From: an uncultured Bdellovibrionales bacterium
Lineage (GTDB): Bacteria > Patescibacteriota > Minisyncoccia > Moranbacterales > UBA1568
Length of the DNA stretch: 64,000 nucleotides
Direction: 5' to 3'
NCBI GenBank assembly: GCA_964420045.1
Contig: CAYQPQ010000002.1
Coordinates: 2,979-66,978 of the forward strand
Shown: positions 1 to 64,000 of the stretch, one piece after another
Layout: each line of letters begins with the position of its first letter
How positions within the stretch are numbered: position 1 is the stretch's first letter
Made by a program: the position numbers and the translations under genes
The notes under the pieces: model-generated
The model's database searches: none
What the model was told of the DNA's origin: nothing
What the model saw: only the letters and a program-made list of their open reading frames with translations

Positions 1-1297
1 AACGTTCTCCCTATAGTATAGATCGATTCGTTTCGAACGACAACAAAAAAATGAAAACGGGCACAAAAACGGGAAAATGCGGAACCCCCGAATCCATACG
101 GAAACACCCGAATCGAACATTTCGAATGGGTACGGGTACTCCTTTGAAGATGAAGATGGCAAGGATTGAGTGAAACAGCGAGTACCTTCTTCTGCAAGGA
201 GGCTCCGGCTTCCCGATACGAAGAAAACAGAAACGACGCGCAGTTGAACGCGCCCTCGAAGAACGACGCACTCGCTCCCGCTCCCAATGAATGAAAGTCC
301 CTCGAAAGTGAATCACAAAACTTCTCCCTCTGAGTTGTGGCGAGCGAACCCCGCCGAGAGGCGGGGGAGCGAGTAGAAAGAATGACTCGACAATCCTAAA
401 AGTGTCCCGAGTACTCTCGGGACTCCTTATTCGGAGAACGTCACCCCGCCCCGAGGGCGGGGATGGGGGTGGGAGCGTACCCGTATTGTCGGGCGAGAGA
501 GTGGAGCGTGAGACGTACTCGTCGAACTCCTCAATGAACCCGTGCCCCGTCGCGTCCCGTAGCATTTTTCGGTACTCCGAAAATGCGATTAGGGGGCAAA
601 AGGCGAGAGGTTGGGTGAATCGCCTTTTGAGCACCCCGATGGAGAGCCCTATCCCCCCTGCATAGCAATTAGGACTCCTATCATTATTGGGGTACGCCGG
701 GGTTGGGGGGTGCAGGGGGGAGGGTCGGCTCGGGGTGCGACCCCTACTGGATGGGTGGCTGTTCCCCGAGGACGGCGAGGGGGACAGGCACCCTAGCGAC
801 GACTCTCTACTGAGAGCTCCGAGTATGCTCTCGGGGCACCGCTTCCCCGTACCCGTGCCTGTATGACGCGCGAATCCGAAGAGGCTTTATCCATAATGAA
901 CCCGTACCCTTCGCCCGAGGAAAGTTGCGCCCCGAGTATGCTCTCGGGGCACCTTTTCCTCGTACCGGCATTAATGAGTGTTTTGGCTTGAAATGAGGAC
1001 AAATATCTGATAGAGTAAAAATGCACACAACTCAATTTCATCGAAGTGGAAGCGATGTATTTTTTTACATCGTTTCAGCGAAAGGGCGACCTTCGTTACG
1101 ACTTCGATGAGGAGTTGTGTGCAAACGAGTGGTCGTCCTTTTGTGTTTGCACTCATGTACTCCTCACGCCATTCTCGACATTCATTCTTGAGATACAAAG
1201 GCGGTCGGCCGTTTTGGGAATGGACTGTTGCTGACATTGTTCTCTACTTCGTTTTGCTTGGGATCATTCTATTGCTCACTCTTTTTGAGAATTGAGT

Positions 1298-3073
1298 ATG
1301 AAATACGTCATCTACGCGAGAAAATCTACCGAAAGCGAAGACCGACAAACGCTCTCGATTCAGTCGCAGATTATCGAAATGCAAGAGATTGCAAAACGCG
1401 AGAATCTCGATATTGTGAAATTGTTTCAGGAATCGAAATCAGCAAAAGCGCCGGGGCGTCCGGTGTTTTCCGAGATGATCGAGTTTATCAAAAAGGGCAA
1501 AGCGGACGGAATACTTTGTTGGAAAATCGATCGTCTCGCAAGAAATCCACTTGATGAAGGGCTGATCAAATGGATGCTTCAAAAGAGCGAGATCAAACAA
1601 ATCAAAACATCCGAACGCGATTACAATCCGGAAGACAATGTGGTCATTGCGAGCATCGAGTTTTCCATGGCGAATCAGTACATCCGAGACTTGAGCCGAA
1701 ACGTGAAACGCGGACAAGCGGAGAAAGTGCGGCGAGGAGAATATCCGAGCTCCCCTCCCCTCGGGTACACGGGCGATCCCAAAACGAAGCGATTGATTAT
1801 CGTCGAGAAAGAAGCGAGGTGTATCAGAAAAGCATTTGCTCTCTACGCGGCAAAAAGTCATTCGATCATTTCGATTACCGAAGAGTTACAAAAAGAAGGG
1901 CTTCGAACTCGTCGAGGAAGGATCATCTACAAGTCCACGCTCCATCGTATCCTCACCAATCCCATCTACTGCGGAATGTTTGAGTGGAACGGACAAACCC
2001 ACGCAGGAACGCACGAGCCGATTGTTTCGAAGAAACTCTTTGACGAAGTGCAACACATACTCTCCCCGGCGCAGTTTGTCCGACGGACGGAATCATGGAA
2101 GTACACCTACCGCGGACTCATGATGTGCGGCGAGTGCGGACTTAAAGTAACCGCGGAAAAGCAGAAGGGTCATGTCTACTACCGATGCACCAAAACATTC
2201 GGGACACACCGCTGTTCGCAACCGTACCTGCGCGAAGAAAAACTCATTGAACTTATCGGCGAAGAGTTGAAAAGAATTCAGTTTGATGAAGAGATTCTCG
2301 ATCTTGTGGTGGATGCGTCCAAAGAGAAGTACGCTTCCATGGGAGCAGACACCGCCGAGCAAGAAAAGACACTCCTTGCCGCTCTCAAAGAAAATCAAAG
2401 TCGGAAGGATTCGCTTGTGGAAAAGTTTATCGACAATGCACTTCCAAAAGACATCTACGATCGAAAGTTCTCCGAGCTCTCGGAAGAAGAAGCGGGCATC
2501 AGGGAACAACTTCAAGATATGCAAACACAGGACGGGAAGGTTATTGAGAACATTGAGACAGCGGTACAGTTCATCAAGACCGCGCATGACCTCTTCAATC
2601 GAGGCGACGAAACCGTCAAAAGAGAGGTCGCCTTTCTCGTATCTTCGAACCTGGGGTTAAAGGACCGAAAGATCGCGTATTTCAACCTCAATGACCCCTT
2701 CTCGTGGCTCGTCGAAGACGCGTCGTCCCTTCTTCCTCAAAACACAACCCTCGAACCGGCGTTTGTGCGCTTCCCAAAAGGAAAAGCAGTCTCTCATGAG
2801 ACTGCTCGTTCTGTTCTGCGGAGAGGCAGGGATTCGAACCCTGGAAGGGGTTTCCCCCTTAACACATTAGCAGTGTGCTGCTTTCAGCCGCTCAGCCACC
2901 TCTCCAAGTTCTCACAAATTTTCAATGAGCTACGCGCCAAGCAGACTGTAACTCCCCCAAAACAGCTTCATTGCTCGAAGTACCGAGGGACACGCATAGA
3001 AAGAGTGTATCACTGCCAAACACCCTCTGGCAAGACAAGAAACACGCGACCAGTTCGAGCAAATAGACTTTGA
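1298..3073 (+). CDS. Large serine recombinase (resolvase/invertase catalytic domain, recombinase domain, zinc ribbon, coiled coil). The ORF track's frame starts at a TTG at 1292; the first ATG is 1298. There is no in-frame stop until 3073, so the C-terminal ~90 aa read antisense through tRNA-Ser and are probably not functional
   Basis: The N-terminus VIYARKSTESEDRQTLSIQSQ is the hallmark serine-recombinase catalytic motif, with the nucleophile Ser in YARKST. A Cys-rich segment CGECG...YYRC...HRC is followed by a long coiled coil, as in large serine integrases. The 3' end of the ORF overlaps the tRNA at 2819-2905 on the opposite strand. Confidence 0.8.
   Translation: MKYVIYARKSTESEDRQTLSIQSQIIEMQEIAKRENLDIVKLFQESKSAKAPGRPVFSEMIEFIKKGKADGILCWKIDRLARNPLDEGLIKWMLQKSEIKQIKTSERDYNPEDNVVIASIEFSMANQYIRDLSRNVKRGQAEKVRRGEYPSSPPLGYTGDPKTKRLIIVEKEARCIRKAFALYAAKSHSIISITEELQKEGLRTRRGRIIYKSTLHRILTNPIYCGMFEWNGQTHAGTHEPIVSKKLFDEVQHILSPAQFVRRTESWKYTYRGLMMCGECGLKVTAEKQKGHVYYRCTKTFGTHRCSQPYLREEKLIELIGEELKRIQFDEEILDLVVDASKEKYASMGADTAEQEKTLLAALKENQSRKDSLVEKFIDNALPKDIYDRKFSELSEEEAGIREQLQDMQTQDGKVIENIETAVQFIKTAHDLFNRGDETVKREVAFLVSSNLGLKDRKIAYFNLNDPFSWLVEDASSLLPQNTTLEPAFVRFPKGKAVSHETARSVLRRGRDSNPGRGFPLNTLAVCCFQPLSHLSKFSQIFNELRAKQTVTPPKQLHCSKYRGTRIERVYHCQTPSGKTRNTRPVRANRL
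2819..2905 (-). tRNA. tRNA-Ser (anticodon GCT), class II with a long variable arm
   Basis: The reverse complement reads GGAGAGGTGGCTGAGCGG...GCACA-CTGCTAA-TGTGT...GGGGGAAACCCC...CAGGGTTCGAATCCCTGCCTCTCCG. It has a 7-bp acceptor stem, a GTTCGAATC T-loop, an anticodon loop CTGCTAA and a long variable stem-loop. Confidence 0.88.
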
Positions 3074-3378
3074 GGTAACAGTGGTGCGGAGGCTTGCACA
3101 AAGGTGAGAAGTATGCTACACTCGCGCTAGTAGTAAGTTTTCTCTCAATGAGTTTCTGGCGGAATCCAGCACCTTTTTTGGCAAGAGTCCCCGTATCATG
3201 AGCGTGAAAGCGAAGCGGCTTCGCCTTTACACATACGATGATATCAAGGACTTTATCTGAAAAAGGTGCTGGACATTCTAAGGGCGAGATATTCGAGCTT
3301 TTAGGGAAAGCGGGAGCAGGTAGAGGAGAAAGAAGGTCGGCTTACTCGCGTTACTCTTACCTTAGAATCAGAATTTCT

Positions 3379-3690
3379 ATGGCACAGAAGCTCTACGTCG
3401 GTAACCTCTCATACGGCACCACGGACGACAGCCTCCGAGAAGCATTCTCAGAAGCGGGATCCGTTACGTCGGCGAGCGTTATTACCGATCGTGCCACCGG
3501 TCGTTCGAAAGGCTTCGGCTTTGTCGAAATGGCTAGTGATGCGGATGCCGAAAAGGCTATCTCCATGTGGAACGGAAAGGATCTCGATGGTCGCACCCTC
3601 GTAGTAAACGAGGCTCGCCCATTCGAACCCCGCCCGCGCCAAGGTGGAAACGATGGCGGTTACGGCGGTGGCAACAAGCGGGACTGGTAA
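3379..3690 (+). CDS. RRM-type RNA-binding protein with a glycine-rich C-terminus
   Basis: MAQKLYVGNLSYGTTDDSLREAFSEAG...RSKGFGFVEMA carries the RNP2 (LYVGNL) and RNP1 (KGFGFVEM) motifs. The tail is GGNDGGYGGG. Confidence 0.85.
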   Translation: MAQKLYVGNLSYGTTDDSLREAFSEAGSVTSASVITDRATGRSKGFGFVEMASDADAEKAISMWNGKDLDGRTLVVNEARPFEPRPRQGGNDGGYGGGNKRDW

Positions 3691-3781
3691 TTCTCTCCTG
3701 CTTCGAGTTCTCCAAAGAAAAACTCTCCGAGCAATCGGGGAGTTTTTTATTCCTTCCTCATTATAAACAATACAGCAACGT

Positions 3782-4960
3782 TTAATGCACCGTGACGGGC
3801 GTGCCGATGTCTGCCCAATTATAGACGCGCTCGGCAGGACCGACACCGAGGCGGACACAGCCGTGCGAGACCGGCGTGCCAAGATGATTTGCACCTTCCT
3901 TGTAGCCGCCCGGCCACTCAGGCAGTTCGTGAATGCCATATTTCCCGCTTGCCACAAGTGCCATCCAATACGGCATATAGAGCCCATAAGCCTTGGACCA
4001 CGGGCGCGGCGCCTTATTGTGAATCGTATAGTTCCCCTTCGGCGTATCCATTCCCCGCTTGCCCGACGAAACCATATAGGCATCAACAGCCTTCCCATCT
4101 TCAAAAGTTGTCATGACCTGCGTCTCCACATTGATATCGATATATTTTCCCGTGGCGACAACCGGCACCGTATAGCGCTTCGCATTGAGAAGTCGCGTCG
4201 GAAAATCCGCAGCCATAACCGTCGGCGCAGGCGGCAATGTCTCAAAACTTCCTTCATATGCCGTTTCAAAAGATGCGTCCGATGATTCCCGATGGCGCAC
4301 TCGAACCGTCAATGAATACTTCACGCCCGATTGAGTGTCCCGCGGGAGAATGCGAAACTCCTGCTTATCAGAATCAATGCCATACACCACTGCCTTTTCT
4401 CCATTGAACGAGAAATCAAGAAAAGAATCTTCCGCCGATCGATCAAGATGTACCACGACCGGATCCTCTGCTCCGAGTAGCACATCTCTCGCTCCGTCAC
4501 TCGGCGAGACCGATTCCACTTTTGGCGGCGCCCAGGTTTCGAAAAACAGCTTCGTTTCCGGGATCGACCCCAGCCACACGGTTTTCCCTGCCGGCAAAAG
4601 AAGTGAATACCGAGTCCCGGACAACCAATGCCCAACCGGCTTTACGAGAAGCTTCCGATCATCGTTCGTCCATTCAAAAATGACCGGCGTATCCGGCACA
4701 AGCCGGACAGCGTCAGCGAATCCATCCACATCAACCGAAGACGGAAAAGTCACCCCGAGCACACTCTCCGGCTTTACGCCCGCCACCGACACATCAAGCA
4801 TCGGTCGCGCTTCAAGAATGCGTGCATACGCTCGAAATCCATACACTCCCGCCGACGAAAGAAAGAGACCGATGACAAAAAGAGGCAATATGCCCCATGA
4901 CGTCTTTCGCTTTCGCTGACCGCGCAACTGATTTTCTCCCGATGAAAAATTGAAATGCAT
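3782..4960 (-). CDS. L,D-transpeptidase (YkuD domain) with an N-terminal membrane anchor
   Basis: The C-terminal HLGTPVSHGCVRLGVGPAERVYNW segment holds the catalytic His/Cys of the YkuD fold. A transmembrane segment sits at the N-terminus. Confidence 0.75.
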   Translation of the reverse strand: MHFNFSSGENQLRGQRKRKTSWGILPLFVIGLFLSSAGVYGFRAYARILEARPMLDVSVAGVKPESVLGVTFPSSVDVDGFADAVRLVPDTPVIFEWTNDDRKLLVKPVGHWLSGTRYSLLLPAGKTVWLGSIPETKLFFETWAPPKVESVSPSDGARDVLLGAEDPVVVHLDRSAEDSFLDFSFNGEKAVVYGIDSDKQEFRILPRDTQSGVKYSLTVRVRHRESSDASFETAYEGSFETLPPAPTVMAADFPTRLLNAKRYTVPVVATGKYIDINVETQVMTTFEDGKAVDAYMVSSGKRGMDTPKGNYTIHNKAPRPWSKAYGLYMPYWMALVASGKYGIHELPEWPGGYKEGANHLGTPVSHGCVRLGVGPAERVYNWADIGTPVTVH

Positions 4961-5069
4961 AAAAGCTCAGAGATTCATTGCAGTGAAAGAAAACATGCCT
5001 AACTTCCATCCCGCGCAAGAGGCCATTCCGAACTTTCGAGCGGAATGGCCTCCGAAAAAATACGAAGCC

Positions 5070-5267
5070 CTATTGCGGCATTGATGACGAACCCATACCG
5101 GTTCCGCATGCCCGACAGTTCTTCTTATGCGTCGCCACTTCATAGAGCGCCGCCGCACCCACGAGTACATAAATAAGACGCGATACAGGAGCATCCATTC
5201 CGCCAAACAAAAAATCGCCGATATCCGAACCGAACACCCCGACGAGCAACCAATTAATTCCCCCCAA
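5070..5267 (-). CDS. Small membrane protein, DUF378 family
   Basis: The 65-aa protein MGGINWLLVGVFGSDIGDFLFGG...RLIYVLVGAAALYEV resembles the DUF378 two-helix pattern. Confidence 0.45.
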   Translation of the reverse strand: MGGINWLLVGVFGSDIGDFLFGGMDAPVSRLIYVLVGAAALYEVATHKKNCRACGTGMGSSSMPQ

Positions 5268-5420
5268 CGATGAGGAGAATGAAGGCTGCCATATGCATCA
5301 TCTTCATACGCGTGCGCGTAAATAATTATGCTTTCGCTCTCTGCAAAAATTATACCACGAAAATGAAGACGTCGGGAGATGTGTCAATATGAAGAGATTC
5401 CAACTGCCAACATGAAGCAA

Positions 5421-6278
5421 CTACTGTCTCGCTTGATGAATAACTCTTTGAGGAAATGGAATCTCAATACCCTCTTTGTCAAAAGCGATCTTGAGGCGCT
5501 TTCGAAGCTCGCCTGTCACATCCCACTGCTTAATCGGCTGCGTATCGCCGAGAATTTTTATGACAACCGCCGAATCACCAAAGTCATCGACGCGAAGAAA
5601 TTGCGGCGGCGCAATAATCATATCCTTCCAATCCGGATCCTCGGCAAGTTCCTTGCCAACACGGTTCACCACCGAAATCACCCGCTCCAAATCAGCAGAA
5701 TAGGCAATGCCAATATTGAGATTGACCCGGGAAAAATTCTTGGACAAGTTGGAAACCTGTTTCACTTCTCCGTGCGGCACGTGATGCACAACGCCATCAA
5801 GGTCGCGAAGCGTCGTCATACGCAAACTGATATCCTCAACCAAGCCACAGGTGGTATCGAAACACACCACATCGCCGATGCGATACTGATTCTCCATAAT
5901 AATGAAAAGTCCGCTGATGAGATCGCGAATAAGATATTGCCCGCCGAAGCCAAAAGCGATGCCTGCCACTCCCGCCGCCGCCAGGAGCGGCCCCACCGCA
6001 AAGCCGAGTTCGGACAAGAGCATAAGCCCGACAAGCACCCACAACAATATATTGACCGATGTTACAAAGATACGAATAAGCGTATCCTCGCGCTTTCGCT
6101 CCGCTTCCTTGCTCAAGAATCGACTCGGCACCACCAGCCGACGCACCGACTTCTCGATAAACACCCCAACAAACCGCTGAATCAAAAGCGCCGCAAACGC
6201 AATCGCAATCACTTTCACCCCATGATCCAAAAACCACGGCGCCAAACTCTGCACACTCGTTTGAATAAGATTCTGCAT
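5421..6278 (-). CDS. mscS: Small-conductance mechanosensitive channel (MscS family)
   Basis: Transmembrane helices are followed by a conserved beta-domain ...FGFGGQYLIRDLISGLFIIMENQYRIGDVVCFDTTCGLVEDISLRMTTLRDLDGVVHHVPHGEV, typical of MscS. Confidence 0.85.
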   Translation of the reverse strand: MQNLIQTSVQSLAPWFLDHGVKVIAIAFAALLIQRFVGVFIEKSVRRLVVPSRFLSKEAERKREDTLIRIFVTSVNILLWVLVGLMLLSELGFAVGPLLAAAGVAGIAFGFGGQYLIRDLISGLFIIMENQYRIGDVVCFDTTCGLVEDISLRMTTLRDLDGVVHHVPHGEVKQVSNLSKNFSRVNLNIGIAYSADLERVISVVNRVGKELAEDPDWKDMIIAPPQFLRVDDFGDSAVVIKILGDTQPIKQWDVTGELRKRLKIAFDKEGIEIPFPQRVIHQARQ

Positions 6279-6312
6279 AAAAAATTCTGTTAAACACTCG
6301 CGATCAAAAGAG

Positions 6313-6399
6313 CGGTGGGGGTGAGATTCGAACTCACGGTACCGTTTCCGGTACGGCAGTTTTCAAGACTGCTACCTTAAACCGCTCGGTCACCCCACC
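6313..6399 (-). tRNA. tRNA-Ser (anticodon TGA), class II
   Basis: The reverse complement reads GGTGGGGTGACCGAGCGGTTTAAGGTAGCAGT-CTTGAAA-ACTGC...GGAAACGG...GAGTTCGAATCTCACCCCCACCG. It has a long variable arm, a GTTCGAATC T-loop and anticodon TGA. Confidence 0.88.
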
Positions 6400-6518
6400 A
6401 GAAAGAGCCCGCAGCGCCAAAAGCAAGTCACACACTTGCTTCTTTCCAGACTATCAAGAAAGAAACGGCTTGTAAAACATGCTATACTACATACGTTGAA
6501 AAGAATTTTCAGAAGCAT

Positions 6519-6986
6519 ATGGGAAGCAATGCCCCGCAAATCACCTGGTCGGCACCGGAATTCGACGCGTCGCCTGTCCACTCGCGCGTGCTGCTCGCGC
6601 TTCTTGGCGTGTTTCTCGCCATCATTGTCTATGCGCTCATCGAGAACAGCTCCATCATGGCCATCACCTTTGTGCTTTTGGGAACGGTCACACTCCTTCA
6701 CAGCCGCAAGCCTCCAAAAACACTCGACTGCGCCATCACATCCGAGGGCGTGATCGTCGAAAAAGAAGCCTATATGTTCGACAATATAGCCTCGTTTTGG
6801 ATCATCTACGAAGAAGACGAGCGCAGCCTTTTCTTGAAAACGCACGGATCACTCATTGCTTCCGTCCGTGTACCCCTCGGATCCATGAACCCAACCACTG
6901 TCCGAGACGCCCTTCTCCCCTCTGTAAGAGAAATAAAATACGAGCCGACGATTGTTGACACACTCTCTCGTTTCCTGCATATTTAA
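6519..6986 (+). CDS. Hypothetical membrane protein (two transmembrane helices)
   Basis: The ORF has a hydrophobic hairpin LLALLGVFLAIIVYALIENSSIMAITFVLLGTV and sits in a coding-like context. No motif was recognised. Confidence 0.4.
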   Translation: MGSNAPQITWSAPEFDASPVHSRVLLALLGVFLAIIVYALIENSSIMAITFVLLGTVTLLHSRKPPKTLDCAITSEGVIVEKEAYMFDNIASFWIIYEEDERSLFLKTHGSLIASVRVPLGSMNPTTVRDALLPSVREIKYEPTIVDTLSRFLHI

Positions 6987-6996
6987 ACGAGGTTGC

Positions 6997-7198
6997 GCGC
7001 TCGTAGCTCAGTGGATACCTGCCTGCCGGTAGGCGGGGAGCGCCTGGTTGGTATCCAGAAGGTTGTTGCTTTATACACAATCGTAATTCATGTTTTTGCG
7101 CTCGTAGCTCAGTGGATACCTGCCTGCCGGTAGGCGGGGAGCGTCTGGTTGGTATCCAGAAGGTTGCTGTTTTATACACAATCGTAATTCATGTTTTT
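6997..7198 (+). repeat. Two tandem 101-bp repeats, each a truncated tRNA 5' half followed by a spacer. The fragment spans acceptor arm, D-arm and anticodon arm and carries a 20-nt insertion in the D-loop region
   Basis: Units begin at 6997 and 7098 (period 101) and the intact tRNA begins at 7199. Each unit reads GCGCTCGTAGCTCAGTGGATA+cctgcctgccggtaggcggg+GAGCG(C/T)CTGGTTGGTATCCAGAAGG and then diverges into ttatacacaatcgtaattcatgttttt. Neither unit has a T-arm or a 3' acceptor strand. Confidence 0.8.
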
Positions 7199-7271
7199 GC
7201 GCTCGTAGCTCAGTGGATAGAGCGTCTGGTTGCGGTCCAGAAGGTCGCAGGTTCGATTCCTGCCGAGCGCA
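7199..7271 (+). tRNA. tRNA, 73 nt, anticodon GCG (Arg); the isotype call is tentative
   Basis: The sequence is GCGCTCG-TA-GCTC-AGTGGATA-GAGC-G-TCTGG-TTGCGGT-CCAGA-AGGTC-GCAGG-TTCGATT-CCTGC-CGAGCGC-A, a canonical cloverleaf. Anticodon loop positions 34-36 are GCG. Confidence 0.8.
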
Positions 7272-7398
7272 CACTGACACAAAGTACAAGGATTTACACC
7301 TCTCCAAGAAAGATAAAAGACAGGCTCTTCGCCTGTCTTTACTATATTCATCGACAAAAACACGTGAAAGCTTCGCCATGCAGACGTCAAGACACTTC

Positions 7399-7962
7399 CT
7401 ACGCGCCACTCCAAAAGCTCATCATGATGCCGAGATCGCGAGTGTTCACCACATTGTCCGTATTCACATCCGCCGAAAGTCCCGATCCTGTCTGAAGCCA
7501 CTGCGCAACCAGTGCGGTAAAGTCAGCGAGTGAATATGTTTTTGTCTGTGTATTCGTCTCAACACTCGTCGACTTCGCCGACTCGCCAAACCCGCTATAT
7601 GCCGAGACCGCATACACATAGGTTCCCGATGAAAGCCCGGTGTCGGAATAGGTTGTTGTTGTCGCATTGGTTGTTCCAATTTGCACAGTCGGAGTACAGC
7701 CAGCACCACCGCACCGATATACATTATACCCGGCGAGCCACCCGTCCGAAACCGCATCCCACGACAAATTGATCTGTGTTGTCGAGGGAGACGAAGCGAC
7801 AAGATTTGCCGGCGTCGGCGGCGCACCCGCAGGAGGCGGAGGCGGAGGCGGAAGTGCTGCAAATGCCGCCGGCACAAACAGCACCGCAATCGAGAGAAAG
7901 CCGAGAATTGCTCCCGTAAGCATCCGGTTTTCTTTTGCAAAGATGCCTAATTTTTGTTTCAT
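7399..7962 (-). CDS. Secreted or anchored protein with a proline-rich linker, an FN3-like domain and a C-terminal dockerin-like calcium-binding repeat
   Basis: An N-terminal hydrophobic segment is followed by PPPPPPPAGAPPTP and then ...NLSWDAVSDGWLAGYNVYR, which is FN3-like. The C-terminal ADVNTDNVVNTRDLGIMMSFW fits the dockerin pattern D-x-N-x-D-x-x-V-N-x-x-D-L. Confidence 0.6.
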   Translation of the reverse strand: MKQKLGIFAKENRMLTGAILGFLSIAVLFVPAAFAALPPPPPPPAGAPPTPANLVASSPSTTQINLSWDAVSDGWLAGYNVYRCGGAGCTPTVQIGTTNATTTTYSDTGLSSGTYVYAVSAYSGFGESAKSTSVETNTQTKTYSLADFTALVAQWLQTGSGLSADVNTDNVVNTRDLGIMMSFWSGA

Positions 7963-8016
7963 AGAATTCTACGCTGCATGGATTAAATCACATTCCTCAC
8001 TTTTCAAAGACTCAAC

Positions 8017-9888
8017 CTATCGAACGCGAATGAGAATCGTCTTTGAGGTGCTATTGCCAACATCATCATATACCTTGAGCTGGAACACATGGAGACCCGT
8101 CGGCGTATTCGCCGGAATATTGAACGATTTGCTCTTCGTAGTCTTCCAATACCCAAGGAACTGATAGCGGTAACGATCTATGTCTTCGTTATCCTGTGCA
8201 TCCCACCACACTTTTTCGCCACGCGACTTCGTGAGAAACCGAGGAAGATCGGTGATTTCGGGATCCTTGTCATCCACAAAGACATTGTAGGAAGCGGATT
8301 TGTCCACCTCGTTTCCATTTGCATCGATATAGCGCACCGCATATCGAGACGTGCCGTTTTCCTTCTCGGTTACCTTGATCGACCAATTTCCATCGCCATC
8401 CACCTTCGTACTATCCTTCAACTTTCCCTCTCGATAAATCTCAACCTTTCCGTTCTTAATGTCCGCATCCGATCCCTTAAACGAAAGCTTCGAATCATCC
8501 GTCATGAAATCATCGCGTTTTCCGAATTTCGTCTTTTCTCCGATAACCTTGATAGGATCTCTCGAGAATTCTCCTTTCCGATCCGAAGCGCCCGCAGCGC
8601 ACGACCGTTCGGTATCCGGGTTACCACCTGCGCATCCGGCAGGGCTTCCTTCGGCATCACGAGTCTGCACCCCGCCAAGACATCTCCCCCATTCGCCATA
8701 TGTAAAGCTCGAACAGGTTGTGACAGGAGGTTCATACGCACAGCTCTGACTCGACGAAGGTGGCGTACCACCGGAGCACCCGGCTGGAACTCCTGTTACT
8801 GCTCGCGTCTGCGTATTATCAACCTGGCAAGCGCCCCAGTCAGATGTATTGAAATTCGTGCAGGTCGTACTTCCACCGGTATAGGTACAGCTCTGTGTCG
8901 ACGCCGGCGGATTTCCACCAGTACACCCCACAGGAATACCCGTCACCGTCTGCGTCTGCGTGCCATCCGGTTGACATGCGCCCCAGCCAGATTCTGTGAA
9001 ACTTGTGCACGTCGGCGGCGTGTAGGCACACGATTGTGTCGTCTCCGGTACAGCGCCACCGGAACACACATCGGGAATCGTCGAGACAACCGTCTGTGTC
9101 TGCGTGCCATCCGGTTGACATGCGCCCCAGCCCGAATAGACATAGCCGGTACACGCCGGCGCACCCACGAGCGCCCGAATACCGGAAACGCTCGACAGCA
9201 AATCATTAGCGGATCCTCCCTCTTCAATAACGTCCGAATCGGTCTCGTTGTCCTGACCGATAAAGGTATATCGAATATTGTTTGTCGTCGAAGAGACCGA
9301 GCGAAGCGCTTTAAACGTCAGCGTTGCCACAAGACCCGAATTGTTTCGAACTCCCGGCGACGGCTTGGCAAGTGTCAAAGAAATCGTACCCCCCGCAGTA
9401 TCGTTATCCACAATCTGACATGGATTCCCTTGATACACACAGCTGTTGTCAACGCCGAATATGGAATTGCTCGTATCCCATCCCGTCAGTTGAAAATCCG
9501 CAGGATCATACGTCACCAAAGCACGCGTCGCAACAACGTCCATACCGCCCGTATCAACCACCAGATCCACGGAAAACGTATCGTCTTGAGCGACATTAAT
9601 CGTGGTTCCATCTCCGGTTGCGTCCGGCGATGTCATCGATAATGTTGCCGTTCCACTTGCTTTGGACAAACTCTCGATTTCCAGCGACACACTCCACACA
9701 AACGATACGAACGCGCCGGATATAAAAGCGAGCATAAAGAGCCCTTGCCAGGTCTTTACGCGCGTTCGCGACACAAACACCCACGACTTCCCCAAAAACG
9801 GCAGAGTATCTCCCGCAAGGTTGTCAATATGCCGATTTATAGTCCCCCCCGTTTGAAGAGGATCTTTCTTTTGTTTTTCTTCCGCCAT
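8017..9888 (-). CDS. Membrane-anchored surface protein with an N-terminal cohesin-like domain, four tandem Cys-rich repeats of about 38 aa and a C-terminal Ig-like region
   Basis: A transmembrane helix GLFMLAFISGAFVSFVWSV is followed by TINVAQDDTFSVDLVVDTGGMDVVATRALVTYDPADFQL...GLVATLTFKAL, a pattern like type I cohesin. A repeat of the form C..F..S.WGACQPDGTQTQTV.G.P.GC.GG.PP...QSC.Y occurs four times; the matching nucleotide direct repeats lie at about 8745-9200. Confidence 0.6.
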   Translation of the reverse strand: MAEEKQKKDPLQTGGTINRHIDNLAGDTLPFLGKSWVFVSRTRVKTWQGLFMLAFISGAFVSFVWSVSLEIESLSKASGTATLSMTSPDATGDGTTINVAQDDTFSVDLVVDTGGMDVVATRALVTYDPADFQLTGWDTSNSIFGVDNSCVYQGNPCQIVDNDTAGGTISLTLAKPSPGVRNNSGLVATLTFKALRSVSSTTNNIRYTFIGQDNETDSDVIEEGGSANDLLSSVSGIRALVGAPACTGYVYSGWGACQPDGTQTQTVVSTIPDVCSGGAVPETTQSCAYTPPTCTSFTESGWGACQPDGTQTQTVTGIPVGCTGGNPPASTQSCTYTGGSTTCTNFNTSDWGACQVDNTQTRAVTGVPAGCSGGTPPSSSQSCAYEPPVTTCSSFTYGEWGRCLGGVQTRDAEGSPAGCAGGNPDTERSCAAGASDRKGEFSRDPIKVIGEKTKFGKRDDFMTDDSKLSFKGSDADIKNGKVEIYREGKLKDSTKVDGDGNWSIKVTEKENGTSRYAVRYIDANGNEVDKSASYNVFVDDKDPEITDLPRFLTKSRGEKVWWDAQDNEDIDRYRYQFLGYWKTTKSKSFNIPANTPTGLHVFQLKVYDDVGNSTSKTILIRVR

Positions 9889-9942
9889 AGCGCCACAAAA
9901 ATAAACTTAAAAGATACGCATTCGGCTATCTTGAAAATGAAT

Positions 9943-10419
9943 TCACAAGCTTCCTTCCGAGAAATCAAACGACTTGAGCACATCGGCAATAGCCACAATC
10001 CCCACCATATGATCAGTACTGTCCACCACCGGAAACACGCTCAGTCCCGTTTCTTTGAATTTTCCGACCAACTCTCGAAGAGGCATGTTTTCGGAAACCG
10101 TCTGACAGGGAACACTCATAATATCTTTCGCTTTTGCCTGCATCAACCGATCCACCATCTCCCGACGACTGCCACTCATCTCACTCGCAACACGCATTTT
10201 CCGCATGAAGTCTATATACGAAGGCAAGTAGATATTCGACGAATCCTTCGTAAAAAAGTCTGTCTCCGTAATGATACCGGATATTTTCCCGGCATCCAAA
10301 ACGGGAACACCGTGAATCCGATGTTCCGTGAGAAGCGACGCCACTCTTTGCAACGGCTCTTCCAGTCCAACGGAAATGACCGACACGGTCATGATATCCT
10401 TCACAACAGAATTATTCAT
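9943..10419 (-). CDS. CBS-domain pair protein
   Basis: Two CBS motifs are present: VKDIMTVSVISVGLEEPLQRVASLLTEHRIHGVPVLD and AKDIMSVPCQTVSENMPLRELVGKFKETGLSVFPVVD. Confidence 0.75.
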   Translation of the reverse strand: MNNSVVKDIMTVSVISVGLEEPLQRVASLLTEHRIHGVPVLDAGKISGIITETDFFTKDSSNIYLPSYIDFMRKMRVASEMSGSRREMVDRLMQAKAKDIMSVPCQTVSENMPLRELVGKFKETGLSVFPVVDSTDHMVGIVAIADVLKSFDFSEGSL

Positions 10420-10582
10420 ACTCTGTCTACAGAAAAAGAATAGAGACGCTCTTCTCCGAAAAAGCACTTTCAGTATAAATCATTCTTCTCATATCCGCAA
10501 AAAGGAACAATGTCATTCCTGTCAACATGCAGAGCACACCGCTCCTCTTTACAAGAAATCGGAAAAAGACTCTTATGAAAGT

Positions 10583-12664
10583 ATGCTTTCCTACCAAACA
10601 GCCATTTCGGCTCTCCCGACAATTCAAAAGACCTTCGTCTCAAAATTTGCAACGCTCGGCCTATATACCGTTCGAGATCTCTTGTTTCATATTCCCTCGC
10701 GATACGAAGATTTCTCACGCATACAACTCATCGCCAGCGCCGTCGAAGAAGAAAAAACCACATTTGAAGGAACCGTCGCGCCGTTTCGAGAGAAAAAGAC
10801 ATGGAAACGACGCCTCACCATATTCGAAACCGAGTTGACCGACGACTCGGGAACGATTCGCCTCGTCTGGTTCAATCAGAAACTCGTCGCCGGGAGCCTG
10901 CTCCCAGGAACACGCATTCGCGTCTCCGGAAAGGTCTCGAGCGATCGCGACGGACTCGTGATGGTTTCCCCCGCATTCGAACGCGCGAATCGCCGCCCGA
11001 CACACACTGCGCGCCTCGTTCCTATCTATCCGGAAACCTACGGACTCACCTCAAAATTCATCCGCTGGCAAATCGAAACACTCTTCGAGAAAAAAATTGG
11101 CGTGCCAGATCCGCTGCCGCAGTCGCTCGTCGACAAACTTCACCTCCCGACACTTCCGCGCGCCCTCCGCATGATTCACTTTCCCGAATCTCCGGACGAA
11201 GTGGAAATCGCCCGAAAGCGACTCGCTTTCGATGACATGTTTCTCGCTCAACTCAAAAGCCTCGAGCTAAAATCGATCTGGAAACAATCGTCCGCCCTTC
11301 CCTTTCCGAGAGACACGAATTTCCTTGCGGAAAGCGCGTCCTATTTTCCCTTTTCACTTACCGCCGCACAAACGAAAGCCACGGAAGAAATTCTCGATGA
11401 TCTTGCCAAAAGCATACCGATGAACCGTCTCGTCAACGGCGACGTCGGTTCCGGGAAAACTGCCGTTGCCATACTTGCAGCGCTTCGAGTGGCGCACGAC
11501 GGATTTCAAGTTGCGCTGCTTGCACCGACAGAAGTGCTCGCCCGACAACATTTTGAAACCCTCTCGACACACTTATCGCACGCGCCATTTCAAATCGCCC
11601 TCCTGACGCGTTCTTCACAGATACTCGCTACAGAAACCGTCGCCAAGGAAACCCTCAAGAACGCTATAAAGAGCGGGCTCGCAAGCATCATTATCGGCAC
11701 GCATGCACTGCTTCAAGAAGACGTGTCGTTTCGAAACCTCGCTTTGGTTATCGTCGACGAACAACATCGCTTCGGCGTTTCCCAGCGAGCCGCACTCCAA
11801 GAAGCGACGAGACATTCGAAGGACGGAATGCCTAAGACAACGCCGCACCTCCTCACACTGACCGCAACACCGATACCGCGCACCCTTGCTATCACATTCC
11901 TCGGCAATCTCGACATCTCTGTGCTCGACGAGATGCCAAAAAATCGCCTCCCTGTCATTACGAAAATAGCCGCAACACGCGACGCACGAGAAACCGTCTT
12001 TCGATTCGCTCGGCAAGAAATAAGAAAGGGTCGACAAATCTTCATTATCCTACCCCTCGTCGAAGAATCGGCAACGCTCTCCGAAGTCAAAGCCGCCAAA
12101 ACCGAGCACGAGAAACTCTCCGCAAAGGTATTTCCCGAATACTCCGTTGGATTGCTCTACGGAAAAATGAAATCCTCCGACAAAGAAAACGTTATGCGTG
12201 ACTTCAAAGAAGGAAGATTGCATGTCCTCGTTTCGACCTCCGTTGTCGAGGTGGGCGTCGACGTGCCAAATGCCACTGTCATGATTATCGAAAACGCCGA
12301 CCGATTTGGACTCTCCCAACTCCATCAATTTCGCGGACGCGTCGGGCGCGGGACACACCAATCCTATTGCTTCCTCCTTCCGGGAAAAAACAGCGCCAAC
12401 GACCGTCTTGACGCTCTCGTCGAAAGCAACAACGGCTTTTTCCTTGCCGAGAAAGACCTCGAGATTCGCGGTCCGGGAGCCTTCTTCGGACTCCGACAGT
12501 CAGGCATCCCCGATATCGCCATGAGTCACCTCGGCAACGCCCGACTCATCAAAATCGCCCACGATGAAGCAGAAGCGCTTCTCCTCGAAGATCCAGTGTT
12601 AGAGCATCATCCTTATCTTCGTGCTGCCCTCGCCGAGATGACCGAGAACGTGCACATGGAGTAA
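10583..12664 (+). CDS. recG: ATP-dependent DNA helicase RecG
   Basis: The protein has a wedge/OB N-terminal region, then helicase motif I GDVGSGKT, DEQHRFG (motif II), the TATPIPRTL segment and the RecG C-terminal motifs. Confidence 0.85.
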   Translation: MLSYQTAISALPTIQKTFVSKFATLGLYTVRDLLFHIPSRYEDFSRIQLIASAVEEEKTTFEGTVAPFREKKTWKRRLTIFETELTDDSGTIRLVWFNQKLVAGSLLPGTRIRVSGKVSSDRDGLVMVSPAFERANRRPTHTARLVPIYPETYGLTSKFIRWQIETLFEKKIGVPDPLPQSLVDKLHLPTLPRALRMIHFPESPDEVEIARKRLAFDDMFLAQLKSLELKSIWKQSSALPFPRDTNFLAESASYFPFSLTAAQTKATEEILDDLAKSIPMNRLVNGDVGSGKTAVAILAALRVAHDGFQVALLAPTEVLARQHFETLSTHLSHAPFQIALLTRSSQILATETVAKETLKNAIKSGLASIIIGTHALLQEDVSFRNLALVIVDEQHRFGVSQRAALQEATRHSKDGMPKTTPHLLTLTATPIPRTLAITFLGNLDISVLDEMPKNRLPVITKIAATRDARETVFRFARQEIRKGRQIFIILPLVEESATLSEVKAAKTEHEKLSAKVFPEYSVGLLYGKMKSSDKENVMRDFKEGRLHVLVSTSVVEVGVDVPNATVMIIENADRFGLSQLHQFRGRVGRGTHQSYCFLLPGKNSANDRLDALVESNNGFFLAEKDLEIRGPGAFFGLRQSGIPDIAMSHLGNARLIKIAHDEAEALLLEDPVLEHHPYLRAALAEMTENVHME

Positions 12665-12726
12665 CGCTTGCCACAAACCAATTCGCCTCTTCGATCTCAC
12701 CTCCTTGCCAACACGGATTCCAAAAA

Positions 12727-14274
12727 TCAAATCCTCCAAACTGACCCGACACGCGCATCCATCCGTGTACATACTCCAAGAAGAAGCCCGAGAAACATCA
12801 TGCCGAAGTGTCCGCTCCACAGCCAGTGGTCGAGCAAAAGCATGGGAAGAAGGGTACAGAAAATCGCCATCGAAAGAGCATTTCTTCTCTTCCATGCGGA
12901 GACAAACCAGCACAAGAGAGGCAGAGCAAACAACACGAATCCGACCGCGCCAAGCTCAGCAAATACCAGGACCGGCACCATATGCACCGGCTGAAACGCA
13001 CCGACAAATGTTCCAGCGCTCGGGAGACGCTCCCGCGTAAATGCCGTAAAATTTCCGCCGCCGACGCCAAGAACCAGGTGCTCGCGTATCACCGAGAGCG
13101 CCTGCTCAAAATAAAGCGCCCGATCTGAAAGCGACCCTTCACGCGCAAGTGTTCCTTCCGAAAAGCGACTCAATGCAATATCGCAAACAAGAAAGAAAGC
13201 AATAGAGAAAGAAAGAATCACAATAACTACGCTGCTCACCCATCCCATTCCGTCATTCCCGCGCCTGCCTGCCGGTAGGCATGGAAGGCGGGAATCCAGA
13301 TACCGCAAGACTCCAGACAAATTGAAACGGGATTTTCTCGGAAAATTATCGACACTATCAACCGTCGAAAGGCACGTTTCGGGAAAGTTTTCTCTTGGAA
13401 CATCCGAGTCTTGGTAAAGCGTAGATTCCCGCCTTCGCGGGAATGACGAGAAAAGAGAGTGCTTCAGACATCGAGTCAAACCCAGAAGCAGCACTCCCAT
13501 CCCCAAGAGAAGCCCCATCCACCCGCTTCGAGAAAAGGTAAACACAAGCGCAAAGCTCATCAGAGCCGTCATCCCCAAAAATACAGCTCTCGAAGAGACT
13601 CGCTTCGCCGTCACCGAAAGCCATACACCAAACAGCATGGCAACCGCCAGCGCGCCTCCGAGCACATTTGGGTGTTCAAACCCGCCATACGCACGGAGGA
13701 ATCGCCCGCCCTCGGTTTTCAAAACAAACGTCCCCCATCGCGCCGGATCATGCTCCGCGATGCCAAGCAGTGTCGAAGGTGCGATATATTGCCCTGCCCA
13801 CTGCGAAAGCGCGAGACTTGCTTGAATCGACATCGAGAGGAGAAAAATAGAGATCGTCTTCCGCATCGAAACGTCACTATATCGCGCAAGCACAAAGGCA
13901 AGCGTCATGAGAAATATTCTCCACGCAGAAATAAGTGCAAGACTCGCATCGATCGACCAGAGAGAAGAAAGAAGCGCCCACAGGAAAAATACGCCAAGCA
14001 GAAGCAACACGCGGTCACGAACAACAACTCGCCACACCTCCCGTTTCGTTCCAAAAACAAAAAACAGAGCACACAAAAGAAGTGCCACATCCGACACATA
14101 TGTCCCAAGCGTCGCATATTGCCATTTCTCCCCACTCACAAATACCTCCCGCACTATCCACACCGTCTGCCACGGAAGGAGAAAGACAAACGCATACCAC
14201 AAAAATTGTCGCCCCGATTTCAACATAGCGCCAGCATAGCACTCGCCCCACCCCTTCGTCATTCCTTCAAGCAA
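12727..14274 (-). CDS. O-antigen ligase / O-antigen polymerase family (Wzy_C) membrane protein, carrying an in-frame insertion of about 210 nt made of palindromic repeat elements
   Basis: Multiple transmembrane helices are present. The Wzy_C motif FTFSRSGWMGLLLG and the downstream periplasmic-loop motif ...GGGNF...FQPVHMVPVLVFAELG match the O-antigen ligase family. Between them a hydrophilic low-complexity stretch of about 70 aa is encoded by nt 13245-13455, the segment that holds the repeat elements. Confidence 0.7.
   Translation of the reverse strand: MLEGMTKGWGECYAGAMLKSGRQFLWYAFVFLLPWQTVWIVREVFVSGEKWQYATLGTYVSDVALLLCALFFVFGTKREVWRVVVRDRVLLLLGVFFLWALLSSLWSIDASLALISAWRIFLMTLAFVLARYSDVSMRKTISIFLLSMSIQASLALSQWAGQYIAPSTLLGIAEHDPARWGTFVLKTEGGRFLRAYGGFEHPNVLGGALAVAMLFGVWLSVTAKRVSSRAVFLGMTALMSFALVFTFSRSGWMGLLLGMGVLLLGLTRCLKHSLFSSFPRRRESTLYQDSDVPRENFPETCLSTVDSVDNFPRKSRFNLSGVLRYLDSRLPCLPAGRRGNDGMGWVSSVVIVILSFSIAFFLVCDIALSRFSEGTLAREGSLSDRALYFEQALSVIREHLVLGVGGGNFTAFTRERLPSAGTFVGAFQPVHMVPVLVFAELGAVGFVLFALPLLCWFVSAWKRRNALSMAIFCTLLPMLLLDHWLWSGHFGMMFLGLLLGVCTRMDARVGSVWRI
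13245..13455. mobile_element. MITE-like palindromic element inside the O-antigen ligase ORF. Two inverted copies of a 26-nt hairpin core gattcccgccttcgcgggaatgacga flank about 125 nt; the left copy carries a nested 17-21-nt element cctgcctgccggtaggc in its loop
   Basis: The segment 13251-13300 reads cgtcattcccgcg+cctgcctgccggtaggcatgg+aaggcgggaatccaga. The segment 13424-13449 reads gattcccgccttcgcgggaatgacga, the same core in opposite orientation. The identical 26-nt core recurs at 62276-62301 inside ileS. Confidence 0.7.
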
Positions 14275-14300
14275 ACAAAAAAGCCTCCAATAGAGACTTC

Positions 14301-14343
14301 AAAAAAATCAAGGGCGGATGGAGGTTTATTTCCACACCCGCCC
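14301..14343 (-). terminator. Rho-independent terminator module (GGGCGG-N20-CCGCCC hairpin followed by a T-run on the minus strand), copy 1
   Basis: The minus strand reads gggcgggtgtggaaataaacctccatccgccc followed by gattttttt, directly downstream of the lipoprotein gene. Confidence 0.55.
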
Positions 14344-14351
14344 TGCCAACA

Positions 14352-14834
14352 TTATCGGAACTGAACGCAGTCACCGGGATCTATCCCGGTTTGCAAGAAT
14401 ACCGCTCCGCGCGCAGCCGCCGTTTCCCTATCTTTTGAGACGATTTCCGTCGGAACGAGAGCGTCTCCCTGAACCAGGAAAACACGCCACCCTTGCTTCG
14501 CACGATGAATCCTCGCATACCGGGAACCTTCGGTTCCCGGACCTATAGTGCCGAGCGAAACAAACGAAATGGCTCCGGTCACCCACCCGAAATTTGGATT
14601 GTACGCCAGCTCGCCGCGATGTGGGAAATAAAATACCTTCCCATACCTCTCGTATGGTTCCCCGCTTTCAGACATCCCGCCTACGGAAACATACGTTTCC
14701 ACCATACAGGTATCGCGATGGACAACCATATCCACCGAACGCGTCACTGTCACATCCCTCGACGTCGGAATCCCCGCACAGCCGACAAGAAAGAGCAAGC
14801 TCACAGCAAACAACAAACCACAAAAATTCTTCAT
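14352..14834 (-). CDS. Putative lipoprotein of unknown function
   Basis: MKNFCGLLFAVSLLFLVGCAG has a signal peptide and a lipobox-like LVGC. No motif was recognised. Confidence 0.5.
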   Translation of the reverse strand: MKNFCGLLFAVSLLFLVGCAGIPTSRDVTVTRSVDMVVHRDTCMVETYVSVGGMSESGEPYERYGKVFYFPHRGELAYNPNFGWVTGAISFVSLGTIGPGTEGSRYARIHRAKQGWRVFLVQGDALVPTEIVSKDRETAAARGAVFLQTGIDPGDCVQFR

Positions 14835-14859
14835 CGCATCCTCCAATCTTTCGCTCTTC

Positions 14860-14903
14860 AAAAAAATCGGGGGCGAATGGAAATTTATTTCCACACCCGC
14901 CCC
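14860..14903 (-). terminator. Rho-independent terminator module, copy 2, nearly identical to copy 1
   Basis: The minus strand reads ggggcgggtgtggaaataaatttccattcgcccc followed by gattttttt. It shares the core tttatttccacacccgccc with copy 1, 560 bp away. Confidence 0.55.
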
Positions 14904-15380
14904 AATGAACAATCCTTTTCAGCGCTGTCGAAATCCATTCTGTCCCGGACGGATAATGGTCTTCATCCTGCGAACAGGAGGTTTTTTTGTGCCTCCTGAC
15001 TGGTGACAAGCGCAGCCGGCATCAACCCACCCGGCAACCGCTTTGATGTCAAAATCAGCAGAACTGCCAAACCCGGCACGTAACACAATCTTACCAGCTT
15101 CTTTTAAAAACATTGTCATTCTCTCCAGAATACAGATTTAGGAAGAAAGAATACAAAAAATTATTTGCCGATACGGCGGAGAAATTTCCACGGACAAATC
15201 AGAGACCTGAATCAACCGTAAAATTCCTCTCCGCCGTATCGGGTGAATTGTCAAAGATCTGCACAACCGGAATAGTAGCATATCGCCTCTGTTTTGTCAA
15301 TAACATTGGACAAGTGGCGCACACAACATAAAAACGGCTCTTTTAAGTCGTTTTTATGAAACAAACACGATGTACACTCT

Positions 15381-17171
15381 TTATTTGCCTTTCCTCCCTG
15401 CTTTCACTCTATCGTTTTCGGTGAGGTACTGTTTGCGAAGGCGGACATTTTCCGGGGTAATTTCGAGGTATTCGTCACCGGCCATCACTTCGAGTCCGCG
15501 TTCAATGGAGAGCGTCCACGGCGGCGTGAGCTGGATCGCATCGTCCGATCCCGAGGCGCGCATATTGGTAAGTTGCTTGCCCTTGGTCGGATTGACACTC
15601 ATATCATCGCCCTTCGAGGCATTGCCGATCACTTGCCCCTCATATACATCCGTGCCGGCGCCGATATAGAGTACGCCACGCTCCTGCAAATTCCAGAGCG
15701 AGAAGCCAAGCGCCTTCCCAGTCGCCATCGAAATCATCGAGCCGACGCCGCGGTGCTCGATATCACCCACATGCGGACGAAATTCCAAGAACCGAGAAGA
15801 AAGAATGCCTTCGCCCTTCGTATCGACGGTAAACTGCCCGCGATACCCCAAGAGTCCTCGAGTCGGGATTTCAAAGAGAAGTCGCGAATCATTGCCTTGC
15901 CCCTGCCTCATGTCCATCATAATGCCCTTCCGCTTCCCCATGCGCTCGATGACCGCGCCGGTATATTCCGTCGGCACATCCACTGTCACCTCTTCAAACG
16001 GCTCGCACTTCTTGCCGTCGATTTCCTTCATAATAACCTTCGGCTGAGACACCTGGCATTCATAGCCTTCGCGCCGCATCGTCTCCAAGAGAATAGCAAT
16101 GTGAAGCTCGCCACGCCCCGACACCAAGAAATGCTCGCCCGAATCAAAGTCGATTTTCAGTCCCACGTTTATCTCAAGCTCTCGGCGCAAACGCTCACGA
16201 ATCTGCTCGCGCGTCACAAATTTCCCTTCCCGACCGGCAAAGGGCGAGTCGTTCACCAGAAAATGCAGCGTGATCGTCGGCTCATCAATCGCAATCGATG
16301 GCAGGCTTTCCACTTCCTTAGTGTGCGCAATCGTATCGCCGATATACACATCGGCAATACCGGCAATCAGTGCGATATCGCCCGCCGACACGTCCGCCGA
16401 TTCTTCGCGATTCATGCCGCGAAAGGTAAAAATTTTGGTAATGCGCCCCGAAGAAACTTCCCCCGTCGGCTTTTTCGCGTAGACCGTATCGCCCACCTTC
16501 GCCGAACCCTCATAGACACGACAGATGGCAAGTCGCCCGAGGAAATTGTCATAACCCAGATTAAAAGGCTGGGCTCGAAACGGCGACGCCGTATCCTGTC
16601 CCGCCGCCGGCACCGCCTCGAGCACTGTATCGAGAAGCGGCGAGAGATCCATCGATTCGTCCGCCATATCTCGTTTCGCAATGCCCTGCTTCGCAATCGC
16701 ATAGACCGTCTTGAACTCCAATTGCTCGTCCGTCGCCCCAAGATCGAGAAACAGCTCAAACACCTGATCGAGCACCCACTCGACGCGCGCCGCCGGCTTG
16801 TCTATCTTGTTCACCACGACAATCGGCTTCAATCCGAGTTCGAGCGACTTTTTGAGCACAAATCGCGTCTGCGGCATCGGACCCTCCTGAGCATCAACCA
16901 CCAAGAGAACTGAGTCGATCGAGCGAAGCACGCGTTCCACCTCGCTCCCGAAGTCCGCATGCCCCGGCGTATCGACGATATTGATCTTCGTGTCCTTGTA
17001 GAACAGCGCCGCGTTTTTGGAATAAATAGTGATGCCCCGTTCCTGTTCGAGCGCATTCGAATCCATACTCGCCCCCTCTTCGGTCATCCCCGTCTGGCGC
17101 ATCAAGGCATCGGTCAGGGTCGTCTTCCCGTGATCGACGTGCGCGATAATAGCAATATTGCGAATGTCCAT
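15381..17171 (-). CDS. typA: Translational GTPase TypA/BipA
   Basis: [24 protein letters not shown] is the G1 motif. [14 protein letters not shown] and an EF-G-like domain layout follow, with a BipA-specific C-terminal domain. The length is about 597 aa. Confidence 0.9.
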
Positions 17172-17527
17172 AGGCGGCACAAAAAGTTAAGAGAAATGCG
17201 AGCGACGAAGAGCCAACAAAAAACGGCTCCCGCCGCTCGAAGTCTTGACAGACTACCAAATAAAAGAATATTTGTCAAAAAAATATCCCGAAGCGCATTG
17301 TACACTTCGGGATCTTGGAAACCAACCTTGCTGAACTCAAGAATCCGCTATCTCATAGACTATTGACAGTTATCAATACAGGAGAATTTCCCCAATACGT
17401 TCACGCATTCTCACGAAAACCTCTGATCGTCTATTGAACGAATGGGGCAGAATTGAGGGGCTAATAGTCACAAGCAGAGGGACTCGAAATGCCACGCGAC
17501 TCGGCTTTATAGTTCGAAGAAACGCAG

Positions 17528-17935
17528 TTATTTCAGAGAGGCAAGCGCTTTTCGAATGCGTTGCACCATATCAGGGAGCGAGATATTCGACTTCACGATA
17601 TAGTCGAGTGCACCGAGCTCTTTGGCATGAGCGATATCCTTCCCTTGGCTCAAATTTGACATCACAACCACGCGAATATCCGACAATCCCGCATCCGCGC
17701 GAAGTTCTGAAAGCACCTGGAAACCATCCTTGAGCGGAATCATAATATCAAGCAAGAGAACATCCGGCTTCCGATCGCGAATAGCGCGAAGCGCTTCTTC
17801 GCCATCCCGGGCAAGACTTACTTCAAACCCTTCCATGGCCAGTTTCCTCATATAAACATCGGATATAAACTCATCGTCTTCGACAATGAGAATATAGTGC
17901 GCAGTATCCGACGCATTCGTATGTTCAGCGCTCAT
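17528..17935 (-). CDS. Single-domain response regulator (CheY-like receiver)
   Basis: ILIVEDDEFI, the phospho-acceptor region VLLLDIMIP and a conserved Lys in YIVKS form a receiver fold of about 120 aa. Confidence 0.85.
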   Translation of the reverse strand: MSAEHTNASDTAHYILIVEDDEFISDVYMRKLAMEGFEVSLARDGEEALRAIRDRKPDVLLLDIMIPLKDGFQVLSELRADAGLSDIRVVVMSNLSQGKDIAHAKELGALDYIVKSNISLPDMVQRIRKALASLK

Positions 17936-17953
17936 AAAGAAACGTAAAGAATA

Positions 17954-19681
17954 TTATTTTTTCGCAATCGGAAGTCTGACGAGAAACGTCGTTCCCTTCC
18001 CCTCCTCACTCTCAAATGAAACACGTCCGCCCATTTCTTCAACGAAGTTTTTCACCACAGCAAGTCCCAATCCCGATCCTTCTGTCTTCCAGCGAAGTGC
18101 ATTTGAAGCGCGGAAAAACTTCCCGAAAATTTTCTCGCGTTCCGACTTCGGAATACCGATACCGGTATCGGAAACGGAAAGACTCGCTTCATGTTCCGAA
18201 AGTTCTTCCAATCGAACGGTAACCGTCGACTCGGGACGACTGTATTTGACAGCATTGTGGATAAGATTCTCGCACACCTCATGCAAACGCCTCGGAAACG
18301 ATACGACTTTCCAGCTACTCGACTTTTTTGTCGGTGAAAAATCAATGCGCACGCCGGATTTCTCCGCAAGCGATTGCAGTTCACCGAGCACCGTCGATAT
18401 CGTCTCGACAATACCGACCGCTTCGGACGATTCGGGATCCTGCCCGGCGTCAAGCAAGGCGACGTTCAAGAGATCATTGATAAGCCCGATCATGCGAAGT
18501 GTATTCGCGTGTATCTTCTTCACCGTCTCGGAAACTTCCGGAGAAACATCTCCGACATCACCGCCCAAGAGCATCTCCATATTCCACCGCATACCCGAAA
18601 GCGGCGTCCGAAGCTGATGTGCTGCAACGGAAAGAAATCGATCCTTGGCACTGTCCATGGCGCGCTCTTCCGTCATGTCCTTGAGGACAATCATACAGCC
18701 GAGCAGTCGCTTGTCATCGGAAGAAATCGGATTAACGGAGTAGGCAACAGCCAACGGTTCCAGATCTTTTCGGATCAATATGCCGCGAGCGTCTTCCAGA
18801 GAAGATTTCGTAGCAATAATCTGTTCGAGAAAATCCACCACAGTGTCCGGACGTTTCTCATTGGCAAGTGAAAACAAATCCTGACACCGACTTCCCAGAA
18901 GAGCCTGCTTTTCAATGTCACCCTTCGAAACGCCGAGAATATTCCCCGCCGCTTCATTGAGAAACAAAATATTTCCTCCGAGATCAACGGCGATGACGCT
19001 ATCGCCGATAGATCGCAAGAAACGAAGAACCGAATCTCGCTCCTCTTTTTCTCGAGCAAGCGCTTCATTGGCGATTTTCAAGTCTTCCGCTTGGGCCACC
19101 AAGCGCGATTCATACTGTCGCCGCTCGGTAATATCGCGTTCGATGCCCACAAAGAATCGAATATCGCCCTGTTCATCAAGAAGCGGGGAAACGCCGATCT
19201 CAGCAGCATACAACTCACCGGACTTTCGTTTATTTGTCACTTCGCCGGAAAACCGCCGCTTTCGGCCCTTAATCGTGCTCCAGAATTCCTCATAGAATTC
19301 CTTTCCCATCTGCTTTCCCCACAGTGCAGGGGTTTTTCCGATAATCTCATCGATCGCGAAACCGGTTACGTGCTCGACAGCCGGATTCGCATAGAGCACG
19401 ATGCCGTCCGGATCGGTAATGACCATGTGATCAAAACTTTCTTCCGCCGCCATGCGAAACTTCTTCAATTCCTCCGTTTGATCCCGAAGTTGCCCCTCGA
19501 GAATGCGCGCGTCGTCGAGCACATTGAGAATCGCTTTTTCGGTATCTTCAAGCTGGCGCACTTTTTTCTCAAGATCGCGAACATACACTGTGGACACCTT
19601 CGTCTCTTCGCTACTTGATGACTCCGACGATGTAGTGATGTGTGGCATAAAAAGAATTCCGTCAATTATGGTTCTTGCCAA
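17954..19681 (-). CDS. PAS-domain sensor histidine kinase (HisKA and HATPase_c domains), cytoplasmic
   Basis: The H-box is VAAHQLRTPLSGMRWNMEML. The N-box and G-boxes ...NLIHNAVKYS...VSDTGIGIP...GSGLGLAVV follow. Upstream PAS repeats are present (DGIVLYANPAVEHVTGF). Confidence 0.85.
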   Translation of the reverse strand: MARTIIDGILFMPHITTSSESSSSEETKVSTVYVRDLEKKVRQLEDTEKAILNVLDDARILEGQLRDQTEELKKFRMAAEESFDHMVITDPDGIVLYANPAVEHVTGFAIDEIIGKTPALWGKQMGKEFYEEFWSTIKGRKRRFSGEVTNKRKSGELYAAEIGVSPLLDEQGDIRFFVGIERDITERRQYESRLVAQAEDLKIANEALAREKEERDSVLRFLRSIGDSVIAVDLGGNILFLNEAAGNILGVSKGDIEKQALLGSRCQDLFSLANEKRPDTVVDFLEQIIATKSSLEDARGILIRKDLEPLAVAYSVNPISSDDKRLLGCMIVLKDMTEERAMDSAKDRFLSVAAHQLRTPLSGMRWNMEMLLGGDVGDVSPEVSETVKKIHANTLRMIGLINDLLNVALLDAGQDPESSEAVGIVETISTVLGELQSLAEKSGVRIDFSPTKKSSSWKVVSFPRRLHEVCENLIHNAVKYSRPESTVTVRLEELSEHEASLSVSDTGIGIPKSEREKIFGKFFRASNALRWKTEGSGLGLAVVKNFVEEMGGRVSFESEEGKGTTFLVRLPIAKK

Positions 19682-21212
19682 TAAGCCGACGACACTCGCC
19701 TATTTCCTTCTTGAGTTCAACCATACGAAGTTCCCGACTCACCATGATGGCATTCAATCGCTCCGTATCTTTTCGCTTCTGAACCTCCGCATCTTCCAAC
19801 TCTTTCCGATCGGTTATATCGATGGCCGTATGCAAAAATCCCAAGAAGACACCCGAGGAACTCGAAAATGGAACACTATTATCAAGCATCCATCGATACC
19901 GATTCTTCGACAATGCCACGCGATATTCCATCCGAAGCGGTTTCCTGTTTTCAAAAGCAGACAAACATTGCGCACGGTAGAGCGGTTCATCATCAGGATG
20001 TATACTCTTCTGCCACACATCCGTAAAACGCTCTTTGGAAACTTCTCCGACAAGCGAGAGCGTCTGCTTGTTCGCATAGAGACAGGCCCGATTCCGGTCA
20101 ATCATCCAGAGAAATGCCGGCATAGTATCGGCAATTGTCTGGAATCGCCGCTCGGCAAGATCTCCCCGCTCGCGCACCTGCAAAAGCGACCGAAGCATGG
20201 CGTTGATTTCCCCGGCAAGCTTAGCAATCTCATCACTCCCCGAAAATTCTATGCCCGATTTTGATATACCCTTCTCACGCGCCTGTGCAAGAGATCGGCT
20301 CAAGTAGTTCACGCGAGACAGCACCGTCCAATGAAGAAGAAAGAAAATAAGCGCCGTCGACACAAGAAAAAATCCGAGCAAGGAGAGAATCACGACGATT
20401 TTCGACACACCGAAAGCCGTAGGAATTGCCCGCTCGACTTTATAGAAGAGAAGCGGGCTTCCGAAAACATCCGAAACAAATCCGTATCCGGAAATCGTCG
20501 CCTCCCCAACGACGGTCTGCGGTTCTTTTGAAACAACAAGCGTATTCGCAATGCTCGAAAAATCCGCCGGAAAATTCTTCGATCCGTACAGTTCAAACGA
20601 AACCGGATACCCGAGAAAATTGGACAACTCATATCGATACGAGTCATTGACCGTCATTACAAACGCTATCGTACCGCGAGACGGTCCTTCTCCGTGCGAA
20701 GTCATAATGGGTCGTGTCGCGATAAACGCCGGCCCAGACGACAATTGAATCATCCCGGAATGCACTCTCGAAAGAGAATCGAATGTCGAGAGAAGCGATC
20801 CCGCTTTCAACTGATTATCAATATCACCCGGAACGGGAATCTCCTTTCGAGTTTCCTGATCCATGCCCCGTTCCGCCAAAACATTCCCCTCCCGGTCGGC
20901 GACGACAACAAAGTTAACGTCGAGCACATCGAGAGATTCGACCGGAAGATTCGAGTCAATAAACTCCTTCGTCGGACTATCCGCAAACGCATACATATCG
21001 TCCCACTGCGACCAATCGAAAAGTTGATGATCCATGTTCCGTATATCCCGATCAATCGCCCGACCGGTCCATTCAACATTTCCCTGAACCGATCGCTGCT
21101 CATTCTCAACCAGTCGCCCCAAAAAGAAAACACCCAACCATCCATAGAGCGCAATTAAGACCACTTCCAACGAATACGCCACAATAAAAAATATTTTCTT
21201 TCGCAAAGTCAT
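19662..21212 (-). CDS. Membrane sensor protein with a periplasmic sensing domain, a transmembrane helix and a PAS domain, but no kinase domain; a possible N-terminal half of a split or frameshifted hybrid sensor kinase
   Basis: Two transmembrane helices flank a periplasmic domain of about 230 aa, followed by a PAS-like region (TMPAFLWMIDRNRACLYANKQ...) and a coiled coil. The ORF ends 20 nt inside the start of the downstream kinase ORF, in a different frame. Confidence 0.6.
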   Translation of the reverse strand: MTLRKKIFFIVAYSLEVVLIALYGWLGVFFLGRLVENEQRSVQGNVEWTGRAIDRDIRNMDHQLFDWSQWDDMYAFADSPTKEFIDSNLPVESLDVLDVNFVVVADREGNVLAERGMDQETRKEIPVPGDIDNQLKAGSLLSTFDSLSRVHSGMIQLSSGPAFIATRPIMTSHGEGPSRGTIAFVMTVNDSYRYELSNFLGYPVSFELYGSKNFPADFSSIANTLVVSKEPQTVVGEATISGYGFVSDVFGSPLLFYKVERAIPTAFGVSKIVVILSLLGFFLVSTALIFFLLHWTVLSRVNYLSRSLAQAREKGISKSGIEFSGSDEIAKLAGEINAMLRSLLQVRERGDLAERRFQTIADTMPAFLWMIDRNRACLYANKQTLSLVGEVSKERFTDVWQKSIHPDDEPLYRAQCLSAFENRKPLRMEYRVALSKNRYRWMLDNSVPFSSSSGVFLGFLHTAIDITDRKELEDAEVQKRKDTERLNAIMVSRELRMVELKKEIGECRRLIGKNHN

Positions 21213-21324
21213 AGGGATATTTATTTTGTTTTAGAACCTGTTTACAATCTCTCTTTCGTTACGAGACTCTCAAATTTCGGCTGCAAAACATTCGTATTTC
21301 GTCTGGTTGCTCTCCGAGTAGCCG

Positions 21325-23631
21325 TCACTCATAGCGAAGCGCATTCAGTGCTGATATTTTCGTCGCACGGCGCGCCGGATAGAGCCCCGTCAAAACACCG
21401 ACAGCCAGAGAGAAAATAAGAATGGTAACCACGAAAAGATTCGGGATATATGCGACATCAAGAACACCGAGATTCTTATCGCGAAGAAAGGCAACGGTAG
21501 AAATCAATATGCCAATCGCCTTGCCCGCCAAAAATCCCAAGAAAAGCCCCAGCACCCCGCCAAAGAACGACATAACCATAGACTCCGTAAGAAACAACTC
21601 CTGCACTTCGAACGCTTTCATGCCCATCGCTTTCATAAGTCCGACTTCGCGCGTTCGTTCGAGGAGCGACACTGTGAGCGTATTGAACATACCGAGTGCG
21701 GCAACGCCAAGTGCTGCCATACCGAGAAGCGCTAGCACAATTCTTGCCGTTCCGAAAAAATTATTGATCTGCTCCACCGTATCGGCAACGGACGTGGTCA
21801 CATATCCCATGCCTTCGACTTGCCGACGAACATTCGCGAGCGATTCCTGCGTCGCAACCGTCAATTTCACCTGAGAATAATTTGTAACGCCGAGCGTTCG
21901 CACATCAATAAAGGGAACATAAAATACCGGTGTTTTATCATCGGGAATAACTCCGATAATCGAATACTCCGATTCAACAGACTCGACCTTCTGCGCCTTG
22001 CCTCCAAGGAGCGAACCGGTTATCACAAAAGAAACACTAAACTTCTTGCCAACAGCTTCCGATTCGGAAAGCGAGAGCACGCGAAGCATTGCGCGATTTA
22101 CCACCGCTTCGCGCTTCGCCGCGTCCCCAAGAGCCGCTCGCTCCACCGATTTATCAGTTCCGGCCGCATCACCAAGGTCAAGTTCCACCCACTCGCCATC
22201 CGATGCGGACACCTTGATATTGTTCACCGTGGTCGATGCATCGGGAGAGGATTCGGCAGCTGCTGCACCCTCTGATGAGACTGCCTCCGTACTCTCACCA
22301 AGCACAAGACCGGCAGCGTCGGTCATCTCTTGATCGGCAACATATACCGGAGTGATCGAAACTTCGTCATCTACAAGAGCGAAATATCCCTGCTCCACCC
22401 GAACAGATCCATTCGAATCTTTGAGAGGTGAAAAATCATCCGCACAAGCATCGGAATCATTGCAGTCGGAAGACTGCTTCCAGAGAGGCGCTTCCAGAGA
22501 AATCCACTTCCCCAGCACCTCTCCCTGCGCGCCGCGGTATGCCTCTCCAGAATCCAGAACCGTACTCCCATAGGGTTTTCCGGCAACAATATCACCCTTC
22601 ACGGGAATACGAGCAATGCGAACATATCCGAGCAGCCGCGATTTCGGATCGGGCGATTCCCGCAATCTTGCCCACACCGTCGAAGACGCCTGGATCGAAA
22701 TCGGTTCGAGAATATCGCCGAAGCCATCGGGAGAAGGCGGGGCGGAATCAGAGACTCCCGCTACGGTTTTCACCGTCGGAAGATTCGCCGAAAGATCATT
22801 GCTTTCGAAAATCACTCCTGAAGACGGCCGAATTGCCGACTGGCGCAAATAATCGGAAGTGACCGCATAAACCGCCATGTCCGATACCGATCCTTGGTAG
22901 TTCACCTTGCCAACCACGGCAACGAGCGGCGCAACGGATTCGACATTTGGAATCTCTCGCATATTCGCAAGCGTCTCATCATTAATCTTCACTTTGCCAC
23001 CGGCTTGAGGAGACACATCCATCTGTCGCATCTCCTCAAGTCTCGCCACCTGAGAAATAACCAGCCGCTGCACGCCATACCCGAGCGACACGAGAAACAC
23101 AATCGAAGCGATGCCCAATGCCATGCCGCCTATGGTAATCGCCGTTCGCGTTTTCTTCACTTTCATATTCCGAACCGCAATGCCGATAAGGCTGATTCGA
23201 TCAATGGATTTTCGCCGCTCGATACGAAATAATTTTTCGATTTTGCTGTAGAGTGCGGCAAACATTTCTTCGCTTGACCGCGGAGACGGATGGCGCAGCA
23301 CTTTCCGAACACGTCCATATACCGAAAACACCCCGCGCGCCACAATATAGAAAAGCAGAAGCACGACAAAGAGCACGAGCCGAAGGAAAGTACTCTTAAA
23401 AAATTCCGGAATCCCGACAATCGAGCGCCACAAACGCACAAAAAACGACGCGCGATAAATCGGCACAGCAGATTCGAGAACGGCAACACCGTGCGCGGCG
23501 GCATCTTGCACGTCACGAACGGGTTTCTTTTTTCCAAAAAAAGGAAATTGCATACAACAAAAAGAATGAATTCTAAGAACCTGCTGAAAAAACTTCAAAC
23601 CAATAAAGAGTTGACCGAGCTTTTTCAACAA
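21325..23631 (-). CDS. ABC transporter permease, FtsX/MacB family with a large periplasmic domain
   Basis: An N-terminal transmembrane helix and a long periplasmic region precede the C-terminal FtsX four-helix module ...LLERTREVGLMKAMGMKAFEVQELFLTESMVMSFFGGVLGLFLGF... The true start is probably internal to this ORF. Confidence 0.7.
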   Translation of the reverse strand: MLKKLGQLFIGLKFFQQVLRIHSFCCMQFPFFGKKKPVRDVQDAAAHGVAVLESAVPIYRASFFVRLWRSIVGIPEFFKSTFLRLVLFVVLLLFYIVARGVFSVYGRVRKVLRHPSPRSSEEMFAALYSKIEKLFRIERRKSIDRISLIGIAVRNMKVKKTRTAITIGGMALGIASIVFLVSLGYGVQRLVISQVARLEEMRQMDVSPQAGGKVKINDETLANMREIPNVESVAPLVAVVGKVNYQGSVSDMAVYAVTSDYLRQSAIRPSSGVIFESNDLSANLPTVKTVAGVSDSAPPSPDGFGDILEPISIQASSTVWARLRESPDPKSRLLGYVRIARIPVKGDIVAGKPYGSTVLDSGEAYRGAQGEVLGKWISLEAPLWKQSSDCNDSDACADDFSPLKDSNGSVRVEQGYFALVDDEVSITPVYVADQEMTDAAGLVLGESTEAVSSEGAAAAESSPDASTTVNNIKVSASDGEWVELDLGDAAGTDKSVERAALGDAAKREAVVNRAMLRVLSLSESEAVGKKFSVSFVITGSLLGGKAQKVESVESEYSIIGVIPDDKTPVFYVPFIDVRTLGVTNYSQVKLTVATQESLANVRRQVEGMGYVTTSVADTVEQINNFFGTARIVLALLGMAALGVAALGMFNTLTVSLLERTREVGLMKAMGMKAFEVQELFLTESMVMSFFGGVLGLFLGFLAGKAIGILISTVAFLRDKNLGVLDVAYIPNLFVVTILIFSLAVGVLTGLYPARRATKISALNALRYE

Positions 23632-23634
23632 ACC

Positions 23635-24555
23635 CTAAGCAGTTTCTGGCACCGAAGGTTGAGAAGCAGACTTCCCACTCGACCCTCCATACGAAAATAC
23701 CTCTGGTTCGGCATTCGGATCCTCTTCAAGACCGGCACCCTGTTGAATACTCACACCGCGTTTGTATTTCAATTCTTTCTCCAGATTCGCTTTTTCCTCA
23801 CCGCGATAAATACCAAGAAGATGCCCGTCTCGCATGGAAAGCGCTGTTTTTGCATACGCAAGATACTCAAGATCGTGCGTCACCATAATGAGCGTTTTCC
23901 CGTTCTCATTGAGTGACCGAAGAAGTTTTAAGAGCATCTCGCCGGCATCATAATCCAGGTTGCCGGTCGGTTCATCCGCAATGATAACTTCCGGATCGGT
24001 GATAAGCGCTCGAGCAACCGCGATACGCTGCTGCTGTCCGCTCGAGAGATCCATCGGGTGATAATCCGCCCAATCGACAAGCTCCACCGAGCGAAGCGCC
24101 TCGCGCGCGCGTTCAAACGCCGTCAGCCGATCCCAGCCAAGCAAGAACAATGGAAAGGCGATATTCTCCAGAACGCTCAGTGACTTCACCCAATTCGACT
24201 GCTGATACACCATACCGATATGCTTTTTGCGAAACTCCGATCGAACATCCTCTTCCACTCCCGGACCATACAGGTTTTCTCCGAGAAACGTCATACTTCC
24301 TTTTGATGGTCCCTCCAGCCCGAGAATAATATGGAGCAGCGTCGACTTCCCACATCCGGACGGCCCGAACACGATCAAGAAATCAGATCGCTCTACGGTA
24401 AAACTAATGCCTTTCAAGACATCGATAATCTGCGTTCCGACATGAAACGATTTATGTACGTCGGTCACCGCAATAACCGGTTCGCCCGCCTGAGGAGTCG
24501 ATTCGTACCCTCCGGCAAATGGCTGTTTTGAAATGGGAGTGATAGTTTCCGACAT
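23635..24555 (-). CDS. ABC transporter ATP-binding protein (MacB/LolD-like)
   Basis: Walker A is GPSGCGKST, the signature is LSGGQQQRIAVARAL and Walker B is IIADEPTGNLD. Confidence 0.88.
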   Translation of the reverse strand: MSETITPISKQPFAGGYESTPQAGEPVIAVTDVHKSFHVGTQIIDVLKGISFTVERSDFLIVFGPSGCGKSTLLHIILGLEGPSKGSMTFLGENLYGPGVEEDVRSEFRKKHIGMVYQQSNWVKSLSVLENIAFPLFLLGWDRLTAFERAREALRSVELVDWADYHPMDLSSGQQQRIAVARALITDPEVIIADEPTGNLDYDAGEMLLKLLRSLNENGKTLIMVTHDLEYLAYAKTALSMRDGHLLGIYRGEEKANLEKELKYKRGVSIQQGAGLEEDPNAEPEVFSYGGSSGKSASQPSVPETA

Positions 24556-24563
24556 ATCAGCGT

Positions 24564-27500
24564 TTACTGGCCAAAGATGGATTTAAGACTCGAAAACACA
24601 ATATCGAGCGCATTCTCGGTCGCTTTCGGCGCAATGGAGACAATATCAATCGATTCTCCGACATTCCCCGCCTTGTCTTTCGAAAGCACACGAAGATGAT
24701 ACACCTTCGACGGCGTTAATTTCGAGATCACCACCGTGTGATTCGATACCAACGAAGCGTCCTCTTGCGTCTTCTGCGGATAGACCGACCCCGTCCCCTC
24801 GCCATACTCCACCTGCGAAGTTGCCGACTCATCCGTTGTCCATGTAATCACCAATTGCGCCTCCGCCTCGCCCTGACTCCCGTCGGACGACTTCACGATA
24901 AGCCCCTCGACATTCGCATCAATGATTTGCGGAGCGCGCGTGTCGGTTGCCGTCGTGAACTGCAAGGCGTCGGATTTCGCTTCATTGCCAAAATTGTCTC
25001 TCCCTCGCACCACCAGCGAATAAGATGTTTGAGGCAGAAGATCCCGAAGCAATATGCGGTGTTCTCCCGCTACCATCTTCGCATCCACCTCATCCTTCGC
25101 ATCGCCCGCATTTCCCTCGGGGACATATGTGACAATGGAAGACGTTTCCGTATTGGTCTTCCATGAAATCAAAAGTACGGTCTGCGCCGTTCCCTTTACC
25201 TGCTGAATACGCACTTCTTCAATCTTTGGTCGCGGCAACGTTTCAAAGGAAAGCGTATTTCCTTCATATTCCTCTTCTTCACTATCAACGGTATTGATCT
25301 TGTAATAATATTTCGTGCCATCAAGCAGATCTTCGAGACTGGTCGTATAGGTTGTCTCGGACGTCGAGGTGGATATCTCCTTCACCAAACCAAACGCCTC
25401 CGTAAGTCCGTAGTATATTTTCACTTTGCTCGCCCCTCTTGCCGTAAATTCCAAAATAGCACTCGAAAGACCCGCGCTTTTCAAATTCGGATCGATAACC
25501 GTCGGAGCAGGATCAGTCTTAAACGACTTCTCACCCGAGAGTCCGGTATTACCGTCTTCGTCCGTCCAGCGCGCACGGTAGTGATAGGTTGTCCCCGGAG
25601 AAAGATTCGAGAGCTTGATCTCATGATCCGTCACCTGTTCGGAATTACTTGGTTCCTCGGAATAATAGTCTCCGGAACCCTTCCCATATTGCACCTTGCT
25701 GTCAGACGCCCGATCGGTCGACCACCCAATAGTCGCACTCTTGGTGGTAATGAGTGAAACCGACGGACCGGAAGCGAGCCCCGCCGCCTCGGTGTATTTC
25801 CCGGTCGGATACGCCGAAACAATTTCACTGAATGCGCCGCAGTTATTAACACTGTCACACGCGCGAATCTTATAGTAGTGCAGCGCCTGCGTCAGTCCCG
25901 TGTCCACAAAGGCGATACCGCTCGTCGAGGCAACTTTCGTATACGTCCCGCTCTCACTCAACGAGTGATAGATCTGATAGGAATCGACACCGGAACCGAT
26001 ATCCGCCGGCGCCTCCCATGACACCGCCAGCTTCCATGACTCGGTATTTTTCACTGACACATCCGCGATATCGGTATTCAGCGGAATGCCCGGCGCGCTT
26101 GTATCAGCGACAAACTCAACCGTTTCGTAGGCTCCATAATTTATAACGCCGCCCAAATCCTCCGGATTCTTCGCAACAACATAAAACGTGTTCGTGCCCT
26201 TTTGCGTCGCAAACGCCGATGCTGCAACCGACTCCACTCCGGAAGCGGTAAACGTGCAGGCATCTTCCGACGGCACAGCATTTACCGTATAGCAGTACGT
26301 GAGATCACTCGCATCTCCCGAAAAACTAAACGGCGGATCCCACGTGAACGCGAAAGAGTTCGCGGTGTTTGTTGCCGGTATCGCTTGGACATTTTGCGGC
26401 GCCGTCGGTCCGGCTCCTGCATAGTAAAACGAGGTACGCACATTGCTCGCGCTGACATTTCCCGCCACATCAATCGTACGCAAATAAAAGAAATTCTCTC
26501 CCGTCTGGTAGGCAGCGTCGGCGATATCAACTTGGAGAGCCGTCGTCGTTGACGACCAACCATCGCTCGCAACCGTCGCTGCAATTTGATACTGATATCC
26601 GGCAATCATCGAGTTCGTCGACGGATTGCCGTTTCCGTCCGTTCCCGCGCTCCACAAGAACGAAAAGTCATTGTCAGGAGAGTACACAGCTGGCGCTGCG
26701 GTTACACCAAGCGGATTCGTCGGAGCCGTCGAGTCGAGCCAATAGGAAAACGCCACAGGAAATGTCACACTTGTATTCTGTGCGACATCTTTCGCTTTCA
26801 CGATAAGATAGTATTTCTGTCCGCTTACCAAGGCATTCCCATCCGTATCGACAGTGGCTGTATAGCTGTTTCCTGCTTGGAAATCCCCCTGCGTTGTCGG
26901 CTCAGCACTCGCCGATGTGCCGAAATATACATAGTACCCCGCAACGCCCGACCCGCCGGTATCGGCTGCAGCGGACCACTCGAAATAGGGTGCTGAATAG
27001 GAATACCACGTACCCGTTGTCAAATCGGTTAATCCACCGCTTGCATTCTTGGCAGCGAGTGTCGGCGTACCGGACCATGTTGGCGCCGCAAGATCCGCTG
27101 TCGCTGTCAACGTAACCGAGTTGAGTCGAACTAACTCATTGCCATTCCCAAGAAGCACCGCTTGCCACAACAATCCGCCCGACCCTGCGGGAAATGTCGG
27201 GATATTCGTCGATATCGTCGAGGCGTCATTCGACTGCGCATATCCAGACGATGTTGCCCATGCGGAACCACTCCAATATTGCCATGTCGATCCGCCATCG
27301 CTCGAGAGGCGGTATGCGATATTTCCCGGCGCATCCTCATCCGCAACAAATGAGTCCCACTTCTTCACGCCGGAGGTGTGAACCGCCGAAGCGAGCGTCA
27401 CGGTTTCGTATCCGTTCGAATACGGAGTCGACTGAAACGACGTTCGCGCAACAGAACTGATTCGAAGCTCATCGAGAGAACCCTGAAAGAACCCTTCCGG

Positions 27501-30500
27501 TTTTCCGTATTCGCGACCGGCATATGTTGTCCCGATAAGAATATCGCTCGACGAATCCGCAATCGACATCGAAATAGAGCGCGAATTATTCAGCGTACCG
27601 TCAATATACACACTCATCGTGGAGCCATTATACGTTGCGGCGACATGGTGCCAATTTGTATTAAAAGAACTCGTTGAAGACTGCAAGAAAGCATTGTTGC
27701 CAAACGACCAAACAGCCGCATCGGCATTCGCTGTATTTCCGGTGCCAGCATAAAACTTTCCTTTGTAGGCACTGAACGCGCCGACTTCTTCAATCGTCGA
27801 CCCCCAACTTCCGTTCACGTTGTCACCACCGGCTTGCGCCCACAACGATCCAGCATATCGCCACACCTCTCCGTCTCCGGCTGTCGTGCCCAGTCCCGCA
27901 TAGAGCGCTCCGTTATAAACAGCGAGCGTTCGAACCCGCTCATAGGTTCCGCTTGACCAACTTCCACCAATATCGTCGCCTCCGATAAGCGTCCACGACG
28001 AGCCATCATATTTCCACACTTCCGCATCATCGGTCGATGTGCCAAGCCCCACATACAAAAACCCGGCGTACACAATCATACTGTCCACTTGTTCATAGGT
28101 ACTGTTCGCCCAGCTCGAATTGATACCGTCCCCACCGACACGACTCCACGATGGAGTACCGTCACAATTGGCACACTCCCACACCTCGGCGTCGCCGGCG
28201 CTCGACCCCAAGCCGGCATAGAGCTTCCCAGCATGCACCCCGAGCGTTGTCACTCGTTCAAAATTCGTCGTCCAGCCGGAATACAGACTGTCGCCGCCAA
28301 CCTTAGTCCACGTTGAACCATTCCATCGCCATACTTCCGCGTCATTCGCGCTATTGCCCAAACCGGCGTAGAGGAATCCGCCGTATGACGCCAAAGAATT
28401 TACCTCTTCAAAGCCCGTTGTCCAGCCGGAATTGAGACTGTCTCCGCCGATTTGTTCCCATGTCGAGCCGTTCCAATGCCACACTTCCGCATCATTCGAA
28501 CTCGACCCCAAGCCGGCATACAATTCTCCTCCGTGCCCGATAAGACTCGTCACCGTTTCATAGGTATTCGCATCCCAACTCCCATTTACACCCTGACCAC
28601 CGATAATGGTCCATGTCGTCCCATCAAACTGCCACACCATAGCATTGCCGATAGTGGCGACGCCCGTTCCCGCATACAAATAGTCACCCGTCACGTTTAA
28701 AACCTCAACACTTCGGAGCCCACGAAATCCCCAGCTGAAATTCACATAATCACCTCCGATAAGCGTCCATGACGATCCGTTCCACGCCCATTCCTGTGCC
28801 GAAACCGTCGAACTCGAAGTACTCACACCGGCATAGAGCGTCGATCCGGACACGGCAAGGGTACTTACAATAGTGTGTGTATTCGTAAAACTCCCATTCA
28901 CGCCGTCGCCGCCGATTTTAGTCCAGGTTGATCCGTCAAAACTCCATACCTCATTGTCTCCGGCCGTTGAGCCAAGACCGGCATAGAGTGTTGTCCCGTC
29001 ATTCACGATGGAGTACACCATTTCATAGCTCGAACTGTCCCAGCTTGAATTTACGGTGTCGCCGCCGATCTTGCTCCATGTCGAGCCGTTCCATTTCCAT
29101 ACTTCTGCGTCGCCTGCCGTCGAGCCGAGACCAACATAGAGATTCCCGCCAAAATAGGTCATCGAGTAGACATATTCGAACGTCGTATCCCAACTTGAGT
29201 TCAGACTGTCGCCGCCGATCTTGCTCCATGTCGAGCCGTTCCATTTCCAGACTTCGGAATCCCCGGCTGTCAAACCCAGCCCGGCATACACGTTCGTACC
29301 GTCATTCACCAAGCTATATACGCCTTCGTAATTTGTCGTCCAGCCGGAATTCAAACTATCACCGCCGATCTTGCTCCATGTCGAGCCGTTCCATTTCCAC
29401 ACTTCGGCATCATTCGCGCCCGTCCCGAGACCAGCGTAGAGCTCCCCGCCAACAAACGTCAGCGCATTCACCGCCTCAAACGTATTAATCTGCCAGCTTG
29501 AATTGAGCGCATCGCCGCCGATCTTGCTCCATGTCGAGCCGTTCCACTTCCACACCTCGGCATCGCCCGTTCCACTTCCCAGTCCGACATAGAGATTCGT
29601 GCCGTCATTCGCCATGACATACACCGCCTCAAACGTATTGATTGCCCAGCAATTGTTCAGTCCGTCTCCGCCGATCTGCGTCCATCTCGTTCCGTTCCAT
29701 TTCCACACTTCGGCGTCGCCCGTTCCGTTTCCCGTCCCGACATAGAGATTCCCATCGAGAACATTCGACGATTCGATAGTCGGATTTCCGTTCAAATCCC
29801 AACTTCCGTTAATATCGTTCCCCGCCTGCTGCGTCCATCCGGATGCCGAATCATTCGCCAGCTCATAGGTGAGCTTGCCCGTCTCATTGTCGTAGTACAA
29901 CTGATAGTCGCCCTTATCGACAATACCCTGCCGTTGAGAATGGCTTCCCGCCGAAAAAGCCGAGGAAAATTTCGTCCACGCTTCAATCGTATTCGCCTGG
30001 GACAAAGAATTTGCCGTCGAATCCGGAACCGACGCAAAAGCTGTCGTTCCGTTGAGCGAGAGCGCATTGTTTAGATTCCCCGAAACAAAGCTTCCTCCCG
30101 ATACCGTCGCGTGATTCGCATTCGACGAACTATCATTGGCCGTCGACCCGCTCGATTCGTCGAAATGATAGAGTGCTACCGTATCGCTATCGTCCGCATA
30201 GTTCTTCACCGAAAGCCGCGATTCCGTATTCGAACTATCGAGAGTCACTCCACTCGAAGCAACATAGTCACTCGGCGTTGCAAAATTCCATGCTTCACCA
30301 ATCTCCCCGTCAGCGAAAATACTGTGGATCCGACCCGAAAAGAACAGAAACGCGCCCGCCGCCACACAAGCGGACAAGACAGATAGACCGATGTATCTCG
30401 GCTTCAGACTCCAAAAAATTCGAGCTATCCGAAGCAGGAATCGCCCAAAGAAAACTCCGATCGATATGAGGAGTCGATAGAAATGGTTGTGTTTTTGCAT

Positions 30501-30509
30501 AATACCCAA
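24564..30509 (-). CDS. Giant surface protein of 1981 aa. It has an N-terminal membrane anchor, two LamG/ConA-like lectin domains, about 14 tandem beta-propeller-type repeats with the motif YAGLGS.AGDAEVWKWNGSTWSKIGGD, and C-terminal FN3/Ig-like domains
   Basis: The N-terminal transmembrane segment is LSACVAAGAFLFFSG. Repeats of about 50 aa are clear in the translation, and near-identical units of about 150 nt are visible at about 28900-29720, for example ccgccgatcttgctccatgtcgagccgttccatttcca four times. LamG-like segments are ...ALYHFDESSGSTANDSS... and ...NWHHVAATYNGSTMSVYIDGT...LDELRIS. Confidence 0.8.
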   Translation of the reverse strand: MGIMQKHNHFYRLLISIGVFFGRFLLRIARIFWSLKPRYIGLSVLSACVAAGAFLFFSGRIHSIFADGEIGEAWNFATPSDYVASSGVTLDSSNTESRLSVKNYADDSDTVALYHFDESSGSTANDSSSNANHATVSGGSFVSGNLNNALSLNGTTAFASVPDSTANSLSQANTIEAWTKFSSAFSAGSHSQRQGIVDKGDYQLYYDNETGKLTYELANDSASGWTQQAGNDINGSWDLNGNPTIESSNVLDGNLYVGTGNGTGDAEVWKWNGTRWTQIGGDGLNNCWAINTFEAVYVMANDGTNLYVGLGSGTGDAEVWKWNGSTWSKIGGDALNSSWQINTFEAVNALTFVGGELYAGLGTGANDAEVWKWNGSTWSKIGGDSLNSGWTTNYEGVYSLVNDGTNVYAGLGLTAGDSEVWKWNGSTWSKIGGDSLNSSWDTTFEYVYSMTYFGGNLYVGLGSTAGDAEVWKWNGSTWSKIGGDTVNSSWDSSSYEMVYSIVNDGTTLYAGLGSTAGDNEVWSFDGSTWTKIGGDGVNGSFTNTHTIVSTLAVSGSTLYAGVSTSSSTVSAQEWAWNGSSWTLIGGDYVNFSWGFRGLRSVEVLNVTGDYLYAGTGVATIGNAMVWQFDGTTWTIIGGQGVNGSWDANTYETVTSLIGHGGELYAGLGSSSNDAEVWHWNGSTWEQIGGDSLNSGWTTGFEEVNSLASYGGFLYAGLGNSANDAEVWRWNGSTWTKVGGDSLYSGWTTNFERVTTLGVHAGKLYAGLGSSAGDAEVWECANCDGTPSWSRVGGDGINSSWANSTYEQVDSMIVYAGFLYVGLGTSTDDAEVWKYDGSSWTLIGGDDIGGSWSSGTYERVRTLAVYNGALYAGLGTTAGDGEVWRYAGSLWAQAGGDNVNGSWGSTIEEVGAFSAYKGKFYAGTGNTANADAAVWSFGNNAFLQSSTSSFNTNWHHVAATYNGSTMSVYIDGTLNNSRSISMSIADSSSDILIGTTYAGREYGKPEGFFQGSLDELRISSVARTSFQSTPYSNGYETVTLASAVHTSGVKKWDSFVADEDAPGNIAYRLSSDGGSTWQYWSGSAWATSSGYAQSNDASTISTNIPTFPAGSGGLLWQAVLLGNGNELVRLNSVTLTATADLAAPTWSGTPTLAAKNASGGLTDLTTGTWYSYSAPYFEWSAAADTGGSGVAGYYVYFGTSASAEPTTQGDFQAGNSYTATVDTDGNALVSGQKYYLIVKAKDVAQNTSVTFPVAFSYWLDSTAPTNPLGVTAAPAVYSPDNDFSFLWSAGTDGNGNPSTNSMIAGYQYQIAATVASDGWSSTTTALQVDIADAAYQTGENFFYLRTIDVAGNVSASNVRTSFYYAGAGPTAPQNVQAIPATNTANSFAFTWDPPFSFSGDASDLTYCYTVNAVPSEDACTFTASGVESVAASAFATQKGTNTFYVVAKNPEDLGGVINYGAYETVEFVADTSAPGIPLNTDIADVSVKNTESWKLAVSWEAPADIGSGVDSYQIYHSLSESGTYTKVASTSGIAFVDTGLTQALHYYKIRACDSVNNCGAFSEIVSAYPTGKYTEAAGLASGPSVSLITTKSATIGWSTDRASDSKVQYGKGSGDYYSEEPSNSEQVTDHEIKLSNLSPGTTYHYRARWTDEDGNTGLSGEKSFKTDPAPTVIDPNLKSAGLSSAILEFTARGASKVKIYYGLTEAFGLVKEISTSTSETTYTTSLEDLLDGTKYYYKINTVDSEEEEYEGNTLSFETLPRPKIEEVRIQQVKGTAQTVLLISWKTNTETSSIVTYVPEGNAGDAKDEVDAKMVAGEHRILLRDLLPQTSYSLVVRGRDNFGNEAKSDALQFTTATDTRAPQIIDANVEGLIVKSSDGSQGEAEAQLVITWTTDESATSQVEYGEGTGSVYPQKTQEDASLVSNHTVVISKLTPSKVYHLRVLSKDKAGNVGESIDIVSIAPKATENALDIVFSSLKSIFGQ

Positions 30510-30645
30510 ACAGCGGAAACTTCCCGCAGATGGAGAACCTTTTGTTCTTTAAATTGTACATCAATTCGAAGAAAATTCATAACGAAGAAATGCTCGCTTG
30601 CCCGAATACAGGTTCATGCTAGAGTAAAGAAAATACCTCAATGCC

Positions 30646-31089
30646 ATGCCAACTCTCGCCTACAACAAACGAGCACGATTCGACTACGAAATCCTCGAGA
30701 CACTAGAAGCGGGCATCTCCCTCCTCGGACACGAAGTCAAATCGATCAAAACCGGACACGTGAGTCTCCAGGGGAGTTTCGTAACCATTCACGGCGACGA
30801 TATCATGCTCACTAATGCCCTTATCCCCTTCTACCCCTTTGCGGGCGACCCCTCAAGCTATAATCCCACGCGTCCGCGCCGCCTCCTTATCAAAAAGAAC
30901 GAGTCCAAGCGACTTATCGGAAAAGTACGAACAAACGGCTTGACACTCATTCCGCTTCGGGTCTATACTAAGAGACACCTCGTAAAGGTCGAGTTTGCTT
31001 TGGCAAAGGGAAAGAAGGAATACGACAAGCGCGCCACTACCAAAAAGCGCGAAGCCAACCGCAAGATAGCCCGAGCCATGAAAAGCTAG
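30646..31089 (+). CDS. smpB: SsrA-binding protein SmpB
   Basis: NKRARFDYEILETLEAGISLLGHEVKS...LLIKKNE...KGKKEYDKR is conserved along the full length of SmpB. Confidence 0.92.
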   Translation: MPTLAYNKRARFDYEILETLEAGISLLGHEVKSIKTGHVSLQGSFVTIHGDDIMLTNALIPFYPFAGDPSSYNPTRPRRLLIKKNESKRLIGKVRTNGLTLIPLRVYTKRHLVKVEFALAKGKKEYDKRATTKKREANRKIARAMKS

Positions 31090-31131
31090 AATATCCCGCC
31101 CGCAAATACTCCTGATGTTCGGGATACGGGC

Positions 31132-31529
31132 GGGGTTGTCTAGACTCGACAGGATGCACTTTGAAAATACGCAAGCCGATTATGAAGGTGATATCGCTAA
31201 TCTCCCCTTCACGATGATATCTGCAAAATTCATCACAAAGGCAAAGCAAGCCTTCGCGCAAGCGTTCCAGCCTGCTTTCGCTTCCGCTCTCGCCTAATTT
31301 CGGCAAGAGCCATCGGACTCCCAACTCCCGATAGGGAATGTTCCGGTGTCATATCTTCGGGAAAGCCCCCTGCTCTCGCTTTATGGAGTAGCGGTCGCTT
31401 CTGCACATGAGGCACGCCGACCCGTTTTCGCACGCTTCTACGGTCCGGCGCACACCAAGCGCGCTATGCTTGTAGACTATTTTTGAAACTCATCACTGGA
31501 CATGGGTGCAATTCCCATCAACTCCACTA
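31132..31529 (+). ncRNA. ssrA: tmRNA (ssrA), one-piece. The tag ORF would be AKFITKAKQAFAQAFQPAFASALA (24 aa), with resume codon GCA at nt 31223 and stop TAA at 31295
   Basis: The 5' end GGGGTTGTCTAGACTCGACAGGAT parallels E. coli GGGGCUGAUUCUGGAUUCGACGGGAU. The 3' end GGACATGGG-TGCAATT-CCCAT-CAACTCCA forms the T-arm and the acceptor strand that pairs with the 5' GGGGTTG, keeping the G3:U wobble. The resume codon lies 91 nt from the 5' end, the tag ends ...ALA-stop, and the gene is immediately downstream of smpB. Confidence 0.8.
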
Positions 31530-31630
31530 GAAACAAACTTCAACCACCAATGCCCAACGTATACAACCGACGATTTCTGGAGGTGATATTCGTATCGGTT
31601 GTGCGTTGTGAGTTGTGAGTTGCCACGTAT

Positions 31631-32180
31631 CATGCGCAGACGTCGTTACCGAAGACCACAACCGAAAGTCGTCGAACTTCCCAAGGCGCGCGTCAATGAG
31701 CATATTCGAGTGCCATTTGTGTTTGTCGTCGACGCGGACGGGACCGTCACTGAAAACATGCCCATCGAACAAGCTATCGCTCGCGCCAAAGAGCAAGAGC
31801 TCGATCTCGTCGAAGTGTCTCCAAAAGCAACACCACCGGTGTGTAAGATCCTTGACTACGGAAAATACCTCTACGCCGAGGGAAAGAAAGAGCAGAAAGC
31901 AAAGAGCAAACAAAAGAAAGTCGAAACAAAAGGCATCCGCCTCCGTCTTCGAACCGACACGCATGACCTCAATTTCAAACGAGCGCAAGCGGAAAAATTC
32001 CTCACGCGAGGACACAAGGTCAAAATAGAGATCGTACTCCGCGGACGAGAAAAAGCGCTCCCGGAAAAGGCACGGGATGCACTGCGAGAATTTTTCAACA
32101 GCATAAAGGCGCCATTTGGCATCGAAGAAGATATCAAACGCTTCCCCAATGGTTTTCACATCATTATCGCCCCCAAATAA
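31631..32180 (+). CDS. infC: Translation initiation factor IF-3
   Basis: KARVNEHIRVPFVFVVDADG...LDLVEVSPKATPPVCKILDYGKYLYA...KGIRLR..D.HDL.FK aligns with IF-3 N- and C-domains. The start codon is uncertain, since IF-3 genes often use a non-ATG start. Confidence 0.85.
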
Positions 32181-32189
32181 GTAAACCCT

Positions 32190-32384
32190 ATGAAGCAAAA
32201 GACTCGGAAATCCGTTGCTAAGAAAGTTCAGGTTACCAAGAGTGGAAAGGTGATTCGACGCACGACCAAGCAAAATCACTACAATCTCCGCGAAACCAAA
32301 GAATCCAAACGAGCCAAGCGTCGGGATATCACCATGACCGGAAAAGACGCTAAGAATATCAAAGCCGCCCTCCCCTACGCTTAA
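32190..32384 (+). CDS. rpmI: 50S ribosomal protein L35
   Basis: MKQKTRKSVAKKVQVTKSGKVIRRTTKQNH is a typical L35 sequence; the protein is 64 aa and follows infC. Confidence 0.88.
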   Translation: MKQKTRKSVAKKVQVTKSGKVIRRTTKQNHYNLRETKESKRAKRRDITMTGKDAKNIKAALPYA

Positions 32385-32403
32385 GAAACTGATCGATTTG
32401 AAT

Positions 32404-32520
32404 GTTTCTCCGGAAAAAATTCTTTTTTGCAGCTTTCCTTGCCCGAATTGCTACGCAAAACGTTGCGGGCAGGCGTACGAAGTGTAAGACAAGCGAAAAA
32501 AGAATTTTTTCCGGAGAAAC
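32404..32520. repeat. Perfect 25-bp inverted repeat flanking a structured 67-nt loop in the rpmI-rplT intergenic region (a MITE-like or RNase III-type stem-loop)
   Basis: The left arm gtttctccggaaaaaattctttttt (32404-32428) is an exact reverse complement of the right arm aaaaaagaattttttccggagaaac (32496-32520). The loop holds a second hairpin gcccg...cgggc. Confidence 0.8.
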
Positions 32521-32584
32521 AGGCATCTTTAGACAAATCTCAACAGATCACACTGCAAGCAAATAACTTCTAGAGAGAACCATT

Positions 32585-32929
32585 ATGCCAAGAGTCAAGC
32601 GCGGCGTCACTGCCAATAAACGAAGAAAAAATGTCCTCAAGATGGCGGAGGGTTTCCGATGGCGCCGAAAAACGAACTATCGCGCCGCCAAAGAGGCCAT
32701 CATGAAAGCGGGCAAATATGCCTATCGAGACCGCCGCGCCAAAAAGCGATCATTCCGCAGTCTCTGGATCGTCCGCCTCAATAATGCTCTGCGCGAGCAC
32801 GGACTCACCTATGCTCGGTTCATCGATATCGAAAAAAAGAAGAATATCGAACTCGACCGAAAAGTGCTCTCCGAACTCGCCGTACAACACCCCGATATCT
32901 TCAAGACATTCGTCGCTTCCGTCAAATAG
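32585..32929 (+). CDS. rplT: 50S ribosomal protein L20
   Basis: MPRVKRGVTANKRRKNVLKMAEGFRWRR...YRDRRAKKRSFRSLWIVRLNNA is highly conserved L20. Confidence 0.92.
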   Translation: MPRVKRGVTANKRRKNVLKMAEGFRWRRKTNYRAAKEAIMKAGKYAYRDRRAKKRSFRSLWIVRLNNALREHGLTYARFIDIEKKKNIELDRKVLSELAVQHPDIFKTFVASVK

Positions 32930-33042
32930 GAGAAATTTCACAAAGACTTTGTCTTGCGACTTCAAAAAGACTTCATCGAAAAACACCCGGAATTCGGGTG
33001 TTTTTCTTGTATCTTTCCTGCCGCTGTCCCAATTCACCTGAA

Positions 33043-33486
33043 TTACTTTCGCAAGCTCCCCTTCTGATGTTGCCAATGTCGGAGCATTCCCAACGAAAAA
33101 ACCAGAGCAAGAAAAATTCCGAAAGCATCGATAACAATGTCGGAAACTCTACCCTGTCGCCCGGTCACAAAGAGCTGATGAGCCTCATCAGATATAGCGA
33201 AAGGCAATGAAAGCAAGAGCATGCCCGCAGCTGCTATATGAGAGTTCCGAGGAAACCCATGATCGAAGAGTCGAAAAGAAAGCACTCCGAGAATAAAATA
33301 CTCGGCAACATGCGCACCTTTTCGCAGAAGCAAATAGGGCAAGGAAATATGTTGTCCAGCAACACCGAGACTTGGCTGGTCGGAAAGTAAGAAGATCACC
33401 ATCATCCACACCAAAACAGGAACCGCGTAACAGTAGAAAGACATGCTGAACCGCGCCAATCGGTCTAATGAAAAAACGTTTTTCAT
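33043..33486 (-). CDS. VanZ-like family membrane protein
   Basis: Four transmembrane helices are present, with a conserved ISDEAHQLFVTGRQGRVSDIVIDAFGIFLALVFS segment typical of VanZ. Confidence 0.65.
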   Translation of the reverse strand: MKNVFSLDRLARFSMSFYCYAVPVLVWMMVIFLLSDQPSLGVAGQHISLPYLLLRKGAHVAEYFILGVLSFRLFDHGFPRNSHIAAAGMLLLSLPFAISDEAHQLFVTGRQGRVSDIVIDAFGIFLALVFSLGMLRHWQHQKGSLRK

Positions 33487-33623
33487 TTTGGGCTCTTGGA
33501 ACGATTGGAAAGCTCTCTCAAGAGAACGCCAAGTGCGAAAAACGGGAGCCACAGCCAGAGCGTCTTCTTGAGAAATTTTTCGAGAAACTGACTCATATTC
33601 ATGAAAAGCAAAATACCAAATGT

Positions 33624-34358
33624 CTATTTATGCAAAGGAAGCGCATGATAACATCGCGGATCTATTTCGTACACCACATCTTTTTTCTCTACGACAATGC
33701 GCCACTGCTTTTCTTCCGCTGCCGCTTTGAGGTTTTCATTCGGATTGAAGGCGATCGGATGAGCAACTAATTCCAAGAATTTTATATCAGATTCGGTATC
33801 GCCAATACCATACGAGTCCGCAAACGACACATTGTACTCCTTGAAAAGCTTTCGCGCCGCCGTCCCCTTGTCTCGACTTGGTTCATACGAAGCTATACCG
33901 GTATACCGACCGTCGTCGCCCACTTCATATACACTCCCGATAACCGTGTCGAAATGAAGATAATCTCGGTTATACGCTTCAACAATCTCAAGAGGCGATC
34001 CGGAAATAGCAAAGAGCAGGTATCCGTCATCGCGAAGTTTTGTAATGAGATTCTCGGCAAATATATAGGTCTGCCGCTCTCGAAATGGCACGACACTCTC
34101 TGCCGCACGTGCCACGTCTTGCGGTGTGCATCCCCGCAAGAACCGCGCATAGAGATCAATAAGAGCCAAACGGTAATCCTCATAGGTCCCCGTATGCGCG
34201 AGCCACTTTGAGTACAGATCAACCAGCGTCTTCCGCACATGTGATGGAAAAATATGCAGCCACGAAAGTTCATTGATAAGCTCGAAATGAAGATTCTTCC
34301 GAAATATTGTCCCATCTATATCGAAAATAGCCGCTCGAGTTTTTGGAGGTGTTCCCAT
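33624..34358 (-). CDS. HAD-superfamily hydrolase, subfamily IB (phosphoserine phosphatase-like)
   Basis: Motif I is AIFDIDGTIF. It is followed by ...AISGSP... and a C-terminal YGIGDTESDIKFL with a motif IV Asp pair. Confidence 0.75.
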   Translation of the reverse strand: MGTPPKTRAAIFDIDGTIFRKNLHFELINELSWLHIFPSHVRKTLVDLYSKWLAHTGTYEDYRLALIDLYARFLRGCTPQDVARAAESVVPFRERQTYIFAENLITKLRDDGYLLFAISGSPLEIVEAYNRDYLHFDTVIGSVYEVGDDGRYTGIASYEPSRDKGTAARKLFKEYNVSFADSYGIGDTESDIKFLELVAHPIAFNPNENLKAAAEEKQWRIVVEKKDVVYEIDPRCYHALPLHK

Positions 34359-34389
34359 AAGAGAAGTATATCGGCTTCAACACTGACGG

Positions 34390-35403
34390 TCAACGAGCAC
34401 GGAATATACTTCGAGCCGCATTCCAGAGTGCAGGAGTCTCTTTTTTCTCCTTGAGCCAATACCACCACTCCGCACCCCAGAGATACACATCCGAAAAACC
34501 CACCTGACGTGCATACCGCACGTTTTCCATTAGCTGCTCGGCATTCATCGTCTTCCACTGCTCATCAAGCGAAACATCGGTCAATGATCCGTTCGCCCAC
34601 GGCTCCGCCTGCAGTTCAATGACCATAAAATGCTTCTGCTGCGTGAAGAGTCGAACAAGTTGCTCCTTGAATCGGAAGAAATTCGGACCAATCGGATAGG
34701 TTATATAGCCAAATCTATTGCTCCAAAGTTTCCGATAGAGCGTCGTCCCAAACACATCCCCTCGACTCGCTGCCGGAATCCATGTTGAAAGTTCGCCACT
34801 ATCCGTCGTGAGTATCAGACGAGAAGTATCTTCCGCACGAGCGGCAGCAACCTCACGATCAAGTGTCTCACCGGAAATTGGCGGACACACTCCAAATGCC
34901 AAGAACGGCTCGTTCTCAATTTGCCAAAGCGAAACTTCAGAACGATTCTTGTATCGCCCGATTGTTTCTTGGATAAATCGTATGGCCGCCTCATTTTTCA
35001 GAACGTCCGTATTTGCCCATGCCGGCACGAAACACTCCGGCCACCGCGGAACTTTCTGTCCCACAGCGAGAATTACCTCTGCGTTGTACTGCTTCACCAT
35101 ATCGAGCTGCCAGTCTATATCGGAAAAATCAAACCGACCGCGCTCACGCTCCACAACATCCCAGTACACCGGAATGCGAACCTTTCGAACCCCGAGGTCC
35201 TCAAAAAGTGCACGAAGAACTTTCGGAGCATCCAATCCCAAATCTCGCGCAAACCGACTCGAAAAAGTTACTCCGAACTGCACGTCTCCTCGGGGTGCCG
35301 GTCCGGGGAGATTAAAATATGCAAAAAGAATTGCGCAAAGCACGAAGACAAAAAGAAATGCCCACAAAAAAACACGAAAAGATCGAAGAAAAAGATGCTT
35401 CAT
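34390..35403 (-). CDS. Membrane-anchored glycoside hydrolase-like TIM-barrel protein with an NEP catalytic motif; the family is uncertain but looks GH5 or GH42-like
   Basis: An N-terminal transmembrane helix is followed by ...VRIPVYWDVVE...LWQIENEPF...YLWGAEWWYW, the pattern of clan GH-A enzymes. Confidence 0.45.
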   Translation of the reverse strand: MKHLFLRSFRVFLWAFLFVFVLCAILFAYFNLPGPAPRGDVQFGVTFSSRFARDLGLDAPKVLRALFEDLGVRKVRIPVYWDVVERERGRFDFSDIDWQLDMVKQYNAEVILAVGQKVPRWPECFVPAWANTDVLKNEAAIRFIQETIGRYKNRSEVSLWQIENEPFLAFGVCPPISGETLDREVAAARAEDTSRLILTTDSGELSTWIPAASRGDVFGTTLYRKLWSNRFGYITYPIGPNFFRFKEQLVRLFTQQKHFMVIELQAEPWANGSLTDVSLDEQWKTMNAEQLMENVRYARQVGFSDVYLWGAEWWYWLKEKKETPALWNAARSIFRAR

Positions 35404-35417
35404 GACGCTTCAAAAAT

Positions 35418-36425
35418 TCAAAAAAGCGAATACTCCCCGCGGACCGCAAACCATATGCCAAGCGAGATGAGAATAAATGCCCCGATTTTCCGAATCCATT
35501 CCGCACGAGATATTCGCTCCGAGAAAATGTCCGGGAATCTCTTTGAAAGAATCAGCGCAAGGAGAAAGACGAACACGAACTGCGCGCCCACAAGCGCTTG
35601 AACAAGCGAAACCGGTCCGCGATATGTGGCAAATATAATAAGAATCGCACCGATGCCACCGAGAGTTTTCCCGGAGATAAAGAGTAGCCACGTCGGAACG
35701 GAACCTGTTCGCCGACGCTGCGCATCAGCACTCTTCAAGCGAGCATCGACCGAAGACAAAGAAGCATCTCTTCGCACAAAAATCTCTTGAGACAAGAAAG
35801 CGACCATGTCTCGGCGGTAGACAGGAATGATACAAAGAGAAAGTCCTCCAAGAAACACGCCGAGCCGAGACCAAATAAGTCCACTCACAAAATTCGCGCC
35901 ACTTCCTTCTCCCACTTTGATGAGAAGATAGAATCCCGCGAGAAACAAACCCGAAAGAAATGCGAGCCGGACCTCACCCTGCGAATACCAGCATCCGCCG
36001 GAACCGGAAAGAGAGAGCAATACGACTCCGACAAGTAAAAGAGCAAATGAGAGAAGACCGAAAACCGGGATTTCTCCGGAAACAACAATCCGAACAATCG
36101 ACGGAAACAGCGTGATAACCGCCGAGAAAATGCCAACCAATGGCAGAATACGCGACACTTCGCCCGTCCGAAACGCGGTAAACAAAAAAAGCAAACTCCA
36201 CGCAAAGAGCACTCCCGATACCAAGAAGATCGCCATGCCCGCAGGCGGAAGGAGATGCAATCCGAACGGCGCAAGCACAAACGACGTCAAACTAAACAGC
36301 GTCAGGATCAAAACATAGACCGCCGGTTTCTCGATGCGCCCTGACACCAAAAACTTATCCGCAATCCCGGAAAGCGCCGTCGCCCCATACCCCCCAATCG
36401 CCGAGAAGAGCCACAGCATAGTCAC
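35418..36425 (-). CDS. Polytopic membrane protein, about 10 transmembrane helices, possibly a DMT/EamA-like transporter
   Basis: The hydropathy pattern shows 10 helices. No diagnostic motif was found, so the family assignment is tentative. Confidence 0.4.
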   Translation of the reverse strand: MTMLWLFSAIGGYGATALSGIADKFLVSGRIEKPAVYVLILTLFSLTSFVLAPFGLHLLPPAGMAIFLVSGVLFAWSLLFLFTAFRTGEVSRILPLVGIFSAVITLFPSIVRIVVSGEIPVFGLLSFALLLVGVVLLSLSGSGGCWYSQGEVRLAFLSGLFLAGFYLLIKVGEGSGANFVSGLIWSRLGVFLGGLSLCIIPVYRRDMVAFLSQEIFVRRDASLSSVDARLKSADAQRRRTGSVPTWLLFISGKTLGGIGAILIIFATYRGPVSLVQALVGAQFVFVFLLALILSKRFPDIFSERISRAEWIRKIGAFILISLGIWFAVRGEYSLF

Positions 36426-36478
36426 ACAAAAACAAATGAAGTGCCTCCATTATACCATCAAAGATTCGAAAGCAGCAT

Positions 36479-36508
36479 AAAAAAAGACGACCCTTGAGAC
36501 GGGTCGTC
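36479..36508 (-). terminator. Rho-independent terminator for the minus-strand gene ending at 36619
   Basis: The minus strand reads gacgacccgtctcaagggtcgtc, an 8-bp GC-rich stem, followed by ttttttt. Confidence 0.7.
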
Positions 36509-36618
36509 GAAGTCTTTGATAAATACGCTTTAATATTTTAACTGTGAGATTTAACAGCTTCAACCTCAAAGCTTTCATGTACACTGTCCAGTCTTCTTTC
36601 GTTTAACGAAACCGAGAA

Positions 36619-37314
36619 TCAAAAAAACCGATGGTACACGTTTCCGACATCAGAAATCCATTTCGCCACACTTTCTGGAGAATGTCCTTCACAGGACGAG
36701 CCGCACTTCCAAACAATGAGTCGCTCCGGCGAGTCCAAATGTTTCTCATGAACCAGCTCGGAGAGTCGATTGCCTACCGTCTCAATCGCTTCTTCCGGAC
36801 TCGCGAAACACGCATAGCCCATACCGGTGCCGCGGCTTCCCGTTCCCTTATAGCCCCAATAGTTGTAGCAGTCAATGCCGTCCTTCGTCGGAGCATGCTC
36901 TCCCCAGGAGCTTTCCTTTCGAGCGATGCTCACCAAAAACGCCGCCGTCTCCCGATCGCGCTTCGCCAAGAAAGGCGCCATCGCTTCCATCGGTTCGCCC
37001 TGGAGCGTTGAGGCAAGCAATGTGCGAAACCGAAACTCCTCCTCCGTCTCCCCTTCTTTCGGAGACATTTCCGCCTCGCAAGAGGGGGCAAGAGTCTCCT
37101 GACTCGCATCACTCAGAGCATTCTCCGATCGGAATTCCAGCAGATCGTCCTGCAAGTGAATATCCGACCCTTCTGCCGAAGCCATACCCCCATTCCAAAC
37201 AAAGAACACGAAAAAGAGGCTAATAAAGCCAAAAAATCTGCAAGCATACCACATCCCCCGCCCGCAACGCTGTGCGTAGCAGTGCGGGCGGGCCCGACGT
37301 AAAGGAATATCCAT
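36619..37314 (-). CDS. Membrane-anchored protein and paralog of the next gene; the C-terminal domain weakly resembles a glucosaminidase or peptidoglycan-hydrolase domain
   Basis: ...AAFLVSIARKESSWGEHAPTKDGIDCYNYWGYKG... compares with the glucosaminidase-domain pattern ESgWG...NlFGiK. The C-terminal region WKCGSSCEGH is conserved in both paralogs. Confidence 0.35.
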   Translation of the reverse strand: MDIPLRRARPHCYAQRCGRGMWYACRFFGFISLFFVFFVWNGGMASAEGSDIHLQDDLLEFRSENALSDASQETLAPSCEAEMSPKEGETEEEFRFRTLLASTLQGEPMEAMAPFLAKRDRETAAFLVSIARKESSWGEHAPTKDGIDCYNYWGYKGTGSRGTGMGYACFASPEEAIETVGNRLSELVHEKHLDSPERLIVWKCGSSCEGHSPESVAKWISDVGNVYHRFF

Positions 37315-37364
37315 AGAGAAAGAGTGTTACCAAGTGATAACACTCATTTCTAGCATATTTAAAG

Positions 37365-38507
37365 CTATTCGTCAATATCATGAAAATACAGATCGACATC
37401 TTGAATCCATTTCTTTGTGTCCGCCTTATCATGCGAGGAGCAGTCGTAGCCACACTTCCACACCACCATCATCTCTGCCGGCGTATCAACTTTCTCGGTA
37501 TAGATAAGTTTTTCCAGCCGACGAGACACCGTATCAACCGCATCTTTCGGGCTATTGAAACACGTATGCCCTCCCGTCCCCATAAAGCGACGCTTCCCGC
37601 GATATCCCCAGTAATTAAAGCAGTCATGACTCTTCAAGAGCGGCACTCGCTTTCCCCAGGCGCTTTCTTTTTTGGAAATACCGATAAGAAACGCGGCAAC
37701 AATCTTATCTTTCTCCAAGATATAGGGCACCATGTCTTCAATCGGGTATCCGGCAACCATTTCTCGAATTTTCGTTTCGAGCTCTTTCTTCTCTTCAACT
37801 TCTCGAATACTTTCGAGATCTTCCGTCACCTCGGTAACAAATTGATCGTCCAGAGCATGATCGTTCGCACCAAGAACAGCTGGCTCTTCCGGCATCGACG
37901 CTTGGGAACGTTCAAGAGCAACCTTTGCAGCTTTGGGAGATTCTCCCTGCGCAAGCGCTTGCTCTCCAAAATACCGATAGAGAAGCGCGGTCAGCATTGC
38001 ACCGAGGAAGATCGCCCCCACAAGCGATGCTCGCAGAGCATACTGCGGGGAAAGAGAAAACCAAGCGCCGGTTTTCACAAGGATGTTCTCAAGCATGCGA
38101 AACCTCCGCGCGCACCTCTCCCCAAAAGACACCGGTCGAACAGATTCAAGCCCGACATACTGAGAGGCACGCGGACGAATATCATCAACAGGACGCCGAT
38201 GTCGACCCGAAGACGCTGCTATTTTTGAACGCTGGTGATAGGCAATGCGGCTTCCACGAAAGAACACTGTTGACTCAAGCGGCTTCTCAGCGAAGCCTCG
38301 CGAAGAACACGTGCTCGATTGAACAACCGGGGATGCTGGTTGTTTTGGAACACCGTCAACGCATACTCGTCTCCGCATGCGTTGCAATGAGTATGAAGAT
38401 ACATCCATGATATCAGTTCTATTGAATGCCCGCCTTCTCCTTGAAGAACTTCTCCGCGTCCGGACCACCAACAAAGCATTTCCCTTCAGCCCATACAAAA
38501 GGCACAC
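37365..38507 (-). CDS. Membrane-anchored paralog of the previous gene with the same C-terminal domain
   Basis: ...AAFLIGISKKESAWGKRVPLLKSHDCFNYWGYRGK...VVWKCGYDCSSHDKADTKKWIQDV parallels the 36619-37314 product. Confidence 0.35.
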   Translation of the reverse strand: MCLLYGLKGNALLVVRTRRSSSRRRRAFNRTDIMDVSSYSLQRMRRRVCVDGVPKQPASPVVQSSTCSSRGFAEKPLESTVFFRGSRIAYHQRSKIAASSGRHRRPVDDIRPRASQYVGLESVRPVSFGERCARRFRMLENILVKTGAWFSLSPQYALRASLVGAIFLGAMLTALLYRYFGEQALAQGESPKAAKVALERSQASMPEEPAVLGANDHALDDQFVTEVTEDLESIREVEEKKELETKIREMVAGYPIEDMVPYILEKDKIVAAFLIGISKKESAWGKRVPLLKSHDCFNYWGYRGKRRFMGTGGHTCFNSPKDAVDTVSRRLEKLIYTEKVDTPAEMMVVWKCGYDCSSHDKADTKKWIQDVDLYFHDIDE

Positions 38508-38820
38508 CCATACCGGATTTCTCTATGCCACATTCATCCGCACGCTTTTGCATTTCACTGGAATTCCTCGGATTATGCCACACTTCTTTCTTGGCAAATG
38601 AAACCTTTTCGGCTATATCGTTCTCTTCAAGAAATTTCTCGAGATCTTTGCAGTGCGGACATTCTTTTCCGTAGTAGTATACTATCGGCGAATTCGGATC
38701 GCCGGAATCATCCGTTGATGGAGCGCTTGCCGACGGAGCACTCAGAACACCCCACACAATGAGCCCGAGGACACCTGCCACAAGAGCGCACACAAGGATC
38801 ACTTTTGTATATCGCGCCAT
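38419..38820 (-). CDS. Membrane-anchored glutaredoxin/thioredoxin-fold protein (CPHC active site)
   Basis: A transmembrane helix precedes ...IVYYYGKECPHCKDLEKFLEEN...VPFVWAEGKCFVGG, a glutaredoxin-like fold. Confidence 0.7.
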   Translation of the reverse strand: MARYTKVILVCALVAGVLGLIVWGVLSAPSASAPSTDDSGDPNSPIVYYYGKECPHCKDLEKFLEENDIAEKVSFAKKEVWHNPRNSSEMQKRADECGIEKSGMGVPFVWAEGKCFVGGPDAEKFFKEKAGIQ

Positions 38821-38839
38821 AGACGTCTGGGTAAAGAAA

Positions 38840-39685
38840 TTACTCCGTACGAGGGAGTATAGCATTTTTGCCACTCCTTATCCACAAGAGCAACGCGCCG
38901 GAAACACAGAGCACACACAAAGAAAGAAGCTGTCCCAAAGTAAACACGCCGGCAATAAAACCAATTTGGGAGTCCGGCGCGCGAAAATACTCGAGCAAAA
39001 AGCGAATCCCCCCATATGCACCAAGTGCCCAAACGAAGAGTTGCCCGGGAGACCGGAGGCGCTTTGAAAGCAGCGTGAGCACACACCACAGCAGCAAGCC
39101 CTCGCCAACCGCTTCATAGAGTTGTGATGGATGGTGGAGCAGTCCATCAGCCGCATGAGGAAATACCATACCCCATGGCACGGATGTCACGCGACCGAAG
39201 AGCTCTCCTGCAAGAAAGTTCCCTATGCGCCCGAAGAAAATCGCAAGAGGAAGAGACCACGCGACACTGTCGAGCAATACCCATACTGACTTCCCATATC
39301 GCCAAGAAAAAAGAATAACGGCAGATGTCATGCCAAGTATTCCCCCATGCGCACTCATGCCGGCAATGCCCGTCCAAGCGCCCGTCTCAATACTAAACGG
39401 GGAAACAATCGCAATCGGATGAGCGGCGAAGAAAGCCACATTGTAGAACAGAACATATCCGAGACGAGCCCCGAGAATCGTCCCAGCAAGAAGATACAGA
39501 GAGAAATCCAGAAACTCGCCCGAAGACAACAATGCAGGAACAGACCGACAAAGTGCCTTCCAAAGAAAAAGGAGCGAGAAAACCGCTCCACACAAAAAAG
39601 CAATACCGTACCAAGAAAGAGAAAAGACGCCGAAGGAAAGAGCAATCGGGTCAATGTGTTCCGGAATGCGCTGCCACCATGACAT
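38840..39685 (-). CDS. lgt: Prolipoprotein diacylglyceryl transferase
   Basis: The Lgt signature FGRIGNFLAGELFG is followed by ...PWGMVFPH...HPSQLYEA..., in a multi-pass membrane protein. Confidence 0.88.
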   Translation of the reverse strand: MSWWQRIPEHIDPIALSFGVFSLSWYGIAFLCGAVFSLLFLWKALCRSVPALLSSGEFLDFSLYLLAGTILGARLGYVLFYNVAFFAAHPIAIVSPFSIETGAWTGIAGMSAHGGILGMTSAVILFSWRYGKSVWVLLDSVAWSLPLAIFFGRIGNFLAGELFGRVTSVPWGMVFPHAADGLLHHPSQLYEAVGEGLLLWCVLTLLSKRLRSPGQLFVWALGAYGGIRFLLEYFRAPDSQIGFIAGVFTLGQLLSLCVLCVSGALLLWIRSGKNAILPRTE

Positions 39686-40758
39686 TATGTTGATCCATTT
39701 TGATTGTAGGTCTCGAGATCAATTTTGAACTCGCGGACATATATCCGCATCAATGCCAAAAAGAATGAAACGAGAAGCGGACCGAGCAGGAGTCCGATAA
39801 TGCCGAACAACGCAATACCGCCAAGCGTTGAAAAAAACACGAGAAGCGGATGAATCTGCGTATCTCGACCAACAAGTTTCGGGCGAACCACATTATCCAC
39901 CGTCGAGACAATGCCCACACCGAACGCAAGCAGAAATATCCCGTGCCACACATCCCCCGAAAAGAAGAGCCATAGCCCCATCGGAAGCCAAACAATACCC
40001 GACCCAACCGCCGGAATAAGCGAGAAAAATCCCATAACCGCACCCCAAATGGCGGGCGAGGACACCCCGGCAACAGCAACTCCGATACCGCCGATAACTC
40101 CTTGCAACAAAGCAATGGCAAGGGATCCTCGAATGACCGCGCGACTCATGGAGGCGAAATCCCGCATAAGTTCCTCATCGTCCCGATCCGAAAGAGGGCT
40201 CACATGCTTCATAAGACGAACAACGCGATCACCGTCGATGAGAAAATAAAACAAAGCGAAGAACATCGCGAATATCCACAAGACAAGCCCCGCAACACTC
40301 ACGTAAAGCGCCTGGAGAAAAGAAATAAGCGCGCCGCTCCCGCCGACGATATTCCCTGCAATATCAGCGAAGCGAACATTCTTTTCCGACAAGTATTCGC
40401 CGACAACGGGCAGATTCGACAGCCACGTCTGCACCGACCCCATCAACTCTCCAAACGAGTGATTCTCCGACGAAAGAGATGCAAGCGCACTCGTCGCCTC
40501 ACCGGCAACCAATGTCGCGAGCATGAGAATCGGGATAATAACCAGAAATGCCACTAGCAACAAAACACTCGCCGCACTCAACCCCTTTCGACCGCCGAAA
40601 ACTCGAAGAAAGAATTGATACTTCCCAAAGAAGAGCGTCGCCAAAACCGCAGCAACAAGCAGTGCTGTCAAAAAAGGTTGCATTACAAAAAACACCGCCA
40701 CGCCCGTTATGAGAAGGACGCAGAAGAAAAAGATAGTATTGAAGTAAGGAATGCGCAT
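39685..40758 (-). CDS. AI-2E family transporter (UPF0118/PerM-like)
   Basis: Eight transmembrane helices are present, and the C-terminal conserved region ...FSLIPAVGSGIVWLPMGLWLFFSGDVWHGIFLLAFGVGIVSTVDNVVRPKL is characteristic of the family. Confidence 0.8.
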   Translation of the reverse strand: MRIPYFNTIFFFCVLLITGVAVFFVMQPFLTALLVAAVLATLFFGKYQFFLRVFGGRKGLSAASVLLLVAFLVIIPILMLATLVAGEATSALASLSSENHSFGELMGSVQTWLSNLPVVGEYLSEKNVRFADIAGNIVGGSGALISFLQALYVSVAGLVLWIFAMFFALFYFLIDGDRVVRLMKHVSPLSDRDDEELMRDFASMSRAVIRGSLAIALLQGVIGGIGVAVAGVSSPAIWGAVMGFFSLIPAVGSGIVWLPMGLWLFFSGDVWHGIFLLAFGVGIVSTVDNVVRPKLVGRDTQIHPLLVFFSTLGGIALFGIIGLLLGPLLVSFFLALMRIYVREFKIDLETYNQNGST

Positions 40759-40784
40759 GTTGTGAGTATAACACACTGCTTGCC

Positions 40785-41945
40785 TTAGCCTGCAAACACC
40801 GTTTCCTTCGAAAACTCAGCGAATCTATGTTGACCCGACAGAACTTGCGCATTAACGAAGAGCATTGGCACGCCACGGACGCATTCTCTCCTATGAGGCA
40901 GGCGCACCGACACTTCCAAACCGTATCGATCCCGAAACCATTGCTTTATACCAGCGCGCGTATTGTGCGATGCTGGCACAAAAAACGGCGTATACGAAGT
41001 TTTCAGAGATGAAAAATACTTGCGGTGATCCTCATGCAAAGTCACTTCAACCCGAGCATCCTTCCAGTCAAACCGTTCAGAGCCGCCATACGATTTCCTG
41101 TTCTGTATTTTTGATTTCTGTTTCCCTTCGGCCTGCCGCGCATTCTCACGCGATCCATGCTCCCTATAATACCGACACTGCTTTTGAAGCGGACACGCCG
41201 CACACTTCGGCTTTCCCACGCACATCGCGCTCCCAAAATCCATCAGTGCCGCATTCAAAACCTTTGCCGACAAGGAAAATTCCCGCCCAATACGATTCAT
41301 ATGCTGCCATTCGGTATTCCCGCGACTCAACACCGTTCTTTTTTTGAGACGCTTCGCTTCCAAATTTCCCGATTTCGAATTCGCGCTTTCCGAGTGCCAA
41401 TCACCCACACTCTTGGTCCCAAAGAAGAATCTCCCAACAACTCGACGAAGATTTGTATCCCACGCGAGGTATTCCTCGCCATGCGCAAAACTCGCAATCG
41501 CACTCGCCGTATACGTTCCGACACCGGGCAACTTTTGGAGCGCTGTAATATCATTCGGAAATTCCCCGCCGAATTCATCAACCACCATTCGTGCTGTCCG
41601 GAGCATGTTTCTCCCGCGCGCATAGTACCCGAGTCCGGCATAATACGGCAGGAATTCTTCCCACGACGCCCGCGCCAAACTTTCAACAGTCGGAAAGCAC
41701 TCCAAAAACTTTTCGTAATACGAAATAACACGAGACACCTGCGTCTGCTGCAACATAATCTCCGACACCCAGACTTCATATGCTGAAATTCCCTCCCGCC
41801 GCCACGGCAAATGCTCCCGCCCAGCTTTTTCGAAGAAATCGAGGAGAGTAGATTCAAAAAAGCGAAGTTTTTCCGAAGAAATATTTGTAGGTAAACCTTT
41901 CATAAACGTGAGGGATATTCTATCATAAAGCCGTAACCTTTTCAC
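40785..41945 (-). CDS. mutY: A/G-specific adenine DNA glycosylase (MutY family)
   Basis: The HhH-GPD region is ...VWVSEIMLQQTQVSRV...LPGVGTYTASAIASFA..., followed by the [4Fe-4S] cluster loop CVGKPKCAACPLQKQC and a C-terminal NUDIX-like domain. Confidence 0.8.
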   Translation of the reverse strand: MKRLRLYDRISLTFMKGLPTNISSEKLRFFESTLLDFFEKAGREHLPWRREGISAYEVWVSEIMLQQTQVSRVISYYEKFLECFPTVESLARASWEEFLPYYAGLGYYARGRNMLRTARMVVDEFGGEFPNDITALQKLPGVGTYTASAIASFAHGEEYLAWDTNLRRVVGRFFFGTKSVGDWHSESANSKSGNLEAKRLKKRTVLSRGNTEWQHMNRIGREFSLSAKVLNAALMDFGSAMCVGKPKCAACPLQKQCRYYREHGSRENARQAEGKQKSKIQNRKSYGGSERFDWKDARVEVTLHEDHRKYFSSLKTSYTPFFVPASHNTRAGIKQWFRDRYGLEVSVRLPHRRECVRGVPMLFVNAQVLSGQHRFAEFSKETVFAG

Positions 41946-41947
41946 TC

Positions 41948-42976
41948 TTGATTATGGGATTAGAAAACATGCCAACTTCATCCGATTCGGAAACATATCT
42001 TTCTCGACATGAGAAGAACATTGAGAAAAAACGCGAAGCATTCGCTCGAGAAACAGAAGAAAGATCGAAGGCGCTCAGTATTTCACCAGAAGAATATACT
42101 GATGCTTATGCGCGAAACGAAAAGAACGATCGAGAACGAATGAGCAAGAGGAGCAGCAAAACAGTAAAAAGAATGTTTGAAATCGGAAACATTGTTGGAG
42201 AAGAGAAAAATATTGGGCTACATGATCGAACAGAACTTCAATATAAAAGCGACGAACTCGAGCGTCAAAATAACGAGCTCGAGCGTCAAAAAGAGCTTGC
42301 CGATCATGATTCTCTGACAGGACTTTTGAGTCGCCGTGCATTCGAAGAAGAAGTAGCAAAGAGACAAGCAGTTATACAGAGACTCGAGAACTCAGAAGAA
42401 TACGCGGGAACTGATCATCGAAAAGATCGAAGGAAAGAAAAGCCGCCATATTACTCTCTATTGTTTATAGACGCCGATCACTTCAAATCCGTCAATGACA
42501 CCTATGGACATAGCGTGGGCGACAAAGTACTCCAAGAGATAGCCCGTACACTTCAAGAAAAATTGCGCGCAAAGGACACCATCAATACACTCATTGCCCG
42601 ATGGGGAGGTGAAGAGATAGTCGCTATTGTCCAAGCAGATATTGATACTACATGCTCTATCGCGGAACGTATCCGAGAAGCAATTGAAGAAAAAGTGTTC
42701 GAGGAAATGCCCAAACGAAAAGTCACCGTAAGTATAGGTGTTGCTCCGTACAACAAAGACCTCGCACATCACATCAAAACCGCAGACATGGCTGTTTATG
42801 CCGCAAAAGGCGATATTTCATCATCTCAGAAAATTGGAAATGAACTGAGCGCATCCGGACTTGATATTTCCATACAACACCCAGGGATATCAGAAACCCG
42901 CAATCAAATATGGTTTGTGAAAGATGGGACGCTCTCGAAATTCAAACCAAAGAAACCAGAGGTGTCTGAATCTTGA
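41948..42976 (+). CDS. GGDEF-domain protein (diguanylate cyclase-like) with an N-terminal coiled coil; the active-site motif reads GGEEI
   Basis: DSLTGLLSRRAFEEE...LLFIDADHFKSVNDTYGHSVGDKVL...RWGGEEIVAIV is a GGDEF fold in which the signature Phe is replaced by Ile. Confidence 0.75.
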   Translation: MIMGLENMPTSSDSETYLSRHEKNIEKKREAFARETEERSKALSISPEEYTDAYARNEKNDRERMSKRSSKTVKRMFEIGNIVGEEKNIGLHDRTELQYKSDELERQNNELERQKELADHDSLTGLLSRRAFEEEVAKRQAVIQRLENSEEYAGTDHRKDRRKEKPPYYSLLFIDADHFKSVNDTYGHSVGDKVLQEIARTLQEKLRAKDTINTLIARWGGEEIVAIVQADIDTTCSIAERIREAIEEKVFEEMPKRKVTVSIGVAPYNKDLAHHIKTADMAVYAAKGDISSSQKIGNELSASGLDISIQHPGISETRNQIWFVKDGTLSKFKPKKPEVSES

Positions 42977-43043
42977 TTTTGGGATTTCCCCGATTATCTA
43001 TTATCTATCCATCGCATCATAGTCACCAGACTAATCATGTGAA

Positions 43044-44144
43044 TCAGAGAACAGATATTACCCCTCCCCCCAAGCACATTTCCCCATCATAGAACACTGC
43101 GAATTGTCCGGGCGCAATGCCGGGTTGAGATTCATCGAGATATACGCGCCACCCATTATTGCGAAGCAAGCGAATACGACACGGGTATCGCGATTCCCCA
43201 TGGCGGATTTTCACTTCGAAAGTTCTTTCTTGTGGTGCCACTCCGGCAATCCAATTCATATTTTCGATATCAAATGTCTTCCGCGATCCTTCCGCGCCGC
43301 GCCAGGCATTGGAAACGAACACTTCATTCTTCGCAGCATCCTTCCCCACCACAAACCACGGTCCGCCGGAAAGTTTCACGCCTTTTCGCTGTCCGATCGT
43401 GAAATACCAAAAGCCATCGTGCTCGCCGACCTTTCTCCCGGTTTCGTATTCGATAAGGTCGCCGCGCTTCGTGCCAAGATAGTGCCGCAAGAATTCATCA
43501 AACCGAACCTTTCCCAAAAAGCAAATGCCCTGACTGTCTTTTCGCTTCGCATTCGACAAACCGAATTCTTGCGCCAATTCTCGCACGAGATTCTTCTGAT
43601 ACCCGCCAATCGGAAAGATCGCTCGCGAAAGCTGCGCCTGCGAAAGCTGTGAGAGAAAATACGTTTGATCTTTCACTAGGTCAGGTGAACACAGAAGTTT
43701 CGTTTTTCCCCGAACGAGTTTCGTTTGCGCATAGTGCCCCGTCGCAACACGATCAAAAGACGTCTGCGCCAGCGTCTCAAGAAATGCGCCAAATTTCACC
43801 CGCGGATTGCAGAGCATGTCGGGGTTCGGCGTCCGCCCGAGGCGAACCTCGTTGAGCACATACGACACCACTCGCGTCCAATACTCCTTCTGAAGCGCCA
43901 CCACCGTAAGCGGCACACCGAGCTTCGCACACACCGCTCGCACATATCGCAAATCCTCTTCCCACGGGCATTCCCCCAAAAACGACACCTCATCCTCAAG
44001 CCAAATCTTGAGATAAAATGCATGGACATCATGTCCAGCACGCTTCAGCAATGCCAAAGAAACGGAGCTGTCCACCCCACCCGAAACCAATACCGCAATT
44101 TTTTCCTTCCGTAGAATTGAATGTAACATTCCCACTACACACAA
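43044..44144 (-). CDS. mnmA: tRNA-specific 2-thiouridylase MnmA
   Basis: The PP-loop is IAVLVSGGVDSSV, followed by ...VATGHYAQ... and MnmA catalytic cysteines. Confidence 0.88.
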   Translation of the reverse strand: MCVVGMLHSILRKEKIAVLVSGGVDSSVSLALLKRAGHDVHAFYLKIWLEDEVSFLGECPWEEDLRYVRAVCAKLGVPLTVVALQKEYWTRVVSYVLNEVRLGRTPNPDMLCNPRVKFGAFLETLAQTSFDRVATGHYAQTKLVRGKTKLLCSPDLVKDQTYFLSQLSQAQLSRAIFPIGGYQKNLVRELAQEFGLSNAKRKDSQGICFLGKVRFDEFLRHYLGTKRGDLIEYETGRKVGEHDGFWYFTIGQRKGVKLSGGPWFVVGKDAAKNEVFVSNAWRGAEGSRKTFDIENMNWIAGVAPQERTFEVKIRHGESRYPCRIRLLRNNGWRVYLDESQPGIAPGQFAVFYDGEMCLGGGVISVL

Positions 44145-44165
44145 AATAAACCTTCAATATCCTTA

Positions 44166-45443
44166 CTACCCAAACATTGCATACTCGGCGCACCAGACGG
44201 CGATGCCGGCGATGTAGCCGAAGAGTGCCGGGACAAATGCTTTGTCGAAATAATTTCGAAATGAAAGATCCTTGATCATGCCCATCGCGACAACACCCGC
44301 CGCCGACCCGATCACAAGAAGCGACCCGCCCGTTCCCGCGGTGAGCGCGAGCAATACCCATATCGCCGGGTGATGGCTCGCCACAATATCGATCGCGGCG
44401 GCGGTCAATGGAATATTATCAACAACCGCGGAGAGAATGCCGAGCGATGTATTCCCGGCAACAAGCCGCCACGTCTCCGGATTCGACCCAAATATCGCCG
44501 CAGAAATATCAGCAAGTACTCCCAAATGCCGAAGCGCGCCAACCGCGAGGAGAATACCAACAAAGAACAAAATACTTGCGTAGTCGACGCTTTTCAAAAG
44601 GCGCTCTATATCGGCGGCAAGGTGCGTCTTCGGATGCCTCGCGATTCTTGCAAAAAACGCGATAGCGATACCCGTTGTTCCAAGCCCCAAGAGAAGTCCC
44701 ATATACGGAGGAAGTCCGAAGAAATGCGAGACAAGCGGAAGCGAGAAAGACAACAAAGCAAGTGACACAATGATACGTTCCGACCGCGTCAACCGAAACG
44801 ACTCCTGCTCGGATTCCTCACTATCAATCGTATCGCGCACAATGCGTCGCGAAAGAAATGCGACACTTATCAACAGAATCGCGAAAGATGGCAAAAATCC
44901 CCATACCAAAATATTCTCAGCAGAAAACTTCCCGGCAAGCCACAGCATAATAGTCGTAATATCACCTATCGGAGAGAACGCACCCCCCGCATTGGCGGCA
45001 ATCACGATAGCAGCCGCAACAACCAAGAGATTATTCCCTCGAAAGAATCGCCGCGCAATTTGAACCATGACAATAGTCGTAGTCAAGTTGTCGATAATCG
45101 CAGAAAGAAAAAACGCCACCGACGCCAAGAGCCAGATCTGCCCGGAGTCTGTCAGATGGAAACGCTGAATCTTCATCCGAACAAAATCAAAAAACCGATA
45201 GTGAATAAGAATCTCCACCAGCGTCATAGCCGCCAAGAGGAATGCAACCAATTCAAACACTTCCCGTCCAATTTCACCCAGAACGTCCTCCAAATTTCGC
45301 TCACCGGAAAAGACAGCGATAATCGCCCAGAGCGAAGCTCCTAGAAAAAGTGCGGTGTGCGTCTTGTGCACATGCCAGCGATGCTCCATAACAATCGCCG
45401 CATACCCAAACACAAAAACCGCACACACGAGAGAAATCAACAT
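44166..45443 (-). CDS. ArsB/NhaD-superfamily ion transporter (NhaD-type Na+/H+ antiporter-like)
   Basis: About 12 transmembrane helices are present, with conserved SAIIDNLTTTIVM and AVVDNIPLTAAAI re-entrant motifs typical of NhaD/CitMHS transporters. Confidence 0.65.
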   Translation of the reverse strand: MLISLVCAVFVFGYAAIVMEHRWHVHKTHTALFLGASLWAIIAVFSGERNLEDVLGEIGREVFELVAFLLAAMTLVEILIHYRFFDFVRMKIQRFHLTDSGQIWLLASVAFFLSAIIDNLTTTIVMVQIARRFFRGNNLLVVAAAIVIAANAGGAFSPIGDITTIMLWLAGKFSAENILVWGFLPSFAILLISVAFLSRRIVRDTIDSEESEQESFRLTRSERIIVSLALLSFSLPLVSHFFGLPPYMGLLLGLGTTGIAIAFFARIARHPKTHLAADIERLLKSVDYASILFFVGILLAVGALRHLGVLADISAAIFGSNPETWRLVAGNTSLGILSAVVDNIPLTAAAIDIVASHHPAIWVLLALTAGTGGSLLVIGSAAGVVAMGMIKDLSFRNYFDKAFVPALFGYIAGIAVWCAEYAMFG

Positions 45444-45641
45444 AGACAGACCAGAAAAAAATAAAAGACTCCGCCACAGCGCAACCGAATCCCAGCATAC
45501 CCCGGCTGGTCAATTTTGACAATGCTTTCTGAATACTTCTGAACAAAAAGAAAAGAACCGGCACAAACCGGCGCTTTTCTTCGATATTCCGAGGACAATA
45601 CGTACTATCAAAACGCGAACATTTCCGGAGAAGTCAGCTAA

Positions 45642-46646
45642 CTAGGAATTGGACTCGCTTTCAGATTCGGTAGTTCCAAATGCCGCTTTCAAATCAGCGC
45701 GAGCCTGCTCCATCGCCAATTTGAACTCCGAAAGTGCTGTAGCAAAAGATGTCTTCTTCGCTTCAGCAAGCGACCTCACCTGCTCACCCACCGTATCTGC
45801 ATCCTTTCGCTCGCTCCCCATACTCGCCCGAGCCGCCTTGAGACTCGCTTGCAGTGTCTCGCGAACCGTCACCGGATCAGTCCCTGATTCACAACCACTC
45901 TTTGCCGTCGCAAATGCCGCATCAACAGCAGTCTTGAATGTCGCTAAACTCGAATCAACCGTAGTTTTCTTGCTACCGATCGCCGCATCAACTCCGGTAC
46001 GGAACGCTTCAATCGCCGCATCAACCGCTTGCTTTCGATTGGCAACCGCCGTTTCCACCGCCGCCTTAAACGCAGCTACGGCCGCTTGCTTCTTCGTATC
46101 ATCTCCTGCTCGTTCAAGCAGCTTCGCATACATTTCCTCGCGCTTCATGTCGCGCTCATTGCGGTTCGTCTCAAGCGTCGCATCACGCTCATCGCGATTC
46201 TCATCAAAAACATTTCGTCGAGTCGCTTTCCGATTCATGATAGTCTTCTGAGCATCTCCCAAGCGCTGACTCAACTTCTCATTCCGCTCAACCATAGTCG
46301 TGCACAGATTCTGCTGTCGCTCCGACATATTCTCTTCTCTCTGCGCCTTGCGATCCTCAGCATTTCCTTCCATAAAAGCGCGCTTCTGCATGCTATCATT
46401 CTCAACCTGCAGCTTCCGCTCCGTTGCAAGATCATGCGCCCGCACCCACGGAGTTTTCCTGTCGCTAGCACTCTTATCAGTGACATCACCTTCATTGGCA
46501 TCACCACTGTTGCTGTTACTATTTTCGATCGCGTCGCTTTCGGAGTTTTCATCGGCATGCGCCAGAAACATTCCTCCTGCAAGAAGTACACCAACAAACA
46601 CGGGGAGGGCAGCGCCAAAAAGAAATTTATTGTTGCGTAACATCAT
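45642..46646 (-). CDS. Secreted coiled-coil repeat protein of unknown function
   Basis: A signal peptide is followed by alanine-rich repeats (AAVETAVANRKQAVDAAIEAFRTGVDAAIG...). Confidence 0.45.
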   Translation of the reverse strand: MMLRNNKFLFGAALPVFVGVLLAGGMFLAHADENSESDAIENSNSNSGDANEGDVTDKSASDRKTPWVRAHDLATERKLQVENDSMQKRAFMEGNAEDRKAQREENMSERQQNLCTTMVERNEKLSQRLGDAQKTIMNRKATRRNVFDENRDERDATLETNRNERDMKREEMYAKLLERAGDDTKKQAAVAAFKAAVETAVANRKQAVDAAIEAFRTGVDAAIGSKKTTVDSSLATFKTAVDAAFATAKSGCESGTDPVTVRETLQASLKAARASMGSERKDADTVGEQVRSLAEAKKTSFATALSEFKLAMEQARADLKAAFGTTESESESNS

Positions 46647-46986
46647 AAGAGTTTGTTATATCATCAACAGTTTGCACATTTTCTTTTGCCGATTGCATCT
46701 CGCCATTCGCTTCATCGTCGAGCGCCGACGTGCCGGCATCATTTTTCAAAATATCATCAACAACAGTATCCGGTGTTGCCGGGGTTGATTCGCTTTTCTG
46801 CATCATTGCCTCCCCCGCAGGAGAAGCACTCGACGGCGTCGGAGCCGTTGGAGGCGCAGGCATTCTCACAGACGGCTCGTCCATCGGAGTAGCATTCCGA
46901 TCGGCAAACTGCCGATAGATAAACGCAAACGAGATAATCAAAAGACCAACGCCGACCGCCACGGCGATTTTTTGTTTTTCCGTCAT
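46627..46986 (-). CDS. Small membrane-anchored hypothetical protein
   Basis: An N-terminal transmembrane helix (IAVAVGVGLLIISFAFIY) is followed by a low-complexity tail. Confidence 0.35.
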   Translation of the reverse strand: MTEKQKIAVAVGVGLLIISFAFIYRQFADRNATPMDEPSVRMPAPPTAPTPSSASPAGEAMMQKSESTPATPDTVVDDILKNDAGTSALDDEANGEMQSAKENVQTVDDITNSYDVTQQ

Positions 46987-47139
46987 AACGACTTCTTTTC
47001 AAAAGAATTAAAAGTGCCTTCATTGTACCATGACACTCGACAGAAAGAAAAAGCGGTTTACACAAATGGCCATTCGCCACCAGCATAAACCGCATTGGAA
47101 AATATCGAGAGAGTACCCCTCCCGAAGCTCAATCTTCAT

Positions 47140-48408
47140 TCAGTGAACCCTCCGCCGAAACAAATCTCGAAACACCGGATAAATATCCGCCGGACCATCA
47201 ATCTGCCGCATCGCGAAATGCGGACACCGTTCTTTCACTTCCTCATACGACTCCCATAAACTCTGATGCCGATCCGGCGTAATTTCAATATACGCATAAT
47301 AGCGAACGAATGGCACGATTTCCTTGAGAAGAATATCTTTGCAACGAGGCGAGTCATGCGCCCAATTGTCGCCGTCCGAAGCCTGAGCCACATAGATATT
47401 ACAACTACTCGTCGGATAGCGATTCCTCATGATTTCACGCATCAACTCGAGCGCACTTGATACGACCGTACCTCCCGTTTCCTTTTTGCAGAAGAACTCG
47501 TGTTCAGTAGCTTCCTCCGCAACGGTATGATGTCGAATAAACACTATGTCTATCTTCTCATAGTTGCGCTTCAGAAAGAGGTGAAGCAACATAAAAAATC
47601 GCTTTGCCAAATCCTTTCGCGCTCGATCCATCGACCCCGACACATCCATAATACAAAACATCACCGCCTGTGTCGTCGGCTGGGGTTGCTGAGTCCTGTT
47701 TGTATAGCGCAAATCGAATGTATCGATGAACGGTACTGATCGAAGACAGGCACGTTCCCGAGAAAGCTCCTCAAGAAGAGCGCGCACAACAGGCGACTCT
47801 GATACGCCACTTTCACGGAAACATTCCAAAACTTCCTCGATTTCCGCAATACGGCGCTTATGCTGGCTCCCAAATGCTATGCGTCGCGCCATCGCGCCCC
47901 GGAGAGACCGGACAATATCAATGTTCGACGGATTTCCCGCACTGCTAAACCCGGCACGAACAGACTTGAATTCGGTCAACGTGGCAAGTTGTGTCCGGAC
48001 CAGGTTGGGTAATTCCAAATCCTCAAAGAACAATTCCAAAAATTCCGCGCGCGACAATTCGAAGACAAAGTCATCTGTGCCCTCTCCGCCATTGCCTGCC
48101 TGCCCACTGCCGGAACCACTCCCATTTCCGCCCTTCGGACGTGAAACTTTGTCTCCCGGAACAAACTCTTGGTTGCCCGGATGAATCACTTCGCGTTTTC
48201 CACCATCGCCGTGCCTGAATTGCGGTTCGGACAAATCGCGGTTCGGAATATTCACCTGCTCGCCATTGTCGATATCAGTAATACTCCGACCATTCATAGC
48301 CTCGGTCACCGCCTTCTTGATCTGAACCTTGAACCGCCGAATGAATCGCTGCCGATTCACTGTGCTCTTGTGCTTCCCATCCAACCGCCGATCAATAAGC
48401 TGCGCCAT
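47140..48408 (-). CDS. yeaH: YeaH/YhbH family protein (DUF444; a vWA-like stress-response protein usually partnered with PrkA/YeaG kinase)
   Basis: MAQLIDRRLDGKHKSTVNRQRF...HPGNQEF...GSGSGSGQAG...VPFIDTFDLRY...MFCIMDVSGSMD...YVAQASDGDNW...VVRYYAYIEI aligns along its full length with E. coli YeaH. Confidence 0.85.
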   Translation of the reverse strand: MAQLIDRRLDGKHKSTVNRQRFIRRFKVQIKKAVTEAMNGRSITDIDNGEQVNIPNRDLSEPQFRHGDGGKREVIHPGNQEFVPGDKVSRPKGGNGSGSGSGQAGNGGEGTDDFVFELSRAEFLELFFEDLELPNLVRTQLATLTEFKSVRAGFSSAGNPSNIDIVRSLRGAMARRIAFGSQHKRRIAEIEEVLECFRESGVSESPVVRALLEELSRERACLRSVPFIDTFDLRYTNRTQQPQPTTQAVMFCIMDVSGSMDRARKDLAKRFFMLLHLFLKRNYEKIDIVFIRHHTVAEEATEHEFFCKKETGGTVVSSALELMREIMRNRYPTSSCNIYVAQASDGDNWAHDSPRCKDILLKEIVPFVRYYAYIEITPDRHQSLWESYEEVKERCPHFAMRQIDGPADIYPVFRDLFRRRVH

Positions 48409-48719
48409 CACGCACCTCCGCACCTCAACAAATTGTTAAAAAACACCCCGCCGCCTTTTGTGCGACCGGGTTCTCTTTTTCATTCCCTTCTTTCGTGCTC
48501 ACATTCCTTTTTCTGCAAAGAGAGATCACCCGGTCACACCAAACGGTCACGCTTCGGAAGAAGCGCCCCAACAAAACACGCCGGAATCATACATCTCTCG
48601 GATTGCATATTTCCCTTATACCACGCCCCTCAAGGAAACGCAAGGGTTGCCGCACTCGCCCGCGGCAACCCGGAACCACACGAGAGATCATCTCAAAGGT
48701 CACGTCCGCAAAAACGCTT

Positions 48720-50000
48720 TTATCGGCGTCTTCGGCCGGTAGAGGCAAATGATCGAGGTGAAGGACCTCGCGACTCCACTTCGAAGCGTTCGACAAAAGT
48801 AAAGGCATAGCCGATCTTGGTGCCGCGACCCGTACGGCCGATGCGATGGATATAATCCTCGTAGGTCATCGGAAGATCATAGTTGATCACATGCGTGATC
48901 CCGTCGATATCGAGCCCACGCGCCGCAACATCCGTCGCTACCAAAACGCGCAATTGATCCTCACGAAACCGCGCAAGCGACCGCTCACGCTGCCCTTGAG
49001 ACAAGTCGCCATGAATAGCGCCCGCTTTGAATCCGCGTTCGAAGAGCACTTTGGCAAGTTTCTCCGCGCCATGTTTCGTCTTGCTAAAGACGAGCACTTT
49101 CCGGAAAGTCTCCTGCAACAGCATCTCATGAAGACGTTCAATCTTTTCCTCGCGCCCGTTCACCTGCACGACATCCTGATGTACATTCTCCGACGTCGCA
49201 CGCGATTTGACGAAAACCGTCACAGGATTGGTGAGGAATGACTTGGCAATCTCGCGCACGCCCGCTTCCATCGTTGCCGAGAAGAAGAGTGACTGCCGCT
49301 CTTTCTTGGCAAGCGACAGAATATGCTTGATGTCTCGCACAAATCCCATGTCGAGCATACGATCGACTTCATCGAGCACGACATTATTGAATCCGGAGAT
49401 ATCCATGAGCCGACGCTCAATCAAGTCTTTGATGCGCCCCGGCGTCCCAATGATAAAGTTCGGACGCAATCGAAGGTCTCGCACTTGGGAGTGCATATGC
49501 GCCCCGCCAATCACAACAGCCGACCGAAGTCCCGATCCCTTGGAAAAGGCAGCAAACTCCGCTTGAATCTGCAGAGCGAGCTCTCGTGTCGGCACCAAGA
49601 TAAGAACGAATTCGCTCTTTGGCGCGTGAAATATTTTGTGAATAAGTGGGATAAGAAATGCCGCCGTTTTCCCTGTTCCGGTATTCGCGATACCGATCAC
49701 ATCGCGTCCCGAGAGAACAAGCGGGATTGCCGCATCCTGAATCGGCGTCGGATTTTCAAAATTCCGATCGGCGATGATTTTCTTCAATTTTTCGTGTATG
49801 GGAAAATCAGAAAACCGGTGTTCCGGCTGAAATACTTCCGTTTCCGTCGATACGACGGCTTTTTTTACAAACTGTGAAATATCAAAATTCTTTTCCAGCG
49901 ACGACTTCCCTCGGCCACGACCACCCTTACCGGTCATTCCTTTGGGCGCGCTCCACTTTGATCGCGAATTGTGCGACCGAAAACTTCTCTCCTGAAACAT
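48720..50000 (-). CDS. DEAD-box ATP-dependent RNA helicase with an RG-rich N-terminal extension
   Basis: The Q-motif is FENPTPIQ and motif I is ANTGTGKTAAF. The DEVD Walker B variant, SAT and the HRIGRTGR motif VI follow. Confidence 0.88.
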   Translation of the reverse strand: MFQERSFRSHNSRSKWSAPKGMTGKGGRGRGKSSLEKNFDISQFVKKAVVSTETEVFQPEHRFSDFPIHEKLKKIIADRNFENPTPIQDAAIPLVLSGRDVIGIANTGTGKTAAFLIPLIHKIFHAPKSEFVLILVPTRELALQIQAEFAAFSKGSGLRSAVVIGGAHMHSQVRDLRLRPNFIIGTPGRIKDLIERRLMDISGFNNVVLDEVDRMLDMGFVRDIKHILSLAKKERQSLFFSATMEAGVREIAKSFLTNPVTVFVKSRATSENVHQDVVQVNGREEKIERLHEMLLQETFRKVLVFSKTKHGAEKLAKVLFERGFKAGAIHGDLSQGQRERSLARFREDQLRVLVATDVAARGLDIDGITHVINYDLPMTYEDYIHRIGRTGRGTKIGYAFTFVERFEVESRGPSPRSFASTGRRRR

Positions 50001-50437
50001 AGGCGTACTCTGCTAAGAAAAAATTATGTCCCGTTTTGCGCACGCCTCGCTCCGAAAAACGAAGCGTGCCAAACAAAAACGGAATCCTCCGAAAAGGATC
50101 CCTCGAACATACGAACAGAGAGCGCCGTTTCAGATGATATGTTGTAGCCTCGCGATAGTGTTCCCCTCTTGCAAGGCGTCGTCAATAGTGTGACGCCATT
50201 CGTCTTTCAGTGGAAAACGAATCAATCGCTTCCAAGACACAAGCACAGAGATGAATGAACATGCGAGGAAACTCCTTCGACTCTTCCGAGAAAAAAGCTT
50301 CTTCCTGCCCGATCATACTGATATTCCCAACCTCCTCGCATCCCAAAAAATATTGCTGGGGGATCGAAAGGAAAGAAGCACCAAGAAAACCGAACAGACA
50401 CTACAATTCTCAATAGTAGCAGAGAATATCCCCCCTG

Positions 50438-51454
50438 TCAAGACCGATCAGGCGAATTGTCCGAATATGGCTCATCATAAGCCTGTTCTCCCGAAAAACT
50501 TCGCGCGATGCCGGAGAGCGTTTCGCGCATCAGAAGAAGACTCGCGTCGTCGAGCACCGAGAAAGCAAACGTGTTCGGATTCTTCCGAGAAAGCGCTTTC
50601 ACGAGTTTTTGCACCGCTTCCGGCGTCTGCTCATCGGCACGCGACACAACAATCCATTCCGGCTTCTCAAGCAACTTCGGATTGTACCGCTTGAGCTCCC
50701 TGCGAATATTCATATAGTCCGTAACCGGCGTTTTGCTATCCGCCGCAACCAGATGAAAAAGCACGCGCGTCCGCTCTATGTGCTGCAAAAACTTATGACC
50801 CAAACCCTTCCCTTTCGAAGCACCCTCAATGAGTCCCGGAATATCCGCAATGATCGTATCGAAGTACACGCCAAGATTTGGCTCGAGTGTGGTGAAGCGA
50901 TAGTTCCCCACCTTGCTCGACGCATCGGTAAGCGCATTAAGCAGACTCGACTTCCCCACATTCGGATACCCGATAAGCCCGATATCGGCTATCATCTTGA
51001 GCTCCAAACGAAGCGTTATCGACTCCCCGGGAAGCCCCGGATTCGCCCGATTCGGTGTCGTATTCCGGCTCGACCGAAAGTGAAAGTTCCCGAATCCGCC
51101 GTTTCCGCCGCGCGCCACCAATACCTTCTGCCCGGGAAACACAATGTCATAGTCTTTGCCCTGTGCCACATCATGCGCCACCGTCCCCACCGGCACGCGT
51201 ACGATTTTGTCGGCGCCGTCGGCCCCGGTCCGCATGTTTTGCTCGCCATTTCCGCCATTCCCCGCGCGCACGCTTTTGACCGATCGAAACGGGCGAAGCG
51301 CACCCAAATCCGGCACGCCAAAAAGCACGACGTTCCCGCCACGTCCACCATTTCCACCGGTCGGCCCCTCGTTCATCATGGTCCGCGTAAACCGCACCAC
51401 CCCATCCCCACCCTTCCCCGCCGACACCTCAAGAGTAACATCATCGATAAGCAT
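50438..51454 (-). CDS. obg: GTPase Obg/CgtA
   Basis: The Obg-fold glycine-rich N-domain is MLIDDVTLEVSAGKGGDGVVRF...GGNGGRGGNV, followed by the G-domain DIGLIGYPNVGKSSLL. Confidence 0.9.
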   Translation of the reverse strand: MLIDDVTLEVSAGKGGDGVVRFTRTMMNEGPTGGNGGRGGNVVLFGVPDLGALRPFRSVKSVRAGNGGNGEQNMRTGADGADKIVRVPVGTVAHDVAQGKDYDIVFPGQKVLVARGGNGGFGNFHFRSSRNTTPNRANPGLPGESITLRLELKMIADIGLIGYPNVGKSSLLNALTDASSKVGNYRFTTLEPNLGVYFDTIIADIPGLIEGASKGKGLGHKFLQHIERTRVLFHLVAADSKTPVTDYMNIRRELKRYNPKLLEKPEWIVVSRADEQTPEAVQKLVKALSRKNPNTFAFSVLDDASLLLMRETLSGIARSFSGEQAYDEPYSDNSPDRS

Positions 51455-51600
51455 AGGTTGGAAGAGTATCACAGAATACGTTGAATAGCAAGAATATCTT
51501 CTTGACAACAGAAATTTGAATCATCAACTAAAGCACGGTCCATTGACAAAAAATTAATAATACGATACAAAGTATTTGCTATCAACCACCGGAGAAATCC

Positions 51601-51999
51601 ATGAAAGCAAGTGCAGTCCTTTTCAACATCGCCATCCTTACTACCACCCTCTGCTTCAGCAGCATAGCTCAGGCAGAAACGCCAAGTTGGTGCTCAATAG
51701 CCAAGAGCACCTTAAGTGAGGTGTACAGGAAGTACAACATAGTCGACCCCACACACGCAGGATACGCCGTCAGAGATTTCGAAGCAGCGCTTCCCTCATT
51801 GCCAAGAGAAATCGGGAAATCCATCATTGATGGCATTGTCCAAGGTAATGGCGGGGAACGCTACGAGGCAATCCCTAACCAAAACCGTGCGGAGGGATAC
51901 TTGAGAGCGTTCGAGCGAATTATCGAAAATAACTGCGAAGAGAAGAAAGACCCAACAGAGAAACTCTTGGCACCACCAACAAACCTAAGGGTGATGTAA
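51601..51999 (+). CDS. Small secreted hypothetical protein
   Basis: The signal peptide MKASAVLFNIAILTTTLCFSSIAQA is cleavable in appearance, and a rho-independent terminator follows the ORF. Confidence 0.45.
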   Translation: MKASAVLFNIAILTTTLCFSSIAQAETPSWCSIAKSTLSEVYRKYNIVDPTHAGYAVRDFEAALPSLPREIGKSIIDGIVQGNGGERYEAIPNQNRAEGYLRAFERIIENNCEEKKDPTEKLLAPPTNLRVM

Positions 52000-52022
52000 T
52001 CAGAAACAATCAACCCTCCAAA

Positions 52023-52052
52023 ACGACGAGACAGGAAGTCCGTCGTTTTTTA
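52023..52052 (+). terminator. Rho-independent terminator after the 51601-51999 ORF
   Basis: acgacg-agacaggaagtc-cgtcgt forms a hairpin followed by tttttt. Confidence 0.7.
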
Positions 52053-52143
52053 TTCCCCCCACAGAAGCAAAATCAAAAAATTTCAAATGAAGAAAGGCTC
52101 TCCGATTTCGGACAGCCTTTACCTTTACAAATTCAATCTCTCC

Positions 52144-52818
52144 TTATTCAACGTTTTGATTCAACCATCCTATCTGAGCACATACTTCCTTAAGAAGACT
52201 CTCGCGACGACACCGAGCAGCAAGAACGTCAGCCTGTACTCGAAAATCCGACTCATCCGCTAAGGCAGCTACTCTCTCCGCTTCCTCAAGAAATCCACGA
52301 TATGTTCCGAAAATATTACAGTGATGGCAGGGACCCTTGTGATCCAGAGCATTCGACTCGCAGTAGCACCCCCCTTTCACTGACTGACGAGCCATGTTCA
52401 CAAGTGGTGGCAGTTTCTCGAGCAACAACGAGATCTCTTGTCGGGTAACAACATTCGTTGAAACCCAAAACCCCTGTCTCAAATCGAAGGGGGTGATAAA
52501 GCATTCCACGAATATCCCGGGATATATCGTAAGCGCCGCATATCCAAGCCCGGCCGCAAGTTTCGCGCGAACGGCATTGCTTCTCCCTGAACCCACAAAC
52601 AGTCCATGAACCTCAATAATCAGCTCTCGGACCTCGCTTTGATACTCTCCATCCTTCGGGCAGAATACGCTCACGCATTGCTCGGAGGATATCCCCAGCT
52701 CTTCAACGCTGAGAACAGCCTTGCGTAATGCAGCCTTCAATTCTGAAACCCGGGAAAGAGAATATTCCATTCCCCTAAAAGCAGCTCCATACACCACGAT
52801 TACCGGCATGACAGACAC
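52144..52818 (-). CDS. Hypothetical protein with a C-terminal Cys/His cluster CYCES...PCHHC; function unknown
   Basis: The 224-aa ORF lies in a coding context. A Zn-finger-like cluster GGCYCESNALDHKGPCHHC is present, but no family was recognised. Confidence 0.4.
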   Translation of the reverse strand: MSVMPVIVVYGAAFRGMEYSLSRVSELKAALRKAVLSVEELGISSEQCVSVFCPKDGEYQSEVRELIIEVHGLFVGSGRSNAVRAKLAAGLGYAALTIYPGIFVECFITPFDLRQGFWVSTNVVTRQEISLLLEKLPPLVNMARQSVKGGCYCESNALDHKGPCHHCNIFGTYRGFLEEAERVAALADESDFRVQADVLAARCRRESLLKEVCAQIGWLNQNVE

Positions 52819-53028
52819 CTCTCTCGGTTGGTAAGAGTACTACACAAACGACACTTCAGGAACAGAAAAAATGTACCGTAGTTCCGAGTTCCCGTCAACA
52901 TTGAGCAAACAGAAACATCAGGGCGGGTTTACCATAAACAGCAAGGTACTGCTACCGCACCATTTACTTCACCGAATGAAGCGCGATGCGGTTGCCTTCG
53001 GTGTCGAGAACAAGCGCCATAAAAAAGA

Positions 53029-53562
53029 TTAAAGCAGCCACTTCCTTTTCATGGTCCTATAGGACCATGAAAAGATACGTTGCTGTAAGAGGAACTGTTG
53101 CTCAGCTTGCTGTTGAGCTTGCGTCGAATCCGTCGTTTGATTCTGTATAGAGGAGGACATGCGACTTTGGATTATAACTGAGCCTTCAGATACATATCTT
53201 TGTCCATATTCATCAGTGAGATATATTTTTACCGACATCTCGGTACTCGGTTGATTCGGAACCGGCACCATAAAAGATAAGTCAGGACTACAACCCAACA
53301 GTCGCGGCTTTTTATAGATCTCACCAGATCCCCCTATCTCCCACTTATGAAGATAAAGATTAATCCTGCCAACATTTTTAATCTGTAGCTTTGGTTCATT
53401 TTCAGCAAAAAATCCAAGAATCGAAACTGCAACGAAGTCCTGAATGTCCTTTAGACGCCTGTTTATTTCATGCTGTTTCCATCCAAACCACCCAGCACCG
53501 AAAGCAGCGCCAATCGTTCCAAGAGATCCTAGTGCATTCCAGAAAAGATTCCAATCATCCAT
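53029..53562 (-). CDS. Small membrane-anchored hypothetical protein
   Basis: The N-terminal transmembrane helix is LGSLGTIGAAFGAGWFGW and the 3' end overlaps a perfect palindrome. No family was recognised. Confidence 0.4.
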   Translation of the reverse strand: MDDWNLFWNALGSLGTIGAAFGAGWFGWKQHEINRRLKDIQDFVAVSILGFFAENEPKLQIKNVGRINLYLHKWEIGGSGEIYKKPRLLGCSPDLSFMVPVPNQPSTEMSVKIYLTDEYGQRYVSEGSVIIQSRMSSSIQNQTTDSTQAQQQAEQQFLLQQRIFSWSYRTMKRKWLL

Positions 53563-53579
53563 AACAATATTTCACAAAA

Positions 53580-54671
53580 TCACCTCCACCCCTGCCCGAC
53601 AATGCGCCAGACAATTTGCTCTTGTTGGACATTCACGACGCCGCCGGGGGTTTGTTGGGGGACGAGCTGTTGAAGTTTTTTGAATTCCATCGAGAGACCG
53701 AATGCGGCGCTCTTTTCGGTCGACTCAACGAATGCTATTTTGTAGTCTTTGCGATTCTCGCTCCGCCCGTCTATTTCCGTTTCCGGATTCCACGAATCCG
53801 TAAGATGCATATCGGCAGTATAGGATTCATAGAGCTGGGACAATATGTCGGCAAGCTTCGGATCGGCATCGACGATCGTCGAAACACCGAGCTCCTCGCG
53901 CGCTTCCTTTCTCCCGATATAGTACTGGTGCGAATAGAGTTTCTCGGTAAAGTGCTCGATGATATTCGCAACACCCTCTTTGGTCATCGGATGCGTATGA
54001 CTCTTTAGCAGCCGCCCCGCCAAAACCTTAATGAGATTGTGCGTCCGGTTCACATTGCCCAAAGCCAAGGGATGAATGGAGGGCGTTGCCTCCATGAATT
54101 TCATAAAAATATCGGCGAGCTTCTCGTCACTCTTCACGCCGAATTTGTTCTTCGCAAGATCGAAGTAACTCATCACCTCCTCGACCGAAATCTGAATGCG
54201 TCCGTCCGGATTCTTGGGATCGGCGGGATTGAAAAAGTTCGACGTCGACGGATCAATCGGCGAGAGCTCGCTCATGTCGCTCATCACGATTTCGTCGGCG
54301 CCGAGCGCGATCATCGTCGCCGCAGAGTGCGCCTTATACGGCACCAAAACGGAGAACTTTTCACAATACTCGCGTATCATCGAGACCAGTCGCCACGGCA
54401 CCATCGTGTCGCCGCCTGCACTGTAGAGGACGAGATCAATATGCTTCACCTTCCCTATCGCCCGCAATTGCCGGCTTATGATCGGGATGATATCCATCGC
54501 CACCCGCGCATTGACCGGCCCCTGCCGATCACTCGTCACATACGCCACCACCCGCGACCCGCGCGCGGACTCTATCGCCTCAAAAAGCTTTGAACGTTCC
54601 ATAAGAAGAAATTTACAACAGAAAACTGTCCCGGAAGTATATCGCGAGAACATCGCCAAGACAAGACTCAA
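53580..54671 (-). CDS. SDH-family (S49/ClpP-fold) serine protease
   Basis: IDLVLYSAGGDTMVPWRLVSMIREYCEKFSVLVPYKAHSAATMIALGADEIVMSDMSELSPIDP matches the SDH/SppA Clp-fold pattern, with a GG oxyanion region and a catalytic Ser within HSAAT. Confidence 0.65.
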   Translation of the reverse strand: MSLVLAMFSRYTSGTVFCCKFLLMERSKLFEAIESARGSRVVAYVTSDRQGPVNARVAMDIIPIISRQLRAIGKVKHIDLVLYSAGGDTMVPWRLVSMIREYCEKFSVLVPYKAHSAATMIALGADEIVMSDMSELSPIDPSTSNFFNPADPKNPDGRIQISVEEVMSYFDLAKNKFGVKSDEKLADIFMKFMEATPSIHPLALGNVNRTHNLIKVLAGRLLKSHTHPMTKEGVANIIEHFTEKLYSHQYYIGRKEAREELGVSTIVDADPKLADILSQLYESYTADMHLTDSWNPETEIDGRSENRKDYKIAFVESTEKSAAFGLSMEFKKLQQLVPQQTPGGVVNVQQEQIVWRIVGQGWR

Positions 54672-54731
54672 AAAGCAGGGGCGTCACACACTGTGACACC
54701 CCTGCAGTGGCAGTATATCTCAAGCGAGACC

Positions 54732-55196
54732 CTACCGGCTGGTCATCACGGTCACGCCGCCTTCGGCATTGCAGGCGCGAACGGTCACCATGTTGTTGGT
54801 ATCCTTGACAATGGAATACCCGGTAAGCGCCGCCGTTCCATTTGGATCAACCGGAATGCTCTTCAAGTAGCTGCCGAGCGCTGTCGAGAGATCAATGCAA
54901 TCTGTTGCGCCGGTAACATTGCACCCTCCAGCCCCAGAAATAGCGCATCCGGTTGTTGCCGTGCCGATCTGCTTCTCTGTCGAAGTAATCGCTGCCGGGA
55001 AGGTTCCCTTGGAATCATTCACATACGTATGCACCGCCGAAAGAATATTCTGGATATCCGTCGTCCGACGCGCGTTCCGCGTATCCTGGAAGCGCTTCGC
55101 TGGATCGAGCGCTACAAACACTACCACCGCCAACACCGCGAGAAGTCCGATAACCAAGAGAATTTCCATGAGCGTAAAACCTTTCTGCTGCCTCAT
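54732..55196 (-). CDS. Type IV pilin-like protein (prepilin N-terminal cleavage/methylation domain)
   Basis: KGFTLMEILLVIGLLAVLAVVVFVAL is a class III signal with G|FTLxE, and a C-terminal Cys pair is present. Confidence 0.85.
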   Translation of the reverse strand: MRQQKGFTLMEILLVIGLLAVLAVVVFVALDPAKRFQDTRNARRTTDIQNILSAVHTYVNDSKGTFPAAITSTEKQIGTATTGCAISGAGGCNVTGATDCIDLSTALGSYLKSIPVDPNGTAALTGYSIVKDTNNMVTVRACNAEGGVTVMTSR

Positions 55197-55372
55197 ATGT
55201 TTTTCTTTTATAAATTAGTTATGCAATGCTCCACAATACGAAACAATCCACTGCCTATAGTATACGAGAGAGACGTATCAAAAAATCACTTTATCTCGCC
55301 ATATCGTTTTTGTTTTTAACGGATAGAAATACGAGAAACTTTTCTTCAGTATACCATATCTTCAAAAAATCG

Positions 55373-55858
55373 TCAGCGGGACACAGAAATATTCGTCCCA
55401 CCCTCCGTGCCGCAGGCTTTGACCGTCACAATCCCATTGACATCAATCACTGCGGAATATTTCGTAAGCGTTGTCGTGCCGCCATTCGGATCCTTCGGAA
55501 CGGTTTTGAGATATTTGGCAAGCGTCGATGAGAAGTCAACGCAGTCGGTATTGCCCGTAACCGCACAGCCTCCGGTCGCAAGAGCGCACCCCGGTCCCGT
55601 GCCGAGTTGTTTCTCCGTCGTCGAAAGACCCGTCGGCATCGTCCCCTGATTGTCCACTATATACGTTTGAATCGCCGAGAGAATCGACTGCACATCGGTC
55701 GCACGTTTTGCGTCGCGCACATCGCGGAAGCGCTTCGCTGGATCGAGCGCTACCAAAACGACCGTCGCCAAAACGGCAATCATTCCGATTACGAGAAGGA
55801 TTTCGAGCAACGTAAATCCGCGAATGCGCCCTGCTCGTCGGGCAAGAATACTGTTCAT
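55373..55858 (-). CDS. Type IV pilin-like protein, paralog of the 54732-55196 product
   Basis: RGFTLLEILLVIGMIAVLATVVLVALDPAKRF is nearly identical in architecture to the neighbouring pilin. Confidence 0.85.
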   Translation of the reverse strand: MNSILARRAGRIRGFTLLEILLVIGMIAVLATVVLVALDPAKRFRDVRDAKRATDVQSILSAIQTYIVDNQGTMPTGLSTTEKQLGTGPGCALATGGCAVTGNTDCVDFSSTLAKYLKTVPKDPNGGTTTLTKYSAVIDVNGIVTVKACGTEGGTNISVSR

Positions 55859-55877
55859 ATTTCCATACTATTTAAGT

Positions 55878-57368
55878 TCACAGCGAACGAGCAATGTCTT
55901 TCCCAAGTACCAGAATCACATCGTCATCAGCATCTTCCGGTATGTCTCGACGGCGTTCGAGAGAAAATTCCAGTCCGGCATTCGCCAAGAGCTCGTCAAG
56001 AAACTCGTCCGGAACCGTTTCTTTCGCACGAACAAATGAGACGACAGACGCCGACGCCGCCGTGCGAACTCCGGAGATAGCGAATTTTTCCTCCGCAAGA
56101 TCATCCCCGAGGCGCGATGCTGCCCCGGTGATACCGCTTCCGTTTTCAAGTGCCACTCGAAAACTCTTATGGGTGATTTCTTCCGCATCTTCCGCCGGAA
56201 TACCTGCAGTGGTCGCAGAAGAGTTCTCCTGATCCTCCACACCGGGCAGTGAAACATCTTCAATCAAGGGAGCTGTTGCTTGCGGAACCGGAGCGATATC
56301 GCGCGCATTTGATGAGATCTCCCGTCGACTCCGAAGCAATGCGACAATAGAAACACCTCCCACAAGCAGCAGGGTGACAAAAAGCACCGCCAAAACTTTC
56401 GTACGGTTGGGAATCCCCGGACGGGCACGACTCGCATCGGTCATTCGCTCGGAAGACGTTCGTTCATCGAGCGCATGCGGACGAAAACGCTCGGATGTCT
56501 TCATCTCGGAGTCAGCCGCTTCTTCCGAATCGTTGTGAGTCTTCTTTTCCGCAATACTCAATTCAATAGAGAGAATATCCGAATCATTCCCGGACACGTC
56601 TTTCTTCAGGGCGAGACCGAGAATTGCATTCTTGTCGGAGAATTCCATCGAGAATCCGGCACGCTCTGCCCTTGATATCTCGAAATCTCCCAAGTCGCCT
56701 TCCGTACAGGCACCGACAAAAAGAATGCGCAAAGGTGAAAACCCGAATCGTTCCTTCATAAAATGCCCGACCGTTTCAACCGTTTCAAAGGTCAATTCCC
56801 GAAGCGACGTCGCGCTCGAAAGCACCATGCCATTCATCACTCCCGCTACAAAGAAAAATCCACTCTTATAGACAAGCAGCAGCGGCTCTTCCCGATCCGC
56901 AAACAGTCTCGCAACCGCACATGATTCCGGCAGGGTCACCGAGATACGAAACCCCGCCTCTCGAAGCGCCGGCACCACCACCCGCGCAAACGACGCCACG
57001 AGCGCCACCACCTGTACCGGACGTCCAAGAGACGCTTCCGGCAGAGAAATATCTTGGTAATCCCAGGCGCTCTCGGCAAGATCTTCCGGAATAAACTTTC
57101 CGGCAAGGTCGCGCACCGCAAGACGCTCCTCTTCCGGCGAAGCGTAGGACGCGTCTTTCGGTAGGAAAAAAGTGGCGACATATGAGAATTGTTCACCGAC
57201 AAGAAGCCGCGCCGTGCGACCAACCGCTGCGCGCGCTGTCCCCAGAACAGACCCAATATTCTCGGTTGTCCACGGAAGATTCACCACCTCCGTCACCTTC
57301 TCTCCCCGAACAGAGAAGCCCTGCACGGCACTCGGTGTGATAAAAAGAATTGATTTCGTATCAAACAT
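55878..57368 (-). CDS. Pilus assembly protein, a PilM-like N-domain fused to a PilN-like transmembrane segment and a C-terminal LytR_C-like domain
   Basis: The N-terminal roughly 250 aa have an actin-like, PilM-type layout. The transmembrane helix is VLAVLFVTLLLVGGVSIVALL. The C-terminus FRVALENGSGITGAASRLGDDLAEEKFAISGV resembles LytR_C. The fusion interpretation is tentative. Confidence 0.5.
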   Translation of the reverse strand: MFDTKSILFITPSAVQGFSVRGEKVTEVVNLPWTTENIGSVLGTARAAVGRTARLLVGEQFSYVATFFLPKDASYASPEEERLAVRDLAGKFIPEDLAESAWDYQDISLPEASLGRPVQVVALVASFARVVVPALREAGFRISVTLPESCAVARLFADREEPLLLVYKSGFFFVAGVMNGMVLSSATSLRELTFETVETVGHFMKERFGFSPLRILFVGACTEGDLGDFEISRAERAGFSMEFSDKNAILGLALKKDVSGNDSDILSIELSIAEKKTHNDSEEAADSEMKTSERFRPHALDERTSSERMTDASRARPGIPNRTKVLAVLFVTLLLVGGVSIVALLRSRREISSNARDIAPVPQATAPLIEDVSLPGVEDQENSSATTAGIPAEDAEEITHKSFRVALENGSGITGAASRLGDDLAEEKFAISGVRTAASASVVSFVRAKETVPDEFLDELLANAGLEFSLERRRDIPEDADDDVILVLGKDIARSL

Positions 57369-57415
57369 AGGCTACTTGCAAGTATACACCCTTCGCCGCA
57401 ATCTCCGCGAGACAC

Positions 57416-57793
57416 TCATGGAAGAGCGTGCCAACTCACAAGCGTGACGCCGGAACCAGTTCTGTTGAAAACAATTGTCGCCGCATGATCGTAGGCGCCA
57501 TTCGTTCGTACCGTTGCTGTCCATTCGTTTCCCACCTTCGAAAGAGATACGGAGCAAGACCCGTCCGGATGTGTTATTGTTCCGCCGGAATAGGAAGCGC
57601 TCGCGCGCGAGAAAAGCAGCACATCCTCAACACACCCATCAAGCAATCCGCGAGCACTCGCTCCTTCGGAAAGTGCAAACGACGTTTGCGCATTGCCAAT
57701 CGAGAGAATCGTCACCGTCACCCCGAGCGCAAGCGCAACCGCGAGAAGGATAAACACTGTCGAAAGGATAATGAAACCGCGAGACCGTCGCAT
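57416..57793 (-). CDS. Minor pilin / pseudopilin-like protein
   Basis: RGFIILSTVFILLAVALAL is an N-terminal hydrophobic prepilin-like segment, though the canonical Glu at +5 is absent. The protein is small. Confidence 0.5.
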   Translation of the reverse strand: MRRSRGFIILSTVFILLAVALALGVTVTILSIGNAQTSFALSEGASARGLLDGCVEDVLLFSRASASYSGGTITHPDGSCSVSLSKVGNEWTATVRTNGAYDHAATIVFNRTGSGVTLVSWHALP

Positions 57794-57807
57794 ACTGTAT
57801 AGGAAAA

Positions 57808-58368
57808 TTATAGTGAGTGAGACCGAAGTTCGGCGGAAGATCGAAGCGCTGTAGAACTCGAGTATTCAAAGCGATTGCCCGCAATAACCGTTCCAAGTTT
57901 GATTTCAAAACCGACATTTTTCGTGCTTCCATCGGCAGAAGACGCATTGGCAAACACCAGAGAACTCACCGCGACATTGGTTGATGTCAGAGCAACGGGT
58001 GCCGACGCGCCGAGCGCAACCCGAAGCGTCCCGCCGGAAACATCAATCACGATCGGATCATTTGGCGCAACGCCGCGAAGCGTCAACTTCGATCCGGAAA
58101 CAGTTGCCAGATTGACATTAAAATTGGAGTTCGTTGTATCAATATCCGTCGCCTCGCGAATAAAAAACGTGAGCTTCTCGGAAGCAAGCCTCGCATTCGA
58201 AACAACGTCATGATGCGTCCCATTCTTCGCACCAATGCCGATCATGTTCCACTCAAACAAAACAAGCACCGTCAAAACGATGCCGGATATACCCACATAC
58301 AACAGCATCTCAATAAGAGTAAATCCTTGCTGTTTTTGATTTTTTTTCAACATTCTTTTCATATCCAA
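57808..58368 (-). CDS. Minor pilin / pseudopilin with a prepilin-type N-terminal methylation domain
   Basis: QGFTLIEMLLYVGISGIVLTVLVL is a class III signal. Confidence 0.8.
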   Translation of the reverse strand: MDMKRMLKKNQKQQGFTLIEMLLYVGISGIVLTVLVLFEWNMIGIGAKNGTHHDVVSNARLASEKLTFFIREATDIDTTNSNFNVNLATVSGSKLTLRGVAPNDPIVIDVSGGTLRVALGASAPVALTSTNVAVSSLVFANASSADGSTKNVGFEIKLGTVIAGNRFEYSSSTALRSSAELRSHSL

Positions 58369-58389
58369 AATAGTTCCATTCCGGACATA

Positions 58390-59886
58390 CTATTGCGGAG
58401 CAAACACGACAAATTCCTCCGTATTGGAAGCGCCAACACCAAATGCCCGATCGAGCACCTCACTATACGCGATACCAAGAAGATTGGTATTGCCCGAAAC
58501 ATTCACAGAACCGACTACGGAGGGAGATGCTGGCGAAGCAATATCCACCACCTGAAACTCAGATGAATTACTACTCGTTGCCAAAAAAGCAAGCGTGTTG
58601 GAATTTCCAAAGGTGAGAGCGATATCATTCACAGTATCCGACACATTGACAGAACCAAGAAGTGATGGACTTCCCGGCGTCGAAACATTCACCGTATAGA
58701 CATCGCTCCCTCGTCCTACCAAGAGCGTTGTTCCGACAATCGCCACCGTCGTCGCATCGGTCGTCCCGAAAAGATCGAGCGACCCAGCAAGCGATGGTGA
58801 CGACGGAACGGAAACATTGATCACCTGCACCTCCCGTGAATCGTGCGCCGACGCCGCATAAGCGAAGTTCCCCGAAACAACCACTTCATTTCCACTGGCG
58901 CCAAGATCCATCGAGCCGACGAGTGTTGGCGAACTTGGCGTCGAAACATTTACAACCACGAACTCATTGTCCGAACCGCTCGCTCGAACCATATATGCTG
59001 TTGTGCCAACCAAGAAAACACCGAGAGCATCTTCCGTGCCGGGAGCATTCAGCGTACCAACCACGCTCGGTGACGATGGAGTCGCGATATCCACCACCTG
59101 CAACTCCTGATTATTATTCTTATTCGAAATCACCACAATTCCGCCAGAAACAGCGATATTGGTCGGCGTACCAGTAACAGTCAAAGACCCGACAATGCTC
59201 GGATTCAACGAGTCACTCACATCAATAATCAGGAAATTTGGACTTCCGCTCGGACGAATCATGTAAACAAAATTTCCTTGCAGTCGAATCTTGATGCCGT
59301 TATTCGTTCCGGACGTATTCAGACTCGCAATCTGTGTCGGATTCGTCCAGTCACCGCCACTGCTTATCGGCAGATTCCAATCGGTCACAAAGGAAACGAG
59401 TGAAATCGTATTCGTACGCGACACCGAAACCGGCCATGTCACCGTCGACGTTACTTTTCGACTCAATGGATCATCCGTACCACCGCTCGCCACGATATTT
59501 CCATTTCCATCGCGAGCAACTGGTGCAACCGATACCGTACGCACATACTTCCCATAGGACGTTGACGCACCGGAAAATGCCCACACACCTCCAACTCCAA
59601 CACGATCAATGCCGGAAGAAGCCACTGTCCCAAGCGATGCGAATGATTGATTCTTTATCGAGCGAAGCGCTTCGATACCCTCGCTTGCGTAATTCGACGC
59701 GATGCTTTCCTCTTCTGCAAGTCGATCCGCATCGAGCCCTTGCAAAAGAAGCGCGAGCGCCCCCGACGCGAACACTGCAAAAAGTGCCGCCCCAAGAAGC
59801 ACCTCAACCACTGAAAACCCGCGGCGTTTTTGAAAAAAAATATTTTGTTTTTGACCTTTCTTTTTCACGTTTCTATTGTAACACAA
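58390..59886 (-). CDS. Pilin-like protein fused to a large LVIVD-repeat beta-propeller domain (putative pilus tip adhesin)
   Basis: The N-terminal RGFSVVEVLLGAALFAVF prepilin signal is followed by at least seven repeats of the form ...S.P..VGS...G....V.V.G..AY.A....EVQV.DVS... (LVIVD-type). Confidence 0.7.
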   Translation of the reverse strand: MCYNRNVKKKGQKQNIFFQKRRGFSVVEVLLGAALFAVFASGALALLLQGLDADRLAEEESIASNYASEGIEALRSIKNQSFASLGTVASSGIDRVGVGGVWAFSGASTSYGKYVRTVSVAPVARDGNGNIVASGGTDDPLSRKVTSTVTWPVSVSRTNTISLVSFVTDWNLPISSGGDWTNPTQIASLNTSGTNNGIKIRLQGNFVYMIRPSGSPNFLIIDVSDSLNPSIVGSLTVTGTPTNIAVSGGIVVISNKNNNQELQVVDIATPSSPSVVGTLNAPGTEDALGVFLVGTTAYMVRASGSDNEFVVVNVSTPSSPTLVGSMDLGASGNEVVVSGNFAYAASAHDSREVQVINVSVPSSPSLAGSLDLFGTTDATTVAIVGTTLLVGRGSDVYTVNVSTPGSPSLLGSVNVSDTVNDIALTFGNSNTLAFLATSSNSSEFQVVDIASPASPSVVGSVNVSGNTNLLGIAYSEVLDRAFGVGASNTEEFVVFAPQ

Positions 59887-60036
59887 GGAAAAATGTCTTT
59901 TCTTCAGATACGCCTATCAAGATAGTAAAAGAAATCTTTCAAAAGTTTATTCAAACATTCGCCGAACATTTAGGAGAAGTTCTTCTTTTTGCTATCGAGA
60001 CAATTTTCAAAACAAATGAAATTTTTTAACACAACA

Positions 60037-60783
60037 TCACCCCGTCCAGTCAAGAAAGCTTTTAAGCGCGCGGCGTAGCGAGAGGGCGGTTTCGCGATTG
60101 AGTGACAGTTTCGGAAGCGAAGCGAGTGAATTAGCAAAGAGAATCCGCAGAAATTTCACCGCGCTCTCGCCAAACGGAAGCGCAATGCTTGCCCGATCTC
60201 GATGATAATCACAAACGATTCCGCCTACATCCGGACTGAAACAATACCGTCCGTTCGCAACAAGCACTTCTTGACCCACTGCGCACCGGTGCGTCTCGAT
60301 GCGATACCCGAGCCGTTCGAGCAATTTCCAGAAGAATCCTTGCGAAAGCAAAAATATTTTCTCCGAAAATCGGTCCGCTTCATCACACTCCTGCCTCGGC
60401 AACGCGCTGATAATTTCAAGTGCACGAAGAAGCCCCAGAAGCAGCGCGAATGCTTCCGCATCCGTTTCACCCTCCTCCATCCGCCGATCAACAACCGATA
60501 CTGCCTCAAGCGCCGCGCGAAGCGCCGCTTCGTCACTCCGAATATTCGGAAAGAATTCTTCCGCAATCGCGCCCGAAATATTCCCGCGCCCGCGACTCCG
60601 CATGACCGAAACACTCGCAAGCGAGAGCGTCTCGAGCTGCCCCGCGAGTTTCGCCTCGGGCTTCCGCACCCCGCGCGCCACCGCGCGCACCTTCCCTCCC
60701 TCCTTCGTCAACAGCGAATACACTCGGTCCGTCTCACCCGTGTCATACTTCCGCAAAACAAGAGCTGTATAGGAAAGTTCCAT
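60037..60783 (-). CDS. recO: DNA repair protein RecO
   Basis: The N-terminal OB fold is ALVLRKYDTGETDRVYSLLTKEGGKVRAVARGVRK, and a C-terminal Cys cluster C...C..C is typical of RecO. Confidence 0.75.
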   Translation of the reverse strand: MELSYTALVLRKYDTGETDRVYSLLTKEGGKVRAVARGVRKPEAKLAGQLETLSLASVSVMRSRGRGNISGAIAEEFFPNIRSDEAALRAALEAVSVVDRRMEEGETDAEAFALLLGLLRALEIISALPRQECDEADRFSEKIFLLSQGFFWKLLERLGYRIETHRCAVGQEVLVANGRYCFSPDVGGIVCDYHRDRASIALPFGESAVKFLRILFANSLASLPKLSLNRETALSLRRALKSFLDWTG

Positions 60784-60789
60784 GACTCA

Positions 60790-61347
60790 TTACAAGAGTT
60801 GCAAGTAATCCAATGCCATATATCCGAGCTCAACATCAGTCATGCAACCGGAACGAAGCAGCTTTCGAAATTCATTAAGAGAAAGGAACGCAACCTCTGT
60901 CGATTCTCCATTATCCTCCAACATCGGTTCGGCGACTTTTTCGCACTCGGTGATGCAAAACACATTCTTTTTGTAGGTTGCGTACGCGCTCGGCAATACC
61001 GTCCCGACAAATTTCGAAATGCCTCGATAGCCGGTTTCCTCGAGTAACTCGCGATTGATTGCCACTTCCAAATCCTCGCCGTCTTTCGGCCCGCCACCCG
61101 GCATTTCCAGAAGTATTTCCGCCGGTCCCGGGCGAAACTGCCGTGCCAAGATCACGCGATTATCCTTCGTAAGCGCGAGGCATGCCACCGGATCGTGATC
61201 AGAAGTATTCAGATAGAAATCCGTTTCCTTCCCATTTGGAAGCCGGTACACTCGTTTTTCTACCCCTCGTCCGTACTTCAAGAAGACGCTCTCTCGGGAA
61301 ACTTCTTCCCAACGTTGTACCGCGTTATTCATACTTTCTTCAACCAA
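60790..61347 (-). CDS. NUDIX hydrolase
   Basis: The NUDIX box is GGGPKDGEDLEVAINRELLEETGY, which fits GX5EX7REUXEEXGU. Confidence 0.85.
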   Translation of the reverse strand: MVEESMNNAVQRWEEVSRESVFLKYGRGVEKRVYRLPNGKETDFYLNTSDHDPVACLALTKDNRVILARQFRPGPAEILLEMPGGGPKDGEDLEVAINRELLEETGYRGISKFVGTVLPSAYATYKKNVFCITECEKVAEPMLEDNGESTEVAFLSLNEFRKLLRSGCMTDVELGYMALDYLQLL

Positions 61348-64000
61348 AAATGAAATGTGTCTCCCTCAATCTTAGTCTCCTCTACATATTCTGCATCAGC
61401 AATTTCACTAGACTGTACTTCCGTCGCCAGCACTTCTTTCGCGATCATCTCTTGGAAACCCGGAACACTATTTTCCGCATCACCCGCAAACACTTCTTTC
61501 TTCCCATCATACCCAAGCACGATTCTATCTTCCACATTGAATCCCGATTTCTTCCTTCCCTCCTGAATTGCCCGAATGATTTCCCTCGCCTCACCTTCGA
61601 GCTTGAGCTCGGGGGTGATGTTGGTATCCACAACTACAACTGGATTATTTATATGCGCCCTAGCCGAAACAACACTCACATGAACAACAGCATCAACACG
61701 TTTAGCATTCAGTTCATCAGCTATAATAGCTTTGAGTTCTTGCATCAGGTTTATCTCAATTTCCGCTCTAACATTAGATATGGGCTGCCTCACCTTTATC
61801 TTCGCTTCCGCACGTTTCAAAAGTCCCACACTAACAATCTCACGAACCAATTTCATGTCCGTATTCAGTTTCGCATCAATCAAACCACCATCCGCTTCCG
61901 GAAATTCCGCCAAATGAACAGAACTTTCCTTGGTAAGATTCCGATATATTTCTTCCGCAATAAAGGGAGTGAACGGCGCGAGAAGTTTTGCAAGTGTCAC
62001 GAGAACATCGTAGAGCGTTTGATAGGCTTGTTCTTTGTCACTATCATCCTCCGACTTCCAAAATCGTTTTCGCGAGCGGCGAATATACCAGTTCGAGAGA
62101 TTATCAAGAAACGTCTCCACCTTTTGCGTCGCACTATAGACGTCATAATTTTCAAGCGCGCCATCAACATCGCGAATCAAGAGTTGCAATTCCGACAATA
62201 TCCATCGATCAAGCAAACTCTTTTGTCTGTCATCCTCGGGCTTGACCCGGGGATCCAGAATACCGGAAGACTCTGGATTCCCGCCTTCGCGGGAATGACG
62301 ATTCAGAAGCTTCCACCCATCAATCGCCGCATACGTCATGAAAAACGAATACGAATTCCAGAGCATGCGAAAGACACGGTTCTGCACGTCGCGCATTCCT
62401 TTTACGTCAAAACGCTTCGGAAGGCCTGGCTGATTGAGTGAGAAGAGAAGCCAGCGAAGCGCATCCGCGCCATACTGATCGAACATTTCGAACGGATCAA
62501 TCACGTTCCCCTTCGACTTCGACATCTTCTTGCCTTTCGAATCGAGAATATGTCCGAGGCAAATCACGTTTTTGTACGCGCGTTGTTCTTTTACAACGCC
62601 AGCCTTTGCCAAGAGATTCGCCATCGCATGAAGCGTATAGAACCACCCTCTGGTCTGATCGATCGCTTCACAGATATAGTCCGCCGGAAATGTTTTTCCG
62701 GTTTCGATATTTTTCTTTTCTTCACTATTTGTCGACGTCGGATAGCCGAATTGCGCCAAAGGCATCGCACCCGAGTCAAACCACACATCCAACACTTCCG
62801 GCGTCCGTCGCATCATGCCGCCACACTCACACGAAAATTCCACATCATCAATATACGGCTTGTGCAAATCACCAAGCTTCTTTCCGGAAAGTTTTTCCAA
62901 TTCGGCGGCGGATTCAATCACCCTCGTTTTCCTGCACGACGCCAACTCGCATACCCAAATAGGAAGTGGCGTCCCCCAATATCGCTCGCGCGAAATCGCC
63001 CAGTCCTTCACGCCTCGCAGCCACTCACCAAATCGCCCGTCTCTGATATGCTCCGGCACCCAGTTGATCGATTCATTTCCCTTTGAGAGCTCCTCGCGCA
63101 GTTCCGACATGCGGATAAACCACGACGGCTTCGCATAGTAAATGAGCGGCGTATCGCACCGCCAGCAGAACGGATATTCGTGCGTATACGATTCTTCCTT
63201 GAAGAGCAATCCGCGATTTTTCAAATCTTCAATCACCAATTCATCCACAGCGTATCGATTCTTATCATTCATCTTCTTCACTGAGATTCCTTCGCCTGGA
63301 AGATCAAATCCTTTCTTCATCGTTCCATCCTGCTCGACCGTGAGAAGCGTCGGCAAGTCATTCTCCCTCGCCACATTCGCATCATCTTCCCCAAATGCCG
63401 GCGCAATATGCACAATCCCTGTCCCGGAATCCGTCGTGATGAAATGTTTTCCATTGACTTCATCCGAGATCACTTTATAGATTCTCTCTTCACCATTGTT
63501 CTTGCCAAGAGTTCTATAAAGTGACTTATACCGTAGCCCCAGCATCAGCACTGGCGTAACTAGCTCAAAAACCATTTCAATTCTTGTTTTTTTGTCATCG
63601 GAAGAAATAACAAAACCATTATTATTTCCACCTCCAAAGAATTTCCCAATTTCTTTTTCTTGAACAAAAATTTTCACTTTATTTGCATCCTTTGCAAAAT
63701 AATACTCATCGCCAATCTCAATTTTTGACAAGAATGACCTATCTCCCTCAATAGAGACTACTTTTGCTTTTACATATTCAATATTCGGATTCATCGCCAA
63801 AGCCACATTCCCCGGCAATGTCCACGGCGTCGTCGTCCATGCCAACAGATACGTCTTCCCCTGATTCTTAATTCCTAATTCCTGATTCTCCAATTCAAAC
63901 TTCACATACACCGAATTGTCCGTCGTCTCTTTGTACCCCTGCGCGACTTCGTGCGATGAAAGCGCCGTCCCACACCGATAGCAATACGGAACCACCTTGT
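61329..64000 (-). CDS. ileS: Isoleucyl-tRNA synthetase; the 5' end continues past the window edge. It carries an in-frame 26-nt palindromic element insertion at 62276-62301
   Basis: KMSKSKGNVIDP is present, along with an editing/CP1 region, the WFDSG segment and the anticodon-binding domain LDRWILSEL. The ORF stays open to coordinate 63995 with no start inside the window. Confidence 0.9.
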   Translation of the reverse strand, partial: KVVPYCYRCGTALSSHEVAQGYKETTDNSVYVKFELENQELGIKNQGKTYLLAWTTTPWTLPGNVALAMNPNIEYVKAKVVSIEGDRSFLSKIEIGDEYYFAKDANKVKIFVQEKEIGKFFGGGNNNGFVISSDDKKTRIEMVFELVTPVLMLGLRYKSLYRTLGKNNGEERIYKVISDEVNGKHFITTDSGTGIVHIAPAFGEDDANVARENDLPTLLTVEQDGTMKKGFDLPGEGISVKKMNDKNRYAVDELVIEDLKNRGLLFKEESYTHEYPFCWRCDTPLIYYAKPSWFIRMSELREELSKGNESINWVPEHIRDGRFGEWLRGVKDWAISRERYWGTPLPIWVCELASCRKTRVIESAAELEKLSGKKLGDLHKPYIDDVEFSCECGGMMRRTPEVLDVWFDSGAMPLAQFGYPTSTNSEEKKNIETGKTFPADYICEAIDQTRGWFYTLHAMANLLAKAGVVKEQRAYKNVICLGHILDSKGKKMSKSKGNVIDPFEMFDQYGADALRWLLFSLNQPGLPKRFDVKGMRDVQNRVFRMLWNSYSFFMTYAAIDGWKLLNRHSREGGNPESSGILDPRVKPEDDRQKSLLDRWILSELQLLIRDVDGALENYDVYSATQKVETFLDNLSNWYIRRSRKRFWKSEDDSDKEQAYQTLYDVLVTLAKLLAPFTPFIAEEIYRNLTKESSVHLAEFPEADGGLIDAKLNTDMKLVREIVSVGLLKRAEAKIKVRQPISNVRAEIEINLMQELKAIIADELNAKRVDAVVHVSVVSARAHINNPVVVVDTNITPELKLEGEAREIIRAIQEGRKKSGFNVEDRIVLGYDGKKEVFAGDAENSVPGFQEMIAKEVLATEVQSSEIADAEYVEETKIEGDTFHFWLKKV
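62276..62301. mobile_element. Copy of the 26-nt palindromic hairpin element gattcccgccttcgcgggaatgacga inside ileS, in frame (encodes ...HSREGGNPESSG...)
   Basis: The 26 nt are identical to 13424-13449. The flank ccagaataccggaagactctgg is related to the flank of the 13251-13300 copy. The IleRS segment between the conserved FMTYAAIDGW and LDRWIL blocks is about 20 aa longer than in E. coli IleRS. Confidence 0.75.

Follow-up and report, generated by a model that had tools for sequence, protein, structure and literature searches.

The 64,000-nucleotide stretch of DNA analysed here (the window) carries what is probably a three-gene surface-display cassette, in which the cohesin of a membrane anchor would dock module-tagged cargo on the cell surface. 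The host belongs to Candidatus Moraniibacteriota (CPR/Patescibacteria) and has a genome of approximately 1 Mb. The window contains one cohesin and one dockerin-like module, and a six-frame inspection of its 64 kb shows a single dockerin-type loop, which lies in the 187-residue cargo protein. The features of the region are as follows:

7316..7340, minus strand: terminator-like hairpin with a 10-bp stem and a T run, about 60 nt past the cargo stop codon (consensus scan only)
7399..7962, minus strand: cargo gene, 187 aa, encoding a signal peptide, a poly-Pro linker, an FN3 domain and a C-terminal dockerin-like module (ORF; Pfam fn3; family alignment)
7402..7551, minus strand: dockerin-like module, aa 138-187 (Pfam second repeat, family profile, hhalign, identity to P0207)
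7555..7815, minus strand: FN3 domain, aa 50-136 (Pfam fn3, 28.2 bits against a cut-off of 25)
7855..7962, minus strand: predicted signal peptide, aa 1-36, ending ...VPAAFAA and followed by LPPPPPPPAGAPP at 7816-7854
8017..9888, minus strand: anchor protein gene, 623 aa, encoding in order a cytoplasmic tail, a TM helix, the cohesin, four Cys repeats, Big_13 and a C-terminal beta-sandwich (ORF; Pfam Cohesin and Big_13 above cut-offs; family alignment)
8017..8271, minus strand: C-terminal beta-sandwich-like domain, aa 540-623, plus stop codon (DUF4625, E 0.0045, below cut-off)
8272..8523, minus strand: bacterial Ig-like domain Big_13, aa 456-539 (Pfam PF19077, 31.8 bits against 27)
8581..9159, minus strand: four tandem repeats of about 47 aa with four Cys each (C..F.YS.WG.CQ..GTQTR.V....P.GC.GG.P....Q.C.Y)
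9160..9663, minus strand: cohesin domain, aa 76-243 (Pfam PF00963, AF2 model, Foldseek, family profile)
9676..9750, minus strand: single TM helix, aa 47-71 (sole segment with Kyte-Doolittle windows >1.6)
9751..9888, minus strand: conserved N-terminal tail, predicted cytoplasmic, aa 1-46, with 8 K/R (an N-terminal HMM recognises the anchors of distant relatives)
9943..10467, minus strand: CBS-pair protein gene, 174-aa ORF (Pfam CBS, 90.2 bits, two stretches)

Both the anchor and the cargo ORF begin with ATG, were found as given in a preliminary description of this DNA, and are separated by a gap of 54 nt. According to the consensus scan, this gap shows no hairpin comparable to that located 3' of the cargo gene, and the CBS-pair, anchor and cargo genes most likely form a single transcription unit. 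The CBS ORF likely starts at an internal MNNSV.

The 623-residue protein had been proposed to be membrane-anchored, and its sequence contains a single hydrophobic stretch (about residues 47-71) with positive charges on its N-terminal side, contributed by the K/R-rich tail. The TM helix is predicted to act as an N-in/C-out signal anchor. The HMM used for the recognition of distant anchors comprises this tail and the TM helix (aa 1-75). The cohesin begins only about five residues past the helix, and this membrane-proximal position might restrict access to it.

The N-terminal beta-sandwich of the anchor is a cohesin. Pfam Cohesin (PF00963) matches residues 98-209 with 26.6 bits and an E-value of 7.9e-6, which for the window sequence alone exceeds the cut-off of 24.1 by only 2.5 bits. 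The AF2 model of the domain is all-beta, with a mean pLDDT of 91.9 and a pTM of 0.88, and its best 41 Foldseek matches in PDB are cohesins of types I, II and III (E 8.2e-9 to 6e-5, TM 0.5-0.73). Single-sequence phmmer with the 623-residue protein found nothing among the PDB sequences, therefore a profile of the cohesin region was required; with the family profile, the six best matches were all cohesins. The preliminary assignment, which had quoted the peptides FSVDLVVDTGGMDVVATRALVTYDPADFQL and LVATLTFKAL, both present in the protein, is thus borne out, and the best fold matches point to no other beta-sandwich family. A Cys pair, C150 and C157, is nearly invariant in the anchor cohesins.

The Cys-rich repeats that follow show no match in Pfam (E<=10) or in the PDB profile search, and in homology searches the repeat retrieves hundreds of unrelated proteins. 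A TSP1/midkine-like identity, indicated by PF01091 precomputed on some distant matches, was rejected, as neither Pfam nor the PDB profile agrees with it. With NCBIfam, the sole match was a Ca_tandemer repeat below threshold on the Ig region, and the C-terminal beta-sandwich-like domain is kept across the anchor family. No SLH domain was found in the anchor by the Pfam scan, and its C-terminus (...TILIRVR) has no hydrophobic tail, which makes a sortase signal unlikely. Anchors of the window and of its relatives have one cohesin each, and the protein is therefore better regarded as an anchor than as a scaffoldin; the earlier expression "surface scaffold" holds as regards a single-cohesin membrane anchor and overstates the case as regards a scaffold.

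The sole N-terminal hydrophobic segment of the 187-residue cargo protein ends in AFA-A. The Pfam scan shows no catalytic domain in this protein and NCBIfam gives no match. The segment comprising loop 2 and the following helix is the best conserved of the cargo family (0.88, against 0.75 for FN3), and the peptide DVNTDNVVNTRDL, on which the dockerin proposal had been based, is found at residues 165-177 (nt 7470-7432).

On sequence grounds, the C-terminal module is a degenerate, single-Ca-loop homologue of dockerins. Its first loop is the 12-residue TNTQTKTYSLAD, starting at 7557, two residues upstream of the module, in which Thr and Ser replace the Asp/Asn ligands of a first Ca loop; the helix of the first segment is kept (DFTALVAQWL), helix 1 of the module being DFTALVAQWLQT. 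The second segment is canonical, with an intact Ca-type loop, DVNTDNVVNTRD (7435-7470), followed by helix 2, LGIMMSFW, and the second loop plus helix, DVNTDNVVNTRDLGIMMSxW, is almost invariant in the module family. The window module does not show the two tandem loop-helix segments of about 22 residues of a classical dockerin. Because of the degenerate first loop, it misses the cut-off of Pfam Dockerin_1 (PF00404), with 14.7 bits against 22.9 and an E-value of 0.037, and is aligned to profile positions 29-52 only, which correspond to the second repeat. One loop only is found in 116 of the 148 module representatives, and 16 of 112 module-family representatives match Dockerin_1 with E<1e-3.

Profile comparisons link the module to dockerins, and at the level of family profiles the likeness goes well past anything that chance would give. 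All 18 PDB matches of the module family profile are dockerins, and hhalign of the module family against two-repeat dockerins gave 98.8% (E 8.5e-17, 46 columns), with query positions 12-57 aligned to template positions 9-55 across helix 1, the linker, loop 2 and helix 2. Moreover, the window module is 54% identical (E 1e-19) to P0207, which has both loops intact and passes Pfam Dockerin_1 over profile positions 2-53; P0201 and P0207 are intermediates with an intact first loop that pass this model over positions 1-53. An AF2 model of the isolated module, of low confidence (mean pLDDT 61.5), places helices at 16-29 and 45-52 on either side of the loop, and the Foldseek search of PDB with this low-confidence model returned one meaningless match (E 6.5). 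The proposal of a dockerin repeat after FN3 therefore stands as homology and fails as a Pfam Dockerin_1 assignment. A generic EF-hand or RTX loop was ruled out, since the PDB matches of the module profile are solely dockerins, the hhalign alignment spans both helices, the identity to P0207 is high, and Pfam EF-hand models do not match the cargo.

Proteins with the module are typical dockerin carriers and bear N-terminal Sec signal peptides: polysaccharide lyases, beta-helix proteins, GH5, CBM9, F5/8-C and fn3 proteins. The cargo of the relatives includes polysaccharide-lyase-like and beta-helix proteins, GH5, binding modules and single-cohesin adaptors, and 21 of 112 module-family representatives also contain a cohesin. 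In the adaptors of the P0032 type, cohesin and module are on the same protein, and the protein of locus L011 combines a TM segment, a cohesin, FN3 repeats (five called by Pfam) and the module. The carriers of the cassette are mostly MAGs labelled as Moraniibacteriota or Parcubacteria group, with few records labelled otherwise.

In each of the 16 anchor loci examined, a module- or dockerin-bearing gene was found no more than about two genes away from the anchor, and the synteny of the cassette is kept across genera. This conserved neighbourhood supports the functional pairing of the two genes that had been proposed from their co-location. Four of the loci were found from the anchor side, a search in which adjacency is not built in, and they also show a module or dockerin gene nearby. 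In L004, the same module is on a different carrier, the cohesin adaptor P0032, which still adjoins an anchor orthologue. Anchor loci contain from one to at least nine module-tagged genes, and in L023 and L030 the anchor gene borders on module-gene arrays that reach at least nine members. As relatives serve this range of cargo proteins with the same anchor, the window represents a minimal one-cargo version.

A conserved third component, absent from the preliminary description, is the CBS-pair gene. Almost all loci have it immediately upstream of the anchor gene (L001, L002, L004, L007, L014, L019, L024, L028, L037, L038 and L039); in L020, it is within the cluster, with four cargo genes between it and the anchor gene. 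The CBS-pair protein lacks a TM segment and is therefore presumed to be cytoplasmic, where it may act on the conserved cytoplasmic tail of the anchor.

In the proposed cassette, the 623-residue anchor would be held in the cell membrane by its N-terminal helix, the tail facing the cytoplasm, and would present the membrane-proximal cohesin, with the Cys-rich repeats and Ig-like domains projecting outward. The 187-residue cargo would be exported by its Sec signal peptide, and its module, whose first Ca loop would have decayed from a two-loop dockerin, would dock non-covalently on the anchor cohesin, probably with a need for Ca2+ and in one orientation only, which would keep the FN3 protein at the cell surface. 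We infer this physical binding, and with it the Ca dependence and the single binding mode.

Other explanations of the locus were weighed against this docking model. Both domains could be genuine without being mutual partners: the module would bind another receptor, such as an adaptor or L011-type cohesin or a cell-wall polymer, the anchor cohesin would bind another ligand, and the genes would be neighbours because they belong to a co-regulated island for surface proteins. Further cohesins are indeed found on module proteins of relatives, of the P0032 and L011 types, and about 20 of the 31 loci found from the module side show no anchor in the flanking DNA examined. Since some loci carry these additional adaptor cohesins, the cognate cohesin may not be that of the anchor. 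However, the window has only one cohesin and one module, adjacency to the anchor holds in 16 of 16 loci whatever the module carrier, and the L011 cohesin also belongs to the anchor type (cohesin HMM, E 9e-57), and we regard separate partners as unlikely. The module might instead act chiefly in sorting or secretion, as a tag recognised by machinery for export or attachment, like T9SS CTDs and other C-terminal sorting domains, and not as a cohesin ligand. Of 148 representative proteins, 127 have the module at their very C-terminus; this position, the great diversity of the module carriers and the almost invariant sequence of the module would fit such a tag. Nevertheless, the module is clearly homologous to dockerins, whose known role is to bind cohesins; its carriers already have Sec signal peptides; no secretion-system genes are conserved beside the cassette in the loci examined; and in L039 the module is internal. 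A tag function is thus quite improbable.

A chance resemblance, in which a generic beta-sandwich happens to lie beside an EF-hand- or RTX-like Asp/Asn-rich loop encoded by an unrelated gene, would account for the scores of the window sequence alone, that is, a sub-threshold Dockerin_1 match and a Cohesin match barely over its cut-off. It is refuted by the PDB profile matches of both domains, the cohesin fold matches, the hhalign alignment and the linkage conserved across genera, together with the absence of Pfam EF-hand matches in the window protein, and we give it next to no credence.

An extension of the docking model assigns a regulatory role to the third gene: the CBS-pair protein, as a nucleotide sensor, would couple surface display or retention in the ultra-small cell to the internal energy or nucleotide state, and the whole would be an undescribed three-component cassette with a type-II membrane cohesin anchor and exchangeable one-loop-dockerin cargo. 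We consider this extension speculative and on balance doubtful. If it were true, proteins with both cohesin and module (P0032 and L011 types) could form head-to-tail chains outward from the membrane, and the cassette could be the means by which the bacteria attach to host cells or feed on them.

Textbooks describe cohesin-dockerin docking as the way in which cellulosomes assemble, and it is in wide use as a protein-engineering tool. To our knowledge, cohesin and dockerin modules outside the cellulolytic Firmicutes have been catalogued, and a definite partner or function has seldom been assigned to them. CPR bacteria rely on contacts with host surfaces, and little is known of the proteins of their envelope, so a simple surface-display module would be useful for their biology. 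The window would provide a naturally minimal pair in a CPR bacterium, a single cohesin with a single dockerin, and conserved linkage speaks for their partnership; it would also offer a candidate compact orthogonal pair for synthetic biology. The loss of one of the two dockerin Ca sites, the placement of the cohesin at the membrane by a TM helix and the linked CBS-pair gene are unusual. A description of the cassette was not found in the literature on dockerins in CPR, Patescibacteria or Parcubacteria and on noncellulosomal cohesins, of which our coverage was incomplete. In another CPR bacterium, the epibiotic Saccharibacterium Southlakia epibionticum, the essential proteins of the cell envelope include one with a dockerin domain and one with FN3, and the authors speculate that these target host glycans (PMC10633639); the likeness to the window cassette is one of context only.

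Among known systems, the cassette resembles cellulosomal anchoring (the type II SdbA and OlpB of C. thermocellum, and ScaE of R. flavefaciens) in having a cell-bound cohesin and secreted proteins with a C-terminal dockerin. Cellulosomal cohesins (5k39, 5m0y, 2b59/4fl4 and 2zf9) are among the PDB matches of the anchor cohesin, and the relatives of the window carry cohesin-dockerin adaptors and carbohydrate-active cargo. Dockerins with a single binding mode are also known in cellulosomal systems (PMC12484212). The cassette differs from a cellulosome in that the anchor has one cohesin instead of being a multi-cohesin scaffoldin, attachment is by an N-terminal TM helix and not by SLH domains or sortase, and the first Ca loop of the dockerin is degenerate. 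Furthermore, the window cargo is a bare FN3 protein with no enzyme, although relatives have lyase, beta-helix and GH5 cargo, the host, with its genome of about 1 Mb, is a member of the CPR, and a CBS-pair gene accompanies the cassette in nearly every locus.

The non-cellulosomal systems of Archaeoglobus fulgidus (2xdh) and Clostridium perfringens (2jh2/2vo8/2w1n), whose cohesin structures appear in the fold search at ranks 23, 28, 33 and 40, share with the cassette an extracellular assembly outside plant-cell-wall degradation. In such systems cohesin and dockerin modules are usually scattered over soluble enzymes, whereas the window cassette has a gene devoted to a membrane anchor, with an operon partner that is conserved alongside it, and a distinct dockerin subtype with GIMMSxW at its end. 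The module itself resembles two-repeat dockerins from environmental bacteria with the motif DLGI(M/L)(M/L)SxW (P0201, P0207, P0241, P0283 and others), which share its helix 1 (DFxxLVxxWL), second loop and second helix and differ in the first Ca loop, which is intact in them, DANCDGKIDITD, and replaced by TNTQTKTYSLAD in the window family.

The preliminary description had placed two adjacent ORFs in this region, and both were recovered at exactly those coordinates together with the peptides quoted from them. They encode a 623-aa membrane protein with a cohesin (anchor) and a 187-aa secreted FN3 protein (cargo), are separated by 54 nt and lie among the following features:

2818-2905 (minus), 6312-6399 (minus) and 7199-7272 (plus): tRNA genes Ser-GCT, Ser-TGA and Arg-GCG
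7399..7962, minus: cargo gene, 187 aa
8017..9888, minus: anchor gene, 623 aa
8581-9159, minus: four tandem Cys repeats of about 47 aa each (aa 244-436 of the anchor)
9943-10467, minus: CBS-pair protein gene (Pfam CBS, 90 bits)
21325-23631, minus: MacB/FtsX-type permease gene
23635-24555, minus: ABC ATPase gene
24564-30509, minus: 1981-aa ORF with LamG, FN3 and Ig-like repeats

The window is ordinary chromosomal DNA with a GC content of about 51% along its whole length, and its housekeeping genes include those for RecG, BipA, an aminoacyl-tRNA synthetase, MscS and an L,D-transpeptidase. The minus strand carries most long ORFs and GC skew is negative in nearly all 2-kb bins (cumulative -4.9 over 64 kb), which is consistent with a position inside one replichore with genes co-oriented with replication. 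NCBI records of close homologues of anchor and cargo name Candidatus Moraniibacteriota, which places the organism in the CPR/Patescibacteria. Among the relatives encountered, the closest one with a complete genome measures 1.09 Mb. The 1981-aa ORF, directly upstream of the ABC ATPase and permease genes, appears to be a giant surface protein with a dedicated transporter, and neither a cohesin nor a dockerin is present in it. A hairpin with a 10-bp stem and a T run is found downstream of the cargo gene, and a scan of the window found no comparable hairpin in the anchor-cargo gap. This placement is consistent with a single transcription unit. The tRNA-Arg gene is located on the opposite strand, just past the terminator-like hairpin.

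Since its sole hydrophobic segment (aa 47-71) follows a 46-residue K/R-rich tail, the anchor is predicted to sit in the membrane as a type-II (N-in) protein, in agreement with the membrane anchoring proposed earlier. The cohesin starts about five residues past the TM helix and scores 26.6 bits against Pfam PF00963 (cut-off 24.1). The six best matches of the cohesin-family profile among PDB sequences were cohesins. An AF2 model built with 23 homologues as input was confident and all-beta (pLDDT 91.9, pTM 0.88), and its best 41 Foldseek matches in PDB were all cohesins (41/41), with a best E-value of 8e-9 and TM up to 0.73, and they include types I, II and III and also the non-cellulosomal cohesins of archaeal and C. 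perfringens origin. The domain first described as cohesin-like is thus a cohesin. Each of the Cys repeats shows four invariant Cys, with invariant positions C3, W11, C14, P29, C32, G34, G35 and C44 and the consensus TCTxFxYSxWGxCQPxGTQTRTV...PAGCxGGxP...QSCxY. They had no match in Pfam or among PDB sequences, and look like an undescribed extracellular disulfide-rich repeat family. Hundreds of unrelated proteins share this repeat type; Anaeromyxobacter proteins named cytochrome c are among them, and some carriers have a precomputed PF01091 (midkine-type) annotation. The repeats are followed by a Big_13 Ig-like domain (Pfam, 31.8 bits) and a C-terminal beta-sandwich-like domain with weak similarity to DUF4625 (Pfam). 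Homologues with as little as about 35-45% identity keep this architecture and differ only in how many Cys repeats they have.

The cargo shows a signal peptide ending AFA-A, a PPPPPPP linker, an FN3 domain, previously noted as FN3-like and above the Pfam cut-off (28.2 bits; cut-off 25), and a 50-residue C-terminal module. The isolated module reached 14.7 bits against Pfam Dockerin_1, below the cut-off of 22.9, with the second repeat alone matched, because in its first Ca loop (TNTQTKTYSLAD) Thr/Ser replace the expected Asp/Asn ligands. The first helix (DFTALVAQWL) is retained, the second loop and helix are canonical (DVNTDNVVNTRD-LGIMMSFW), and conservation within the cargo family is highest in loop 2 and its helix. 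The 18 matches of the module profile among PDB sequences were all dockerins (18/18). Comparison by hhalign with a two-repeat dockerin alignment gave 98.8% probability (E 8.5e-17) over the end of loop 1, helix 1, linker, loop 2 and helix 2. Two intermediates, P0201 and P0207, have a first loop that is intact (DANCDGKIDITD), after which helix, linker, loop and helix are the same, and pass Pfam Dockerin_1 across nearly the full profile; P0207 and the window module share 54% identity. AF2 placed the helices of the isolated module as expected with low confidence (pLDDT 61.5), and a fold search with this model was uninformative. Judged by profiles and alignments, the module is a dockerin derivative: the dockerin homology originally proposed stands, although the first loop is degenerate and the Pfam cut-off is missed. 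A generic EF-hand or RTX loop was ruled out by the PDB profile, hhalign and the intermediates.

When 1.84 billion cluster representatives were searched exhaustively with the module profile, 164 proteins matched at E<=1e-10 and 2276 at E<=1e-3, the larger set including ordinary dockerins. Among the 148 best proteins, it is at the extreme C-terminus in 127 and has only one Ca loop in 116. Its position is not absolutely C-terminal, since in the divergent locus L039 (12281-14554) it occupies internal residues 631-676 of a protein at least 758 aa long. Carriers include polysaccharide lyases, pectate-lyase-like beta-helices, a GH5 cellulase, CBM9, F5/8-C and fn3 proteins, the kinds expected among dockerin-tagged proteins, and 21 of 112 contain a cohesin domain.

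A module scan of species-representative genomes gave 31 loci, most in MAGs labelled Moraniibacteriota or Parcubacteria group and several otherwise labelled as recorded, e.g., Bdellovibrionales, Bacteroidales and Woesebacteria. HMM mapping showed the anchor gene directly adjoining module-bearing genes in many of them. The close relatives L001, L002/L003/L006 and L007 have the window's order of CBS, anchor and FN3-module genes; others are arranged as follows:

L023/L030: anchor, then at least nine consecutive module-tagged genes
L024: anchor and four module genes
L020: four module genes, then anchor
L028: two module genes, then anchor
L014: one module gene, then anchor
L019: cohesin+module protein, then CBS, then anchor
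L008: anchor and two module genes

In L023/L030 (LBQD01000001.1, Candidatus Moranbacteria GW2011_GWE2_35_2) the array directly follows the anchor gene, and its proteins (440-670 aa) each end in a one-loop module. Several are beta-helix/DUF5123-like, and many show a small Cys-rich motif, ETCSDxIQNQDETGxDCGGxCxxC, just ahead of the module.

A search from divergent anchor homologues, in which module adjacency was not built in, found a module- or dockerin-bearing gene one or two genes away in 4/4 loci, which brings the linkage to 16/16 anchor loci. This gene linkage is the main evidence for the anchor-module partnership. The reverse is not true: within the DNA covered, many module genes lie away from an anchor, a pattern to be expected where a single anchor serves many cargo proteins, and one that also leaves room for other receptors. 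That cohesin and module are genuine and have their partners elsewhere is a reading we consider unlikely. Still less probable is that the module, C-terminal in most carriers and of dockerin descent, serves as a sorting tag, and chance resemblance of both domains is effectively refuted by the fold and profile matches.

Anchor and cargo are, in our judgement from sequence, probably a non-cellulosomal cohesin-dockerin docking pair that retains the FN3 protein at the surface. The anchor would present a membrane-proximal cohesin on the cell, and the degenerate dockerin of the cargo would bind it, so that the secreted FN3 protein stays at the cell surface. A single binding mode would be expected, since one repeat is intact and the module halves differ; loop positions 10-11 are L-A in the first half and T-R, nearly invariant, in the second. 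Some cellulosomal pairs have a single binding mode (PMC12484212).

With a single cohesin and a single module, the window holds the minimal form of a system that has a larger cargo set in relatives. The expanded cassette L004 (5481-11067; JGI 3300045117, Ga0438314_0000482) has three cohesins along with three dockerins, the latter of two subtypes, in the order 631-aa cohesin+Big_13+two-repeat dockerin protein, 174-aa FN3+two-repeat dockerin protein, P0032, CBS and anchor orthologue. L004 is particularly informative on linkage: here the one-loop module has another carrier, P0032, a 229-aa cohesin adaptor, whose gene is nonetheless found next to the anchor orthologue, and the full two-repeat dockerins of the FN3 and cohesin/Big_13 proteins belong to the other subtype. 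This layout suggests hierarchical assembly and recalls the arrangement of anchoring scaffoldin, adaptor and cargo in complex cellulosomes. Next after the L004 anchor come four Pel9A-like beta-helix genes without dockerins. In the close relative L011 (MAG_322, JBPOHW010000015.1), whose FN3-module protein is 71% identical to the window cargo, a second protein of 733 aa (7937-10135) unites in one chain a TM helix, a cohesin of the anchor type, several FN3 repeats in a row (five called by Pfam) and, at its C-terminus, the same module. Its binding partner could be itself, the proteins next to it or the anchor.

The CBS gene is directly upstream of the anchor gene in nearly all related loci. It abuts or overlaps it in L001, L002, L004, L007, L014, L019, L024, L028, L037, L038 and L039, lies within the cluster in L020, and is absent only at the P0063 locus among the anchor loci compared. 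Because the anchor region upstream of the cohesin (cytoplasmic tail and TM helix) is conserved too, being recognised across genera by one HMM, this suggests that the CBS protein may act on the anchor from inside the cell.

Cohesin and dockerin modules reportedly occur across bacteria and archaea according to surveys. Their presence outside cellulosomes is already known, the Foldseek matches including the solved non-cellulosomal examples 2xdh and 2jh2, and the kind of system is not new. A description of the cassette was not found in a full-text literature search of incomplete coverage. Relevant context is given by a Saccharibacterium, also a CPR member, in which an envelope protein with a dockerin domain and an FN3 protein are reported to be essential (PMC10633639). 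The domain calls are ordinary, and the value lies in the conserved three-gene cassette and the natural one-to-one cohesin-dockerin pair. In contrast to known cohesin-dockerin modules, the window-type dockerin is a subtype with a decayed first Ca site, a CBS-pair partner gene accompanies nearly all loci, and the host belongs to the CPR; unlike SLH- or sortase-attached systems, the single-cohesin anchor is fixed by an N-terminal TM helix.

Follow-up and report, generated by a model that had tools for sequence, protein, structure and literature searches.

In-frame dimers of a CGTC-1-type hairpin repeat within the ileS and O-antigen-ligase-like genes of a Moranbacteria bacterium

In an ultra-small bacterium of the Moranbacteria (CPR), two housekeeping genes, coding for an O-antigen-ligase-like membrane protein and for IleRS, carry in-frame pairs of a small hairpin repeat. 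Both inserts lie within the 64-kb stretch of DNA analysed here (hereafter the window). To judge from its anatomy, the repeated unit is a CGTC-tagged REP of the family CGTC-1, also named dRS3/NTS in Neisseria, SRM, and RPE-6 in Rickettsia. We consider it likely that the dimers of these REPs are small non-autonomous mobile or recombinogenic DNA that produces frame-keeping insertions at permissive protein sites. The repeat family and its in-frame behaviour were known before; what appears to be new is the Moranbacteria (CPR) host and, in addition, the conservation of the ileS hairpins compared with their diverged spacer, the patchy occurrence of the ileS insert and a 195-nt deletion of the ligase element in a near-identical relative.

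The repeat unit and its two dimers

The two host genes are the following:
12727..14274 (-), Wzy_C / O-antigen-ligase-like membrane protein, 515-aa ORF (ORF list; Pfam PF04932, E=4e-10)
61329..63995 (-), ileS, 5' end outside the window (Pfam tRNA-synt_1, Anticodon_1 and DUF5915; homologs)

The homologs of the first gene found by homolog search are named O-antigen ligase family protein, of Candidatus Moraniibacteriota, and its translation probably begins at the internal Met of MLKSGRQ. The inserts preserve the reading frame in both genes, the ORFs continuing through them as a preliminary description of this DNA had stated. That description had also reported two copies of the 26-mer GATTCCCGCCTTCGCGGGAATGACGA, and both are exact (13424-13449 and 62276-62301), while 100 shuffles yielded no match even with 3 mismatches allowed. 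The inverted copy that it placed in the ligase gene is the unit 13251-13299, whose ATTCCCGC...GCGGGAAT hairpin (13255-13295) has the opposite orientation and contains a nested 21-nt hairpin besides. The stem, given earlier as 7 bp, is of 8 bp: the unit is built as ATTCCCGC / GAAG / GCGGGAAT, with a stem beginning with AT and a 4-nt loop. An unpaired CGTC tag precedes the stem at 13445-13448(-), 13251-13254(+) and 62297-62300(-), and the tail is CCA in ileS unit A and in the 13251-13299 unit and CTA in the 13421-13448 unit. The related flanking hairpins noticed earlier are real, since GAGTCTTGCGGTAT-CTGGAT of the ligase gene and GAGTCTTCCGGTATTCTGGAT of ileS (coding strand) agree at ~19/21 positions. 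Both inserts are head-to-head dimers of inverted hairpins with the CGTC tags at the outer ends. The parts of the ligase insert, and a related half-site, are:
13251..13449 (-), ligase insert, 199-nt head-to-head dimer of CGTC-1/NTS hairpins, tags outward; in-frame translation SSFPRRRES...LDSRLPCLPAGRRGNDG (sequence)
13421..13448 (-), unit A1, CGTCATTCCCGCGAAGGCGGGAATCTAC; tag CGTC, 8-bp stem, GAAG loop (SRM regex; NTS consensus 27/28)
13300..13420 (-), spacer of the dimer, overlapping 3-4 nt of the unit tails on both sides (sequence)
13251..13299 (+), unit A2, CGTC-ATTCCCGC-G(21-nt insert)AAG-GCGGGAAT-CCAG, inverted partner of A1 (sequence)
13264..13284 (+), nested 21-nt hairpin CCTGCCTGCCGGTAGGCATGG in the loop of unit A2, adding 7 codons (PCLPAGR) (absent in L122)
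14257..14265 (-), half-site GGAATGACG, left over from a third SRM and lying directly upstream of where the ligase probably starts (L122 comparison)

The insert had been estimated at about 210 nt or 70 codons; this has to be corrected to 199 nt (13251-13449), about 65-70 codons relative to the insert-free orthologs. The whole element folds into a single long hairpin (-95.7 kcal/mol, z=-5.3), and in the AF2 model it falls inside a low-confidence coil (residues 275-341, pLDDT<50) between the confident helices 249-276 and 340-370. The ortholog L122 possesses unit A2 without the nested hairpin and, at the position equivalent to the half-site, an intact CGTCATTCCCGCGAAGGCGGGAATCCAG (9970-9997). A 17-mer of the nested hairpin also recurs at 7018 and 7119 of the window, within tRNA-like repeats. 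The 3' end of the ligase spacer, GAGTCTTGCGGTATCTGG, is similar to the spacer of ileS. A blastn search of about 2.9 Mb of DNA found the ligase spacer at the ligase site only, so there is no evidence that the 199-nt element is repeated as a whole.

The ileS insert consists of two different hairpins, the second of which, GTCATCCTCGGGCTTGACCCGGGGATCC (62229-62256), is an addition to the preliminary description:
62228..62300 (-), ileS insert, 73-nt head-to-head heterodimer (unit A, 14-nt spacer, unit B), translated NRHSREGGNPESSGILDPRVKPEDD (sequence, SRM regex, alignments)
62273..62300 (-), unit A, CGTCATTCCCGCGAAGGCGGGAATCCAG; CGTC-1 anatomy, tail CCA, NTS consensus 28/28 (26-mer, SRM regex)
62259..62272 (-), spacer of the dimer, 14 nt (equal length in five lineages, only 44% identical)
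62228..62258 (+), unit B, TGTCATCCTCGGGCTTGACCCGGGGATCCAG; tag TGTC, 9-position stem with one mismatch, 5-nt loop, tail CCA (SRM pattern)

Unit B resembles the NTSvar and CGTC-3/4 classes. The insertion site is the linker between the catalytic and the anticodon-binding domains, the Pfam domains stopping at residue 518 and resuming at residue 596 of the fragment.

Compared with the Neisseria NTS consensus CGTCATTCCCGCGMAVGCGGGAATCYRG (1 mismatch allowed), the ileS unit matches at 28/28 positions and the ligase unit at 27/28. The degenerate SRM pattern HGTCWYN(0-2)YYVSBRHN(0-5)WNVSBRGN(0-2)RNCYNB (PMC11893778) has 3 matches in the window, unit B among them, against a mean of 0.44 in 50 dinucleotide shuffles. 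Altogether the window holds 4 units and one half-site, and 412 kb of Moranbacteria DNA, from loci selected around these genes, gave 10 regex matches with a stem of at least 5 bp. The same nucleotide unit is read in two frames, as SFPRRRES in the ligase and as RHSREGGNP in IleRS; the feature shared by the two genes is thus the DNA and not the peptide. Such reading in different frames speaks against convergence of low-complexity peptides, as an identity over 26-28 nt with 0 expected does against chance. An assembly artefact could be suspected because the source is presumably a metagenome-assembled genome, in which repeats can cause chimeras, but the same inserts occur in independent assemblies from ENA, NCBI, Logan and JGI, and their flanks are collinear with the orthologs on both sides. 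We found nothing else in favour of chance, convergence or artefact and reject all three as wholly implausible.

According to our preferred explanation, the ligase homodimer with its spacer of about 120 nt would have landed in a loop between helices, the ileS heterodimer, with its second SRM-type hairpin and 14-nt spacer, would have landed in the inter-domain linker, and the host proteins would gain a hydrophilic, probably disordered loop. The inserts would persist because their length keeps the frame and because most frames of the units are free of stops (5/6 for unit A, 4/6 for unit B). This presumes that the inserts are translated. Removal before or after translation, in the manner of an intron or an intein, would leave the mature protein without the insert, and the structures of both inserts are indeed very stable as RNA and as DNA. 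CPR bacteria are, moreover, known for insertions in their rRNA genes. Nevertheless, every genic copy that we examined is stop-free and in the frame of its host, which would be unnecessary for a segment that is excised, and the ileS element, being 73 nt long and so not a multiple of 3, would shift the frame if excised at its own boundaries. Rfam contains no matching intron, and the segments are far too small for the known self-splicing introns or inteins. We therefore reject removal as highly improbable.

Insertion status and conservation of the hairpins

We aligned IleRS and the ligase with their orthologs, as had been proposed in the preliminary description. About half of the 26 aligned ligase homologs are without an insert at that site, and 115 of the 120 Moranbacteria IleRS homologs have a short linker where the protein of the window has 30 residues. 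Since the inserts are absent in most orthologs, both segments are insertions. A recent length polymorphism was also observed: in L121, a near-identical relative (93-99% identical to the window), the ligase element is shortened by an in-frame deletion of 195 nt. The exact ligase protein of the window has no database entry, and a scan of genome contigs yielded only IleRS relatives of at most 66% identity.

The insert is present with the same length and at the same position in the ileS of five lineages. Over these lineages hairpin A is 93.6% and hairpin B 97.4% identical, in contrast to 43.6% for the spacer between them, 63-66% for the flanking coding sequence and 46% for third codon positions. 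The hairpins are thus far more conserved than neutral sites, which is not predicted by the status of a purely passive passenger. The ileS of L124, furthermore, shows a compensatory change from C-G to A-T in the stem of hairpin A. The ligase element is likewise 90-97% identical between the window and L122, whose gene as a whole is only 76% identical; with a spacer query of 129 nt (13296-13424, overlapping both unit tails) blastn gives 89.9%. These data, together with the conservation of the unit in different frames in the two genes, which indicates that the constraint is not on the peptide, would be expected if the hairpins were kept by nucleotide-level selection for a DNA or RNA function. The candidate roles are a structure in the mRNA or a recognition site, read by an Ssn-like or another hairpin-binding protein, through which the recombination or transformation of the flanked essential gene is modulated; a role of the latter kind has been proposed for NTS in Neisseria. 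Selection of this kind overlaps with the mobile-dimer explanation rather than excluding it. It is, however, opposed by the fact that most orthologs manage without the insert and that a partial deletion exists in the near-identical L121; gene conversion from other copies or repeated re-insertion could explain the conservation equally well, and no cognate protein has been identified in the Moranbacteria lineage. Thus, we regard selection on the hairpins as possible but rather doubtful.

In the IleRS tree the ileS insert occurs at a single site but only in scattered branches. In a neighbour-joining tree of 120 IleRS proteins with the insert masked, the four carrier groups (the window with P0106, then P0112, P0114 and P0115) fall into separate clades, each with an insert-free sister. 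Such a pattern may reflect several gains at one site, whether the site is specifically targeted or recombination between lineages spreads the insert in a homing-like way, as opposed to a single ancient insertion followed by many losses. Repeated gain is in line with the findings that the fifth ileS carrier, L208, has a second copy of the dimer with an identical spacer elsewhere in the same gene, which shows that the whole dimer can be copied, and that the ileS spacer of the window resembles the end of the window's own ligase spacer. On the other hand, all five carriers share the 14-nt spacer length and the codon phase, while elsewhere the spacers of the heterodimer vary from 8 to 30 nt; the divergence of the spacer is about that of neutral sites, which is what a single orthologous insertion of old date would show; deletions inside such elements demonstrably happen, as in L121; and the supporting tree is only a rough protein neighbour-joining tree. 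Repeated gain appears to us somewhat unlikely for these reasons.

The mobile-dimer explanation finds further ground in the distribution of the repeat beyond the window. The 20-mer core is present in at least 120 IMG/VR contigs with unrelated flanks, the conserved unit there being cTGG-core-GAC, and the A-spacer-B heterodimer was observed 84 times in metagenome contigs, also with unrelated flanks. There it lies in frame in the genes for IleRS (two copies in one gene with an identical spacer), UvrD (two copies), TsaD, ATP synthase gamma, RNase HII and a methyltransferase. The ArgRS of one relative has the repeat as well. The flanks of 69 heterodimer copies revealed neither direct repeats, as a target-site duplication would leave, nor a conserved target motif, and a transposition mechanism is therefore not demonstrated. 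A lineage-specific spacer pattern, GAGTCTTSCGGTAT..CTGGATYCCCG, had 0 matches in the metagenome contigs; the peptide encoded by the element retrieved only 10 short spurious ORFs from a database of 5.8 billion proteins, and no publication on the encoded peptide motifs was found.

Relation to known repeat families and to Ssn nucleases

Di Nocera, De Gregorio and Rocco reported in-frame REPs in 2013 (BMC Genomics, PMC3733652), some of them in genes for tRNA synthetases and DNA repair, with dimers encoding 20-30 aa. Our units share with the CGTC-1 REPs the unpaired CGTC/TGTC tag, the 8-bp stem starting from AT, the 4-nt loop and the CCA tail. CGTC-1 REPs are also predominantly head-to-head dimers with the tags outside, as here, and have spacers of 20-100 bp (PMC3733652); the ligase spacer, with its about 120 nt, exceeds the usual length and is conserved as well. 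When the family was described, no CPR genomes existed; its hosts then came from 5 phyla and were mostly Alphaproteobacteria, whereas our host belongs to the CPR. The family is dispersed in tens to thousands of units per genome (PMC3733652). In the window and the selected Moranbacteria loci the density is low, and nearly all the copies seen are coding.

The same authors equated CGTC-1 with Neisseria dRS3 and R. conorii RPE-6, and RPE-4 with CGTC-4 (PMC3733652). Through this equation of the two families in PMC3733652, the likeness to Rickettsia palindromic elements put forward in the preliminary description is literal, as the unit fits CGTC-1. Rickettsia palindromic elements, too, are palindromes lying in frame in conserved ORFs whose orthologs lack them, and they code for hydrophilic segments at the surface; in contrast, RPE-1 is a longer, unrelated palindrome, and the copies are far more numerous in Rickettsia, an intracellular alphaproteobacterium. 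Neisseria and Rickettsia have hundreds of copies, and the low density here (4 units in the window, 10 matches in the 412 kb of selected loci) counts against the mobile-dimer explanation. With respect to the Neisseria NTS/SRM (Chenal et al. 2025, Nat Commun, PMC11893778), the ileS unit is identical to the consensus and units A and B fit the SRM pattern, but in N. meningitidis only 2% of the NTS are intragenic and large intergenic arrays exist (PMC11893778), while here the units lie inside genes. Patescibacteria are without mention in PMC11893778, and no report for Patescibacteria/CPR was found in the literature on the repeat family. The earlier supposition that such insertions may be new consequently stands for the host but not for the family or its in-frame occurrence, which has been published, tRNA synthetase genes included.

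Several other systems are comparable in part. The GTAG-tagged REPs (REP/BIME with RAYT) are also small tagged hairpins forming inverted dimers with a proposed trans-acting enzyme of ssDNA hairpins, but the tag is GTAG and the enzyme is an HUH Y1 transposase instead of a GIY-YIG protein. MITEs such as Correia/NEMIS are non-coding, 70-200 nt long, with terminal inverted repeats and occasional in-frame genic insertions. Our dimers do have terminal inverted repeats, the outer units being inverted copies and the ligase element one hairpin, but they differ from MITEs in the lack of a target-site duplication in the 69 flanks and in that their termini are autonomous hairpin units that are also found singly. 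To our knowledge, no IS transposase is related to these hairpin units. In the consensus of the Francisella sRNA FtrB (Rfam RF02748), unit A is likewise followed by a spacer and then by unit B in inverted orientation, and the ileS element scores 36 bits against the full model (E about 1e-4), short of the gathering score of 66. FtrB is transcribed from an intergenic region, and the resemblance most likely stems from a REP dimer common to both and not from a common function as sRNA. A known RNA family was rejected as an explanation of the inserts, Rfam giving only sub-threshold matches (FtrB, WsnRNA46 and two chance matches).

The dimers may be spread or maintained by a trans-acting member of the Ssn family of small GIY-YIG nucleases, which act on ssDNA. 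Small GIY-YIG Ssn nucleases of other bacteria target this hairpin as ssDNA, those of Neisseria and Wolbachia binding it and nicking a few nt 5' of the tag, and the Ssn (cd10448) genes are often flanked by SRMs (PMC11893778). Nicking of this type would introduce into a head-to-head dimer one nick per outer end, on opposite strands. A regex search for a GIY-YIG ORF within the 64-kb window gave none, which counts against such a role. The Moranbacteria relatives have small GIY-YIG genes of 81-90 aa, UPF0213-like and not clearly of the Ssn subtype, NCBIfam and PDB scans giving no assignment of their proteins to it. Canonical Ssn-like GIY-YIG genes adjoin the same hairpins in other environmental contigs, and in L259 the gene directly follows two tandem heterodimers.

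Significance for CPR genomes

Our data add the candidate phyla radiation to the hosts of a cross-phylum hairpin family (dRS3/NTS/SRM, CGTC REPs, RPE-6). About 90% of such a genome is coding, and the repeats persist there mainly as in-frame additions to housekeeping proteins (IleRS, ArgRS and the O-antigen-ligase-like protein); this explains the recurrent motifs SFPRRRES, VIPAKAGIQ, RHSREGGNP and LDPRVKPEDD of predicted proteins. The inserts should be masked in alignments and phylogenies.

The conserved hairpins and the diverged spacer within an essential gene offer a clean natural test for selection on repeats. It is conceivable, although we would consider it improbable, that SRM/CGTC dimers in essential genes of Moranbacteria, and probably of other CPR, have been under very long nucleotide-level purifying selection, or that the dimer homes to a specific ileS site. 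If this were true, the dimers would be functional DNA or RNA elements within the coding sequence and not decaying passengers; for example, they could be marks for a hairpin-specific ssDNA nuclease that controls the recombination of incoming DNA in naturally DNA-scavenging cells.

Hairpin dimers inside the ligase and ileS genes

A known hairpin repeat was shown to lie, as head-to-head dimers, in frame and within permissive loops of two genes. The 26-mer GATTCCCGCCTTCGCGGGAATGACGA occurs exactly at 13424-13449 and 62276-62301, a third hairpin is inverted relative to these copies, and the 26-mer found no match in shuffled windows with up to three mismatches allowed, which bears out the preliminary description of a palindromic repeat in two unrelated genes. 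The ligase and IleRS homologs are named as Candidatus Moraniibacteriota (Patescibacteria/CPR), which assigns the organism to that group.

Features of the two host genes and their inserts
12727-14274, minus: host gene 1, Wzy_C/O-antigen-ligase-like ORF, 515 aa
61329 to beyond the window end, minus: host gene 2, ileS
13255-13295: third hairpin, ATTCCCGC...GCGGGAAT, opposite in orientation to the 26-mer copies
62229-62256: second hairpin type, GTCATCCTCGGGCTTGACCCGGGGATCC, adjoining the ileS copy
13264-13284, plus: nested 21-nt hairpin, CCTGCCTGCCGGTAGGCATGG, exactly in the loop of the inverted ligase unit
14257-14265: half-site GGAATGACG, all that remains upstream of the ligase start
ligase insert, coding (minus) strand: unit A with tail CTA; spacer of ~120 nt; second unit A, inverted
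ileS insert, coding (minus) strand, part 1: unit A, CGTCATTCCCGCGAAGGCGGGAATCCAG
ileS insert, coding (minus) strand, part 2: 14-nt spacer between units A and B
ileS insert, coding (minus) strand, part 3: unit B, inverted, CTGGATCCCCGGGTCAAGCCCGAGGATGACA

CGTC tags stand at the outer ends of both inserts, and over its last ~20 nt the ligase spacer is similar to that of ileS. Folding gives a single long hairpin for the 199-nt ligase element (-95.7 kcal/mol, z=-5.3) and -41 kcal/mol (z=-3.4) for the ileS element.

Judged from alignment, both segments are insertions. When the window ligase was aligned with 26 homologs, it showed SSFPRRRES...(about 55 aa)...LDSRLPCLPAGRRGNDG, flanked by a conserved hydrophobic block on each side; a recognisably homologous insert is present in P0003 (72% identical) and P0011 (59%), an apparently degenerate version in P0004 to P0010, and the site is empty in about half of the homologs. 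The AlphaFold2 model renders ligase residues 275-341 as coil with pLDDT<50, flanked by confident helices (249-276 and 340-370). Among 120 Moranbacteria IleRS, 115 have a short linker (W-x-P-K-xxxKPSx-N-LLDRW) where the window has LLNRHSREGGNPESSGILDPRVKPEDDRQK, the insert being common only to the window, P0106 (96% identical), P0112, P0114 and P0115; it separates the Pfam catalytic domain from the anticodon-binding one. The initial reading of both segments as insertions is supported.

The family itself is not new. The Neisseria Transformation Sequence (NTS), CGTCATTCCCGCGMAVGCGGGAATCYRG, includes the classical dRS3 repeat; the same work defines NTSvar, a variant of it, as well as the degenerate Ssn-related motif (SRM), by which ssnA genes are typically flanked (Chenal et al. 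2025, PMC11893778). The same sequences were earlier classed as CGTC-tagged REPs: they have a CGTC/TGTC tag, a stem of 8-9 bp that begins with AT, a loop of 4-5 nt and the tail CCA, and mostly form head-to-head dimers whose tags are outermost and whose spacers measure 20-100 bp. In this scheme CGTC-1 corresponds to Neisseria dRS3 and R. conorii RPE-6, and CGTC-4 to RPE-4 (Di Nocera et al. 2013, PMC3733652). The ileS unit A matches NTS at 28/28 positions and the ligase unit at 27/28; unit A has all the structural features of CGTC-1, while the TGTC tag, 9-position stem, 5-nt loop and CCA tail of unit B place it with CGTC-3/4 or NTSvar. Both units fit the SRM pattern, of which the window holds 3 strict matches vs 0.44 in shuffles. 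Each insert is accordingly a CGTC-1/NTS/SRM dimer in a CPR genome. Because unit A fits CGTC-1, equated with RPE-6, the initial comparison to Rickettsia palindromic elements was literally correct (PMC3733652), but the family and its in-frame behaviour had already been published, with intragenic copies in several species, including in tRNA synthetase and DNA-repair genes (PMC3733652). Only 2% of NTS are intragenic in N. meningitidis (PMC11893778).

Dispersal, probable translation and a candidate nuclease

The 20-nt core was found in at least 120 IMG/VR contigs, where only cTGG-core-GAC is conserved and the flanks are unrelated. The A-spacer-B heterodimer of ileS occurs 84 times in metagenome contigs, again with unrelated flanks, with hypervariable spacers (8-30 nt) and with no target duplication in the flanks of 69 copies. 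Most of the 84 sit in short stop-free stretches and are therefore probably intergenic. Several units are genic and in frame:

L208 (metagenomic locus), 3878-3952 and 4250-4324: IleRS, two heterodimers 372 nt apart
UvrD helicase: two heterodimers
TsaD: heterodimer
a methyltransferase: heterodimer
ATP synthase gamma: heterodimer
RNase HII: heterodimer
C-terminus of an epimerase: heterodimer
L125 (Moranbacteria relative), 5067-5094: SRM unit in ArgRS, TGTCATTCCCGTGAAAACGGGAATCTAG
L134 (Moranbacteria relative), 7737-7765: variant SRM unit, TGTCATTCCGGGCCTGACCCGGGATCCAG, N-terminal part of another IleRS, at a site different from the window's

In L208 one heterodimer occupies the window's site and the other the anticodon-binding region, with identical spacers of about 14-15 nt. 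Ten strict units, those in ArgRS of L125 and IleRS of L134 among them, were found in 412 kb of Moranbacteria loci, almost all within long ORFs, and none in 421 kb of other CPR loci; the genic fraction is biased, as ileS and the ligase guided the choice of these loci. The A-spacer-B composition is also that of the Rfam model for the Francisella sRNA FtrB, which the ileS element matches at 36 bits, below threshold.

Such insertions are survivable in a gene-dense genome because unit A is stop-free in 5/6 frames and unit B in 4/6. The reading frame, said at the outset to be kept open in both host genes, is maintained in every genic copy; this, together with the statement that R. conorii proteins carrying RPE-1 are expressed in vivo (PMC3733652), suggests that the inserted segment is translated. 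Peptide-level selection was considered as the source of the similarity between the inserts and is excluded, since the ligase and ileS read unit A in different frames.

Spread or maintenance may involve an Ssn-type GIY-YIG nuclease. SsnA, a 94-aa GIY-YIG protein, binds the hairpin solely in ssDNA and has its cut site a few nucleotides upstream (PMC11893778); applied to a head-to-head dimer, this would put one cut at either outer end, each on a different strand. The link is indirect: canonical Ssn-like ORFs adjoin the same hairpins in fetched contigs, and in the locus L259 an Ssn-like gene directly follows two tandem heterodimers. Two findings count against it: no GIY-YIG ORF was found in the 64-kb window, and in Moranbacteria relatives the small GIY-YIG genes appear to be of the UPF0213 type.

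tRNA-associated and other repeats

The intact tRNA-Arg(GCG) (7199-7272) is directly preceded by two pseudo-copies of its 5' part, each 101 nt long and arranged in tandem (6997-7097 and 7098-7198); both lack the T-arm, and the D-loop of each is interrupted by a 20-nt hairpin, CCTGCCTGCCGGTAGGCGGG, the same hairpin that is nested in the ligase element at 13264-13284. In the Moranbacteria relative L126 (20700-21300), a 90-aa GIY-YIG ORF lies between an intact tRNA, apparently tRNA-Lys by its anticodon loop, and a 5'-half pseudo-copy whose D-arm region holds a different hairpin, CCCGCCAGCTGGCGGG. This arrangement suggests a GIY-YIG-encoding element targeting tRNA genes, and the repeats at 6997-7198, which contain no ORF, could be what is left of an element of this kind.

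A second hairpin family, CCCCCGCCCGCAACGCT-GTGCGT-AGCAGTGCGGGCGGG, lies at 37255-37295 between two paralogous genes and is spuriously translated at the N-terminus of ORF 36619-37314. In L125 and L126, long hairpins that closely resemble it occur just downstream of small GIY-YIG genes beside smpB. A 47-nt repeat (89% identical), CTTCAAAAAAATC..GGGCGGATGGA..TTCCACACCCGCCC, which has a GC-rich hairpin and is present twice ~560 nt apart, at 14297-14343 and 14856-14902 just upstream of the ligase gene, may be terminator-like or belong to a promoter region. At 27800-29800 a long minus-strand gene of ~50-aa (150-153-nt) repeats, ...LY.GLG.G.NDAEVWKWNGSTWSKIGGD... (repeat families D1-D5), probably encodes a beta-propeller-like surface protein. 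GC skew over 1-64000 is negative in all 2-kb bins after the first, down to -0.27, and the minus strand holds most of the long ORFs listed (around 10-15 kb, 36-38 kb and 59-64 kb), which fits a window that lies entirely on one replichore.

Length change, conservation and history of the inserts

The ENA locus L121 is 93-99% identical to window 8546-15480 but is without 195 nt of the ligase element, keeping one chimeric hairpin, CGTCATTCCCGCG-CCTTCCATGCCTACCGGCAGGCAGG-CGCGGGAATGACG; the deletion is in frame. Since more distant relatives have the long form, L121 is most simply explained by a recent deletion between the two ligase units. The ligase homolog P0001 (96% identical) has an extra VDS triplet (STVDSVDSVDNF) in the element spacer at ligase residues about 310; this 9-nt tandem duplication again points to continuing changes of length in this insert. 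The window and L122 (CP064989.1) share 90-97% identity over the ligase element, vs 76% over the whole gene; L122 lacks the nested 21-nt hairpin and has an intact unit at the place equivalent to the half-site 14257-14265.

Conservation in ileS was compared in five carriers (window, L123, L124, L125 and L208) by gap-free alignment.

Pairwise identity in ileS among the five carriers
Hairpin A: 93.6%
Hairpin B: 97.4%
Spacer (14 nt): 43.6%
Flanking coding sequence: 63-66%
Third codon positions in the flanks: 46%

Stem A of L124 has a compensatory change, C-G to A-T. When the insert was masked in a neighbour-joining tree of IleRS, the carriers were spread over four separate clades, and the sister of each lacks the insert. 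The data fit one old insertion that was lost many times while its hairpins stayed conserved; they fit repeated acquisition or conversion of the insert as well. What makes the system worth following up is how strongly the hairpins inside ileS are conserved at the nucleotide level, together with their patchy distribution at the same site.

What the first reader, a model, noticed from the sequence alone, without database searches (positions are those of the whole stretch)
32404..32520. Perfect 25-bp inverted repeat between rpmI and rplT
A 25-bp stem with no mismatch flanks a 67-nt loop, which itself contains a gcccg...cgggc hairpin. It lies in the 200-nt gap inside the infC-rpmI-rplT operon. A stem this long and perfect is unusual for a simple attenuator. 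It could be an RNase III processing site that uncouples rplT from upstream genes, an L20 autoregulatory mimic of its 23S rRNA site, or a 117-bp MITE inserted into the operon. Other palindromic mobile elements in this window support the MITE reading.
Basis: seen in the sequence. Interest (0 to 1): 0.5.

Follow-up and report, generated by a model that had tools for sequence, protein, structure and literature searches.

The report
Strain-variable nested palindrome in ribosomal operon
The perfect hairpin between the genes for ribosomal proteins L35 and L20 is real, but close relatives do without it: it is a nested palindrome built around a small GC-rich repeat found in many uncultivated bacteria, not a conserved regulator.

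Summary
It is a perfect 26-bp (not 25-bp) inverted repeat, 32403-32428 / 32496-32521, with a 67-nt loop. It lies in the 200-nt rpmI-rplT spacer of a Candidatus Moraniibacteriota (CPR) genome, and chance does not explain it.

Public contigs of the same species-level population (infC+rpmI 96-99% identical) carry four spacer alleles:
- **L** (the window, 200 nt).
- **B** (184 nt): same outer stem with one mismatch, but a different GC-rich palindrome at the centre.
- **S** (98 nt, nine contigs): lacks the left arm, the loop and the first 10 nt of the right arm. Most likely a deletion between quasi-direct repeats.
- **A** (49 nt): no hairpin.

The hairpin is therefore dispensable and unstable. It has no Rfam match and no U-tract.

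Its centre (32437-32473) is a diverged copy of a ~36-nt GC-rich hairpin, consensus CCCGCCCGCATCGCTACGCGAAGCGTTGCGGGCGGG. Two more copies lie in the window. The motif also occurs in more than 120 metagenome contigs and in other CPR phyla, often just after ~80-aa GIY-YIG nuclease genes.

Best reading: a REP/MITE-like nested selfish palindrome. Once transcribed it is a plausible RNase III substrate or exonuclease barrier, as a side effect. The L20-operator reading is rejected. The MITE reading is only partly supported: there is no target-site duplication and no second copy of the arms.

The parts
32403..32428 (+). Left arm of the perfect 26-bp inverted repeat (outer stem, A/T-rich, itself nearly palindromic around TTCCGGAA)
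   Evidence: identical in allele B
32496..32521 (+). Right arm of the outer stem. Its last 16 nt (32506-32521; up to 20 nt, 32502-32521, given the 4-nt junction ambiguity) survive in the S allele. Allele B has one T>C mismatch and an extra A.
32429..32436 (+). Middle layer, 5' side (GCAGCTTT); shared with allele B apart from 1 substitution
32437..32473 (+). Core: diverged copy of the widespread 'family 1' GC-rich hairpin (CCTTGCCCGAATTGCTACGCAAAACGTTGCGGGCAGG). In allele B this position holds a 20-nt 'family 2' palindrome.
   Evidence: (covariance model, 49.1 bits, E=9e-9)
32474..32495 (+). Middle layer, 3' side (CGTACGAAGTGTAAGACAAGCG); shared with allele B apart from 1 substitution
32404..32505 (+). 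102-nt segment missing from the S allele. Placement is ambiguous by 4 nt because GAAT occurs at both 32400-32403 and 32502-32505.
32190..32384 (+). rpmI (L35), upstream gene
   Evidence: PF01632
32585..32929 (+). rplT (L20), downstream gene
   Evidence: PF00453
32978..33006 (+). Terminator-like hairpin downstream of rplT (13-bp stem plus T-run), the likely end of the operon. The inverted-repeat hairpin has no such T tail.
37256..37293 (-). Second family-1 hairpin copy in the window (CCCGCCCGCACTGCTACGCACAGCGTTGCGGGCGGG), between two paralogous genes
   Evidence: 55.9 bits
31094..31135 (-). Related GC-rich hairpin between the smpB stop codon and the 5' GGGG of tmRNA. Other CPR genomes carry a GIY-YIG gene plus a family-1 hairpin at this position.
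   Evidence: (23.5 bits, E=0.006)

Best explanation
The 119-nt hairpin (32403-32521) is a three-layer nested palindrome of selfish, REP/MITE-like origin that sits in a tolerant intergenic spacer. It is not a conserved regulator of rplT.

The three layers are:
- an A/T-rich, perfectly paired 26-bp outer stem specific to this species-level lineage;
- an imperfect middle segment;
- a GC-rich core that belongs to a multi-copy family of ~36-nt hairpins. This family is found in many uncultivated bacteria and some viral contigs, often directly downstream of ~80-aa GIY-YIG nuclease genes.

Shown here: the hairpin varies within one population (alleles L, B, S and A). The core differs between L (family 1) and B (family 2) while the outer stem is shared. 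Most sampled strains carry a 102-nt deletion that removes the left arm, the loop and 10 nt of the right arm.

Inferred: the deletion arose by slippage or recombination between the quasi-direct repeats GAATGTTTCTCCGGA and GAATTTTTT-CCGGA. These repeats exist because each arm is itself nearly palindromic. The small GC-rich palindromes are the mobile or turning-over part, and they tend to land at hairpin tips and next to tRNA/tmRNA genes.

Inferred consequence: because the element is co-transcribed within infC-rpmI-rplT, it folds into a hairpin of about -53 kcal/mol. That hairpin could be cut by RNase III or could block 3'-5' exonucleases, as shown for Correia elements and REP. This would change the rpmI:rplT ratio as a side effect rather than as a selected function.
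For: Four alleles exist in contigs whose infC+rpmI is 96.3-98.7% identical to the window. S occurs in 9 contigs from different samples, B in 3, A in 3 and L only in the window. B shares the left arm exactly, and the right arm with 1 mismatch, but has a different core. This shows that the stem predates the L/B split and that S is derived.

No homologous structure occurs in the closest species, L001-L004. No Rfam family matches and there is no terminator tail.

The core motif has 3 copies in the window. It also occurs in other CPR loci, in viral contigs and in more than 120 metagenome contigs with 31-66% GC. A GIY-YIG ORF (PF01541) ends 14-43 nt from the motif in about a dozen motif-selected loci. 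In loci chosen without reference to the motif, a family-1-like hairpin follows 3 of 5 GIY-YIG genes. A more diverged one follows the GIY-YIG gene in L223.

Nested copy-in-copy insertions are seen. Ten of 110 copies have an exact flanking inverted repeat of at least 10 nt, against 0.5% at random sites. Family 2 has 3 copies in the window.

Strong hairpins are no more frequent in rpmI-rplT spacers (14/42) than in other co-directional CPR gaps (15/69).
Against: - The 26-nt arms and the middle layer have no second copy in 64 kb or in IMG/VR. Mobility of the whole 119-nt unit is therefore not shown.
- No clean empty site and no target-site duplication were found.
- The origin of the outer stem is unexplained.
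- L and B differ by only about 2% inside the hairpin but by about 22% in the 63 nt after it. This could reflect purifying selection on the hairpin rather than a recombination mosaic.
- The link between the core hairpin and GIY-YIG genes is adjacency only; no nuclease activity or transposition was tested.
- The whole source genome could not be searched.
Confidence: 0.6

Rival explanations
1. Selected mRNA element. The hairpin is kept because RNase III cleavage or exonuclease blocking uncouples rplT from infC-rpmI, or stabilises the upstream message, and so tunes the L35:L20 ratio.
For: It has 26 bp of perfect duplex inside a polycistronic spacer, -52.7 kcal/mol for the hairpin alone. The outer stem is retained in the sister lineage B with only 1 mismatch, while the neighbouring 63 nt diverged by about 22%. 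One third of long rpmI-rplT spacers in Patescibacteria fold significantly. Correia elements bind RNase III and are cleaved by it or protected from it (PMC2649163).
Against: Nine conspecific contigs lack half of the hairpin and three lack it entirely. B's mismatch is not compensated. Hairpin frequency in this spacer is not higher than in other CPR intergenic gaps, 33% against 22%. Sequences in other genomes are unrelated.
Confidence: 0.15
2. Classical MITE. The whole 119-bp unit, with 26-bp terminal inverted repeats, was inserted by a transposase acting in trans and has further copies elsewhere in the genome.
For: It has perfect 26-bp terminal repeats ending TG...CA, is small, has no coding capacity and is intergenic. 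It shows presence/absence-type variation among strains. The genome carries other small palindromic repeats.
Against: No second copy of the arms occurs within 3 mismatches in 64 kb or in IMG/VR. The flanks are GAA|...|GGC, with no direct repeat. The short allele keeps part of the right arm, so it is a deletion scar and not an empty site. The core differs between alleles while the arms stay the same, which is not expected of a unit that transposes whole.
Confidence: 0.15
3. L20 translational operator. The hairpin mimics the L20 binding site on 23S rRNA and lets L20 repress its own synthesis.
For: The position is immediately upstream of rplT, and L20 autoregulation of this operon is established in E. 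coli and Bacillus (general knowledge).
Against: No L20_leader or any other Rfam hit appears, even at E<=10. Known operators lie upstream of rpmI or infC, not between rpmI and rplT. The hairpin is absent or truncated in strains with an identical L20 protein. A perfect 26-bp helix lacks the irregular junction or pseudoknot typical of L20 sites.
Confidence: 0.03
4. Intrinsic terminator or attenuator inside the operon, or an assembly artefact.
For: It is a very stable hairpin.
Against: No T-run follows the stem, and the scan does not call it. A terminator-like hairpin follows rplT at 32978-33006. Three independent assemblies reproduce the outer stem.
Confidence: 0.03

Closest known systems
Correia repeat-enclosed elements (CREE) of Neisseria
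   Same: CREE are about 100-155 bp with ~26-bp terminal inverted repeats around a core. They are intergenic, co-transcribed, vary between strains and form RNA hairpins that bind RNase III and are cleaved by it or protected from it (PMC2649163, PMC2229807).
   Different: CREE occur in hundreds of near-identical copies with a TA target duplication. Here the arms are single-copy in all the sequence searched, there is no duplication, and only the small core is multi-copy.
REP/BIME elements of Enterobacteria and Pseudomonas (with RAYT transposases)
   Same: The core is a ~36-nt imperfect GC-rich palindrome with a conserved asymmetry (a T.T mismatch). It is mostly extragenic and multi-copy, sometimes nested or clustered, and often adjacent to a small nuclease gene. 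REPs in operon spacers act as mRNA stabilisers (general knowledge).
   Different: The neighbouring gene is a GIY-YIG (UPF0213/YhbQ-like) nuclease, not a Y1 HUH RAYT. The same motif is shared across very different genomes (31-66% GC), whereas REP families are species-specific.
Rickettsia palindromic elements and mobile GC clusters of yeast mitochondria
   Same: These are small palindromes that invade intergenic DNA, RNA genes and sometimes ORFs. GC clusters often lie at the 3' ends of endonuclease ORFs (general knowledge). Here the motif is 36 nt (12 codons). It occurs inside tRNA-like fragments and in at least one long ORF.
   Different: No sequence relationship. Host range and mechanism are unknown.
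L20 leader (Rfam RF00558) and the E. coli rpmI operator
   Same: Same operon; a structured RNA close to rplT.
   Different: No model match, different position, not conserved, and a perfect helix rather than an rRNA-mimicking junction.

Membership tests
L20 leader / L20 operator | Matches the covariance model or rRNA-mimic structure | tested here: not met
   cmscan at the gathering threshold and at E<=10 over 31400-33100 found no L20_leader hit
L20 leader / L20 operator | Conserved at this position in relatives that keep the same L20 | tested here: not met
   Strains with an identical L20 protein carry the half-deleted S allele. The closest species have unrelated spacers.
L20 leader / L20 operator | Binds L20 and represses translation | not testable with these tools
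   Needs binding and reporter assays
MITE | Terminal inverted repeats, small size, non-coding | tested here: met
   26-bp perfect arms, 119 nt, only spurious ORFs
MITE | Target-site duplication flanking the element | tested here: not met
   The flanks are ...TTTGAA | element | GGCATC..., with no direct repeat
MITE | Multiple copies of the same unit in the genome | tested here: inconclusive
   No second copy of the arms in the 64-kb window or in IMG/VR. The rest of the genome was not available.
MITE | Clean empty site in a relative | tested here: not met
   The S allele keeps 16 nt (up to 20 nt, given the 4-nt junction ambiguity) of the right arm, so it is a deletion scar. The A allele is a recombinant with a divergent rplT.
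REP-like palindromic repeat (core only) | Short imperfect GC-rich palindrome present in many copies, mostly extragenic | tested here: met
   3 copies in the window and more than 120 metagenome contigs. 42% of copies lie inside open frames of at least 150 codons, against 72% of random sites.
REP-like palindromic repeat (core only) | Associated RAYT (Y1 HUH) transposase | tested here: not met
   The neighbouring ORFs are GIY-YIG (PF01541), closest to UPF0213 structures 1zg2 and 1ywl
Intrinsic terminator | GC-rich stem followed by a U-tract | tested here: not met
   Not called by the scan. The sequence after the stem is GGCATCTTTAGAC.
RNase III substrate | About 20 bp or more of uninterrupted dsRNA | tested here: met
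   26 perfect pairs in the predicted fold
RNase III substrate | Actual cleavage; RNase III present in the organism | not testable with these tools
   No rnc gene lies in the 64-kb window (uninformative), and no transcript data are available

The most novel reading that the evidence does not exclude
The core hairpin (consensus CCCGCCCGCATCGCTACGCGAAGCGTTGCGGGCGGG), together with the ~80-aa GIY-YIG genes it follows, may be an undescribed class of very small mobile elements. They would resemble REP elements but be tied to a GIY-YIG nuclease instead of a RAYT. They would be shared across CPR phyla, soil bacteria and viral contigs. Copies sit beside tRNA-Val, tmRNA and other tRNA genes, inside hairpin tips and inside one another. 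Under this reading they seed nested palindromes such as the rpmI-rplT hairpin.
Probability: 0.3. Interest if true: 0.7.

Novelty: new member of a known kind. Interest (0 to 1): 0.4.

Why it matters
For the operon, the result is negative but useful. A striking perfect hairpin inside infC-rpmI-rplT is not the long-sought L20 control element of CPR bacteria. It is an unstable passenger that most strains have already half-lost. It gives a natural allelic series (L, B, S, A) on which the effect of a long intercistronic hairpin on ribosomal-protein stoichiometry could be measured.

The wider lead is the small GC-rich hairpin at its centre. The same ~36-nt sequence occurs in genomes from 31 to 66% GC, next to mini GIY-YIG nuclease genes and tRNA/tmRNA genes, and nested within itself. 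If these hairpins are mobilised by the nuclease, they would be a new route by which reduced CPR genomes acquire and turn over structured intergenic DNA.

Tried and rejected
- **Rfam:** the gathering-threshold and E<=10 scans gave only chance miRNA-like hits on the hairpin.
- **Further copies of the arms or middle layer:** none in the window or in IMG/VR.
- **BLAST of the core consensus:** no match against PLSDB plasmids or INPHARED phages.
- **Literature:** full-text searches for the motif sequence, for GIY-YIG with CPR, tmRNA or COG2827/YhbQ found nothing relevant.
- **Insertion model:** I first read the short allele as an empty site and considered an insertion that copies 20 nt of target flank in inverted orientation, by snap-back synthesis or P-nucleotide-like hairpin opening. 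I dropped this when allele B showed that the full stem exists in a sister lineage, and when the arms' own near-palindromy explained the deletion end-points.
- **Flank-pairing metrics:** gapless outward extension missed bulged stems. Counting flank-flank pairs in the predicted fold did not separate real sites from controls with a pasted core. I replaced both with an exact inverted-repeat test.
- **Hairpins specific to this spacer:** no significant excess over other CPR intergenic gaps.
- **Alleles lacking the 37256 copy:** a look-up with a shorter start codon found nothing on record, and a wider-flank look-up returned fewer contigs.
- **RNase III gene:** This is uninformative for a 64-kb piece.
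- **tRNA fragments:** ARAGORN and Rfam did not call the tRNA-like fragments that carry the motif. They called only the intact neighbouring tRNA-Val.

Full report
**Observation.** The window holds a perfect inverted repeat with 26-nt arms at 32403-32428 and 32496-32521 (TGTTTCTCCGGAAAAAATTCTTTTTT and its complement), separated by 67 nt. It lies in the 200-nt gap between rpmI (32190-32384) and rplT (32585-32929), downstream of infC. smpB (30646-31089) and tmRNA (31132-31529) lie just upstream. No shuffle of the window produced the 26-mer within 3 mismatches. It is the only perfect inverted repeat of at least 16 nt within 400 nt in the 64 kb. The spacer folds at -64.2 kcal/mol, z = -5.7.

**Organism and relatives.** The L20 protein finds its best matches in Candidatus Moraniibacteriota MAGs of the CPR/Patescibacteria, with at most 90% identity. 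Across 79 Patescibacteria loci, the rpmI-rplT spacer ranges from 0 to 219 nt and its sequence is not conserved. The four closest species (L001-L004) have spacers of 65-201 nt that cannot be aligned to the window. No Rfam family matches the region at the gathering threshold or at E<=10, so there is no L20_leader hit. The hairpin has no T-tail, and a terminator-like hairpin follows rplT at 32978-33006.

**Allelic series within one population.** Exact-protein look-ups for L20 and L35 returned contigs from many independent samples. Their infC+rpmI is 96.3-98.7% identical to the window. They carry four spacer alleles:
- L, the window, is 200 nt.
- B (L211-L213, three assemblies) is 184 nt. It has an identical left arm, a right arm with one T>C change and a seventh A, and the same middle layer apart from 2 substitutions. 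Its centre is different: CCTACCTACCGGCAGGCAGG instead of the 37-nt core of L. Its rplT is 95.5-95.9% identical.
- S is 98 nt and occurs in nine contigs from nine samples (L081-L086, L210, L216, L217). It equals L minus 102 nt (32404-32505). It keeps TTTTTCCGGAGAAACA, or GAATTTTTTCCGGAGAAACA if the shared GAAT is assigned to the right-hand copy. Its rplT is 99.1-99.7% identical.
- A (L214, L215, L219) is 49 nt and has no hairpin. Its rplT is only about 82.6% identical and its downstream genes differ. A recombination breakpoint therefore lies at the rpmI stop codon.

**Direction of change.** I first read S as an empty site. Allele B argues against that. The complete stem and middle layer exist in a lineage that is an outgroup to L and S on the rplT side, so the hairpin is older than the L/S split.

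The end-points of the S deletion also have a simple explanation. Each arm is nearly palindromic around TTCCGGAA. As a result, GAA plus the left arm (GAATGTTTCTCCGGAAAA) and the start of the right arm (GAATTTTTT-CCGGAGAAA) form a ~20-nt imperfect direct repeat (15 of 20). The exact 4-nt GAAT lies at the junction. Slippage or recombination between these repeats removes exactly what S lacks. I put about 85% on deletion.

Contig L087 starts exactly at the junction. This is what a de Bruijn graph branch between L and S in one sample would give, but it is only a hint. Whichever direction is right, strains with the same L20 live without the hairpin.

**The centre of the hairpin.** The 22-mer TGCTACGCAnAnCGTTGCGGGC occurs a second time in the window, at 37260-37281 on the minus strand. 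A near-identical hairpin occurs in a Nealsonbacteria MAG (L023). A pattern scan found it in 2 IMG/VR contigs.

The consensus is CCCGCCCGCATCGCTACGCGAAGCGTTGCGGGCGGG, with a conserved T.T mismatch and an embedded GCGAAGC. Part of this invariance was imposed by the search pattern. The 5' half was unconstrained and is still conserved.

A covariance model (R1) finds three sites in the window: 37256-37293 (55.9 bits), 32437-32474 (49.1 bits) and 31094-31135 (23.5 bits). The last lies between the smpB stop codon and the tmRNA 5' end. R1 also finds copies in CPR loci L016, L023, L025 (just after rplT) and L049, with weaker matches in L054 and L061.

The B-allele core belongs to a second palindrome family, CCTGCCTGCCGGCAGGCAGG. 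This family has three copies in the window, at 7018, 7119 and 13264. Both alleles therefore carry a multi-copy GC-rich palindrome at the tip of the same outer stem, but from different families.

**Link to GIY-YIG genes.** In about a dozen motif-bearing loci, an ~80-aa ORF ends 14-43 nt from the hairpin. These ORFs match Pfam GIY-YIG (PF01541) and the UPF0213 structures 1zg2 and 1ywl. Two arrangements recur:
- tRNA-Val, then the GIY-YIG gene, then the hairpin, then a duplicated 3' part of tRNA-Val (L107, L171, and the L090 group).
- In CPR: smpB, then the GIY-YIG gene, then the hairpin, then tmRNA (L023, L099, L133, L016).

A sample chosen without reference to the motif gives the same picture. 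Of the five GIY-YIG genes that happen to lie in the L20-selected loci, three are followed by a family-1 hairpin. The background is about one hit per 80 kb. A protein-first search of IMG/VR gave one locus (L223) with a GIY-YIG gene, then a diverged hairpin, then a tRNA 5' end.

Further evidence of mobility:
- Copy-in-copy insertions occur in L127, L128, L152, L187, L193, L198 and L202.
- Inverted pairs 2-3.6 kb apart occur in both viral contigs.
- Exact flanking inverted repeats of at least 10 nt occur in 10 of 110 copies, against 0.5% at random sites.
- Copies are depleted from long open frames, 42% against 72%.

The motif was absent from PLSDB plasmids and INPHARED phages. It was also absent from the searchable literature. 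That is not proof of novelty.

**Is a hairpin at this position special?** Fourteen of 42 rpmI-rplT spacers of at least 45 nt in Patescibacteria fold with z<-3. One is a 27-bp perfect outer stem around a 22-bp inner stem in a Gribaldobacteria MAG (L070). However, 15 of 69 other co-directional intergenic gaps in the same loci do so as well. Hairpins are common in CPR spacers generally. There is no sign of position-specific selection.

**Mechanism.** Most likely (0.6) the feature is a nested selfish palindrome. A lineage-specific A/T-rich outer stem of unknown origin carries, at its tip, a turning-over GC-rich REP-like repeat. The whole is unstable and is being lost by deletion.

Because it is co-transcribed within infC-rpmI-rplT, it would form 26 bp of perfect dsRNA. 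By analogy with Correia elements (PMC2649163) and REP, this would be a substrate for RNase III or a barrier to exonucleases. That step is inferred, not shown.

The rivals are a selected processing or stabiliser hairpin (0.15), a classical whole-unit MITE (0.15), an L20 operator (0.03), and a terminator or artefact (0.03).

One caveat remains. L and B differ by about 2% inside the hairpin and about 22% just after it. This may reflect a recombination mosaic, as seen for allele A, or constraint on the hairpin. The data cannot separate the two.

**Verdict.** The feature is a new member of a known kind, intergenic palindromic repeats. The more interesting lead is the widespread GIY-YIG-linked core hairpin, which appears undescribed.

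Noticed in passing
window 37256-37293 (-); L023 1624-1661; L088, L089, L090-L209: A ~36-nt GC-rich hairpin (CCCGCCCGCATCGCTACGCGAAGCGTTGCGGGCGGG, with a conserved T.T mismatch) occurs in more than 120 metagenome contigs of 31-66% GC, in several CPR phyla and in 2 IMG/VR contigs. It is often nested inside itself or inside locus-specific longer hairpins.
   Followed up: partly
L107 38-500; L171; L090/L103/L122/L123; L023 1338-1661; L099; L133; L016 1456-1782; L223 144-470: Genes for ~80-aa GIY-YIG nucleases (PF01541, UPF0213-like) end 14-43 nt before the hairpin. The cassettes sit between tRNA-Val and a duplicated tRNA-Val 3' fragment, between smpB and tmRNA, or just upstream of a tRNA. The hairpin's 3' arm runs into the acceptor 5' strand.
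   Followed up: partly
window 31094-31135: A GC-rich hairpin (CCCGCCCGCAAATACTCCTGATGTTCGGGATACGGGCGGGG) fills the 42-nt smpB-tmRNA spacer and overlaps the tmRNA 5' GGGG. It is conserved in alleles L210-L214. Other CPR genomes have a GIY-YIG gene inserted at this spot.
   Followed up: partly
window 6996-7197, upstream of tRNA-Arg 7199-7272: Two tandem ~101-nt degenerate copies of the 5' two-thirds of tRNA-Arg. Each has the 20-nt palindrome CCTGCCTGCCGGTAGGCGGG inserted in the D-loop and an altered anticodon loop. ARAGORN calls only the intact gene.
   Followed up: no
window 13250-13300: A third copy of the family-2 palindrome (CCTGCCTGCCGGTAGGCATG), nested inside an outer ATTCCCGC/GCGGGAAT stem. 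It lies within a long minus-strand open frame.
   Followed up: no
window 3165-3273: A second long imperfect hairpin: 26-nt arms, 81% complementary, 57-nt loop, with a central GCGAAGCGGCTTCGC palindrome. The layered architecture resembles the rpmI-rplT element.
   Followed up: no
L214, L215, L219 versus window 32385 onward: Contigs 97-99% identical to the window through smpB-tmRNA-infC-rpmI switch at the rpmI stop codon to an rplT only about 82.6% identical, followed by different downstream genes. The spacer is a recombination or rearrangement breakpoint in this population.
   Followed up: partly
L070 2851-3000; L045; L071; L042, L053, L076; L001 and L004: Other Patescibacteria carry unrelated strong hairpins in the same spacer. 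L070 has a 27-bp perfect A/T-rich outer stem around a 22-bp inner stem (z=-18). L042, L053 and L076 have hairpins built from short tandem repeats. L001 and L004 share GCTGACAGCCGAAC tandem repeats.
   Followed up: partly
L088 793-830 and 2804-2841; L089 2309-2346 and 5934-5971: In both viral contigs the hairpin occurs as an inverted pair 2-3.6 kb apart. In L088 the two copies lie near the two ends of a 770-aa ParB-like ORF and read through it in frame.
   Followed up: no
window 24564-30509 (-): A 1981-aa ORF with many repeats of a ...GDAEVWKWNGSTWSKIGGD... unit, followed by fibronectin-like repeats. It is typical of large CPR surface proteins and unrelated to the finding.
   Followed up: no
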